A DNA stretch of 32,000 nucleotides from Ferroglobus placidus DSM 10642 (GTDB taxonomy: Archaea > Halobacteriota > Archaeoglobi > Archaeoglobales > Archaeoglobaceae): assembly GCF_000025505.1 (NCBI RefSeq), contig NC_013849.1, positions 390,001 to 422,000 on the forward strand, written 5' to 3'. Made by a program: the position numbers and the translations under genes. How positions within the stretch are numbered: position 1 is the stretch's first letter; every line of letters starts with the position of its first letter. A model generated the notes under the pieces. That model made no database searches and was not told where the DNA came from. It saw only the letters and a list, made by a program, of their open reading frames with translations. Shown here piece by piece: positions 1-32,000 of this stretch.

Positions 1-34
1 CCTTTTCCTTTATCTTTTTAAACACGTTCAGCAT
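1..34 (-). CDS. 5' end of an unknown gene running off the left edge (partial)
   Basis: Reverse-strand ATG at 34..32 is preceded by an SD-like GGTGAGGATC at 35..44. Only 11 codons (MLNVFKKIKEK) are visible. Confidence 0.25.
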   Translation of the reverse strand, partial: MLNVFKKIKEK

Positions 35-100
35 GATCCTCACCTTCACCTTCCCCCTATCCCAGCAGGCCCAGCTCTTGGGTGCGAGGGCTTTGAGCGC

Positions 101-337
101 TCAGCCATACAGCATCCCCACATTCTTTATCCTCCGTTTTGGTTTCTTACCCTCCCACCTCTCGCACGAGTGGTTTGCTGGAGTGATCATTCCTCTGAGG
201 CCGCAGTAGCCATCACTCTCATCAACCGAATGCCAGCACCTGCAGCCAATACATCTCCCCCTGGGCAAGTTTCTCCACTTACTCCTGCCTTTTTTCTTAA
301 CCTTCTTACCTGTTCTTTTCTTTCTCTCTCCGGCCAT
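101..337 (-). CDS. small basic Cys-rich protein, possibly metal-binding, function unknown
   Basis: 78-aa ORF with K/R-rich termini and five Cys (CIGCRC...C...C). Co-oriented downstream of the ATPase gene. Confidence 0.55.
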   Translation of the reverse strand: MAGERKKRTGKKVKKKGRSKWRNLPRGRCIGCRCWHSVDESDGYCGLRGMITPANHSCERWEGKKPKRRIKNVGMLYG

Positions 338-338
338 G

Positions 339-368
339 CCCTTCTCTACCCTTCTCTACCCTTCTATC
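339..368. repeat. 10-bp tandem repeat x3 (cccttctcta; GGGTAGAGAA on the sense strand of the minus-strand gene)
   Basis: Read directly: 339-348 and 349-358 are identical and 359-368 is degenerate. The repeat abuts the start codon at 337. Confidence 0.8.
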
Positions 369-502
369 CCTTTGCCCCTACCTCAACCCATCTGTAGCGA
401 TGGTTGCAACAGCAACAGTAACGTTAAAGACCCAGGACGCGACCACACCCACACCTCTCATCCTCTCCTATTTACTTTCCAATCTACACTCTTTCCCATA
501 CT

Positions 503-2317
503 CTACACACCTCTCCCTGAAGCCTCAAGATAGGCCTTCTCCACAGGATTAGCTATAACGTTCATGTGGTAAATGCCGGCTGGAGTGATGAGCAGAGCAG
601 AGGAGTAGCCCGCAGTTTTTCCCTGTGCAGCTTCCTTCACAAACCCCTCCCCAGATGCCGGGATGTCCAGTATCCTCTTAACCTCTTCCGGTATCGCCTC
701 CAGCCTGAAGATGACGTGTATGTCTGCATTGGAGATTATCGTCCTCCCCTCCTCAAATCTGATGAACTCGTCATATCCCTGTGTGACGAGAGTGTAGCCT
801 GTTTTGTGGTGCCTTGAGTGCCTCACCTCTCTCTCAAGAAACTTTCTGATCTGCCTGTAGGCCATGAAGTAGTGGGCCTCATCCACCACCACCATCTTCT
901 TACCCTTCTCAGCCCTCTCTCTCGATCCAATCCACGTCAAAACTGCATGCAGAGGTAGAGGGCTCTTCTCAACACCCTCCACTGCTGAGAAGTCGAAGTA
1001 AACAACCCTGTTTCTGATATTGACATCCGTTCGCCCGTTGAACATGCTTAATTCAGCTGTAAAGGCGCTCATTGCGGACTTTATTCTCTCAGCAGCCCTC
1101 CTTTCTTCCTCACCCACGGGAACCTGGTCGATCTTCTCGATGACGTCGTCTATAATCACATCCCTGAACTTCTTATCCACGTAGGCCTTGATTATTGCCT
1201 TCCTCAGCACTCCAGATTCGGCCTTGTCCAGCGGGCTACCAACTTCTTCCTCAAAGAATGTTGAGAAGAACTCAAGGAGAGACATCAGCTTGTCCTTCAG
1301 CACCGACTGAGGTGTCTCGCCTTCCGGGACGAAGATGTCGAGGGGGTTCATGACGTTCTTGCCAACCACAACCCTCTGGGCCCCGAGCACGGCAGCGAGA
1401 TCCTTGAAGCCTGCAAGCGGATCGACAAGGAAGATCCTTACCTCAGGATCATTCAGCACCCACCTCGCAACCTCAAGCTTTGCGAAGAAGGATTTTCCAC
1501 TCCCTATTTTTCCGACAACGATCTCGTTGTGTCCTGCAAATTTGAACCTGTCAACTATGATCGGTGACTTTGTTGCAACATCATAGCCGTACAGCACTCC
1601 ACTCTCGTGCATGAGGGTGGGGAAGACGAAGGGGAAGCAGGACGCAGCGGCCTCGCTGTCCACCAGCACCTTCCTGCTGAGATAATCCTTTCCCTCAGGT
1701 AAAAGTGTTTTGAAGGCTTCGAGCATCCTGTACCTTATTCTCTTCAGCTGACACCCCTTTGCCTTCATCCTCTTGTTGAAGTCTGCAAAGTAATCCTCAG
1801 CAGCATTCTTGTCATCAGCAAGGATGTAGAAGTAAGTGCTTAAGGTGTAAAGCTTTGTCTGCCTTGACACAAGCCTTTCCCTGTAGCTGTATAGGTATTC
1901 AAGCTCGTGCTCCAGAGATGTCGTGTCAGTTCTACCCTTCTCCCTCATCTCCTGCAGCTTTGCCTCCAGCTGGGTTATGCGCCTGTTAAGCTCGTTCACA
2001 ATCCTCGTTTCATCCATGGGTTCTACAAACTGGACAAAGTCAAGCAGGTACGGCTTCCAGACAAACTCATCAGCAATCCACCCCTCGTAAACCTTTGCCG
2101 GGTAGGCGGTGACCTGGGCCGGGATCACAACCTTTCCGTTCAGGGTTAAATATCCCTTCTCTACGGCAACAAGCTCAGGGGCTATTATAGAGCGGTCCAC
2201 CTCCTCCTTGTGGCCTGACCGAGTGAGGATTTTTGCGGGCAGACCGGCCTGCTTCTCCCCCTTGCCCTTGTCCTTGCCTTTGCCCTTATCCTTGCCTTTC
2301 TTCTTGCCTTTGAACAT
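503..2317 (-). CDS. VirB4/TrbE-type conjugative (T4SS) ATPase
   Basis: Walker A GKIGSGKS, Walker B MVVVDEAHYF, and an upstream TAYPAKVYEGWI motif typical of VirB4/CD1110-type ATPases. ATG 2317 has a GGTGA SD 4 nt upstream; the track ORF starts at TTG 2338. Confidence 0.88.
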   Translation of the reverse strand: MFKGKKKGKDKGKGKDKGKGEKQAGLPAKILTRSGHKEEVDRSIIAPELVAVEKGYLTLNGKVVIPAQVTAYPAKVYEGWIADEFVWKPYLLDFVQFVEPMDETRIVNELNRRITQLEAKLQEMREKGRTDTTSLEHELEYLYSYRERLVSRQTKLYTLSTYFYILADDKNAAEDYFADFNKRMKAKGCQLKRIRYRMLEAFKTLLPEGKDYLSRKVLVDSEAAASCFPFVFPTLMHESGVLYGYDVATKSPIIVDRFKFAGHNEIVVGKIGSGKSFFAKLEVARWVLNDPEVRIFLVDPLAGFKDLAAVLGAQRVVVGKNVMNPLDIFVPEGETPQSVLKDKLMSLLEFFSTFFEEEVGSPLDKAESGVLRKAIIKAYVDKKFRDVIIDDVIEKIDQVPVGEEERRAAERIKSAMSAFTAELSMFNGRTDVNIRNRVVYFDFSAVEGVEKSPLPLHAVLTWIGSRERAEKGKKMVVVDEAHYFMAYRQIRKFLEREVRHSRHHKTGYTLVTQGYDEFIRFEEGRTIISNADIHVIFRLEAIPEEVKRILDIPASGEGFVKEAAQGKTAGYSSALLITPAGIYHMNVIANPVEKAYLEASGRGV

Positions 2318-2421
2318 ACACTCACCCCGACTAACCAAGCATCAACATATGTAGTATTCGGAGAATAAATAAGTTATTTTTTACTCCACTACAACCAGTA
2401 CTATAGCCTCCACAAAAAAGA

Positions 2422-3306
2422 TTAAAAACCTCTGCCGATAACCTCAAGTTCCTGCTCAATCTTGTTTTTTACTTCAGATCTCAGCGAGAAGTATTCAGGC
2501 TTGATAATCCTCATCTTCTCTCCTCTCTTCCCTCCTCCAGAGATCGTGGCATCGAAAAGCACGTGAGTGAAAACTTTGGCAAGCATGTAGGCCTTCACCT
2601 TGTTCATCTTCACTTCCAGCTTCTCTGCAGTACTAAGGATGTCCTCAGCTGTGGCCACAGTGGGCAGTTCATCGAAAATTCTTCTCGCAGTCTCGTAAGG
2701 TAGCTTCAGCACATGTCCCTTGTATCTGGCCTCAACAAGATCTTTGCTGACACGGTATATGAGATTGCCTTTCTTTATCCACCCTTTCTCCCCTCTCTCT
2801 GTCTTCCTTTTCTTCTCTTTCTTCTCTTTCTTTCCTTCAGTCTCCCTTACGGTTTCTTCCTTCTCTTCCTCCTTCTTCTCTTCCCATTTCTTCTCCTCTT
2901 TCTTCCACTCTGCACCTTCTTTATCCCCCGCCTTTGCTTTCTCCTCTTTTTTCTCTTCCGCTGCAATCTCTTTCTCCTCTATTCCTTCTACCACAGGTGG
3001 TAGAAGTTCTCTTTCCTCCTTCCCCACCTCTTCTACCACTTCCTCGTCTGCCCCTTCAGCACTCTCAACGCCACCAACACTTTCCGCCTCTTTCTCTTCT
3101 AGCCTCTCTACAATCTCAGCTTTCGTGAACACCAGTGAGATTTCCACATCCCCATTTGATCTCCTGAGTATGACCTCATCAGCCAGTTGCGTCAGAACGT
3201 CAACCGCTCTCCCTACAAGAGCAGGATCGATCCTTCCCCTTACTACAACTTTCGCCGAACCCACCTTCACCTCCGACTGTGTTTCCTTTACTCTCTTCCC
3301 AGCCAT
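2422..3306 (-). CDS. hypothetical protein with a central E/K-rich low-complexity segment
   Basis: Long ORF between the two VirB4-related genes. ATG 3306 is 12 nt inside the track start (GTG 3318). Globular N- and C-terminal parts flank a ~100-aa EK-rich linker. Confidence 0.7.
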   Translation of the reverse strand: MAGKRVKETQSEVKVGSAKVVVRGRIDPALVGRAVDVLTQLADEVILRRSNGDVEISLVFTKAEIVERLEEKEAESVGGVESAEGADEEVVEEVGKEERELLPPVVEGIEEKEIAAEEKKEEKAKAGDKEGAEWKKEEKKWEEKKEEEKEETVRETEGKKEKKEKKRKTERGEKGWIKKGNLIYRVSKDLVEARYKGHVLKLPYETARRIFDELPTVATAEDILSTAEKLEVKMNKVKAYMLAKVFTHVLFDATISGGGKRGEKMRIIKPEYFSLRSEVKNKIEQELEVIGRGF

Positions 3307-3390
3307 TCTCTCTACCACCTCTTCTACCTCTTTCTCTCCTTCTCTCGCTCACACACTCTCCCTTCACCTTTTGCCCTTCACACCACCTAC

Positions 3391-4239
3391 CTAACCACCC
3401 ACAACAACCTTCGCTGAGTTGTAGTTTTTGGGCATGGTTGTTCTGTTTGCAATCAGCTCGTAGAGGGCCAGAATGTCCTCTCTCTCAAGAAGCTTGGCAG
3501 GAATACCACCTCTCCTCAGGCCCGATGCAACAGTCTCAACCCTCCTCTTCAGCTCCCCTATCGCCACCTCCTCCGTTTTCTTCGGGACTGTTACAACCAC
3601 AAAGTACCTCCTCATGATCGCTGTCCTCACATCCTCATCAAGCCCTGCAAGGTACGCATGCGCAAGCTCACTCAGAATGGGGTTTGCGGCAATATCCTCG
3701 TCCTTCAGCCTCAGCATGAGCCTGTTTAGATACCTTCCAGCATTAAATTCTGCAGCTATGCTCAGGATCTGAATTGGAAAGTCGAGGCTGTCAAGGGTTG
3801 ATTTGAAAGAGTCGAGGAAGGCTCTCTGATCTGCAGGTGTTGAGTAGAAGAAGTTTACCGGCTGAACCTCTATTATGGCTCCATACCCATCCTTCATCCT
3901 CATTACCCATCCATCAACGAAGTCTGTGGAGGGAAGGTATTTTGTTGTGTCGAGCTCGTGGGCGTACACAGCTTTCTTCCTTGCTGCAAACCTCGCCTCA
4001 TATAAAGGAAACATGTATCCCACCTCCTCGGGCATCATTGCCTTCATAAATACAAGGAAGGCGAACACTCCTGCCGCTACAGCTACCGACACCACCCCAA
4101 ACCCCCTGAGCAGTATCCACACTGACGAGGAGATCAGGAAGAGCGTCAGGATCTCCACGGGTGTGAACAGCCCGAACAGCTTTGACTCTGCCTGAACCAC
4201 TGACGGAAACTCAACCACTCTCAGCCCTGTTCCCTGCAT
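3391..4239 (-). CDS. membrane protein: VirB3/PrgI-like TM hairpin fused to a VirB4-N-terminal-like domain (tentative)
   Basis: ATG 4239 lies ~25 nt from a TATA-like box; the track ORF extends to TTG 4323. TM hairpin: SKLFGLFTPVEILTLFLISSSVWILL / VVSVAVAAGVFAFLVF. The soluble part (GYGAIIEVQPVNFFYSTPADQRAFLDSF..DFPIQILS; RRYFVVVTV) resembles the extreme N-terminus of Gram-positive-type VirB4. Confidence 0.7.
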   Translation of the reverse strand: MQGTGLRVVEFPSVVQAESKLFGLFTPVEILTLFLISSSVWILLRGFGVVSVAVAAGVFAFLVFMKAMMPEEVGYMFPLYEARFAARKKAVYAHELDTTKYLPSTDFVDGWVMRMKDGYGAIIEVQPVNFFYSTPADQRAFLDSFKSTLDSLDFPIQILSIAAEFNAGRYLNRLMLRLKDEDIAANPILSELAHAYLAGLDEDVRTAIMRRYFVVVTVPKKTEEVAIGELKRRVETVASGLRRGGIPAKLLEREDILALYELIANRTTMPKNYNSAKVVVGG

Positions 4240-4256
4240 ATTGTAAGTATGCACAA

Positions 4257-4270
4257 AAAATAATATATTC
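4257..4270. promoter_or_regulatory. near-palindromic TATA-like box shared by divergent genes (4239 minus, 4305 plus)
   Basis: aaaataatatattc sits in the 65-bp divergent intergenic region, at the spacing expected for archaeal TATA-to-start distances. Confidence 0.45.
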
Positions 4271-4304
4271 TTTACGCAAACTATTATTACTGGAGGTGTG
4301 TGCC

Positions 4305-4793
4305 TTGCAGAATCATGAACCAATGGGTGGGGGAAATGGTGGTAGAAAAAGTGACGACTGGCAGCAAAACCATCAGCTGACCGGGCAAGACGACTGGGGC
4401 GGTGATGGTGTTTACAGCGGCATAGATATCGCTAAAGACATCCAGAGGCTTGCTGTTGCAGTGGAGGACGGAGACAGCATAGAAATATGGAGGCTCCTCA
4501 GAAAGATTATACATGTGATGGAAGTGTGCAAACTCAAACCCGGGCCCGGAGAGGAGGAGTTGAAAGAGCTGATGCGGTGTCTTGAAAACCTCAGGGAAAT
4601 TGTTACGCCACGGGATTTTGCAATTCTCGGCAGCGCCATCTACCTGATCGAGCTTGTTCTCTGGCTTGTTCACGAGTGTCAGACTGAGAGCCGGATTGCA
4701 TCATGCTTTGTTGGGGAGCTTGCAGGAATACACAGAGAATACACTCAGCTGCTCACCGGGACGAAGATAAGTACAGAGAGTACAGAGAGGTAA
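4305..4793 (+). CDS. hypothetical protein (predicted helical)
   Basis: In-frame TTG 4305 lies 6 nt after a perfect GGAGGTG (4292-4298); ATG 4323 is an alternative start. The track start 4182 would overlap the divergent gene. First gene of the plus-strand pilin/oxidoreductase cluster. Confidence 0.6.
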   Translation: MQNHEPMGGGNGGRKSDDWQQNHQLTGQDDWGGDGVYSGIDIAKDIQRLAVAVEDGDSIEIWRLLRKIIHVMEVCKLKPGPGEEELKELMRCLENLREIVTPRDFAILGSAIYLIELVLWLVHECQTESRIASCFVGELAGIHREYTQLLTGTKISTESTER

Positions 4794-4879
4794 GAATTGT
4801 CTAATGATGTCTAAGGGTCAGCTACCTGTCGCTAAAGCATGTGGGGGCTTCCTTGCGGTTAGAGGTGTGGTGATAGAGT

Positions 4880-5302
4880 ATGGTGAACAAGATTATAGGT
4901 GAGCTGCTCCTCATAGCGCTGATGATTGCAGCTGCAGCTGCTCTGGCATTAGCAATCTCCCCTCCCTCGACAAAGCCCGCATACGAGATAAAGGTGGAGG
5001 ATGCCTATCCTCCAACATCATCGCAGGAGCTGTTTAACGTGATCATGGTGTCAGGGGAAATACGGTACAGCAACCTCAAGGTGAGGTTGATAAACGCAAC
5101 AACGGGCGATGTGGTTGATACAGCCACCTACAACGGAAATCTTGCGGGAGGTGTTATATCTGCGGAGATAAAAGATACCGACGGCTACTTCTCCACCGGG
5201 GACTTCCTGAGGTTTAAGGGCTCCATTTCGCCGGGGATTTACAGGGTGATCATCACAGATGACAGATACGTTGCTTTTGAGGGGTTGCTGAAGATACAGT
5301 AG
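4880..5302 (+). CDS. small exported/anchored protein with N-terminal hydrophobic helix, possible archaeal pilin-like protein
   Basis: The N-terminus MVNKIIGELLLIALMIAAAAALALA is followed by a beta-rich domain. A GGTGAT SD lies 5-6 nt upstream. The class-III signal is atypical, so the pilin call is tentative. Confidence 0.6.
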   Translation: MVNKIIGELLLIALMIAAAAALALAISPPSTKPAYEIKVEDAYPPTSSQELFNVIMVSGEIRYSNLKVRLINATTGDVVDTATYNGNLAGGVISAEIKDTDGYFSTGDFLRFKGSISPGIYRVIITDDRYVAFEGLLKIQ

Positions 5303-5400
5303 GTTGGATCCTTGGAAGAGAATGGCTGCTGAAGATACCTGAGAAAGCTGGATGGGATGAGGTGAGTTTGGAGTGAAAGAAAAAGAGAAAGAAATAGGAG

Positions 5401-5808
5401 GTGAGGCCTATCAGATCTAAAGCCACGCTTGTGTTTGTATTTGCAATCCTTCTGAGTGCTGGGCTGGCCTTCTACATCTACACGCTGAACGCCGACGTCA
5501 TCAACAAGATTAAACCGCATCCACACCAGAACACATCCGTGTACTTCTTCTACTCCCACTACTGCCCCCACTGCAGAGAGGTGATGCCATACGTTGAGGA
5601 CGTTGCGAAAAAGGTTGAAAAAAATGGTGTGAGTGTAACCTTCTGCAGTGTGGACGAAACCATGCCACAGAGCTGTAAGAGGGTTGCCAAAGATATTCAT
5701 CTGTCTGCTGTGCCCACAGCTGTTGTTTACAGTAATGGGAGTAAAACGCTGCTTGTTGGGAGTGATGAAGTCAGAACGCTCGGGAAGGTGCTTGGAGTCG
5801 AACAATGA
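5401..5808 (+). CDS. membrane-anchored thioredoxin-fold thiol:disulfide oxidoreductase (CPHC, DsbA-like active site)
   Basis: N-terminal TM anchor (ATLVFVFAILLSAGLAFYIY), then YFFYSHYCPHCREV and a downstream VPT cis-Pro-type motif. The GTG start is embedded in GGAGGTGA, so the start is uncertain. Confidence 0.75.
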   Translation: MRPIRSKATLVFVFAILLSAGLAFYIYTLNADVINKIKPHPHQNTSVYFFYSHYCPHCREVMPYVEDVAKKVEKNGVSVTFCSVDETMPQSCKRVAKDIHLSAVPTAVVYSNGSKTLLVGSDEVRTLGKVLGVEQ

Positions 5809-5837
5809 ATTGAAATAAAAAACAACTCGGTTTAAGA

Positions 5838-5978
5838 TCAAAAAATCAAGATCTCTCCCTCCTCAGGATCCTCAGACGGTTCCAGAAATTCTACTTCAAG
5901 CACGAATTCCCCATTCAGTCCGCTCTCTTCACTTCCGCTGCCAACCACTTCCTCTACAAGCTCAAGCACCTCTATCAT
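5838..5978 (-). CDS. possible 46-aa acidic small protein
   Basis: ORF below the track cutoff: MIEVLELVEEVVGSGSEESGLNGEFVLEVEFLEPSEDPEEGEILIF. A TATA-like cttatatat lies ~25 nt upstream (leaderless geometry) and a T6 run follows the stop. Confidence 0.3.
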   Translation of the reverse strand: MIEVLELVEEVVGSGSEESGLNGEFVLEVEFLEPSEDPEEGEILIF

Positions 5979-6158
5979 ACTATATACTACACACACAGAT
6001 ATATAAGCATCATTAGTGTTCTGAAAGTGGAAAGAAGAAAAAACGAATGTAAATCTTTTTCTCTGTTAGAAAAGCGATAATGGCCGACTAAAGGAGGAAT
6101 AATAACTGGAAAATTGACTAGATACACAATAGTCATTTCTCAACCCCTCTCACTAGCC

Positions 6159-6892
6159 TCATAGCAGATCCCATAACAGCGAGCTCAGGAAAACCAGCAG
6201 ATCCCCGAAAAAGATGGCGAGAACAAATCCTGCTGTTATGAACACAAGAAATGGTATCTGCGGAGTTACCCACACCCTCTGACATCCTGCCTTTCTGAGC
6301 GCTTCAAGCTGAGCAGGATCTGGGTCTATCCCTCTTCTGAGATTCACAACCTCTCCACCCCTCACCACCTGGAGAAGGTAGTGAAATCTGGGGAAGTTTG
6401 AAACTTCCACACGATAACCCATCAGAAATCCAACAGGATGCTCCTTAAAGGCTGAAAATCCCTCTTTTAAGTTTCTGAGGACAAATACAATCATTATAAA
6501 CGGTGTTGCGATGAGGGAGTTCGTGAGGACTGTGAGGGTAAAAATTCCGAATCCTTTATTGAGAATGGGTAGCGGTGGTGCTGGTGGTGTCAGTTCAGGA
6601 TAGAAGGGGAAGGTTAATGCGAGGACCATAACTGCCTTTGCATCAGCGCCCCCCACGCACCGATACGGTAGAAAAGGTAGGCCAGAAAGACCATATAAGC
6701 GGATCCAGCAGCACCGAAAATTAGCTGATTTGTATTTGCCTCCGCTATTGTGAGGGGGGAGAGGGTGATAAGCATCCACTTCCAGACTCTGTTCGGAACC
6801 CTTCTCTCCTTCAGATCAAGAAAGGAGGAATAGACGAGGAAGGTGGTTGCAATTGAGAGTTTAAGCAGATAGACAAGGGTCAGGGGCTGCAT
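6159..6892 (-). pseudogene. archaeal prepilin/preflagellin peptidase (A24 family, FlaK/PibD-like) interrupted by a frameshift
   Basis: The first catalytic Asp motif FLDLKERRVPN is in track ORF 6614..6901. The second, GGADAK, is in the overlapping frame of ORF 6159..6779. The frames join at a C6 run (6649-6654); one extra base would give ...FYRIGAWGGADAKAVMVLAL... Confidence 0.8.
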
Positions 6893-6919
6893 TAACACCA
6901 CTCCCTATCTTGGTGAACT

Positions 6920-6928
6920 AAAAAAAAA
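6920..6928 (-). terminator. T9 run on the minus strand after the pilin gene (possible archaeal terminator/attenuator)
   Basis: A9 on the plus strand at 6920-6928, between the pilin stop (6953) and the peptidase start (6892). Confidence 0.35.
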
Positions 6929-6952
6929 GAAGTTTGTTAAGGCCAAAAAATT

Positions 6953-7441
6953 TTAGCTTATCATGACGTTCTGGTCGACCATTGGCTGCATTGTGGGCTT
7001 GTAGTACAGCACGACCTCGTATGTTCCTGCAGAGGGATTGCTACCAAGTACAGTGTTCTTTGCAATTATCTCTTCACCGCCCTCGAAGAAGTTTTTGTTG
7101 TATCCGGTAGCAGAGAGCTGGTCTAGTGTGACGTTAACACCGTTGGCCGTGGCAACATCCTCGCTGTACAGCAGGGTGTGGTTACTGTCATACACTGTGA
7201 GAATTATGTCTGAGAACAAAATTCTGTCCCCACCGAGGTGCCTCACAACGAACGCATAGGTGTTCGCGCTAAGAGGATCTGGATAGTCTACGACTTTGAA
7301 CTGGGCGCTTGGTGGCTTGTTGAAGTTCATCAGACCTCCCATAAACGCCGCAACCACCGCCACTCCAACAACGGCCACTGCTATTAGCAGGGCCACCACT
7401 ACTATCTGGCTTATACCCCTCTCGTCCTTCACAAACCCCAC
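6953..7441 (-). CDS. archaeal type IV pilin-like protein (class III signal peptide, DUF1628-type)
   Basis: N-terminus MGFVKDERGISQIVVVALLIAVAVVGVAVV, plus a VRHLGGD motif typical of this family. GTG start with GGAGGTG 5 nt upstream. Confidence 0.85.
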   Translation of the reverse strand: MGFVKDERGISQIVVVALLIAVAVVGVAVVAAFMGGLMNFNKPPSAQFKVVDYPDPLSANTYAFVVRHLGGDRILFSDIILTVYDSNHTLLYSEDVATANGVNVTLDQLSATGYNKNFFEGGEEIIAKNTVLGSNPSAGTYEVVLYYKPTMQPMVDQNVMIS

Positions 7442-7484
7442 TTTTTCACCTCCGCTCTCGTCTCCTCTTTCTAAAGAGTATCCT

Positions 7485-7498
7485 AAAAGTATATATAG
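7485..7498. promoter_or_regulatory. palindromic TATA box in a divergent promoter (pilin minus strand / VirB2-like plus strand)
   Basis: aaaagtatatatag is centred ~31 nt upstream of ATG 7523 and ~51 nt from GTG 7441. Confidence 0.5.
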
Positions 7499-7522
7499 TT
7501 TACTACTCCAATTTATGATAGT

Positions 7523-7825
7523 ATGCGTGTGAAAGCAGTGGTGGTGGGAACACTACTTGCCATGGCCCTTATCCAGCCGGCCCTTGCCCAGACAATGACT
7601 GTATCGTATCTGGCCAGCGCCCTCAGGGCTGTGGGCTCAGCTCTCTTCGGACTCGCTCTGCTCTGGGGTGCTGCAAAGATCATGGCGTCAGGAGGGGACC
7701 AGAGGATGCTGGAGGAGGGTAAAAACGTGATTAAAAATGCGATAATCGGTTACATCCTGATCATACTCGCTTCCTTCATAGCGGTTGGATCCCTCAACCT
7801 GGATCCGCTTGTGATAATCCCCTAG
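7523..7825 (+). CDS. VirB2/TrbC-like T4SS pilin (copy 1)
   Basis: Signal peptide ending ALA-Q, then two hydrophobic helices separated by a short charged loop (LLWGAAKIMASGGDQRMLEEGKNVIKNAIIGYILIILA). This is the topology and loop signature of T4SS pilins. Confidence 0.7.
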   Translation: MRVKAVVVGTLLAMALIQPALAQTMTVSYLASALRAVGSALFGLALLWGAAKIMASGGDQRMLEEGKNVIKNAIIGYILIILASFIAVGSLNLDPLVIIP

Positions 7826-7946
7826 GAGGTGGGGTATGGATGCTGTGGAGTGTGGATGCTGAATGGATCAGAGGGATGGATGGTGTTGCAAGGGCTGATG
7901 GTGTGGTGGATGAAGTGAAGGGATTGAAAAATGCTGGGGTGGAAAA

Positions 7947-8981
7947 ATGAAGGAGAGAGTGGAGTCGGAAAAGGAGCAGGTTGAGATAGATGTTGGCGAG
8001 GGAGTAAAGTGGTATCCGCCGGAACTTATACCAAAGACTGTACAAATTAAGCGCACAGTCTCAATCCCAACCGCCGTTCTCGCTGCTGCCGGGGTTGACC
8101 TGTCAAAAGACATTTACGGCAGATGGGTTGTTGACAGGGACGACTACCTGCTGGAGATATCATATAAAGAGGGAGAGGGGTTCAGCAGGCTCATCAGACC
8201 CAGCCTCACATCATGCAGGCTCACATACGTTCCAAATGCGGTGAGAAATAGAGTGGAAAATTTCAGCAGGTTCTTCTGGACCGCTGAGGGTAAAAACGTA
8301 CTCAGATTCGTCCCGGCCAAAAACAGGATAAAAATCAAGAGATTTCTGGGATATTGTGTGGTGGACGAGGACAGGCTGCTTTTACCGCGCATATTTTCAG
8401 CAAGCCACTGCATACTCGGGTTTGCAGATGGGTTCGACTTCATCATTGCCATTCCTGACGACAGTCATGGTGTTAGTGTCAGCGTGGCAGGGAGTGCTGT
8501 TGTCGGTGTCGGCGTGGTAGGGAAGTCGAGCATAGCAGAAGAACCAAAACAGAGGGAAGGAGAGGAGGTGGAGGAGGAAAAAGAGGGGAGAGAGAAAGAG
8601 GAAGAGGAGCAGAAGTGTGATGAAGTGGTGGTCGGTGTAAAAGAGAATGAGGCGAGGGAAGGGGCAGAGACAGATTTCCTTGAGGTGGATCTGAAACCTT
8701 TGCCAGCGCCAGTGAGGGCGCAGCTGGCCCGGCAGTTCCGGCTACCGGACAGGTGGCTGTGCTGGGAGGGGTTTGCTGAGATCATGTCATCCAGAGGACC
8801 CATCGAAAGAAAATGCATTGTTCTCTCTCCCGTAGTTCTGGAAAAGGCGCTGGAAGAGATGCAGTTGCAGGAAGAAAGGCAGGAAAGTGTGCAGAGAGAG
8901 GAACAGGAAGTGATGGAAGGAGAGGAAGAGGCTAGGGGAGAGCAGGTACAGGAAGAGGTGCAGGAGGCTGTGTTACCATGA
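7947..8981 (+). CDS. hypothetical protein; possible AbrB/SpoVT-like N-terminal segment, two acidic low-complexity regions
   Basis: 344-aa ORF with a GGTG SD 6 nt upstream. RTVSIPTAVLAAAGVDL resembles a swapped-hairpin DNA-binding motif (weak). Confidence 0.65.
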   Translation: MKERVESEKEQVEIDVGEGVKWYPPELIPKTVQIKRTVSIPTAVLAAAGVDLSKDIYGRWVVDRDDYLLEISYKEGEGFSRLIRPSLTSCRLTYVPNAVRNRVENFSRFFWTAEGKNVLRFVPAKNRIKIKRFLGYCVVDEDRLLLPRIFSASHCILGFADGFDFIIAIPDDSHGVSVSVAGSAVVGVGVVGKSSIAEEPKQREGEEVEEEKEGREKEEEEQKCDEVVVGVKENEAREGAETDFLEVDLKPLPAPVRAQLARQFRLPDRWLCWEGFAEIMSSRGPIERKCIVLSPVVLEKALEEMQLQEERQESVQREEQEVMEGEEEARGEQVQEEVQEAVLP

Positions 8982-9187
8982 TCCTCCCGGCCGCACTGTT
9001 CGTCTCGCTCCGGGAGAGCATCAGAGACATTGGGAGTCGGAGAAAGATGGATTCCGCCCCGGAAGATGAAGAGGAAGGGAATGGAGTGGAAGGGATGCCA
9101 GAGGAACAGAGAGAGGTTTTCAGGCTGATCTACGCTCTCAGCCTTCTATTTGCAGAGAGAGATGAAGAGATCGAGAAAATTCTGTGA
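8978..9187 (+). CDS. hypothetical small acidic protein
   Basis: 69-aa ORF whose start overlaps the upstream stop (ATGA coupling). Confidence 0.5.
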   Translation: MILPAALFVSLRESIRDIGSRRKMDSAPEDEEEGNGVEGMPEEQREVFRLIYALSLLFAERDEEIEKIL

Positions 9188-9193
9188 GGGGAG

Positions 9194-9547
9194 ATGCAGG
9201 GTGTGGTAAATTCTTTTCTCGGGAAAACCACAACGCTTCCTGTAGCCGTCACTGTCAGGTTCAGAAATGAAAGGAAAAAGATCTACGTGAGCTTCGGGGA
9301 GCTGAGAATCCCGAAACATGCTAAAATTGATGAAGCTGAAATGGAGAAGCTCGGAGAAAAATACTCCTGCAGGATTGCCGAAACTGGAAATATGTGGGTT
9401 GTAGTGCCGCAGGGAGTGCTAAAAATAATAAGAGAGGAGGGGGTGCTGTGTTCCGAAATTGATGAGCACACGAAAATCCTGAGGGGCTGGTTTGAAAAAC
9501 ATGGTGTGAAGCTGATAAAAGAGTTTTTTGAACGCGGGTGGTTCTGA
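9194..9547 (+). CDS. hypothetical protein
   Basis: 117-aa ORF, 6 nt after the previous stop, with a purine-rich SD-like sequence upstream. Confidence 0.6.
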   Translation: MQGVVNSFLGKTTTLPVAVTVRFRNERKKIYVSFGELRIPKHAKIDEAEMEKLGEKYSCRIAETGNMWVVVPQGVLKIIREEGVLCSEIDEHTKILRGWFEKHGVKLIKEFFERGWF

Positions 9548-9579
9548 TTGCTTGTTGTTGGGGTTCAAGGGGTGAGTTG

Positions 9580-9945
9580 ATGGGTCTTCTGGATAAACTT
9601 TTCGGAAGAGAACAAGATGAGGAGGATGCTGGGCCCTTTGATGTGGAAAGCTTTTCGGAGCTTAACAGATATCTGAAGGATAACAGATGCGTGGTCGTGG
9701 AGTTCTGGATGAGAGGTTGTTCTCCTTGCAAAGCAATGGATGCAATTGTGAAGAGGCTTGCTAAAGAATACAGGGGAAAGGTGATGTTTCTTAAATCACA
9801 CTTCCGCACAGAAATTGCGGATAAATACAAGGTGAAGAGTGTACCAACATTTCTGCTGTTTGTAGATGGGAAAGTGAGAAAGAAGAAGAGGGGAGCGATG
9901 AGCTATGAGGCTTTCAAGAACTGGATGTCTGGGTGCGTTCGCTGA
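9580..9945 (+). CDS. thioredoxin-like protein (CSPC active site)
   Basis: VVEFWMRGCSPCKAM ... KVKSVPTFLLFVDGK is the classic thioredoxin fold signature. ATG 9580 has a GGTGA SD 4 nt upstream; the track start is 9538. Confidence 0.8.
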   Translation: MGLLDKLFGREQDEEDAGPFDVESFSELNRYLKDNRCVVVEFWMRGCSPCKAMDAIVKRLAKEYRGKVMFLKSHFRTEIADKYKVKSVPTFLLFVDGKVRKKKRGAMSYEAFKNWMSGCVR

Positions 9946-9977
9946 ATTTTCAATTGTGAATGCTTAGGGTGTGTTGA

Positions 9978-10673
9978 ATGGTTGCTTTTTTGAGGAGAGA
10001 GGTTGCAAGGAGGGTTTTTGCCAGGGAACTCATGGACTCATCCTACACAATCAGGGATGAGTTCGAGAAGAGTCCGGTTTATGTTCTAACACCCCTTGGA
10101 TTAAAATGCAACAGGGTTTTTATTATCGGAGTTCTCGCGGAAAAGGAGGAGGTTGGGGAAGAAGGGAATGTTTACAGGGTCAGGATACTTGACCAGACCG
10201 GCTCCTTTGTTGGTTATGTTGGAAGATTTCAGCCTGAGGCCTATGAGGCTCTTGAAGAGATAGATATACTGACTCTTGTTGCAACAACAGCAAAGGTGAG
10301 GGTTTTTGAGGGCGAAACGAGGAAATTTGTTTTTATCCGCCCCGAGACAATAAGCCCTGCCGACCCTGAATCGAGGGACTACTGGGTTGTTGAAACGGCA
10401 GTCCATACACTTGAAAGGATAAGGGAGATGAAGAGAGGAGAGAGTGAGAATGCCAGGCTTGCAAAGGAAATATACAATACAAATCTTGAAGAGTATAAGA
10501 GTATGGTTAAAGAGGCGGTGATGAGGCTGATGGAGGATTATGCGGAAGTTGAGGAAGATAAAGAGGAGGGAGAAGAGGAGATAACTCTTGAAGAGATAGT
10601 GAAAAAACTTAATAGCTTTTTAGACGTTGAGGAGGAGGAAGAAATAGACTTGATGAAGCTTCTGGAAGAGTAG
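9978..10673 (+). CDS. RPA32/COG3390-like OB-fold ssDNA-binding protein with acidic C-terminal tail
   Basis: The pattern ARRVFARELMDS..PVYVLTPLGLKCNRVFIIGVLAEKE..YRVRILDQTGSF matches my memory of archaeal RPA32-type OB-fold proteins. The acidic tail is typical of SSBs. Confidence 0.55.
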   Translation: MVAFLRREVARRVFARELMDSSYTIRDEFEKSPVYVLTPLGLKCNRVFIIGVLAEKEEVGEEGNVYRVRILDQTGSFVGYVGRFQPEAYEALEEIDILTLVATTAKVRVFEGETRKFVFIRPETISPADPESRDYWVVETAVHTLERIREMKRGESENARLAKEIYNTNLEEYKSMVKEAVMRLMEDYAEVEEDKEEGEEEITLEEIVKKLNSFLDVEEEEEIDLMKLLEE

Positions 10674-10697
10674 TTGCGTCCATCAGGAGGACCTGGT

Positions 10698-11021
10698 ATG
10701 AGGGAGGAAAGTAGAGATGCAATGCGGGTGTATCTTAATAAAATTGGAGAGTTTGAGCTTTCGGATAGTTTGGCATTCAGCGTCTCATATGACGAACAGG
10801 GTTTGTGGTGTGTGGAAAACGATGAAGTAGAAATATATGGGTACGGTTCAACTTTTCATGAGGCTGTAAAAGATTTGGAGGAGAGTTTGAGGTCATTGTT
10901 AATTGGATTTCTTGCTTTCCCAGATGAAAAGCTCAATGAGCGATCGAAGGAAATAAAATTAGCCCTATCCAAATACATAAACATAGATAAATATAAAAAA
11001 GTGTATGATCCCTTAAGGTGA
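10698..11021 (+). CDS. HicB/UPF0150-like small protein (tentative)
   Basis: FSVSYDEQGLWCVENDEVEIYGYGSTFHEAVKDLEESL resembles the HicB-type antitoxin fold. ATG 10698 follows GGAGG; no HicA partner was seen. Confidence 0.4.
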   Translation: MREESRDAMRVYLNKIGEFELSDSLAFSVSYDEQGLWCVENDEVEIYGYGSTFHEAVKDLEESLRSLLIGFLAFPDEKLNERSKEIKLALSKYINIDKYKKVYDPLR

Positions 11022-12215
11022 GTTCCCCTTGCCTACAATTACCCTCCCATCAGGCAGTGTTGCCACATACACCCATCCAGCTTCGAGGTATGAGTCGATT
11101 TCTTCAGGCCTTACAGCCTTCTGCTTCGGTTCAACACCTTCATCTCCTCCTTCAGCTGTTCTTGTCTGCAGGAAGAACATTGCTGCCCTCTCGTACTTCA
11201 GCCTCATATCCTCAACAAGTGATTCAGGCAGCCTGTTCTTGTTTGTTGTATACTGATGCTCTATATCCCCCTTGTGCCCCATCCAGAAGACCCTGTAGTC
11301 TTCAGGAATTATTCCTGCTGCCTCCGCCATAAGCATGTAGGTGTCGAAGTAGTGCCTCAGCACATAGGGGCGCCAGTCAAAGCCGGCAATTCTTATAGCC
11401 TTTCTTACAGCATTGGAAATGCTTGCAGTTCTAAGAAAGCTGGTGCCAGCCCTCCCGGAAATCAGAGGTGAGGAGGGTGTGAGCTTCTCCCCCTTCCTTA
11501 GCCGCATGCTGAGGTAATCCTGCAAGTATTCACATCCCTCCTCACACAGAAATGTGAAGTACTGGTGCCCCGCCTTACTGAGGGATGATCTGACAACAAC
11601 CATCGCAGGAGTGTTGATAAACTCCACTCTATCCCCTATCCTCAGCTCCGGAACATCTCCAATCCTCAATCCATCCTCACCCCTGTAATCTCCAAGAACG
11701 CCAAGGCGCACTCCTGCAAAGGCTATGAGGGCTATCGCCGCCCTAACCCTCAAATCGGCTTTCCACAGCACTTTCCTCAGCTCTTTTTTTGATGGTACCC
11801 TCTCAGTCTCAGAAACCCTTGTCCTGTGGACATCCTTAATCCTGATGTGGACGTTGAAGGGGCGGTTGTGAAATCTGAACCAGCTCTTCAGCACCTTCAC
11901 AAAGGATATGGCATAGCTTCCAGACTTATCCTCAAGGGATGTGATGTAGTCCATCAAAACGTCTCTGAGCCTGCTGTCCTCCATATCCAGCAGCATTTCC
12001 GGATCTATGTCTGTGTCCCTGCAGAACTTTGCGAGCCTTTTCAGGTAGAGGTCTGCGGTTGCAGGAGATCCCCTTGCCAGATTCCTGTACCATCTCAGCA
12101 CGCTGCTGATTTTCAGCAGGTCTCTGTAGCTTGTTATAGCTGGCGGGTTTTGATCCTGCTGCCGCCACTGCCACGGCGGGTTTTGATCCTGGCCCTGATC
12201 CTGGTCCGGATCCAT
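11013..12215 (-). CDS. tyrosine recombinase / integrase
   Basis: C-terminal catalytic signatures: AFAGVRLG, HVLRHYFDTYM, WMGHKGDIEHQYT. ATG 12215 has an AGGTGGTG SD and lies 17 nt after the SF2 helicase stop. The Q/D-rich N-terminal tail is unusual. Confidence 0.85.
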   Translation of the reverse strand: MDPDQDQGQDQNPPWQWRQQDQNPPAITSYRDLLKISSVLRWYRNLARGSPATADLYLKRLAKFCRDTDIDPEMLLDMEDSRLRDVLMDYITSLEDKSGSYAISFVKVLKSWFRFHNRPFNVHIRIKDVHRTRVSETERVPSKKELRKVLWKADLRVRAAIALIAFAGVRLGVLGDYRGEDGLRIGDVPELRIGDRVEFINTPAMVVVRSSLSKAGHQYFTFLCEEGCEYLQDYLSMRLRKGEKLTPSSPLISGRAGTSFLRTASISNAVRKAIRIAGFDWRPYVLRHYFDTYMLMAEAAGIIPEDYRVFWMGHKGDIEHQYTTNKNRLPESLVEDMRLKYERAAMFFLQTRTAEGGDEGVEPKQKAVRPEEIDSYLEAGWVYVATLPDGRVIVGKGNSP

Positions 12216-12232
12216 AACACCCACCACCTGCT

Positions 12233-13747
12233 CTACCTCACAACCTCAATCCTGAACCCGCGCTCTGTAATGGCGTAAAGCCTCTTCTGGTACTTCTCAA
12301 ACTCCTCTTCAGTCATCAGAATTATGTGCTCTGGCTCCTGCTTTTGAGAGTGCATGAGTCTTCCGAAACGCTGGCTCTCCTGCATTCTGCTGCCTCCAAG
12401 AAATGCAATCTCCACCACTCTCTCCACATCTCCTATGCTGATACCTTCATCACCAACCCTTGAAACCACACAAACCTCAGAATCTCTTATGATATCCATC
12501 CTGTTCTTTGTCTCGCCATAAACGAATGGAACGCCGAACTCCCTTGCAATCCTCTTGCCGAAATCGATGCTGTCGCAGAAGATGATCGTTTTTGCAGGAA
12601 TTTCCAACAGATCCCTGAGCTTCCTCAGCTTCTCTCTCTCACTGTCTACAATGTACAGCTTGAACACCGGTTCTTTAACAACTCCTTTCTCCAGCAACTC
12701 ATCCCACGATAAGCCGACTGGAAAGCCTGTAAGGGCGAAAATGTAGTTCTCCCTTTTGTCTTCTCTGAAAGGGCTTCCGCTAAGCCCGATTCTGTATTTC
12801 GTTTTAATCGTTGCAAGCCTTATGAAGGTGTTGGCTGGGAGATGGTGCACTTCATCAAAAATTGTCAGCGTAAACTCCTTTTTTGCAACTTTGTGGTATG
12901 AGTGGTAGGTTATGACCTCTATTTCGCTGGCATACTCAGGGATGTACTTCCTTATCCTCTCTTCCCACTGCTCTACAAGTGTTCTTGTTGGCACTACAAC
13001 AAGCTTTTTGCCCTTAATCCTCGCAAGAGCATAAACACCGAACAGGGACTTGCCCGCTCCGAATGGCCAAAATATTCCCACAGCCCCCTTATCCAGGAAC
13101 TCTTCCCAGGCCTTTTCCTGATATGATCTCAGCTTGATTTCATCCCACTCCCTTAAATCCTCATCACTGACCGGCTGCGGGATAAACGGAAGGATGCCGT
13201 CCTCGATCAGCTTTGCTATCAGCTCGAATTCGTATCCTTTCTTTATCTTTATCCTGTCCTCGCCCTCTCTCCTCAGCAGATACTTCCTGTATTTCCTCCA
13301 CGCCTCATCCTGATGCTCCCTGCCCGTCCACAGAACACCGTCGATAACCTTGTAAGGCTTAACTTCCGGAAACTTCAGCCTCTTTTTGATGTTTTCAGGG
13401 AGTGGGTAGAGCCACTGGGTGTATCGGTTAATTACAAAGATTCTGTAGGCTTTTGTTTCTCTCTCAAGCCAGCCGATGTTGAATCGGATAAATTTTGGAA
13501 CAATGACATAGTACTCATCCTTTCGCTTTGGCAGGATTAGATACGGTTCCTCCAGGAACTCCTCAATCAAACTACCAACATCATCCTCAAGGTTTAGAAT
13601 CTGGAGCTGGCTGAGTTTCTCCTCAAGTTCCCTCTCAAACCGCCTTTTCTCCTCCTGCAGCAGGGCCACAAGTTCATCCAGTCTTGAAATCCCCTTCTCA
13701 ACATCCTCCACAACCCTTCTGATTTCACCGTCAGCGAGCACCTTCAT
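12233..13747 (-). CDS. SF2 DEAD/DEAH-box helicase (XPB/Rad25/COG1061-like) with unknown ~230-aa N-terminal domain
   Basis: Walker A FGAGKS, DEVH box (IFDEVHH), and later motifs SGSPFRED and QESQRFGRLMH. ATG 13747 has a GGTGA SD; the track start is 13834. Confidence 0.85.
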   Translation of the reverse strand: MKVLADGEIRRVVEDVEKGISRLDELVALLQEEKRRFERELEEKLSQLQILNLEDDVGSLIEEFLEEPYLILPKRKDEYYVIVPKFIRFNIGWLERETKAYRIFVINRYTQWLYPLPENIKKRLKFPEVKPYKVIDGVLWTGREHQDEAWRKYRKYLLRREGEDRIKIKKGYEFELIAKLIEDGILPFIPQPVSDEDLREWDEIKLRSYQEKAWEEFLDKGAVGIFWPFGAGKSLFGVYALARIKGKKLVVVPTRTLVEQWEERIRKYIPEYASEIEVITYHSYHKVAKKEFTLTIFDEVHHLPANTFIRLATIKTKYRIGLSGSPFREDKRENYIFALTGFPVGLSWDELLEKGVVKEPVFKLYIVDSEREKLRKLRDLLEIPAKTIIFCDSIDFGKRIAREFGVPFVYGETKNRMDIIRDSEVCVVSRVGDEGISIGDVERVVEIAFLGGSRMQESQRFGRLMHSQKQEPEHIILMTEEEFEKYQKRLYAITERGFRIEVVR

Positions 13748-13914
13748 ACTCTCACCTTTTGGCCAAGGTCTGGAGCCGCAGTTTGGTCGCCGCAGTTTGT
13801 CGCTGCCACACACCCTCACCACTCTCTTCTCCACTCTCTTCTCACAACCCGCTCACGTCAGATCCTGTGCTGAGCTCACTGGAGAGCAGGTGCTATCGCA
13901 GCCTTCACCCACTC

Positions 13915-15744
13915 TCACACTCCCGCGCCTCCGCCTGCAGATGCAGACGCAGATGCAGCTGAAGTAAGACCCTTAACAAGGAACACAGACCTTTCCCTGT
14001 TGCAGAACTCAAGAAAGTCCCTGAGCACACCACCTCTCGACCTTATCCTCCTCCAGTTCCCCACCACAATCAACTTTTTCCTTGCCCTTGTAAAGGCAAC
14101 GTTCAGCCTGTTCGGATCTGCAGCGAACCTGAAGTTTCTGGTTGCCGTAACGGTGAAGATAACAACATCCTTCTCCCTCCCCTGGAAAGCATCCACAGTC
14201 CCAATCTCAACCGACCTGCCCATCACCTCCTTCAGCAGCTCAACCTGTGCTCTGTAGGGAGAGATGCACGCAATCTCCTGCTCAGGAACTCCTGCCTTCA
14301 CGAGCTCCTCAACCAGCCACCTGCACACCTCCACCTCACTAACATTTGCCTTCGATCCATCCATAACCACCTCTTCCCCCTCAACGCTGACAAAGACAAC
14401 CGGTTTGTCGGGGGAGAGTGCGGGCTGAACATGCTTTCCCGTCTCAAGAACAATGCTCCTGCATGACTCATCAGGCTGAATGCTCTCCTCATAGAAAAAC
14501 CTTGTAAGGGAGGCTATCTTGCTGTTGCTCCTGTAATGCCTCTTCAGCCACTTCACGCGGTGAGGATACTTGTTTTTCAGGTAGATGAACGCGCTGTATC
14601 TCCGTGCATCTCTTACAGACCTCAAAACGGGGAGGAGCTGATGGTGGTCGCCAACAAGCACGTACTTTCTGGCTTTAACCATGCCGAGCAGGGCCAGGCT
14701 TATGCTCACCTGACTTGACTCATCTATCAGCACCGTGTCAAACTCAACATTCTTCACGGGCCAGAGGTTGGACTTTATCAGGGTTGTGCCAACAATTTTC
14801 GCCTCCTCCACCACCTCCTCCTCAGCTGCTTTGAGCAGTTCCGCCCTCTCGTGGTACAGAAAATCCAGCCCCATGCTGAGAAAGACCTCTCCCCACCCTC
14901 CCTTCTTCCTCCTTCTCATATTCTTTTTAATCCTCTCTACCTCTCTGTCCAGCTGTTTAAGCCTCCTTCCCACTCCCTCCTTTTCCCTTGCCCTATTTTC
15001 GATGAGATAATCCTTCATGCTCTCAGAAACCCTCTCGGGCCTGCCCACTCTGACGGCCATGGATGGGTGCAGCCTCTCAAGGGCAGTATCAACCGCCCTG
15101 TTTGTGTGGGAGGTTATCAGAACCTTCTCTCCCTGATCTGCAAGCTCAAGTGCTGCCCTTGAAATGACCCTCGTTTTCCCCGTTCCAGGCGGGCCAACCA
15201 CAAGGAGCAGCTCTCCCTCCTCAAGGGCAAGAATGGACTCTACCGCCTCTTTCTGAAACTCATCCAGGCCAACACCCACAATCCTCTTTCTCGCAATTGC
15301 TGGAGGGAGTTTTGCTTTGCCGAAAACAACCTCGGAAGCCATCTCCTCAAGCGGATCTGCAGCACCGTGGATAATCTTCTCCAGGAGGTTTATCTGGAGA
15401 TCATAACCCACTAGGTTCTCGGATTTAAAGACCAGAAGAGACTCTTCATTAAATGCGAGAGGAGAGGTGGAGTAAACAACCGCCGTATCATCATACCTGT
15501 CGACAACAAAACCGAGGTTTACAGGCCTATCCAACAGCACACCGACAGTGTCCCCCACATCAAAAAGCCAGAAGTCCTTGACGAGGTGGACTTTCCCAAC
15601 TGTGTATATCCTGGAGGGTGTAGCTCCAGCTCCAAGCCCTTCCTCCCCAAATATTTCCTTCTCCACCTCTTTCACAGCCAGTCTCCTCTCCTCAAGAACC
15701 AGCTGCAAAAGCTCCTCCAGCATGCTCCTGCCAACTCTCGCCAT
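13915..15744 (-). CDS. SF1 Upf1/DNA2-NAM7-like helicase (paralog A)
   Basis: GPPGTGKT, LITSHTNRAVD, VLIDESSQ, LVGDHHQLLPV, TVDAFQGREKDVVIF, NVAFTRARKKLIVVGN. Start chosen at ATG 15744 (TATA-like ggttataaaag at 15781-15791); the track start is 15780. Confidence 0.88.
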   Translation of the reverse strand: MARVGRSMLEELLQLVLEERRLAVKEVEKEIFGEEGLGAGATPSRIYTVGKVHLVKDFWLFDVGDTVGVLLDRPVNLGFVVDRYDDTAVVYSTSPLAFNEESLLVFKSENLVGYDLQINLLEKIIHGAADPLEEMASEVVFGKAKLPPAIARKRIVGVGLDEFQKEAVESILALEEGELLLVVGPPGTGKTRVISRAALELADQGEKVLITSHTNRAVDTALERLHPSMAVRVGRPERVSESMKDYLIENRAREKEGVGRRLKQLDREVERIKKNMRRRKKGGWGEVFLSMGLDFLYHERAELLKAAEEEVVEEAKIVGTTLIKSNLWPVKNVEFDTVLIDESSQVSISLALLGMVKARKYVLVGDHHQLLPVLRSVRDARRYSAFIYLKNKYPHRVKWLKRHYRSNSKIASLTRFFYEESIQPDESCRSIVLETGKHVQPALSPDKPVVFVSVEGEEVVMDGSKANVSEVEVCRWLVEELVKAGVPEQEIACISPYRAQVELLKEVMGRSVEIGTVDAFQGREKDVVIFTVTATRNFRFAADPNRLNVAFTRARKKLIVVGNWRRIRSRGGVLRDFLEFCNRERSVFLVKGLTSAASASASAGGGAGV

Positions 15745-16014
15745 CTCTATCCCCCTTCTCAAGGAGACTTTCTGCGCCATCTTTTATAACCTTTTTGGTT
15801 CATTTGTCCTGCATTGAGTGAACATATCAGTTTACCATTAATCAAATAATGGAACCACTATTACAAAATACTGTAACGGATTTACCCTTATGTTTTGATG
15901 GCTGTTCTGTGGGGTTTTACTTTAATAAAGTATTCTGGAGGCTTAGAGGCGAATGTTTAATGCCGATCACTCTCCGGTCACTTTCATCTGGGCAGGAGCT
16001 GCTGTTACAGCTTG

Positions 16015-17811
16015 TTACGGCTTCAACCACCTTTTCCTCTCCCAGTCGTAAATCCCTCCCACCTTGTACACGTATTCAAGGAACCTGCAAAGCAAGCTGT
16101 CCGATTTTGTAATAGCTCTTCCATTCCCGACCACAATCAACTTTTTCCTTGCCCTTGTAAAGGCAACATTCAGCCTGTTCGGATCTGAGACGAAATTCAT
16201 GTTTCCTGTGGCTGTAACACTAAAGATAACAACATCCTTCTCCCTCCCCTGGAAAGCATCCACCGTCCCAACCTCAACACCCTTCACCCTTTCAGCAATC
16301 CTCTTCCTCTGGGCTACATATGGGGAGATAACACCTATCCGTCCCGGGCTCAAGTACCTCCTCAGCTCTCCGACAAGGCTAACACAAACATCTACCTCCT
16401 TAGAATTGAACTTTGATTGTCCTTCCCTCTCCTCCTCTCCTTCAACATGGACAAAAACAACTGGTTTTTCATTTAGCACAGGGATGCTGCTCCTGATTTT
16501 CAGAATCTGTTTCCAGCACTCCTTTGCTGGCTCAATCTTTCCCTCATAAAAGTGCTCAGCAGAAAAGCCTATGATGTATGGATGACTCCTCCTGTGAACT
16601 CTGAGCATCTTCATGCGGTGCGGATACTTTTCCAGAAGGGATACGAAAGCTGAAAGCTTCTCCGAATTCCTCAGAGTTCTGAATATCGGCAGGAGCTGTC
16701 TGTCGTCCCCAACCAGAACCCACTTCCTTCCCTTAACCATCCCCAGCAGTGCAAGTGTTATTGAAGCTTGGCTGGACTCATCGATTATAACAGTGTCAAA
16801 GTCTGTCTCGGAAAGGGGATACAGCTGGGATTTCACAAGTGTTGATCCTATAACAGGCATTTTTTCAACAAGCTCTTCCGAAGTTTTCCTTAGCATGTTA
16901 TTCCTTTTTCTGTAAAGCTCTTTTAAATGCTCCTTGTACTTCCTCCTCACTTCATTTAGCTTTGCTTTCTCGAATCCCAAAGCCTTCTTTGCATCTTCCT
17001 CAATTTTAAGCAGCAGTTTTAGGGTTTTACCTATCTCTCCCTCAATTTCTTCCAACTTATCTCCTAAGCCTTCTCTGGCCTTGCATCCAAGCAGGTATTT
17101 TCTTATGCCAGGCAGAACTTTCTCAGGCCTTCCAACTCTCAAGGCCACACCTTCTGGAAGCTCCTCAACTGCATTGTCAACAGCTCTGTTTGTGTGGGAG
17201 GTTATCAGAACCTTCTCTCCCTGGTCTGCAAGCTCATACGCTATCTTTGCTATTACAACCGTCTTCCCGGTTCCTGGCGGGCCCCTGATGAGCAGGAGTT
17301 CGCCATCCTCCAGAGCCAGGGCTGCCTCAACAGCCTCTACCTGAGACTCGTCAAGCTCGTATCCTTTAACGTATTTGTTTCCCAGTTCAGCCCTTCTGAT
17401 TTCTCCAGCTTTTAAGTCATCAAAGAACAGACTTACCGCTCCCTCTCCTTCAAGTTCTCCGCTTTCTATCCTTTCTATCAGATCAATCTGCAAGTCAAAG
17501 GCAATTAAGGGCTCATAATTCGTTATCCTTAAATCCCATCCCTCCGCCAGCTCCAAGCTGGTGAAAACTGTTAGAATGTCCCGGGATGAATCCACAACCG
17601 TCCCGAGCTGCCTAATGGCTATCTCCCCTCCCCGACCAAGAACCAGGCCGAGAACATCACCGGGCTCAAAGAGATTTGCATATCTCGATTCCAGCGTTGC
17701 AATGCTTTCCGAAGTGTCAAGGACTTGGGCGGGGAGAATTAGCCTGAGCACGTCTTTCACTGCCCGCTCTCTTTCCCTGACAAGCACATCCTTCAGCAGT
17801 TTTACCTGCAT
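16015..17811 (-). CDS. SF1 Upf1/DNA2-NAM7-like helicase (paralog B)
   Basis: Same motif set as paralog A (GPPGTGKT, VIIDESSQ, LVGDDRQLLPI, TVDAFQGREKDVVIF, NVAFTRARKKLIVVGN). Roughly half the residues are identical to paralog A by eye. Confidence 0.9.
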   Translation of the reverse strand: MQVKLLKDVLVRERERAVKDVLRLILPAQVLDTSESIATLESRYANLFEPGDVLGLVLGRGGEIAIRQLGTVVDSSRDILTVFTSLELAEGWDLRITNYEPLIAFDLQIDLIERIESGELEGEGAVSLFFDDLKAGEIRRAELGNKYVKGYELDESQVEAVEAALALEDGELLLIRGPPGTGKTVVIAKIAYELADQGEKVLITSHTNRAVDNAVEELPEGVALRVGRPEKVLPGIRKYLLGCKAREGLGDKLEEIEGEIGKTLKLLLKIEEDAKKALGFEKAKLNEVRRKYKEHLKELYRKRNNMLRKTSEELVEKMPVIGSTLVKSQLYPLSETDFDTVIIDESSQASITLALLGMVKGRKWVLVGDDRQLLPIFRTLRNSEKLSAFVSLLEKYPHRMKMLRVHRRSHPYIIGFSAEHFYEGKIEPAKECWKQILKIRSSIPVLNEKPVVFVHVEGEEEREGQSKFNSKEVDVCVSLVGELRRYLSPGRIGVISPYVAQRKRIAERVKGVEVGTVDAFQGREKDVVIFSVTATGNMNFVSDPNRLNVAFTRARKKLIVVGNGRAITKSDSLLCRFLEYVYKVGGIYDWERKRWLKP

Positions 17812-17943
17812 ATCTCACCACTCCGCTGGAGACCAACCAGCCTTCTTCTCCAACCTCCTCAAACCCGGCTTTATTTTACCATTTTACTCTATCGGGAAAG
17901 CGGAGGGAAAAAGTTTATGTCTGCGAGATGAAATGAAGAAGGT

Positions 17944-18255
17944 ATGGGGGATACAGCAATAGTGCTTGTAGGACTGCTTATCGGCCTTGTGCTGGGATTG
18001 AGCGGTGTGGCAACTCTCCTCAATCTTATGAGTGATGTCGTAAGCAATGCACAGACACAGCTCTCACAGCTCGGAGCTGCATCAACCATCATCCTTCTGG
18101 TCATGGCCCTGATACTGATAATAAAGGTCAGAGTTCTCTCCTCTTTAATCGTGGGAGCAATAGTAGGGGCTGTGGCAGAATTTATACTGGAGGCAAATGG
18201 CATCCACATTTTTGAGGCAATTAGATCGGCAGTTTTTGGGTTATTGGGATCCTAA
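17944..18255 (+). CDS. small integral membrane protein (about 3 TM helices)
   Basis: 103-aa hydrophobic ORF with a TATA-like aaaagtttatg ~30 nt upstream. Divergent from the helicase operon. Confidence 0.65.
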   Translation: MGDTAIVLVGLLIGLVLGLSGVATLLNLMSDVVSNAQTQLSQLGAASTIILLVMALILIIKVRVLSSLIVGAIVGAVAEFILEANGIHIFEAIRSAVFGLLGS

Positions 18256-18578
18256 GCACCAGTCCCGAATTGGGATCTCAAGCACAATTCCGAGGGCTGG
18301 CAAGAACAATGTACCTCCATCCTCTCTCAAGCCTTGCCAGGCCGCTACCATTATCAGAGCTACTGACTCTTATCTGCTTACCACCTGGCCCCGATCCTGC
18401 GATCTGACCCAACAACCTGGCCCAACACACGGAGGTAATAAACCTACTGTAACCAACCAGGGTGCGTCCCACTCTTGTCCTTTATATACATGTGAGAGAT
18501 ACCAGATCTCAGCCAAAGTTTAAGCATGCTATTACGTCCTTCTCTTTATAAGGCTTTATAAAGGGTGCAGCTCGGACA

Positions 18579-19004
18579 TTAGCACTTCCCCCTGAAATGA
18601 TCCCATTCGTAGCATTTTGTTCCGTCCTGGAGAATGCAGACTGCGCATTCCTGTGAGAATGTGCAGCCTTCAGTCGTGGTCGTTATCCTGCCCCCATTTT
18701 TCTCGCAGTAGGTGTAACTCTGACCGCATTTCCCGTTAAAGAAGGCCCATGCGTCGCATTTATCGCCGTCGGGGAATATACAGTATCCTGTCTGTCCTTT
18801 ATCCGTCACAACTCTGTACTCGTAGCCAAGCTTTGTGCAGTAAACCGCAGCAGGGTTTGGAACGCTGTCAGGGATCTGGTAGCCCGGAGCCGGGACAGGA
18901 GTGGATGGAGTGCTGCCCCCCGCCCCCGGTGCCACCGGTTTCTCGCAGCAGGCCACGGACAATGCCAGTATGAGTAGGGAGAGTATCAGAACTCCTTTCC
19001 TCAT
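18579..19004 (-). CDS. DUF333-domain lipoprotein (two Cys-rich DUF333-like repeats)
   Basis: Lipobox-like LALSVAC. NPAAVYCTKLGYEYRV..GYCIFPDGDKCDAWAFFNGKC is the DUF333 signature. GGAGGTG SD 6 nt upstream. Confidence 0.8.
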   Translation of the reverse strand: MRKGVLILSLLILALSVACCEKPVAPGAGGSTPSTPVPAPGYQIPDSVPNPAAVYCTKLGYEYRVVTDKGQTGYCIFPDGDKCDAWAFFNGKCGQSYTYCEKNGGRITTTTEGCTFSQECAVCILQDGTKCYEWDHFRGKC

Positions 19005-19084
19005 TTTAACACCTCCACATCCTCTCTATATACCTCTTATCTCTTATCTCTTTTTTCTTCTTTAAAATAATAAATAAACCTTCC

Positions 19085-19888
19085 TTAACTCTCACACCCG
19101 ATCCCATCCCCGTCTCCATCAAAGTGATGAGGATCCGGTGGCAGAACCCTGAAGTTCCTGTAGGGTATGTCCTTGCAGTCCAGATCTGGTGGGGGAGGAG
19201 GGATGCATACATCCGGATAGGAGGGGTCGCAGTTTGGTGTTGTGGTAGTAGTGGCAGGGGTAGGGGTAGCTGTGGTTGTGGGCGCGGGCATGCAGCTCCA
19301 CAGCCCCAATCTTTCCGCCATCGCCTTCTCCTGATACCTCACGTACTCCTGCTCCTTCTTAAACTCCCCCTCTGTGTAGGCCCTCGCATATCCCTTCTTT
19401 ACGAGCTCCGCCGTGAAATCAGTCCCGTTTTGAAGGTAAACGTATGCAAGGAGCCTGCCGTAGTATCCTCTGAGTCCTGCAAGCTCGTCAAACTCAATAT
19501 AAACGTACTTCCCCTCAAGCTTTCCCGTGAACTCCTTTGCCTTCATCCCCCAGTTTGCAAGGCACTGCAGATCCGTGATGCTGTCATACTCGTATGGTTT
19601 GTTGTCGCTGGCAGATTTCTCAGGGGTGTCAACTCCCAGAAACCTGACCCTCTCCTTCTTACCGTTGAATAGAACATCCATCGTGTCACCATCTATAACA
19701 TCAAGGACCTTAACCAGATATTTCTGGCCGTAAATGATTGGCTGGTCCGTCTGTGTTGTGGAAGCAGCAGGTACGGCTGCAGTTGTAGTTGTTGGAGATG
19801 TGGTCTGAGGACTCTGCTCAGCACATCCTGCAAGTAATGCTGCAAGCAGCAAAAAGAGAAGAAGCAGAACTGATTTTCCAATCTTCAT
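19085..19888 (-). CDS. secreted thermonuclease (staphylococcal nuclease fold) with C-terminal Excalibur Ca-binding domain, lipoprotein signal
   Basis: LLAGCAEQ lipobox; VIDGDTMDV..RVRFLGVDTPE; YGRLLAYVY; C-terminal PPPPDLDCKDI..DPHHFDGDGDGIGCES. Confidence 0.88.
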   Translation of the reverse strand: MKIGKSVLLLLFLLLAALLAGCAEQSPQTTSPTTTTAAVPAASTTQTDQPIIYGQKYLVKVLDVIDGDTMDVLFNGKKERVRFLGVDTPEKSASDNKPYEYDSITDLQCLANWGMKAKEFTGKLEGKYVYIEFDELAGLRGYYGRLLAYVYLQNGTDFTAELVKKGYARAYTEGEFKKEQEYVRYQEKAMAERLGLWSCMPAPTTTATPTPATTTTTPNCDPSYPDVCIPPPPPDLDCKDIPYRNFRVLPPDPHHFDGDGDGIGCES

Positions 19889-19996
19889 ACTTATCTGCCT
19901 CCGCGAGTGAAACTGGACTTTGAGGGGTCATAACCTGACCTGCTGTAGATAACCACACTGCGCCAGCATAAAAAACCTTAAATCTTACATCCCTGC

Positions 19997-20308
19997 TTAA
20001 GGTATTTCCCTCATCCTCAAAAAATCCCTGATGAGCAGTAGATCTTTCTTCCCTTCCTCAAATTTTTTCTCAATCCTGTGCCTCATCACCCTTATGTGGT
20101 TCTTCCAGTCTCCTTTACTGCTCCATTTCTCCCTGAACTCCTCAACACTCATCTCCCCCGCCTTAACCTTCTCAAAATCCTCCAGAAAAGTAGATCCCTC
20201 CTTTCTCGATGCCCATTTTCTGTAAAACTCAAGCCTGTCCATTTTTCCGCTGGTGACTCTCATCCAGTCCTGAATGAACTCCCTCTCCCGCTTTGTGAGC
20301 AACCCCAT
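19997..20308 (-). CDS. hypothetical protein
   Basis: The ORF is open to TTG 20359. ATG 20308 (MGLLTKREREFIQDW...) fits a leaderless start ~25 nt from the TATA-like ttttataaaa (20327-20336). The start is uncertain. Confidence 0.5.
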   Translation of the reverse strand: MGLLTKREREFIQDWMRVTSGKMDRLEFYRKWASRKEGSTFLEDFEKVKAGEMSVEEFREKWSSKGDWKNHIRVMRHRIEKKFEEGKKDLLLIRDFLRMREIP

Positions 20309-20561
20309 ATTACTGGTCATTTCTCTTTTATAAAATCGTTGATCCCCCTCCGTGGTCAAATCGATGCAAAGAGGGCGGTTTACATAAACGACTACCTGTA
20401 CATTATTGCTGCAGACAGGGTTGTAGCTTACGATGAAAATACATGGGAGCAGGCTGGTGAAGTCAGGATTTAGGGTCAGAGCTTTCTGATGATGGACAAC
20501 CTTTCCAAACTCTGAAAATTACCCCCTTTCAGCCCCAGCGAATCTCTCTATTGTTCGCTCT

Positions 20562-20789
20562 TCAACATCTCCTCACTACCGCATCAACCAGCTCGATTTC
20601 ACTCCTGCTCACTTCACAGAAGGCGAGAATTTTTGGCAAATTATTAAACAGCCTCTCCAGCTCTTTTTCTTTTTTCCTGACATCTCCCTGTATGATAGCC
20701 TCAGAAATAATTTCGCCCAGATGATTGAGCTGGATGTAGTAGATCCTCGCTTTTGACAGGTTAGAATTCATGCAGCTGACTGTCTTCAT
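20562..20789 (-). CDS. hypothetical small protein
   Basis: ATG 20789 is preceded by CAGGAGGGCCTGGT (SD). It overlaps the 3' end of the upstream gene by 29 nt. The track ORF start 20912 is unlikely. Confidence 0.5.
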   Translation of the reverse strand: MKTVSCMNSNLSKARIYYIQLNHLGEIISEAIIQGDVRKKEKELERLFNNLPKILAFCEVSRSEIELVDAVVRRC

Positions 20790-21576
20790 ACCAGGCCCTC
20801 CTGATGGTCTTCTCGAAAACAAGGAATCCACTATCTCTGAGCTTTTTGATGAGGGAGAGGGTTTTGTCCAGCGCTGGTTCTGGCAGCCTGCAGTTATAGT
20901 TGTCGTAGCCAATGTAGATCATGAGCGGGTTGATCTTCTCAATCTTCCTCCAGAATTTGGGGCTGAAGTCAAGTATGGGTTCTATAGACAGAAACTTCAT
21001 GTCCCAGTCCAGCTCAAACATGGCCTTTATCCTCTCACCCGGTTTAGGGGCCTTGGAAATTTTGTATATCTCATTCCTGTCAGTCTCTATTGTTGCACCC
21101 AGTATAGCATTCTCAGGGAAATTGAAGTCAAGATACCTTGATGGGTTTTTGGTCAGAAACAGGAAGAGGGTGCTGGAGAATTTACCTGCATGCTTTAAGA
21201 CGGTTTCAATCCACTCATCAGGTACAAATTCTCCAAAAAGATCGCCCATGTCGCTCACAAAGACAACTCCACCCCTGAACTTTTTGTTGAGCTCCTCCCT
21301 GTTTAATCTCGGGATGAAGCCGTTGCTGTACCTCTTGCTGTTTCTTAATCTGGTTTCGGCCAGCCTTCTCGCCCAGCAGTATGTGCAGCTGTGCTCACAT
21401 CCTGTAACTGGGTTCCATGTTTCAGTCACCATGCTGAACATCTTTGTGCTGTCTTCGTGCTCCAGCAGCTGCTTCAGCAGTGATTTGAGTCTGGAGAATT
21501 TTTCAGGCTTTGAATCTTCCAGCACAGAAACTGCATCTGTAACTGCTTCTACCTTTGCTCTTACCTCTGAACACAT
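20761..21576 (-). CDS. phage Gp37/Gp68-like (DUF5131) protein with CX3CX2C radical-SAM-like cluster motif
   Basis: TWNPVTGCEHSCTYCWARR, VFVSDMGDLF and LFLTKNP match my memory of the DUF5131 family. ATG 21576 lies 6 nt after AGGAGGTG. Confidence 0.7.
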   Translation of the reverse strand: MCSEVRAKVEAVTDAVSVLEDSKPEKFSRLKSLLKQLLEHEDSTKMFSMVTETWNPVTGCEHSCTYCWARRLAETRLRNSKRYSNGFIPRLNREELNKKFRGGVVFVSDMGDLFGEFVPDEWIETVLKHAGKFSSTLFLFLTKNPSRYLDFNFPENAILGATIETDRNEIYKISKAPKPGERIKAMFELDWDMKFLSIEPILDFSPKFWRKIEKINPLMIYIGYDNYNCRLPEPALDKTLSLIKKLRDSGFLVFEKTIRRAWYEDSQLHEF

Positions 21577-21685
21577 CTCAGCCACCTCCTAATCTGTTGT
21601 GCAGCATACCCTTAAAGTTATTCCCCGAGAATGAATGTGGGAGTTTCACAAACCTCATAAATCCGGTCCTTAAAGGGATTTTCAG

Positions 21686-21768
21686 GCGGGGGTTGCCGAG
21701 CGGACAAAGGCGCAGGATTGAGGGTCCTGTCCCGCAGGGGTTCGAGGGTTCGAATCCCTCCCCCCGCA
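21686..21768 (+). tRNA. tRNA-Leu: tRNA-Leu (anticodon GAG), no encoded CCA
   Basis: Hand-folded cloverleaf: acceptor GCGGGGG/CCCCCGC, anticodon stem CAGGA/TCCTG with loop TTGAGGG, 14-nt variable arm, T arm GAGGG-TTCGAAT-CCCTC, discriminator A. Confidence 0.92.
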
Positions 21769-21882
21769 TTACAGGAGAATACTTCAGCAGCTCCGAACAA
21801 GTAGAGATTGTGGATGGAGAGGTTGTCGTAAAGTTAACTTGAATCCAAAACATTTTTTAGACTTTTTTACACATTCATAAAC

Positions 21883-22440
21883 ATGTTTAAGCTGGAGATT
21901 AAGAAGATTAAGGGTTACAGGTACATTTACATCAAAGACAGAGTAAAGGTTAACGATAAAAGTATACCTGTGACCATGTACATTGGCAGACTGGAAAAAA
22001 CGACCACAGAAGAGTTCATCAAAAAATTGGGGGAGTATCAGGTAGCAAGGTTAAAAACTTTCACGGACTTCTGGATGAAAAAGGGGCGTTCGTATCTTGA
22101 TGATCAAAAAACATTCAATTTAGAGGTCCTTCACTACAGCTACAGGCTTTTTGGAGAATACTACCCCGACGAGCTTAGGAGGTACGAGCAATCCGTTTTC
22201 GCAAGATACGTGCAGGGGACAACAGCTATTGAAGGCAACACGATAACTCTCAGGCAGGCTGAGGAGCTGATTGAGCACAACATAACCCCTCCCGGCAAAT
22301 CCGTCAGAGAGGTTTATGAGATCATAAACTTCAGGAAGTTGAGGAATTTCCTGGACAACTACACAGGAGATGTATCTGAGAGGCTAATCAGAAAGATGCA
22401 AAGCCGCCAGAACAGATACCAAGATGGAAGAGCAAGTTAG
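21883..22440 (+). pseudogene. Fic/DOC-family protein, N-terminal fragment (core HxFx[DE]GNGR motif missing)
   Basis: N-terminal KGYRYIYIKDR.. and the inhibitory-helix motif TTAIEGNTITL are typical of Fic proteins. The ORF ends at ~185 aa, just where the Fic core should begin. A 32-aa out-of-frame remnant follows (22424..22519). Confidence 0.6.
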
Positions 22441-23216
22441 AAATGAGATTGAGATCGAGTTGCACGAAATCCTAGAGGAGATAGGCGATAGTGGAAAAAG
22501 AGGTTTCAAAAGACCTTAAATTACTTTTTAAGCAAGGAATAAAGAGGAATTGATTTTAATTTTACCATTCCATCCCTTCTCAGCTCTCGGATTATCTTTA
22601 ATCAAGCTCCGGCAAAGGTTGAGAGGACCTGCACGACTTTTGAAGGCCTTATTAGCGTGGAGTTAGCGTGGAGAACGTCTCCAGCCTTCAGGTTTGGCCC
22701 TGAGCCAGCTGGCGTGTGTGAAGTGAAGGTGTGAGAAGGTGTGTAAGAGCGAAGTGAGAGTGATGTAAGAATGAGATGTGAAGGATGGCTGTCCCCGCCC
22801 AGGACGGTGTGGTTTGAGATTAAGAGAGAAAGATGGCAGTAGTGTCCCCATCTGAGACGAGTTGGAGTGTTTCCATCCAGGACGTGTACTCCCCGTTTAA
22901 CGAGGAAGACTACCTTCCCACCCTTCCCCACCCACCACCCTTCAAAAAAGTAGGAACCTAAGTAGGACTCTATATAATAAAATACTAAATAGTTCCTACT
23001 AGTATACATTAAGTGCACATAAATTCTGTGATAGGTCGGTATTATATTTCTCAACTAACAAAAACCGCAGTAATCTTTGATCGCTCATACACACGCGAAA
23101 ATTTCTTTTTGTCCACATCTGCCAACTCTTGCATGTTTAAAGAGCCATCCAAATCCTCAGAGCCGGTTGCTGTCTGCAAAATATCTTACTAATTATATAT
23201 ATCTGACCCAAGACAT

Positions 23217-23320
23217 ATTAGAAATATTAGTCCTAATATTTCTCGCCCTGATCAGCCCGTGAAGAACCGTGACAAAATATTAGAAGAATCGTGACAAAAT
23301 ATTATTTCTAATATTTCCCA
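23217..23320. promoter_or_regulatory. operator-like repeat array upstream of RHH gene
   Basis: Perfect inverted repeat AGAAATATTAG-tc-CTAATATTTCT (23220-23243). Direct repeat cgtgacaaaatatta at 23268-23282 and 23290-23304 (22-bp period). A further ctaatatttc half-site at 23308-23317. Confidence 0.6.
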
Positions 23321-23375
23321 TCCTCATCACCCAAAACTTTAATACCATATAATGGAATAGTATTTATGATGCGAG

Positions 23376-24170
23376 GTGATGAAGATGTCAGGAGGTGAAA
23401 TTACCGTGAGCGTTACATTCTCCTTCAGCGTGAAGAACGGCGATAAGGAGCTCGTCCAGAAAATTATGGCTTTCAAGGAAACCGGAAACCTCTCAGCCCT
23501 TGTGAACAAGCTTCTCCGGGCGTACTTCGACGGCAAGATCGAAGATGTGTTTGAAACCAAAGCTGAGACTAAAACTGAAAGTGGTGGGGGTGAGATCGGT
23601 AATCAGTCTCAATCCTTTCAAGACCTTCACAGCGAGATTGCTGAGGTCAGGAAAGGGATTGAAGAGCTCGTGTCGAGGGTTGAGGGGCTAGTATCGAGGA
23701 TTGAGAACCTGGAGTTGAGAGTTGATGGGCTGGAGAGGAAGAGGCTTGAGGAGCTTGTGGCGGGTGAGATGCATGCGCAGGCTGCAGCGGGTGCAAATAG
23801 TGTGCAGGCATCTCAGGGTGAAGATAGAGGAGGTGAAACTGAGTATAAAACAGGCCAGGATGAGGGAGCTGAGAGCGTAGAGGAAGAGGAGAAGGAGAAG
23901 AAGGAGAAGGAGGCTGTTAAACTTATAAACCCTCACCAGACCAAAGAGTCTGAGGAAGAGCTCATCAAAGACCTCAGAGAAATTGTTTTCGACGATCTGA
24001 GCAGAAAAGGAGTGGAAAGGTTCATCAACTGGTGTGAAAATAAGGGCTGGGAGCCGGACTACATAGTTAAAGCAAGACTGGAGAATTTTGCAGATGATAA
24101 GAAGATCAGCATTGAGAGAGCTCGTGAGTTATTCCTCAAGGCCTTCCCGGAGTGCGAGGAGCTCGTGTGA
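23376..24170 (+). CDS. ribbon-helix-helix (CopG-like) N-terminal domain protein with coiled-coil and acidic linker (paralog 1)
   Basis: VTFSFSVKNGDKELVQKIMAFKETGNLSALVNKLLRAYF has a strand-helix-helix pattern, followed by heptad-like VEGLVSRIENLELRVDGLERK. Possible starts are ATG 23385 or GTG 23406 (7 nt after AGGAGGTGA). Confidence 0.7.
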   Translation: MMKMSGGEITVSVTFSFSVKNGDKELVQKIMAFKETGNLSALVNKLLRAYFDGKIEDVFETKAETKTESGGGEIGNQSQSFQDLHSEIAEVRKGIEELVSRVEGLVSRIENLELRVDGLERKRLEELVAGEMHAQAAAGANSVQASQGEDRGGETEYKTGQDEGAESVEEEEKEKKEKEAVKLINPHQTKESEEELIKDLREIVFDDLSRKGVERFINWCENKGWEPDYIVKARLENFADDKKISIERARELFLKAFPECEELV

Positions 24171-24225
24171 GTATTTTGGTGCTGGTGTGTGGGCTGAGTA
24201 AGAGGAATAGGAGGGGGCGAGAATT

Positions 24226-24666
24226 GTGAGGGTTGTATTCTCCTTCAGCGTGACGGATGAGGAGCTCGTCCAGAAAATTATGGCTTTCAAGGAAACCGGA
24301 AACCTCTCAGCCCTTGTGAACAAGCTTCTCCGGGCGTACTTCGACAACAATGGTAGAGTGGATTTTGAGAATGTGGTTAGTCTCGGAAACCTTCAAAACT
24401 CTCGTAACATCCACAACGAGTTCGCAGAATACAGAGGAAAGCTTGAGGAGCTGGAGTCAAGAATTGTGAAGCTGGAGAGGAAAATATATGGAGAGAGTGG
24501 TGAGAGCAGACAGTGTAGTAATGTGGAGGGGAGGGGGAGTGGAGAGAGCATCAGTTCTGCCAACAGTACTACTGAGACTGCTACTGAGATTGCAGAGACG
24601 GAAGAAAAGTCCAAGCCCGTCAGAAGGTTCAAGGTTGTTTTTGAAGATGCAAGCAGAGAGGGGTAA
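24226..24666 (+). CDS. ribbon-helix-helix (CopG-like) N-terminal domain protein with coiled-coil (paralog 2)
   Basis: VVFSFSVTDEELVQKIMAFKETGNLSALVNKLLRAYF is nearly identical to paralog 1. GTG start after GGAGGGGG. Confidence 0.7.
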   Translation: MRVVFSFSVTDEELVQKIMAFKETGNLSALVNKLLRAYFDNNGRVDFENVVSLGNLQNSRNIHNEFAEYRGKLEELESRIVKLERKIYGESGESRQCSNVEGRGSGESISSANSTTETATEIAETEEKSKPVRRFKVVFEDASREG

Positions 24667-24749
24667 AAGAGAAGCCCGAAGTACGAAAGGTATGGGGGAG
24701 ATGTGGTTTGGGAGGGAGGTAGAGAGTGGCACAGTAGTTTGGGAGGGAT

Positions 24750-24798
24750 GGTAGGGAAGTGGTAGGGAGTAGGTAGGGAACAGGTAGGGAAGGTAGGT
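24750..24798 (+). repeat. GGTAGGGA motif x5 with ~11-bp period in a G-rich, C-poor spacer
   Basis: Copies start at 24750, 24761, 24772, 24783 and 24792 (the last is degenerate). Confidence 0.85.
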
Positions 24799-24815
24799 GT
24801 GCAGGTGGAGCTTTG

Positions 24816-25319
24816 ATGAGTCCTCGCAGAGCGATCTTAAGCCTGATTGGCCTGATAACTTTGATAGAGCCATGTCTTGCTGTACCACCTCCTCCTGCCC
24901 ACGTAGCACTGATCCTTCTCATCGCTCCAGTTATCGTAAACTACTTCTGGAATTTCACGATTCTGGGGCTCCTCTTCCGCCACTTTAACATTGGAGTGAT
25001 AAGCAGGAAATTTGCTCTGTTTATAGCAATCTTAACCCTCCTCGGCCTCTGCATTGACGGTTTCACGTATCTGCTCGGCCTCAACTTTTTTGCAGACCCT
25101 CCGCAAAGCCTCTTCCTGTGGTTTTTACTCGCCGGGATTCTTCTATTCATCACCGCATGCAGCTTAACGCGGCTGGTATATAGACTTCCGAAGAAGATCT
25201 GTTTTATTTCAGGCCTTGTGTATGGTGCTGCCTCAAACCCGGCAGCAGGAATCTTGCTTGCGGGAATCTTGCTCGGATCTTTAATTCCACCATACTGGCA
25301 GAACTTTCCTCACCCTTAA
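24816..25319 (+). CDS. polytopic integral membrane protein, unknown function
   Basis: 167 aa with about 5 hydrophobic helices. ATG 24816 lies 5 nt after GGTGGAG. Confidence 0.65.
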   Translation: MSPRRAILSLIGLITLIEPCLAVPPPPAHVALILLIAPVIVNYFWNFTILGLLFRHFNIGVISRKFALFIAILTLLGLCIDGFTYLLGLNFFADPPQSLFLWFLLAGILLFITACSLTRLVYRLPKKICFISGLVYGAASNPAAGILLAGILLGSLIPPYWQNFPHP

Positions 25320-25718
25320 TGTCGCTGATGGAGAAAGTGGGAGAGATGTCGTTTTGAATTGTAAAGAGGGTTCGATGAGCCATGATTGATTTTTGAGCTT
25401 TTCGAGAATACTGCGGTATCTTTTTAAGGTCTCGTTCTTATTATTGAACTCCTCTCCGCTATCAATCTATCTCTGCTATCAAGATTGCGGTTTCTGCGGA
25501 GTATTGGCTGGCTTTTGCTGGATTAGCAGATCCTGCGGTTGTAGTTTTGGAAAAAAGAGTTGTCGATTCTCTACCTGTTGAAGATGCCGGAAAAATACCT
25601 CATACCCAGCAAAGCTATTGAGGGATTGGAGTTGATTTCAGAGGAATGAGGTTGAGGGATATGCACAGAGGGTTATGCACAGACACCCTAAGGATCAAGT
25701 TGTAATAATTTAATCTAA

Positions 25719-25775
25719 AAATATTACTATACGTAATTGGTCACTGATTTCAGAATCCTTTTTATTTTGGTCAGT
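25719..25775. repeat. 57-bp direct repeat, copy 1
   Basis: aaatattactatacgtaattggtcactgatttcagaatcctttttattttggtcagt has one mismatch to the copy at 26085-26141. Confidence 0.9.
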
Positions 25776-26084
25776 GAGTAAAAGCTGTTATGGTAAAATG
25801 CTAGGCAGTTTAGAGCTGAGCTGTTCTACATGCCACTATACAGCAGATGCCACAAAGTTGTCCGGCTCCTTAAAAATGGCGGCACGTTCTTAGCTTTTAA
25901 GGACAGAGGTATAGGGTAGGGGGTGGAGGGTGTCAGTCTGTAAGTCTGTCTGTAAAACAGACATTTCATGGTGTGAAGGCCCAATTCTTCCCATTACGGA
26001 ATATTTTGGAGATCGTGTCAATCTGCATCTGTTTGGTCGGATTGGTATTAATAAAGTCTTCAGTGAATTAATAATATTCTCAGT

Positions 26085-26141
26085 AAATATTACTACACGT
26101 AATTGGTCACTGATTTCAGAATCCTTTTTATTTTGGTCAGT
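26085..26141. repeat. 57-bp direct repeat, copy 2
   Basis: 56/57 identical to 25719-25775, at a 366-bp offset. It contains the internal attac..gtaat and tcactga..tcagtga complementarities. Confidence 0.9.
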
Positions 26142-26351
26142 AAATAAAAAAATTCTCCGGGTTGGGTTATGGCAGTTCTGTGGCCCGATCCATCAAAATT
26201 CAATTACATGAAAATTATACAAAAATAAATTGCTTTTTTATTACTTAATAGAAGATATGTAGTATAAAAATCTGTATTTTTCCGCATATTCCTCGGAGAG
26301 AGGTTGGATGGTTTAGTGTGCGGGCAGACAAACCAAAGACAAACCAAAAAA

Positions 26352-28496
26352 TCAGGTGACGGCTGCAGCAGCAGGCAAATATACCTCGAATATCCACCTG
26401 AATCTCTTAACCTTCCGCGCATGGCCTGAGTAGAGGCTTGCAGCTGGTCTGAGCGTGTCCCAGCCACAGTGTGAGAGGGTCTTGAAGAACTCTACACACT
26501 GTTTCAGCCTGCCGCGCATCATCTCCACAGCCCCGTAGCACACCTCCAGCTCATCCTCAAGCATCTCAAGTCTGCGGGTGAAGTACTGGGCAATGCTGGC
26601 GAAGGCTGCCTTCAGCTCATCATCGTTTGAAGCCACAAACACTCCCAGGCTGTTAAGACTGCTGAGCTTGCCGAGCCCCTCACGCTTTCCACCGTTCTTG
26701 TTTCTGCCGCTGCCGCTGACCTCACAATCAACTCCAGCTCTCAGCTCTGCCACCTCCTGCCCCCCAGCCTGAACCTTAACCTGTGCCTGGTTAATCTGAG
26801 CCTGGCCCTGCCCCTGCCCACGTCCATGCCCCTGTCCTGTCCCCGGCCCCAGCTCCTGTACACCCTCCTGCAGCACATCCTGCCCTCCTTCCTGCACCTG
26901 AACCTGGAGGGCGTCTAAAAGGAATGCGAGCAGTTTGTGGCCGGTGTACACCTCCGGTATAGCCCTGTGCCCCCTCATTGAGCTGTACTTGTTAGGATAG
27001 TTGCCCATAAGAATTACCGTGTAGTCTGTAACCCTCTCCCTGAGCCCATTCGCCGGCCTCCTTTCCAGGAATTTGTTTAGGCTCCTCACCGCTGCACTGA
27101 GATGACTCCCCAGTCTGCTCTTTGGGTTTAGAGCAGCTCTGTCGCTCCAGTGGATTGTTAGGGCGTAGCATTCTGTGTAATCGCCCCTCTCACCACCACT
27201 TCCACTCCCTCTCTTGCTCCCTCTCCTTACCCCTCCTCTTACCCTGCCCCTTCTATTCCTCCCTGCACTCCTCCTCCTACCCCTTCCATCCAGGCTAACA
27301 CTGCTGTCCTCATCCCTTATCGGGATCAGCACGTGGACGCAGTTGCTCCTGAAGTCTATGTGCCAGTGCACATCGCATCCGTGGAGAGGTCTCTCGGATG
27401 GCAGACGGCTCAGCAGCTGGTTGTCCACCCTCCACACCAGATCTTTTGCCTTCTTCCTTGCCTCCATGATCCTTTTGCCTTCCTCCTCTCCACCCTCCTC
27501 CACTCCCACTCCCTCCCCTACTCCTGCTTCTGCCCTCCTCTCCCTCCCTTTCTCTTCCTTCTCCAGCTCTTCCTCATCCCTACCCTCCCCTGCTCCTGCT
27601 ATTGCCTCTCCCTCCTCCTTAGCCCCACTCCTTCTTTCCTCCGGCCCCCCTCTTATCTCCCCTACCTCTTCACCCTCCCCTACCTCATCCCTACTGCCCC
27701 TACCATCCCTACCACCATCAACCCCTCCCCCTCCACCCTGTCCGTGCGGGGCGCTGGTGCTGATACTGGATTTGGCTGAACCTGCCTTTGCCGAGGTGAT
27801 CGGGCTGGGATCATCAGAGGTGATGGGGGTTGCTGCTGCCAGTGCATCGAGCGCCCTCCTTACATCGCTGACATCCCTGATACGTATCGGCTTCTTTATC
27901 TGCAGTATTTTTGCCAGGATCTTCCTTTCCTTTGGATCCTCTCTGTTGCACTCCTGCAGGAACCTCTCTGCCTCCCTTCTCCCGTGCAGGTATTCGTCTA
28001 TAGATCTAAGTGCCGCTCTGGTGTAGGCCCTCTCGAAGCTCTCCCCGGTCTCTTTTTGCAGCTCCTTCGCTGATCGGTAAATGAAATGCCACCGACATCC
28101 TGAAGCCACCACTCTCTCGCCGAAGAGCAGTGGCTTTGCTGTGCCATCCTCGTCCCACTGAGAACATAGCTCCTCCTCCAGAAAGGCCATGTAGTCTCGA
28201 CTGAGGGGGAGCTGTCTGATGAAATCTCTCAGAATGTCTCTGCTGTACGTCTCCCCTCTATCCCTCAGTTTTGGTTTTAGCTTTCTTCTGTCAAGTTCAT
28301 CAAAAAACCCTATGAGAGAGTCCAGAACTGATAGAATAGGGACGGAGGTGGCGCTGTGACCCAGCATTCTGGACTCCCTCATAGGGTTCTTTGATAAACT
28401 TGAGTGGGCTCCTATCATCGCCTTACCACCACCTTCCTCTCCTCCCATCCCACCACCCTTTCCCTCACAACCCTTTCCTCCACCACACCCTCTCAT
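26352..28496 (-). CDS. large ORFan (714 aa) with three low-complexity inserts; speculative HUH-type nuclease motifs
   Basis: Uninterrupted 2.1-kb ORF whose start overlaps the upstream stop (ATGA). It carries G/E-rich (aa ~251-340), RG-rich (aa ~404-438) and Q/G-rich (aa ~531-582) segments. It also has LHGCDVHWHIDF (aa 371-382) and YPNKY (aa 500-504). Confidence 0.75.
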   Translation of the reverse strand: MRGCGGGKGCEGKGGGMGGEEGGGKAMIGAHSSLSKNPMRESRMLGHSATSVPILSVLDSLIGFFDELDRRKLKPKLRDRGETYSRDILRDFIRQLPLSRDYMAFLEEELCSQWDEDGTAKPLLFGERVVASGCRWHFIYRSAKELQKETGESFERAYTRAALRSIDEYLHGRREAERFLQECNREDPKERKILAKILQIKKPIRIRDVSDVRRALDALAAATPITSDDPSPITSAKAGSAKSSISTSAPHGQGGGGGVDGGRDGRGSRDEVGEGEEVGEIRGGPEERRSGAKEEGEAIAGAGEGRDEEELEKEEKGRERRAEAGVGEGVGVEEGGEEEGKRIMEARKKAKDLVWRVDNQLLSRLPSERPLHGCDVHWHIDFRSNCVHVLIPIRDEDSSVSLDGRGRRRSAGRNRRGRVRGGVRRGSKRGSGSGGERGDYTECYALTIHWSDRAALNPKSRLGSHLSAAVRSLNKFLERRPANGLRERVTDYTVILMGNYPNKYSSMRGHRAIPEVYTGHKLLAFLLDALQVQVQEGGQDVLQEGVQELGPGTGQGHGRGQGQGQAQINQAQVKVQAGGQEVAELRAGVDCEVSGSGRNKNGGKREGLGKLSSLNSLGVFVASNDDELKAAFASIAQYFTRRLEMLEDELEVCYGAVEMMRGRLKQCVEFFKTLSHCGWDTLRPAASLYSGHARKVKRFRWIFEVYLPAAAAVT

Positions 28497-29176
28497 TCCT
28501 CCCCTCCTCCTTCCCCTCCCCGCTCTCGCTTCTCAACTCCCACTCCTTCTCCCTCACTCTCTCCCTCCTCCTCCTGCTCTTCCTGTTCTCTCTGCTCCTG
28601 TCCCATCCCGGCACTCGAAACAGTCTTGATCGCGTCAAAGAGCTTGGCGTATCTGTTGTACGCTTCACCAGCCCTCTTCATGAACCCTGTAATCTTCTCA
28701 TAATCCTCCCTGGACCTCTCCAACATCGCATCGATGATTGCCTCCTCCACCATGCTCTGAAACTTATCCATGACTGATGAGACTGCAAGAACATCTACGA
28801 GCGGGGCAGACCTTGCCTCAACCACGTCAACAACCCCTTCATCATTCCTGTAAACAAAGTAGAGTTTTGCCCTGCCACCTTCTCTCTTCAACACCGCTGG
28901 ATACACCACACACTCCTTCTCCCTGTACTTTTTCGCCTCCGCTGGAATGGCTATGCTGGGATCGTCTATCTCAACATCATACTCGCTGAGAAGGGCTGTA
29001 ATCCTGTCAAGCAGCTTTGTGAACTTCTCGGTAATCATCGGTTTGTATCTTTCAGCATACTCCCTCCTCTTCTCCTCATACTTTTTTATTCTACACAACT
29101 TTTCTTCAACTCCTCCACCCTCAACTCTGCCAGCACCCTCTCCTCCGCTGTCTCCTCCGCTATCCTCCGCTATCAT
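28493..29176 (-). CDS. hypothetical protein with G/E-rich termini
   Basis: 227-aa ORF, translationally coupled to the downstream 714-aa ORF. Confidence 0.7.
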   Translation of the reverse strand: MIAEDSGGDSGGEGAGRVEGGGVEEKLCRIKKYEEKRREYAERYKPMITEKFTKLLDRITALLSEYDVEIDDPSIAIPAEAKKYREKECVVYPAVLKREGGRAKLYFVYRNDEGVVDVVEARSAPLVDVLAVSSVMDKFQSMVEEAIIDAMLERSREDYEKITGFMKRAGEAYNRYAKLFDAIKTVSSAGMGQEQREQEEQEEEGESEGEGVGVEKRERGGEGGGEE

Positions 29177-29287
29177 CCATCACACACTCCTAACCGCAAG
29201 GAAGCCCACAAGCTTTCCCACTACAGGGGCCCTCATGTTCTCCTTCTTACCCTCGCTCCACAGCCCACACACCATGCACACACCGTG

Positions 29288-29677
29288 TCATGACAGTATG
29301 CTGACAATGACGTTCTTGATCAGCTCAGCAAGAACAACAATTGCGAGCCCTATTATGGCGCCGGTGAAAGCCCTCCTCGCCTTCTGCTCCTTCTCCGGCT
29401 GACCCTCAGAAGTCATGTGCAGAAAGCCAGCGTACATGAATACGAGCACTGATACTGTGATGAGGACCACCTGGACGGCTTTGATTATTGTATTTATTTT
29501 GTCCAGGAGTGGTTGCAGCCCTGAAGGAACGTTGCCCTGCGCTGCCGCCACAGCTGTGGCCAGTATAAAGGCCAGTATAAAGGCTGTTGCCGGAATAAAG
29601 GCGATTGCAGGCCTTTTAAACCTCTCTAAGCGGTTTTTCAACCCGCCCTCCACCTTGTCTTTCACACAAGCCCTCAT
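29288..29677 (-). CDS. VirB2/TrbC-like T4SS pilin (copy 2)
   Basis: Signal/anchor ending AVAAAQG, then VLITVSVLVFMYAGFLHMTSEGQPEKEQKARRAFTGAIIGLAIVVLAELI, the two-helix T4SS-pilin signature. ATG 29677 lies 6 nt after GAGGTG; the track start is 29704. Confidence 0.72.
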   Translation of the reverse strand: MRACVKDKVEGGLKNRLERFKRPAIAFIPATAFILAFILATAVAAAQGNVPSGLQPLLDKINTIIKAVQVVLITVSVLVFMYAGFLHMTSEGQPEKEQKARRAFTGAIIGLAIVVLAELIKNVIVSILS

Positions 29678-29725
29678 CTGCAACACCTCTTTTACTACTC
29701 GCACGTATTCTTATACTTTTTCCCT

Positions 29726-29745
29726 TTATGCATATATAATATTAT
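29726..29745. promoter_or_regulatory. AT-rich TATA-like element in a divergent promoter region
   Basis: ttatgcatatataatattat, with further TATA-like boxes at 29771-29799, in the 181-bp gap between divergent genes. Confidence 0.4.
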
Positions 29746-29858
29746 CGGTTGAACTTCGAAAACTATACATACATAATATAAAGAAAAACATTTATATTCT
29801 CAAGTGCGTAGTATCAGTAGGATATTAAAAGTTTTGATGCAGTGGAGGAGGGGTCGGA

Positions 29859-31511
29859 ATGGGAAAAGATAATGGAATTGGTAAGAAAACAGGTGACAGA
29901 GGTTTTGCAGAGGTAATCGCAGCACTCATAATTCTCGCCATCACAGTTGCAGCCTCACCCGCGCTTATCCAGATTACAAAGCACGTCAGCAGCGAGATTG
30001 CAAAAGCAAATCAGCCATCAAGCGCCTACGTGAGCGTATCTAATGGTGTCGTCTCGGCAACAAACCCCATGCCCGTCCCAATAAGCCTGGACAGAATACG
30101 GCTCACCGTAAACGGAGAGCCCGTGCCAATACAGGATGCAAATCACAACGGGGTGTGGGAGCCTTTCGAGAAAATCACCTTCGACCTCAATTCAATGCTC
30201 AAAAAAGATGTGGCTGTTGTAACGCTTTACATTGACGGGAAGGAGGTTTACAGATCTGTTTATACAAGGCCGACAGCCTTCCCGGAGGACGCACAGTTCC
30301 CCGTTATCGATGTGAATGCATCTGCAGGGGGGAAGAAAGGCCTCACCCTGGACATCTCCATCGATGATGATGTTGCAGTTGCCCTTCAGGAAGTTCGGAT
30401 AGGTGATGTTAAGGGTGAGAAACTGTACAGCCAGACCGACTTTCTGGAGGAGTACGTGAAGGGGCACAGAGGAGGCAAGTGCAAGCATGAACACGAGGGC
30501 AAGAAGTTCAGGAAAGCTGTAGAAAAATACTGGAAAGAAATTGGAGAGAATGGAGAGAAGGGTGAAAAATACTGGAAAGAGGCAGAAGTGAGCGAGAAGT
30601 TCTGGAAGGAGGTAAAAAAGTACTGGGATGAGATAGAGAAGGAGCACATTGGAGAGCACTACAAGGTTGAGAAGAAGATCGCTGTTCTGCTTGAAAAACT
30701 CATGGGGGCTGTGAAGGAGGGTGGAAAGTCCAGCATACCCTGCGACCTCAAGCATGTCAGCAGCGAGGTCACAATCAACCAAAACCTCTCAGCCGATCAG
30801 TACATCAGGATTGTTGCAAAGGATATTACCGGCAAAACCTCCTCAAAAATCCTCTGGCTGCGCGAGCTGGCACCGGAAGTCCACATCATACGTCCAGCAG
30901 ACGGGCAGAAGTTCTGGAACAACGAGGACATATCCATTCTCGCCAGAGCTATTGGAGCTGATAGAGTGTACCTGTACGTTGACGGCCGTCTAATACTGAG
31001 TGAGAATGCCGGATCGAGCCCCTACGACTTCGGGAAGAATGTCAGGCTTGATGTCGGAACCCACACGATAAAGGCGAGGGCGGTGAACAATGTGGGGGCA
31101 GGGGAGGATTCTATCACGATAACCGTCATACCGGATAACCCGCCAACTGTCAGAATAACGCAGCCAAAGAATGGACAGACCTTCACAACAACCGGAAATG
31201 CTTACAAGTTAACTGTTACGGCAACAGCCTCAGACGACAGAGGTGTTAGAGAGGTCAGGTTCTACGACAATGGCAGATTCATCGGTAGCGATCTAAGTGC
31301 CCCATACCAGATTACAGCAACCCTTGGACTCGGAACCCACACAATAAAGGCTGTGGCAGTTGACACAGCAGGCCAGACAGCTTCTGACACCGTAATGATT
31401 ACCGTGAAGAAGGTTGGACAGCCTCCAAAGATAGTTCAGGCTTCTGTTCCTGCTATCGGGTGGAGTACCGACTTTAGTGGAGGTACTCCCGTTGTAGGAG
31501 GTGGTAGTTAA
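29859..31511 (+). CDS. pilin-signal (class III) surface protein with K[YF]WKE repeats and two C-terminal Ig-like domains (putative pilus adhesin)
   Basis: N-terminus GDRGFAEVIAALIILAITVAA. Four EK[YF]W[KD]E repeats at ~30520-30640. Two tandem ~85-aa Ig-like domains (..GTHTIKARAVNNVGAGEDSITITV / ..GTHTIKAVAVDTAGQTASDTVMITV). Confidence 0.8.
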   Translation: MGKDNGIGKKTGDRGFAEVIAALIILAITVAASPALIQITKHVSSEIAKANQPSSAYVSVSNGVVSATNPMPVPISLDRIRLTVNGEPVPIQDANHNGVWEPFEKITFDLNSMLKKDVAVVTLYIDGKEVYRSVYTRPTAFPEDAQFPVIDVNASAGGKKGLTLDISIDDDVAVALQEVRIGDVKGEKLYSQTDFLEEYVKGHRGGKCKHEHEGKKFRKAVEKYWKEIGENGEKGEKYWKEAEVSEKFWKEVKKYWDEIEKEHIGEHYKVEKKIAVLLEKLMGAVKEGGKSSIPCDLKHVSSEVTINQNLSADQYIRIVAKDITGKTSSKILWLRELAPEVHIIRPADGQKFWNNEDISILARAIGADRVYLYVDGRLILSENAGSSPYDFGKNVRLDVGTHTIKARAVNNVGAGEDSITITVIPDNPPTVRITQPKNGQTFTTTGNAYKLTVTATASDDRGVREVRFYDNGRFIGSDLSAPYQITATLGLGTHTIKAVAVDTAGQTASDTVMITVKKVGQPPKIVQASVPAIGWSTDFSGGTPVVGGGS

Positions 31512-32000
31512 TGAAGCGGGCTGTTTTAGTTTTACTGCTGGCAGCGCTCATGCTCATCGCCCAGCCAGTTAGTGCCTGGGGCGCCCCATCCATCTCACTC
31601 TCACCAACCGGAACTGTAAAGACAACGTCTGTAACATTCACAGCCTCTGCAAGCGATTCAGATGGCGTCAAGTCCATCGCTCTGTACGTTGACGGCCGTT
31701 TGTCGGCCTCGAAGACATACGGAAGCTGTGGATATGAAACGGTGAAGAAGTGCGGATACAAGACTGAGAAGGTCAGAAAATGCGGATGGAAGTATCAGAA
31801 GAGCTGTACACCTGTATTCAAGTGCTGGAGCGAGAGAGAGTGCAAACCAAAAGTGAGTTGCAAGCAGAGTTGGGTGTGTCCTGGTCTGGGATGGCTTGCA
31901 GGGAAATGCTTTGCGCATGCGCCATTGCCTCCATGGTACAGAGGGATCTGCAATGCCTGTGCCAGAGAACAATGTACAAAATCTGAAGATTGCCACAATG
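31511..32000 (+). CDS. secreted protein (partial, runs off the right edge): signal peptide, Ig-like domain, Cys-rich region
   Basis: Not in the ORF track because it is open-ended; I translated it by hand and found no stops. It starts MKRAVLVLLLAALMLIAQPVSA-WG..., contains SASDSDGVKSIALYVDGRL, and has about 20 Cys in the last 100 aa. The start overlaps the upstream stop (TAATG). Confidence 0.65.
   Translation, partial: MKRAVLVLLLAALMLIAQPVSAWGAPSISLSPTGTVKTTSVTFTASASDSDGVKSIALYVDGRLSASKTYGSCGYETVKKCGYKTEKVRKCGWKYQKSCTPVFKCWSERECKPKVSCKQSWVCPGLGWLAGKCFAHAPLPPWYRGICNACAREQCTKSEDCHN

Follow-up and report, generated by a model that had tools for sequence, protein, structure and literature searches.

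Precedent for type IV secretion (T4SS) and type IV pilus (T4P) parts on the same archaeal ICEs exists in the Thaumarchaeota (PMC6563490), and a VirB2-like pilus protein was reported for a Nitrosocaldus ICE (PMC5797428). That a T4SS-derived machine cooperates with type IV pili is also an established idea, as in the pairing of Ups pili with Ced (PMC9905601). Among bacteria, IncI R64, as cited in PMC12102498, co-encodes a T4SS with a type IVb thin pilus that stabilises mating pairs, and Gram-positive conjugation systems are described as being without VirB2-type pilins (PMC12102498).

Here, we analysed a 32,000-nt stretch of Ferroglobus placidus DSM 10642 (NC_013849.1, 390,001–422,000; hereafter the window, coordinates 1–32,000). 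Family profile searches recovered the genes listed in a preliminary description at or near their reported positions, and the region is probably part of a conjugation-type T4SS module whose VirB4 is kin to that found in the conjugation systems of monoderm bacteria and archaea. The best reading of the F. placidus copy is a reduced conjugation-type module that is linked to an integrase and has pilus-type accessories. No published description of this T4SS and T4P combination was found for Archaeoglobales, but a similar one has been reported in thaumarchaeal mobile elements (PMC6563490, PMC5797428), which gives a precedent for a composition that the preliminary description did not know from any described archaeal transfer apparatus.

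Translocation genes and a split VirB4

The proposed VirB4-type ATPase (503–2317, reverse strand, 604 aa) corresponds to the C-terminal (motor) part of VirB4. Among NCBIfam profiles it matched conju_CD1110 (3.8e-55, model positions 186–722 of 752), VirB4_plasma (1.2e-46) and TraC-F (9.9e-30); Pfam AAA_10 and P-loop_TraG both exceeded their cutoffs, and the GSGKS and DEAH motifs were invariant in an alignment of 15 sequences. The CedB model, in contrast, gave an E-value of only 0.036, and the ATPase groups with VirB4 rather than with HerA/FtsK or CedB.

The gene at 3391–4239 (reverse strand, 282 aa), previously described as a VirB3-like TM-hairpin protein, indeed has a VirB3-like part with two hydrophobic (TM) helices, but it is not VirB3 alone, as the N-terminal domain of VirB4 is fused to it (VirB4_plasma, model 20–283, 5.4e-11; CD1110, model 13–168; TraC_F_IV, 1.2e-3; PF26593 TraC-like in precomputed annotation). 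The ATPase gene covers positions 296–833 of the VirB4_plasma model, such that the two genes cover its N and C parts, and VirB4 is therefore split over two genes. In other loci these halves abut or overlap, whereas here a gene for an EK-rich protein of 294 aa (2422–3306, reverse strand) is inserted between them. Searches of Pfam, NCBIfam and PHROGs gave no match for this protein, and a homologue was found only in the related locus L005 (35% identity over the C-terminal 145 aa). Of four proteins put forward as T4SS parts, the VirB4, VirB3-like and VirB2-like proteins are borne out, while such a role for the EK-rich protein is unsupported.

Of the VirD4- and VirB6-like genes sought left of the window, the former was found and the latter was not. 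A VirD4-type coupling protein (T4CP; 937 aa, reverse strand) has its 5' end at 1–34 and the bulk of its gene just outside the window (−2779 to 34), a flank that was read from assembly L016 (7369 nt of overlap with the window, 0 mismatches). It exceeded the Pfam cutoffs for TrwB_AAD_bind (26.7 bits, cutoff 20.5) and T4SS-DNA_transf (22.1 bits, cutoff 20.1), is 77% and 61% identical to the coupling proteins of L014 and L008, respectively, and is followed by the host feoAB genes. Between it and VirB4C lies an ORF for a basic, Cys-rich protein of 78 aa (101–337, reverse strand), called in three assemblies, with no family match in Pfam, NCBIfam or PHROGs and no counterpart at the same position in L014. 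Over the interval of −6 kb to +32 kb, neither a homologue nor a remnant of VirB6/TrbL, T2SSE, T2SSF or DUF8186 was detected. The F. placidus copy has no PilB-type ATPase or TadC-type platform, and no relaxase was found in Pfam and PHROGs scans.

Pilins, prepilin peptidase and thioredoxin

The 100-aa protein at 7523–7825 (forward strand; Ferp_0459, VirB2a) passed the Pfam T4SS_pilin profile (PF18895, 4e-10, 40.1 bits, cutoff 26.6), which agrees with its earlier description as a VirB2-like pilin. It consists of a Sec signal ending in ALA↓Q followed by two hydrophobic helices, modelled by AF2 as a helix-loop-helix hairpin (pLDDT 75). Downstream are a 36-aa ORF and a 344-aa protein (7840–8981, forward strand) that matched no family in Pfam-type profiles or PHROGs; the latter shares 39% identity over 158 aa with the product (225 aa) of the gene after VirB2a in L020, and the order of the three genes is repeated in L030.

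VirB2a is divergently paired with a class-III-signal type IV pilin (PilinIII, 162 aa, 6953–7441, reverse strand) or its homologue in the window, L015/L024, L020/L021 and L030. The preliminary call of PilinIII was confirmed by Pilin_N (2e-10, 41.8 bits, cutoff 25.2) and by a class-III site, ERG↓ISQ, in the motif ERG↓ISQIVVVALLIAVAVV; GGAGGTGA stands before the GTG start.

A second possible pilin-like protein, C4 (Ferp_0454, 4880–5302, forward strand), does belong to the type-IV-pilin family, but the window copy is leaderless, without a class-III leader. Alone it matched Pilin_N weakly (0.019), yet its family profile aligned with that of the PilinIII (Pilin_N) family with a probability of 95.5% (hhalign, E 1.6e-8), all ten small remote matches that were scanned matched Pilin_N (nine above the Pfam cut-off), and an AF2 model (pLDDT 90) has an N-terminal helix and a beta-sandwich. 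In the alignment some copies have leaders (...KG↓FVEIIGELL) and others begin M↓VNKIIGELL, and the window copy starts precisely at the residue that is +1 after cleavage in leader-bearing homologues. Between VirB3/B4N and C4, a 162-aa cytoplasmic protein (4305–4793, forward strand; also called in L016) had no family in Pfam or PHROGs; L014 has a weakly similar protein in the corresponding place (27% identity, E 1e-9).

An A24 (FlaK/PibD-type) prepilin peptidase gene is present as had been proposed (6159–6901, reverse strand), but this supposedly dedicated peptidase is frameshifted in the F. placidus type strain. Two overlapping ORFs match Peptidase_A24 (6614–6901) and Arc_PepC_II (6159–6779), and the frame is broken by the loss of one nucleotide from a run of G (6649–6654) directly ahead of the catalytic GGADAK motif. 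Adding one G in silico gave a full-length A24 that aligned end to end with the intact enzyme of L014, which there follows the coupling protein. The same G6 run occurs in three other assemblies (L001, L002 and L016), whereas the related Ferroglobus contig L030 has G7 and an intact A24 of 255 aa, against which the window shows a single G gap.

The frameshifted peptidase would fit decay, in which a formerly complete T4SS/T4P supercluster, now without its channel and pilus motor, persists as non-functional cargo, as would the unrelated EK-rich gene between the VirB4 halves and the lack of VirB6, T2SSE, T2SSF and DUF8186, all four of which are found in relatives. We consider such decay improbable, however, because the lesion is a single, strain-specific homopolymer base, the ORFs for VirB4C, VirB3/B4N, T4CP, the pilins and Trx all run their full length and keep conserved motifs, and in a related Ferroglobus population, at 83–94% protein identity, the same reduced arrangement is preserved and the peptidase is intact. 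A reduced module remains the preferred reading; with no VirB6 or pilus motor and a frameshifted peptidase, the F. placidus copy would therefore have to draw on machinery of the host or of paralogous clusters, or would work only in part.

The CPHC oxidoreductase (Trx, 5401–5808, forward strand) was found, as described, to combine an N-terminal TM helix as anchor with a thioredoxin fold (Thioredoxin, 2e-10; Pfam TraF, 25.1 bits, cutoff 23; TrbB, 2.7e-4). Homologues adjoin C4 in L015/L024 (41% identity) and VirB2a in L020; in L022 one is placed between the pilin and A24. Cysteine is absent from the C4, PilinIII and VirB2a sequences.

Conserved linkage and genomic setting

We found about 15 close VirB4C homologues, and nine loci from a genome collection belong to Archaeoglobales/Archaeoglobi MAGs or to unclassified 'uncultured archaeon' MAGs, one MAG having three copies. 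On balance, this VirB4/T4SS family seems to be a narrow one that is restricted to Archaeoglobales. C4 adjoins VirB3/B4N in the window, L005, L006, L008, L009, L010, L012, L014 and L015/L024, is its divergent neighbour in every locus whose upstream side is visible, and lies beside Trx in L030. In three further lineages, the VirB2a/class-III-pilin pair stands at the head of operons that are complete for pilus assembly, PilB-type/TadC-type operons adjoining VirB2-like genes; PilinIII homologues lead T2SSE-37x-T2SSF-DUF8186 operons in L020, L022 and L024, with Trx and A24 included in L022. In L024, T4SS and T4P genes form one run of ~15 kb. The VirB6-like call comes from a precomputed TrbL_3 match in L015; a Pfam scan of its counterpart in L024, of the same length and position and with 7–8 hydrophobic segments, gave no such match.

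Conjugation-type genes and T4P parts are consistently co-encoded throughout Archaeoglobales, and recurrence in related loci shows that the co-occurrence of T4SS with pilin, A24 and thioredoxin genes goes beyond chance. A fortuitous neighbourhood, in which an ordinary T4P fragment lies beside an unrelated T4SS, is very improbable: C4 adjoins VirB3/VirB4 in every informative locus, the pilus operons are themselves flanked by VirB2-type pilin genes, and the C4 and PilinIII families are tiny and found only with this Archaeoglobales T4SS family (for C4, 21 clusters in a collection of 5.8 billion sequences and only ~12 strong matches among 1.84 billion representatives). What speaks for coincidence is that archaeal genomes have several T4P loci (PMC4858521), that the pilus operon and VirB4 genes are ~17 kb apart in L020/L014, and that the VirB4 gene of L022 is on the same contig but outside the 20-kb stretch read. 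Overall, the suggestion of a hybrid of two filament/secretion paradigms holds for the mixture conserved across Archaeoglobales, but the window copy alone, without VirB6, a pilus-assembly ATPase or a platform protein, falls short of a complete hybrid machine.

We propose a translocation core of the split VirB3/VirB4, the VirD4-type coupling protein and VirB2-type pilins, possibly with a polytopic VirB6-like protein as in the fullest locus. This core is regularly co-encoded with C4, PilinIII, class-III-signal Ig-domain proteins, A24 and the membrane thioredoxin, and in fuller versions with a PilB-type ATPase and a TadC-type platform. The VirB4 and VirD4 ATPases and VirB2-type pilins may move DNA between cells, the class-III-signal proteins could serve in cell-cell attachment or mating-pair stabilisation, like the R64 thin pilus (IncI) or Ups pili with Ced, and the extracytoplasmic thioredoxin might help exported parts to fold.

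The F. placidus copy lies between the host feoAB genes and an integrase/helicase block, which is consistent with an integrated element. The tyrosine recombinase (11013–12227, reverse strand) matched phrog_1 (1.2e-13) and reached 24 bits for Pfam Phage_integrase, under the cutoff of 27.1; it is 65% identical to the T4SS-adjacent integrase of L014. Of three helicase genes directly upstream (12233–17811, reverse strand), one encodes a DNA helicase of 533 aa and the other two (13915–15780 and 16015–17811) are SF1 AAA_11/AAA_12 paralogues, and L014 has a 58%-identical SF1 helicase beside its own integrase and T4SS. At the right end, a second, paralogous cluster begins (28493–32000), with the same gene order as L008 and L009: a 227-aa protein (28493–29176, reverse strand) next to a 31-aa ORF, VirB2b (29288–29677, reverse strand; T4SS_pilin, 1.3e-9; TrbC, 4.9e-7), a class-III-signal Ig-domain protein (29859–31511, forward strand; Big_7, 5.9e-31; DRG↓FAEVI leader) and a further Ig protein that extends past the window end. 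A mobile-element setting, as suggested previously, is thus plausible, as the window has an integrase and the L014 T4SS, which is of this subtype, is accompanied by the same integrase and SF1 helicase, but no att sites (direct repeats) were found, and 'ICE' is therefore not proven.

Alternatively, these genes could form a domesticated, host-owned DNA-exchange system of Archaeoglobales analogous to Ced/Ted with Ups-type pili, in which a chromosomal apparatus takes up or exchanges cellular DNA instead of moving a mobile element. Downstream of the cluster, L008 and L012 have housekeeping genes in common, and neither shows an integrase within 10 kb, a setting that suits a chromosomal system no less than an ICE; L006 sits among metabolic genes, Radical-SAM/SPL-like genes are repeatedly nearby, the VirB2-type pilins have Sec signals like TedC (PMC9905601), and relaxase and att sites were not found. 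Host ownership is nevertheless unlikely, as nearly all loci have a VirD4-type coupling protein, which the described Ced/Ted components do not include (PMC9905601), the CedB model is practically unmatched, the window subtype is accompanied by an integrase and helicase in two genomes, and several divergent copies occur per genome (the MAG with three; the second cluster at 28.5–32 kb).

Comparison with described systems

R64, as cited in PMC12102498, likewise combines a conjugative T4SS with type IV pilus genes, but it is bacterial and diderm and has no sequence relationship to this locus. The pilus set of R64 is complete; that of the window copy is limited to pilins and a broken peptidase. The F-type TraF/TrbB proteins resemble Trx as thioredoxin-fold accessories encoded in a conjugation cluster; Trx, however, scores far under the NCBIfam equivalog cutoffs and is membrane-anchored in an archaeal host without a periplasm.

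The locus was also compared with the MPF-FATA systems (Firmicutes, Actinobacteria, Tenericutes and archaeal plasmids, including haloarchaeal megaplasmids and Thermococcus pT33-3). Among VirB4 models, those of the monoderm CD1110 and Mycoplasma ICE families match best, and as in MPF-FATA the coupling protein adjoins VirB4. The nearest plasmid relatives, on haloarchaeal megaplasmids (28–31% identity), share the split layout, with VirB3, VirB4N and VirB4C as separate genes; the 10 kb upstream of VirB4 were read in one haloarchaeal locus and showed no evident pilin gene. Unlike the Archaeoglobales loci, Gram-positive conjugation systems have no class-III pilins described.

Ced (Sulfolobales/Desulfurococcales) and Ted (Thermoproteales) share a VirB4-family ATPase with this locus, and VirB2a resembles TedC of Ted as a Sec-processed two-helix pilin (PMC9905601). 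The ATPase here nevertheless fits the models of bacterial CD1110/TraC-type VirB4 much more closely than that of CedB (3.8e-55 cf. 0.036), a VirD4-type coupling protein is present, no CedA/TedA-like channel is found in the window, the locus is integrase-linked, and the pilin genes lie within the cluster instead of at a separate Ups locus.

The thaumarchaeal ICEs (Nitrosocaldus ICE-1/ICE-2 and kin) share VirB4 and VirD4 ATPases and VirB3-like parts with this locus (PMC6563490, PMC5797428), as well as an integrase and the lack of a recognisable relaxase, and VirB6-like parts with the fuller Archaeoglobales relatives. They belong to another phylum, with no close sequence relationship shown in the present analysis; TFIIB and ParB were not seen in the F. 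placidus finding region, and the window copy is without VirB6, TadC, a pilus ATPase and detected att sites. Specific to the present locus, relative to these ICEs, are the pilin invariably beside VirB3/VirB4, the split VirB4 and the two VirB2 paralogues.

A split VirB4 and its coupling protein

The best-supported reading of the locus (genes from about Ferp_0454 to Ferp_0485) is a putative conjugation-type T4SS module with pilus-type accessories, of which the window holds a reduced, integrase-linked copy. The ATPase gene at 503-2317 (- strand; VirB4C) gave its best NCBIfam match to conju_CD1110 (3.8e-55, model positions 186-722 of 752), which bears out the VirB4-type identity claimed in the preliminary description, and it also matched VirB4_plasma (1.2e-46) and TraC-F (9.9e-30). 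Since all three scores fell below the equivalog cutoffs, this VirB4 is a divergent member; in Pfam, AAA_10 and P-loop_TraG exceeded their cutoffs. A Ced/HerA/FtsK-type identity was dismissed on the basis of model scores: on the window protein, the NCBIfam model DNA_import_CedB for a CedB/TedB-type ATPase reached E 0.036, with 12.7 bits where the cutoff is 700. The enzyme is accordingly a VirB4 and not a Ced/HerA-type ATPase.

The gene at 3391-4239 (- strand; VirB3/B4N), initially read as VirB3-like, does encode two TM helices but is VirB3 plus a VirB4 N-terminal domain rather than VirB3 alone (CD1110 positions 13-168; VirB4_plasma 20-283; PF26593 TraC-like). As the ATPase gene covers VirB4_plasma positions 296-833, the two genes match successive parts of the model, and VirB4 is thus split into N and C genes. 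The EK-rich ORF between these halves (2422-3306, - strand) had been counted as a T4SS part, a claim that found no backing in family matches; a homologue occurs at only one related locus (L005). Profile scans matched no family to the EK-rich protein or to the 78-aa Cys, 162-aa and 344-aa proteins.

The preliminary description pointed to the sequence left of the window as the place to look for VirD4- and VirB6-like genes. A VirD4-type coupling protein (T4CP) of 937 aa was indeed found there. Its gene reaches position 34 of the window, both TrwB_AAD_bind and T4SS-DNA_transf scored above cutoff, and no N-terminal TM segment was detected; the host feoAB genes come after it in the left flank. A Logan contig (L016) identical to the window (0 mismatches over a 7369-nt overlap) extends 6 kb further left. 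No VirB6-like gene emerged: tblastn with the 625-aa, 7-8-TM protein of a related locus (L024) gave no VirB6/TrbL match from -6 kb to +32 kb, nor did tblastn with the relatives' T2SSE (PilB/FlaI-type assembly ATPase), T2SSF (TadC/PilC-type platform) and DUF8186 proteins find a homologue over the same range.

Pilins of two classes and a frameshifted peptidase

The 100-aa protein proposed as a VirB2-like pilin (VirB2a; 7523-7825, + strand) matched T4SS_pilin PF18895 above the cutoff (4e-10, 40.1 bits, cutoff 26.6). Its Sec-type signal ends ALA/Q, and the protein has two hydrophobic helices, which AF2 modelled as a helical hairpin; for this model Foldseek returned no significant match (the best relevant entry, the A. 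pernix CedA1 pilus 8dfu, stood at rank 10 with E 3.3), and comparison with solved structures by a single-sequence search and by a family profile gave nothing meaningful. As structure and PDB sequence searches were uninformative for this short protein, its VirB2 identity, which we retain, rests on the Pfam profile. A 344-aa gene after VirB2a recurs at related loci; relatedness of its product to the 227-aa protein that follows the paralogue VirB2b was not detectable.

VirB2b (29288-29677, - strand; matches to PF18895, T4SS_pilin, and PF04956, TrbC) belongs to another T4SS-type cluster, paralogous to the first, whose opening part lies at 28493-32000. The order here is the 227-aa protein, a 31-aa ORF, VirB2b, an Ig-domain protein of 550 aa with a class-III signal, and another Ig protein, this last with a Sec signal and running off the window, and it is the order of related loci L008 and L009. 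The 227-aa partner of VirB2b adjoins an ORF of 714 aa (26352-28496) that contains long low-complexity stretches rich in Gly, Glu and Arg. Further left, at 23376-24666 and 25703-26149, lie two tandem paralogous ORFs with a common 95-nt stretch (97% identical) and a separate 81-nt direct repeat (89% identical, copies 366 nt apart) in apparently non-coding DNA.

The claim of a class-III-signal pilin at 6953-7441 (PilinIII, - strand) was confirmed by Pilin_N (41.8 bits, cutoff 25.2) and an ERG/ISQ leader. PilinIII and VirB2a diverge from an 81-bp stretch (7442-7522) that holds a TATATATA element ~25-30 nt upstream of the VirB2a ATG and a GGAGGTGA ribosome-binding site ahead of the PilinIII GTG, which suggests that both genes may be under a shared control region.

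The second possible pilin, C4 (4880-5302, + strand), is placed in the Pilin_N family by profile comparison, but it has no class-III leader. Although its direct Pfam match to Pilin_N is weak (0.019), its family profile matched that of PilinIII with 95.5% probability (E 1.6e-8, 132 columns). The family itself has ~12 members among 1.84 billion representatives, and of the small proteins next in ranking, all ten scanned matched Pilin_N, nine of them above the Pfam cutoff. The AF2 model of C4 (pLDDT 90) consists of an N-terminal helix and a beta-sandwich; with the Pilin_N profile match, this disposed of a VirB8-like reading. Two forms were seen in the alignment, one with a long basic leader ending KG/FVEIIGELL and one starting M/VNKIIGELL, which begins precisely where the mature form does (+1); C4 in the window is of this leaderless form. 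The membrane-anchored CPHC oxidoreductase of the preliminary description was likewise recovered by profile and TM scan as a thioredoxin (Trx; 5401-5808, + strand).

The A24 prepilin peptidase gene described as dedicated is present (6159-6901, - strand), but in F. placidus DSM 10642 it is frameshifted into two overlapping ORFs (Peptidase_A24 on 6614-6901, Arc_PepC_II on 6159-6779) that hold both catalytic motifs. The site is a six-G run (6649-6654) directly before the catalytic GGADAK motif, and one added G yields a product whose alignment with the intact A24 of a related locus (248 aa) spans the full length. Sequencing error was judged unlikely, as three other assemblies of F. placidus reads likewise have six Gs, the same source strain being possible for all four. 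Compared to these, a related Ferroglobus contig (L030; 83-94% protein identity) has seven Gs, an intact 255-aa A24 and the same gene order, and the gene is also intact in L014 and L022; the break is thus probably either a frameshift that arose recently in this strain or a site of phase variation. It might also be taken as one sign of simple decay of the window locus. Against this, the reduced gene order is kept with an intact peptidase in the related Ferroglobus population, and all other ORFs in the window copy are full length.

Related loci and the integrase-linked flank

The VirB4C family is small (~15 close homologues), and the nine loci obtained from the genome collection come from Archaeoglobales/Archaeoglobi MAGs or unclassified 'uncultured archaeon' MAGs. 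Three architectures were distinguished. Type I (L008, L009, L010 and L012) comprises a 142-227-aa protein and VirB2b; class-III Ig proteins and, further on, a leader-bearing C4; then VirB3/B4N, VirB4C, T4CP and a 347-aa protein. Type II (L015/L024) is one continuous cluster of VirB4C and VirB3/B4N; C4 and Trx, followed at a distance by a DUF8186-like protein and the 625-aa protein; VirB2b, an Ig protein, a hydrolase and VirB2a; and PilinIII, T2SSE, a 374-aa protein and T2SSF. The 625-aa, 7-8-TM protein occurs at this locus type only, and its VirB6-like assignment rests on a precomputed TrbL_3 match; our own Pfam scan of the counterpart in L024 did not return this match. Type III, with leaderless C4, includes the window, L030, L014 plus L020, and L005. 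The intact A24 of L014 comes after T4CP, and ~17 kb away on the same contig (L020) lie VirB2a, PilinIII and, further on, T2SSE, T2SSF and DUF8186. At L022, an operon carries PilinIII, Trx, A24, T2SSE, a 371-aa protein, T2SSF, DUF8186 and a TrbC-type pilin. T2SSE and T2SSF stand beside PilinIII homologues in L020, L022 and L024.

Across lineages, C4 recurs with VirB3/VirB4 and VirB2a with PilinIII, as do the membrane thioredoxin and the peptidase (four lineages, an approximate count, since related loci are mostly MAG contigs). Judged by gene order, these recurring linkages indicate that the pairing of T4SS and type IV pilus genes is a property of the family and not an accident of the F. placidus genome. 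At some type I loci the housekeeping flanks are conserved and no integrase lies nearby, which makes a domesticated, Ced/Ted-like role possible; a mobile-element origin is favoured instead by the coupling protein, by linkage to an integrase and by the occurrence of several copies per genome.

The window integrase (11013-12227; phrog_1, 1.2e-13) has three helicase genes immediately upstream (12233-17811), two of which are paralogous SF1 AAA_11/AAA_12 genes with DNA patches 75-88% identical. At L014, an integrase 65% identical and an SF1 helicase 58% identical to those of the window lie beside a cluster of the same T4SS subtype, next to a pAgo gene. The helicases might process DNA for the transfer system, or they might form a defence island. 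A 231-aa protein encoded to the left of the integrase, after the pilin genes (9978-10673), shows a weak likeness to Pyrococcus RPA32 (8aas_B, E 0.005, residues 7-177) and may be an element-encoded OB-fold ssDNA-binding protein. Two lipoprotein-signal genes lie at 18579-19888, one encoding a secreted protein that has a staphylococcal-nuclease fold and an Excalibur motif (19085-19888) and its partner a Cys-rich protein of 141 aa. A DUF5131/radical-SAM gene abuts tRNA-Leu(GAG) (21686-21768; region 20761-21768), and radical-SAM/SPL-like genes adjoin T4SS or pilus modules in L006 (14288-15085) and L020 (10622-11581).

Searches for att direct repeats, within the window and between the left flank (from L016) and the remaining sequence, gave only 13-15-nt chance matches; no direct repeat of at least 16 nt linked the left flank with the right side, and no tRNA-Leu repeat was found. 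No relaxase family was matched among the ORFs scanned at 101-13834 and 28493-31511 or in L008; recognisable relaxases are generally absent from archaeal conjugative plasmids (PMC9905601). That no VirB6, pilus motor, relaxase or att repeats were found, and that the peptidase is frameshifted, argues against a complete, self-sufficient machine.

Possible function and comparison with known systems

From the known roles of VirB4, VirD4 and VirB2, the module would transfer DNA, the class-III proteins would be adhesive if R64 thin pili and the pairing of Ups with Ced are a guide, and the locus would be mobile. It is improbable, in our estimate, that C4 forms part of the structure of the secretion machine itself and that assembly of the VirB2-type pilins is coordinated with a PilB/TadC-type motor. 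If it were so, this would be a chimeric filament apparatus joining two pilin classes, formerly assigned to separate machines, in one DNA-transfer organelle, and leaderless variants would bypass the prepilin peptidase. Overall, the family supplies, in relatives of a cultivable hyperthermophile, a compact and comparatively rich set of parts (a coupling protein, VirB2-type pilins of two kinds, a pilin that invariably neighbours VirB3/VirB4, class-III proteins resembling adhesins, a thioredoxin and a peptidase), with concrete candidates for the question of whether type IV pilins serve as mating adhesins or as parts of archaeal T4SSs.

Unlike Ced and Ted, which are chromosomal, non-mobile and without a coupling protein, the window locus has a T4CP and a linked integrase. 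The nearest plasmid relatives of the ATPase (28-31% identity) are on haloarchaeal megaplasmids, where VirB3, VirB4N and VirB4C are separate too. On one such plasmid, of Haladaptatus pallidirubidus (NZ_CP085303.1, 2730-18218), the VirB3-like, VirB4N-like and VirB4 genes are separate (129, 349 and 739 aa), and the locus also carries a downstream gene of 1398 aa, a polytopic membrane protein of 496 aa and an AAA ATPase with a TM anchor; nearly all of these are annotated as hypothetical.

The composition had been put forward as undescribed, and we found no paper describing a T4SS, or such a T4SS/type IV pilus system, in Ferroglobus or Archaeoglobales; the combination as such has been reported, however, for thaumarchaeal ICEs, with VirB4, VirD4, VirB6 and VirB3 alongside TadC, FlaI/PilT, a prepilin peptidase and pilins (PMC6563490). 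A VirB2-like pilus protein has been reported in a Nitrosocaldus ICE (PMC5797428). The thaumarchaeal-ICE markers TFIIB and ParB had no match among the ORFs scanned in the first ~8 kb. Our results extend the thaumarchaeal combination to another archaeal lineage, and three features appear specific to the Archaeoglobales family: the split VirB3/VirB4 has a pilin-family protein as its fixed neighbour, some pilin variants lack a leader, and pilus-assembly operons are flanked by genes for VirB2-type pilins.

Follow-up and report, generated by a model that had tools for sequence, protein, structure and literature searches.

The four-gene block examined here, on the minus strand of the Ferroglobus placidus DSM 10642 chromosome, is probably a mosaic: the integration and DNA-processing end of an integrated conjugative-type archaeal element, or of its remnant, in which helicase genes of different origin were added piecemeal beside a tyrosine integrase gene. 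The arrangement appears fairly ordinary, with no dedicated three-helicase machine, and there is a precedent in archaeal integrative conjugative elements, where VirB4/VirD4-like genes and an integrase accompany a variable cargo of DNA-metabolism genes (PMC5797428). The block lies within a 32,000-nucleotide stretch analysed as a whole (the window) and consists of four intact, co-oriented open reading frames (ORFs), at coordinates that agree with the initial annotation: SF1-a (16015..17811; 598 amino acids (aa), a Upf1/IGHMBP2-like SF1B helicase), SF1-b (13915..15780; a 621-aa ORF encoding a second Upf1-like SF1B helicase), SF2 (12233..13747; an XPB-like helicase of 504 aa from ATG 13747) and the integrase gene int (11013..12227; 404 aa from GTG or 400 aa from ATG 12215). 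Pfam domain calls bear out the earlier assignment of these genes to SF1, SF1, SF2 and tyrosine recombinase classes, and the mobile-element context proposed for them is right, the window being full of mobile-element genes.

Annotated proteins of F. placidus DSM 10642 (P0121, P0001 and P0241) match three of the four block proteins with 100% identity. The SF2 ORF as first called spans 12233-13834 (533 aa from GTG) and is open up to GTG 13834; the database start is ATG 13747, with GGTGA 5 nt 5' of it, and that of the integrase is ATG 12215. A spacer of 234 nt (15781..16014), AT-rich and with TATA-like boxes as read from the sequence, separates SF1-a from SF1-b and probably provides SF1-b, SF2 and int with a promoter of their own. 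Because one of its TATA-like boxes, TTATAAAA, lies only ~3 nt upstream of the first SF1-b ATG, the true start of SF1-b is probably an internal methionine, M13 or M20. On re-reading, the reported distance from the SF2 stop (TAG 12235-12233) to the next ATG (12215), 17 nt, is exact.

The initial annotation treated the three helicases and the integrase as one functional module, either a multi-helicase replication or transfer apparatus or a new anti-mobile-element system. The co-orientation, the tight spacing of SF2 and int and the intact catalytic motifs are consistent with this reading, but it is largely refuted because synteny is not conserved, and we regard it as very doubtful. None of ~30 SF2-anchored contexts (32 loci, some duplicates, from viruses, proviruses and plasmids of many archaeal phyla) contains an SF1 gene or this integrase; a single int-anchored locus out of 82 has an SF1 gene, and none has SF2; and the 88 loci anchored on distant SF1 relatives lack both SF2 and int. 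Each part therefore occurs without the others almost everywhere examined, and the SF1–SF1–SF2–int order is not kept. Close SF1-a orthologues stand without SF2 and int in two of three distinct contexts, and the third has decayed remnants only. Beyond the window, the order SF1-a…SF2–int was seen in a single Archaeoglobales MAG (L009/L010), hence in two genomes in all, which shows that this order, at least, was once inherited or transferred as a unit. In that MAG, however, SF1-b is absent and pseudogene remnants of SF2 and int accompany an intact SF1-a: a frameshift disrupts SF2, whose N-terminal half is missing, and int breaks off after ~residue 81. The SF2–int junction is kept there as an ATGA overlap, and the coupling of these two genes that had been proposed from their spacing is likely. 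The promoter-like spacer, which parts SF1-a from SF1-b, also argues against a single module.

The integrase itself is intact and has a conserved C-terminal tail of ~45 aa. It matches Pfam Phage_integrase weakly (24 bits versus a cut-off of 27.1) and a PHROG integrase profile with an E value of 1e-13, and its N-terminal part is XerA-like. Across 21 relatives, residues R174, K218, R291, H318 and Y326 do not vary, and Y288 hardly does. In the wider family (42-46% identity), a tRNA gene lies 65-100 nt upstream of int, placing the protein in a large archaeal family of tRNA-associated integrases. The sole tRNA gene in the window (Leu-GAG, 21686-21768) is on the opposite strand, 9.5 kb from the integrase. 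A search of the window for att repeats and element ends found none: neither tRNA end occurs there in a second copy, and long direct repeats were not seen. One end of the element may be situated beyond the window.

Evidence for a surrounding conjugative-type element comes from a conjugation/pilus-type module at 503..7441, outside the block and mainly on the minus strand (Pfam AAA_10, P-loop_TraG, TraC_F_IV and Pilin_N), and from a related locus, L120. The module encodes a VirB4-like ATPase (503-2338, minus strand; 80% identical to its L120 homologue), a TraC-like protein (3391-4323, minus strand; 67%), pilin-like proteins (4880-5302 on the plus strand and 6953-7441 on the minus strand; pilin homologue 58%) and a prepilin-peptidase-like protein (6159-6779, minus strand; 36%). 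In L120, homologues of these genes are arranged with block genes in the order SF1-b orthologue, 216-aa gene, int (64.7%), pilin, TraC-like gene, VirB4-like gene, a type IV secretion system (T4SS) coupling-protein-like gene and prepilin peptidase. The L120 helicase, two genes upstream of its integrase, is the closest SF1-b relative found (58.6% identity). The window thus brings together VirB4-like, TraC-like, pilin and prepilin-peptidase-like genes and an integrase, to which L120 adds the T4SS coupling-protein-like gene; no relaxase or coupling protein was found within the window. Since the window shows no att repeats or element ends, it is from gene content that we infer integration as one element. 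Judging from the single related locus L120, SF1-b and int would belong to an element backbone.

The slot upstream of int, by comparison, appears to be variable. In L120 a different gene fills the position of SF2; there and in L119 the slot encodes a 216/220-aa protein (72% identical between the two), in L121 and L122 it encodes a 120-aa protein, and SF2 occupies it only in the window and in L009. The 120-aa protein has a homologue in the window, outside the block (19997..20359, minus strand), whose counterparts lie directly upstream of the integrase in close int relatives: in L121 and L122 the gene (49% identity) ends ~33 nt before int, and homologues are nearby in L124, L125 and L127. The gene content resembles that of ICE-1 and ICE-2 of Ca. 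Nitrosocaldus cavascurensis, in which a tyrosine integrase is accompanied by pilus proteins, by ATPases of the VirB4-like and coupling-protein-like types, and by DNA-metabolism and defence genes in variable load (PMC5797428). Unlike in these archaeal elements, ends and att sites were not found in the window, and the integrase is internal to the region, not at one edge. Where ICE-1 has a fusion of a primase with an SF3 helicase, F. placidus has Upf1- and XPB-type helicases (PMC5797428).

Both SF1 proteins are Upf1-like helicases with all helicase motifs present. They match Pfam AAA_11 and AAA_12 (E values of 1e-34 to 4e-43; 117.6-147.8 bits versus gathering cut-offs of 27) and fall below the cut-off of the NCBIfam IGHMBP2 family helicase model TIGR00376 (264.6 bits for SF1-a and 274.1 bits for SF1-b versus 348.9). 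The AF2 model of SF1-a (pLDDT 92) shows a stalk helix and 1B beta-barrel (residues 3-116, comprising helix 3-21, strands 26-98 and helix 100-116), RecA domain 1A, a long helical hairpin (241-317) and RecA domain 2A. Full-length Foldseek comparison with the Upf1, IGHMBP2, Sen1 and Dna2 cores gave TMq values of 0.62-0.73 (0.70-0.73 for 4b3f, 2xzp and 2gk6), and the part of SF1-a aligned to TIGR00376 covers residues 48-585. The SF1 N-termini, in which no recognisable motif had been seen, are therefore the canonical Upf1/IGHMBP2 stalk and 1B barrel; in SF1-b the same elements are predicted by alignment to SF1-a from residue 72. Stalk helix, 1B barrel, 1A, helical insertion and 2A are common to these proteins and the Upf1/IGHMBP2/Sen1/Dna2 SF1B group, from which the SF1 proteins differ in their subthreshold family scores, in having no CH, R3H or nuclease domain, and in being archaeal and encoded in a variable genomic region.

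SF1-a and SF1-b are 47% identical over 551 residues and belong to different orthologous lineages. A direct repeat between them (D2; 155 nt, 88% identity) joins SF1-b 14057..14211 (minus strand) to SF1-a 16124-16278 and marks a gene-conversion tract in SF1-b. Across codons ~550-600, nucleotide identity between the two genes is 83%, and third positions of codons for identical residues agree at 82%; between SF1-b and its own orthologue the values are 67% and 33%. Orthologues of SF1-a, which share 78% identity with it, occur singly in defence islands of Archaeoglobales, and are 95-96% identical to each other despite differing flanks, which include an Hma-like operon, a type IIG restriction-modification (RM) gene with BrxL, toxin-antitoxin (TA) pairs, type I RM genes and type III RAMP genes. 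Comparison of the upstream neighbours in L207, L011 and L009 showed them to be unrelated, revealing no conserved partner gene. Only five SF1 relatives occur in IMG/VR, at 28-32% identity, so the SF1 lineage is not virus-associated. Further relatives are found on chromosomes of Methanomethylicia, Infirmifilum and Zestosphaera, and one 51%-identical relative adjoins UDG, with the repair gene AGOG ~6 kb off.

These contexts raise the alternative that one or both SF1 genes, possibly with SF2, are anti-virus or anti-plasmid cargo in a defence hotspot beside the integrase, acting on invader nucleic acid by unwinding it or displacing its proteins, and either needing no effector or relying on one provided in trans. 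Besides the defence-island flanks of SF1-a orthologues and the near absence of the lineage from viral contigs, a divergent pAgo gene adjoins the SF1-b orthologue in L120, and the PADLOC models of MkoA and MkoC from Mokosh (MkoA+MkoB, or MkoC), which uses a Upf1-like helicase, match both SF1 proteins strongly (E values of 1e-73 to 1e-78 for the helicase part of MkoA). That match is confined to the generic helicase region (~612-1083 of the 1,112-position MkoA model), however, and the MkoA N-terminal regions are absent. In agreement with the initial annotation, Pfam, NCBIfam and PADLOC found no nuclease, PLD, methylase or primase domain in the four proteins, and no effector was found in or beside the block (Pfam, PADLOC). 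The poor fit to known helicase-based defence systems was likewise upheld: Mokosh was rejected because its PLD nuclease (MkoB or the MkoC fusion) is missing from the four proteins (Pfam, PADLOC), and Nhi because the model match is weak and partial (E values of 2e-7 to 6e-7) and there is no nuclease domain. Location in defence islands is guilt by association only, the lineage has no conserved partner, and the relative beside UDG and near AGOG points to repair instead. We consider defence cargo unlikely, and retain the mosaic element as the preferred account.

The SF2 protein has an XPB-like core and matches Pfam ResIII and ERCC3_RAD25_C. Its motifs include Walker A (GAGKS), DEVH, an RED motif and motif VI, and GAGKS, DE(V)H, SGSP-x-RED and QxxGR are invariant across 40 family sequences. 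Archaeal XPB proteins (A. fulgidus XPB 2fwr; S. tokodaii XPBII 5tnu and 6p4f) are its best PDB sequence and fold matches, with sequence similarity from residue ~185 onward, and top Foldseek matches are eukaryotic and archaeal XPB. In the AF2 model (pLDDT 75.7), two RecA domains follow a long helix (6-50), an alpha/beta domain (57-124) and a beta-beta-alpha-beta-beta-alpha unit (133-182). This N-terminal domain occurs solely at the N-terminus of such helicases; the earlier description of unrecognised helicase N-termini thus holds for SF2 and fails for both SF1 proteins, and only the N-terminus of SF2 is a family-specific domain.

That the block simply holds the host's cellular XPB and Dna2/Upf1-like repair helicases, by chance near an integrase, would accord with the XPB-like core and RED motif of SF2, with the chromosomal SF1 relatives and with the one SF1 relative adjoining UDG. 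SF2 shares with the archaeal XPB (Rad25) of the XPB–Bax1 pair the two-RecA core, Walker A, DEVH, RED after motif III and motif VI, but differs in its ~185-residue N-terminus (coiled-coil helix and alpha/beta domain). It also lacks, in sequence alignment, a counterpart to ~50 residues of St-XPBII (255-304), presumably the location of the thumb motif. It scores 113.5 bits in three partial stretches against the NCBIfam model repair_heli_XPB (NF045503; equivalog cut-off 610), and its immediate neighbours are the integrase downstream and SF1-b upstream; no Bax1-type domain was found in Pfam scans of 20 surrounding proteins. Family members, unlike archaeal XPB, are carried by viruses, proviruses and plasmids and are often split by inteins. 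Taken with the subthreshold TIGR00376 scores of both SF1 proteins and the abundance of mobile-element genes in the window, these differences make a housekeeping origin scarcely credible.

Relatives of SF2 are 60-72% identical across at least eight archaeal groups (Archaeoglobales, Methermicoccaceae, Bathyarchaeia, Heimdallarchaeaceae, Aenigmarchaeota, Iainarchaeum, Methanomethyliaceae and Thermoproteota). One setting is a provirus of the tailed type, with genes for terminase and portal (L003/L004); elsewhere a relative adjoins genes for PCNA and a PolB exonuclease (L007) or lies close to a D5-type primase gene (L005), and relatives also occur on 24 IMG/VR contigs. A set of 50,697 deposited records from phages and archaeal viruses contained no full-length sequence relative. 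The best structural matches to predicted viral proteins are SF2 helicases of filamentous viruses (Sulfolobales Beppu filamentous virus 2 and a betalipothrixvirus), which align over ~590-606 columns, most of both proteins, at a low TM-score (0.33-0.34) and 18-21% identity. Tentatively, the family is a candidate hallmark helicase, undescribed and pan-archaeal, of viruses and other mobile elements. It would move between very distant hosts as a key replication or recombination factor or as a counter-defence factor, and its fusion-like link to an integrase in Archaeoglobales would represent one deployment among several.

In the mosaic element as we picture it, SF1-b, SF2 and int would be transcribed together from the TATA-like promoter upstream of SF1-b, with possible translational coupling of SF2 and int. 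The integrase would insert and excise the element. XPB acts in DNA opening and, by analogy, SF2 may serve as an ATP-driven double-strand DNA translocase or opener in element replication, its coiled-coil N-terminus being predicted to function in oligomerization or in binding to DNA or a partner. Both Upf1-like SF1 proteins are predicted 5'-3' helicases that could process element DNA or act as cargo against competing elements, and the three helicases would not be expected to need one another.

As a three-helicase system the block is of little import, the evidence being that none exists. Its meaning for Archaeoglobi is a family of conjugative-type integrated elements whose DNA-processing genes would be helicases and not a recognizable relaxase or primase, a point relevant to DNA processing by archaeal conjugative elements. 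The SF1-a-type Upf1-like lineage is a stable gene beside fast-changing defence hotspots, which it may serve to mark in Archaeoglobales. Of most interest among the by-products is the widespread XPB-like SF2 family, flagged here as uncharacterized, unusually conserved across archaeal phyla, borne by viruses and plasmids, and a frequent intein host.

Four minus-strand open reading frames fill positions 11013-17811, as the initial annotation had described. SF1-a (16015-17811; 598 aa) and SF1-b (13915-15780; 621 aa) are Upf1/IGHMBP2-like SF1 helicases that each carry Pfam domains AAA_11 and AAA_12, SF2 (12233-13834; database form 504 aa from ATG 13747) is an XPB-like helicase with ResIII and ERCC3_RAD25_C domains, and int (11013-12227; database form 400 aa from ATG 12215) is a tyrosine integrase with a sub-threshold Phage_integrase match. 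The Pfam assignments agree with the domain classes proposed earlier, the SF2 stop and the int ATG are separated by the reported 17 nt, the mobile-element context had been assigned correctly, and Pfam, NCBIfam and PADLOC detected none of the nuclease, PLD, methylase or primase domains said to be absent. Three of the four products match annotated proteins of F. placidus DSM 10642, on whose chromosome the window lies, at 100% identity. All four genes look functional, because alignments with relatives show their helicase and recombinase motifs to be invariant.

The proposal that these genes form one module did not survive comparison with other genomes; the components are scattered and the block is not a conserved unit. 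No SF1 or integrase hit was found in any of 32 SF2-anchored loci (8 from long contigs and 24 from IMG/VR, including some duplicates), and both were absent from the loci of a 72%-identical Archaeoglobales SF2 copy and of a split copy on a Halobacterium megaplasmid (42.7% identity). Among 82 int-anchored loci, SF1 occurred only in the metagenome-assembled genome contig L120 and SF2 in none. A genome-contig scan with the SF1 alignment, in which generic P-loop and motif-V patterns dominated and which was hence unspecific, served only as a negative control; neither SF2 nor int lay near SF1 relatives, which were mostly distant and bacterial (0/88 loci). Literature searches returned no description of the block. 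A dedicated three-helicase module is contradicted by these synteny data and is very unlikely.

The block probably represents that end of an integrated conjugative-type archaeal element (or of what is left of one) which carries the integration and DNA-processing genes, with helicases of different origin added beside the integrase. Variable DNA-metabolism cargo has precedent in archaeal integrative conjugative elements (PMC5797428). The integrase would catalyse site-specific recombination, and the Upf1-like SF1 proteins, presumably 5'-3' helicases, might process element DNA or interfere with rival elements. The gene order of L120 begins with an SF1-b orthologue (58.6% identity), a 216-aa Cys-rich protein and an integrase (64.7%), followed by a pilin-like gene (58% to window 4880-5302) and a TraC-like gene (67% to 3391-4323). 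Beyond these come a VirB4-like ATPase (80% to 503-2338) and a T4SS coupling-protein-like gene, and the order closes with a prepilin peptidase (36% to 6159-6779); a pAgo gene lies upstream. The left part of the window and the SF1-b-to-int stretch therefore belong to one family of conjugative-type elements, with SF1-b placed in the backbone by this one locus. The conjugation/pilus-type set common to window 503-7441 and L120 11500-18400 comprises TraC-like and VirB4-like proteins, which look like a split VirB4, together with two pilin-like proteins and a prepilin peptidase; no relaxase was seen.

A different part of the block is preserved in Archaeoglobales archaeon ex4484_92 (L009/L010), where, in this order, an intact SF1-a orthologue, a toxin-antitoxin pair on the opposite strand, a frameshifted SF2 remnant without its N-terminal half and the first ~42 codons of int are found; the int codons overlap the stop of SF2 (ATGA) and are cut short by a type I HsdR gene. 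Because L009/L010 retains the order SF1-a...SF2-int, either a common ancestor or some shared element once had this order, and the SF2-int junction is old. With SF1-b absent and both SF2 and int decayed there, the block is not kept by selection. A gene pair matched by size alone (153 and 371 aa), beside pAgo in L120 (3404-4968) and beside a type I restriction-modification (RM) remnant in L009 (17085-18649), hints that the two loci share more of the same variable island.

The slot immediately upstream of int varies among integrase relatives, SF2 being one occupant among several. The 216-aa gene, which has no homologue within the window, also lies upstream of int in L119 (72% identical to the L120 copy). 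Other close relatives carry in this slot a homologue of window gene 19997-20359 (immediately upstream of int at L121 6101-6421 and L122 1801-2121); its 120-aa product has no convincing Pfam match, and in the window it lies 7.8 kb from int, with SNase, DUF333, SF1-a, SF1-b and SF2 genes between. All 21 close integrase relatives share a conserved C-terminal tail of ~45 aa (KQKVV..EEID.YLE.GWEYVTTLPDGRVIV). An IMG/VR scan with int alone gave no match, the pattern being too specific, and the int alignment likewise found no relative there. Members of the wider family (~425 aa, 42-46% identity) have a tRNA gene 65-100 nt upstream on the same strand (Arg-GCG, Gly-CCC, Gly-TCC and Gly-GCC in L128, L134, L160, L188 and L190), and many metagenome contigs start ~200 nt ahead of the integrase; both features are classically expected of an integrase located at an element boundary. 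Searches of the window for direct repeats, and for sequences matching the tRNA-Leu ends, found no att sites or element ends. The only tRNA of the window, Leu-GAG (21686-21768), accompanies a DUF5131 gene (phage Gp37/Gp68-type, radical-SAM-like), both within 20761-21768, and fragments of DUF5131 also occur in viral contig L007. Elsewhere in the window, an 81-nt AT-rich intergenic repeat occurs twice (25703-25783 and 26069-26149, 366 nt apart; 89% identity) upstream of a 714-aa low-complexity ORF and is a possible origin or regulatory repeat. The adjacent genes 23376-24170 and 24226-24666 are unannotated paralogues, whose 5' ends have 95 nt in common (97% identity) and which carry coiled-coil repeats further along.

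The N-terminal regions of the helicases had been called unrecognisable, which holds for SF2 and not for the SF1 proteins. An NCBIfam IGHMBP2-family model covers SF1-a from residue 48, and the AlphaFold model of SF1-a (pLDDT 92, pTM 0.90) opens with a helix and a beta-barrel (strands 26-98), after which another helix leads to the first RecA domain; the whole protein aligns with the helicase cores of Upf1, IGHMBP2, Sen1 and Dna2 (Foldseek, TMq 0.62-0.73). The SF1 N-terminal region consists of the stalk and 1B barrel that are standard in Upf1-like SF1B helicases. A recent tandem duplication as the origin of the SF1 pair was rejected because, at 47% identity to each other, the two are more distant than either is from an orthologue elsewhere (78% for SF1-a, 58.6% for SF1-b). 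At codons ~550-600 the two genes share 83% nucleotide identity and 82% at third positions of identical residues, compared with 67% and 33% for SF1-b and its own orthologue; local gene conversion between the paralogues explains their near-identical stretches (14057-14211 with 16124-16278, and 15071-15267 with 17159-17355).

The closest relatives of SF1-a (78% identity) are single genes in Archaeoglobales. These orthologues are 95-96% identical among themselves and their upstream flanks nonetheless differ: an Hma-like operon (HmaC and HmaA hits) ends on the start codon of SF1 in one, a type IIG restriction enzyme and BrxL flank another, and the vicinity also contains type I RM, toxin-antitoxin pairs and RAMP genes. 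These neighbourhoods, and PADLOC hits restricted to the helicase part of MkoA, would suit SF1 genes carried as defence cargo; this reading is nevertheless unlikely, given that neither an effector nor a conserved partner was found and that one SF1 relative adjoins UDG, with AGOG nearby. The idea that a small gene is conserved as a partner ahead of SF1 was rejected, since L207, L011 and L009 have unrelated genes at that position. IMG/VR contains only five SF1 relatives, all distant (28-32% identity), and a scan with SF1-b alone, too specific a pattern, gave no match. A secreted staphylococcal-nuclease-like protein (19085-19888) has counterparts near an SF1-a orthologue (L011 12067-13035; 58%) and near an integrase relative (L127 12019-13044; 65%), in differing orientations.

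The spacer between SF1-a and SF1-b is 234 nt long and AT-rich, and a TTATAAAA box that precedes the SF1-b ATG by ~3 nt points to a promoter of its own for SF1-b and to an internal start codon. The SF1-b/SF2 gap is GC-rich, with GGTGA preceding ATG 13747. Judged from the spacer box, this GGTGA and the short SF2-int gap, an operon of SF1-b, SF2 and int is plausible, with SF1-a transcribed alone.

The SF2 model (pLDDT 75.7) comprises a long helix (6-50), an alpha/beta domain (57-124), a beta-beta-alpha-beta-beta-alpha unit (133-182) and then the XPB-like core; in sequence searches, matches to solved archaeal XPB structures begin at about residue 185, and no Pfam or PHROG family covers the region before it. 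Used as a query against 1.84 billion representative proteins, residues 1-185 matched 227, with the domain at or near the N-terminus among the matches listed. All ten longer proteins scanned with this domain are XPB-like helicases (seven with inteins or homing-endonuclease domains), and the SF2 N-terminus really is family-specific. Housekeeping repair genes are a very improbable explanation of the block: family scores are sub-threshold, the Bax1 partner is missing and the setting is a mobile element.

SF2 relatives have a length of ~497 aa and share 60-72% identity across many archaeal phyla, with members in Archaeoglobales, Bathyarchaeia, Heimdallarchaeaceae, Aenigmarchaeota, Iainarchaeum, Methanomethyliaceae and Thermoproteota, and many contain inteins or homing endonucleases (LAGLIDADG, HNH). 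Among the SF2-anchored loci are a tailed provirus (terminase, portal and capsid genes), contigs that encode PCNA and a PolB exonuclease, and a contig bearing a D5-type primase; cultured-virus records contain no full-length relative. An Hma-like operon (DUF499/HmaC ATPase, small protein, SNF2 helicase with NOV_C, metallo-beta-lactamase-fold protein) lies beside SF1-a in an Archaeoglobales contig (L116 2129-10001) and 2 kb from SF2 in a Methanomethyliaceae contig (L001 1-7135). It was dismissed as a link between the two helicases, since the operons are only 52-59% identical and the L001 helicase is outside the operon, and is treated as co-location in variable regions. On the basis of its XPB-like core with a RED motif, the replication-gene neighbours in viral contigs and the frequent inteins, SF2 may be a replication-associated double-strand DNA translocase of mobile elements. 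Literature searches returned no description of the family, and the interest of the region rests mainly on this widely spread, uncharacterised group of XPB-like helicases.
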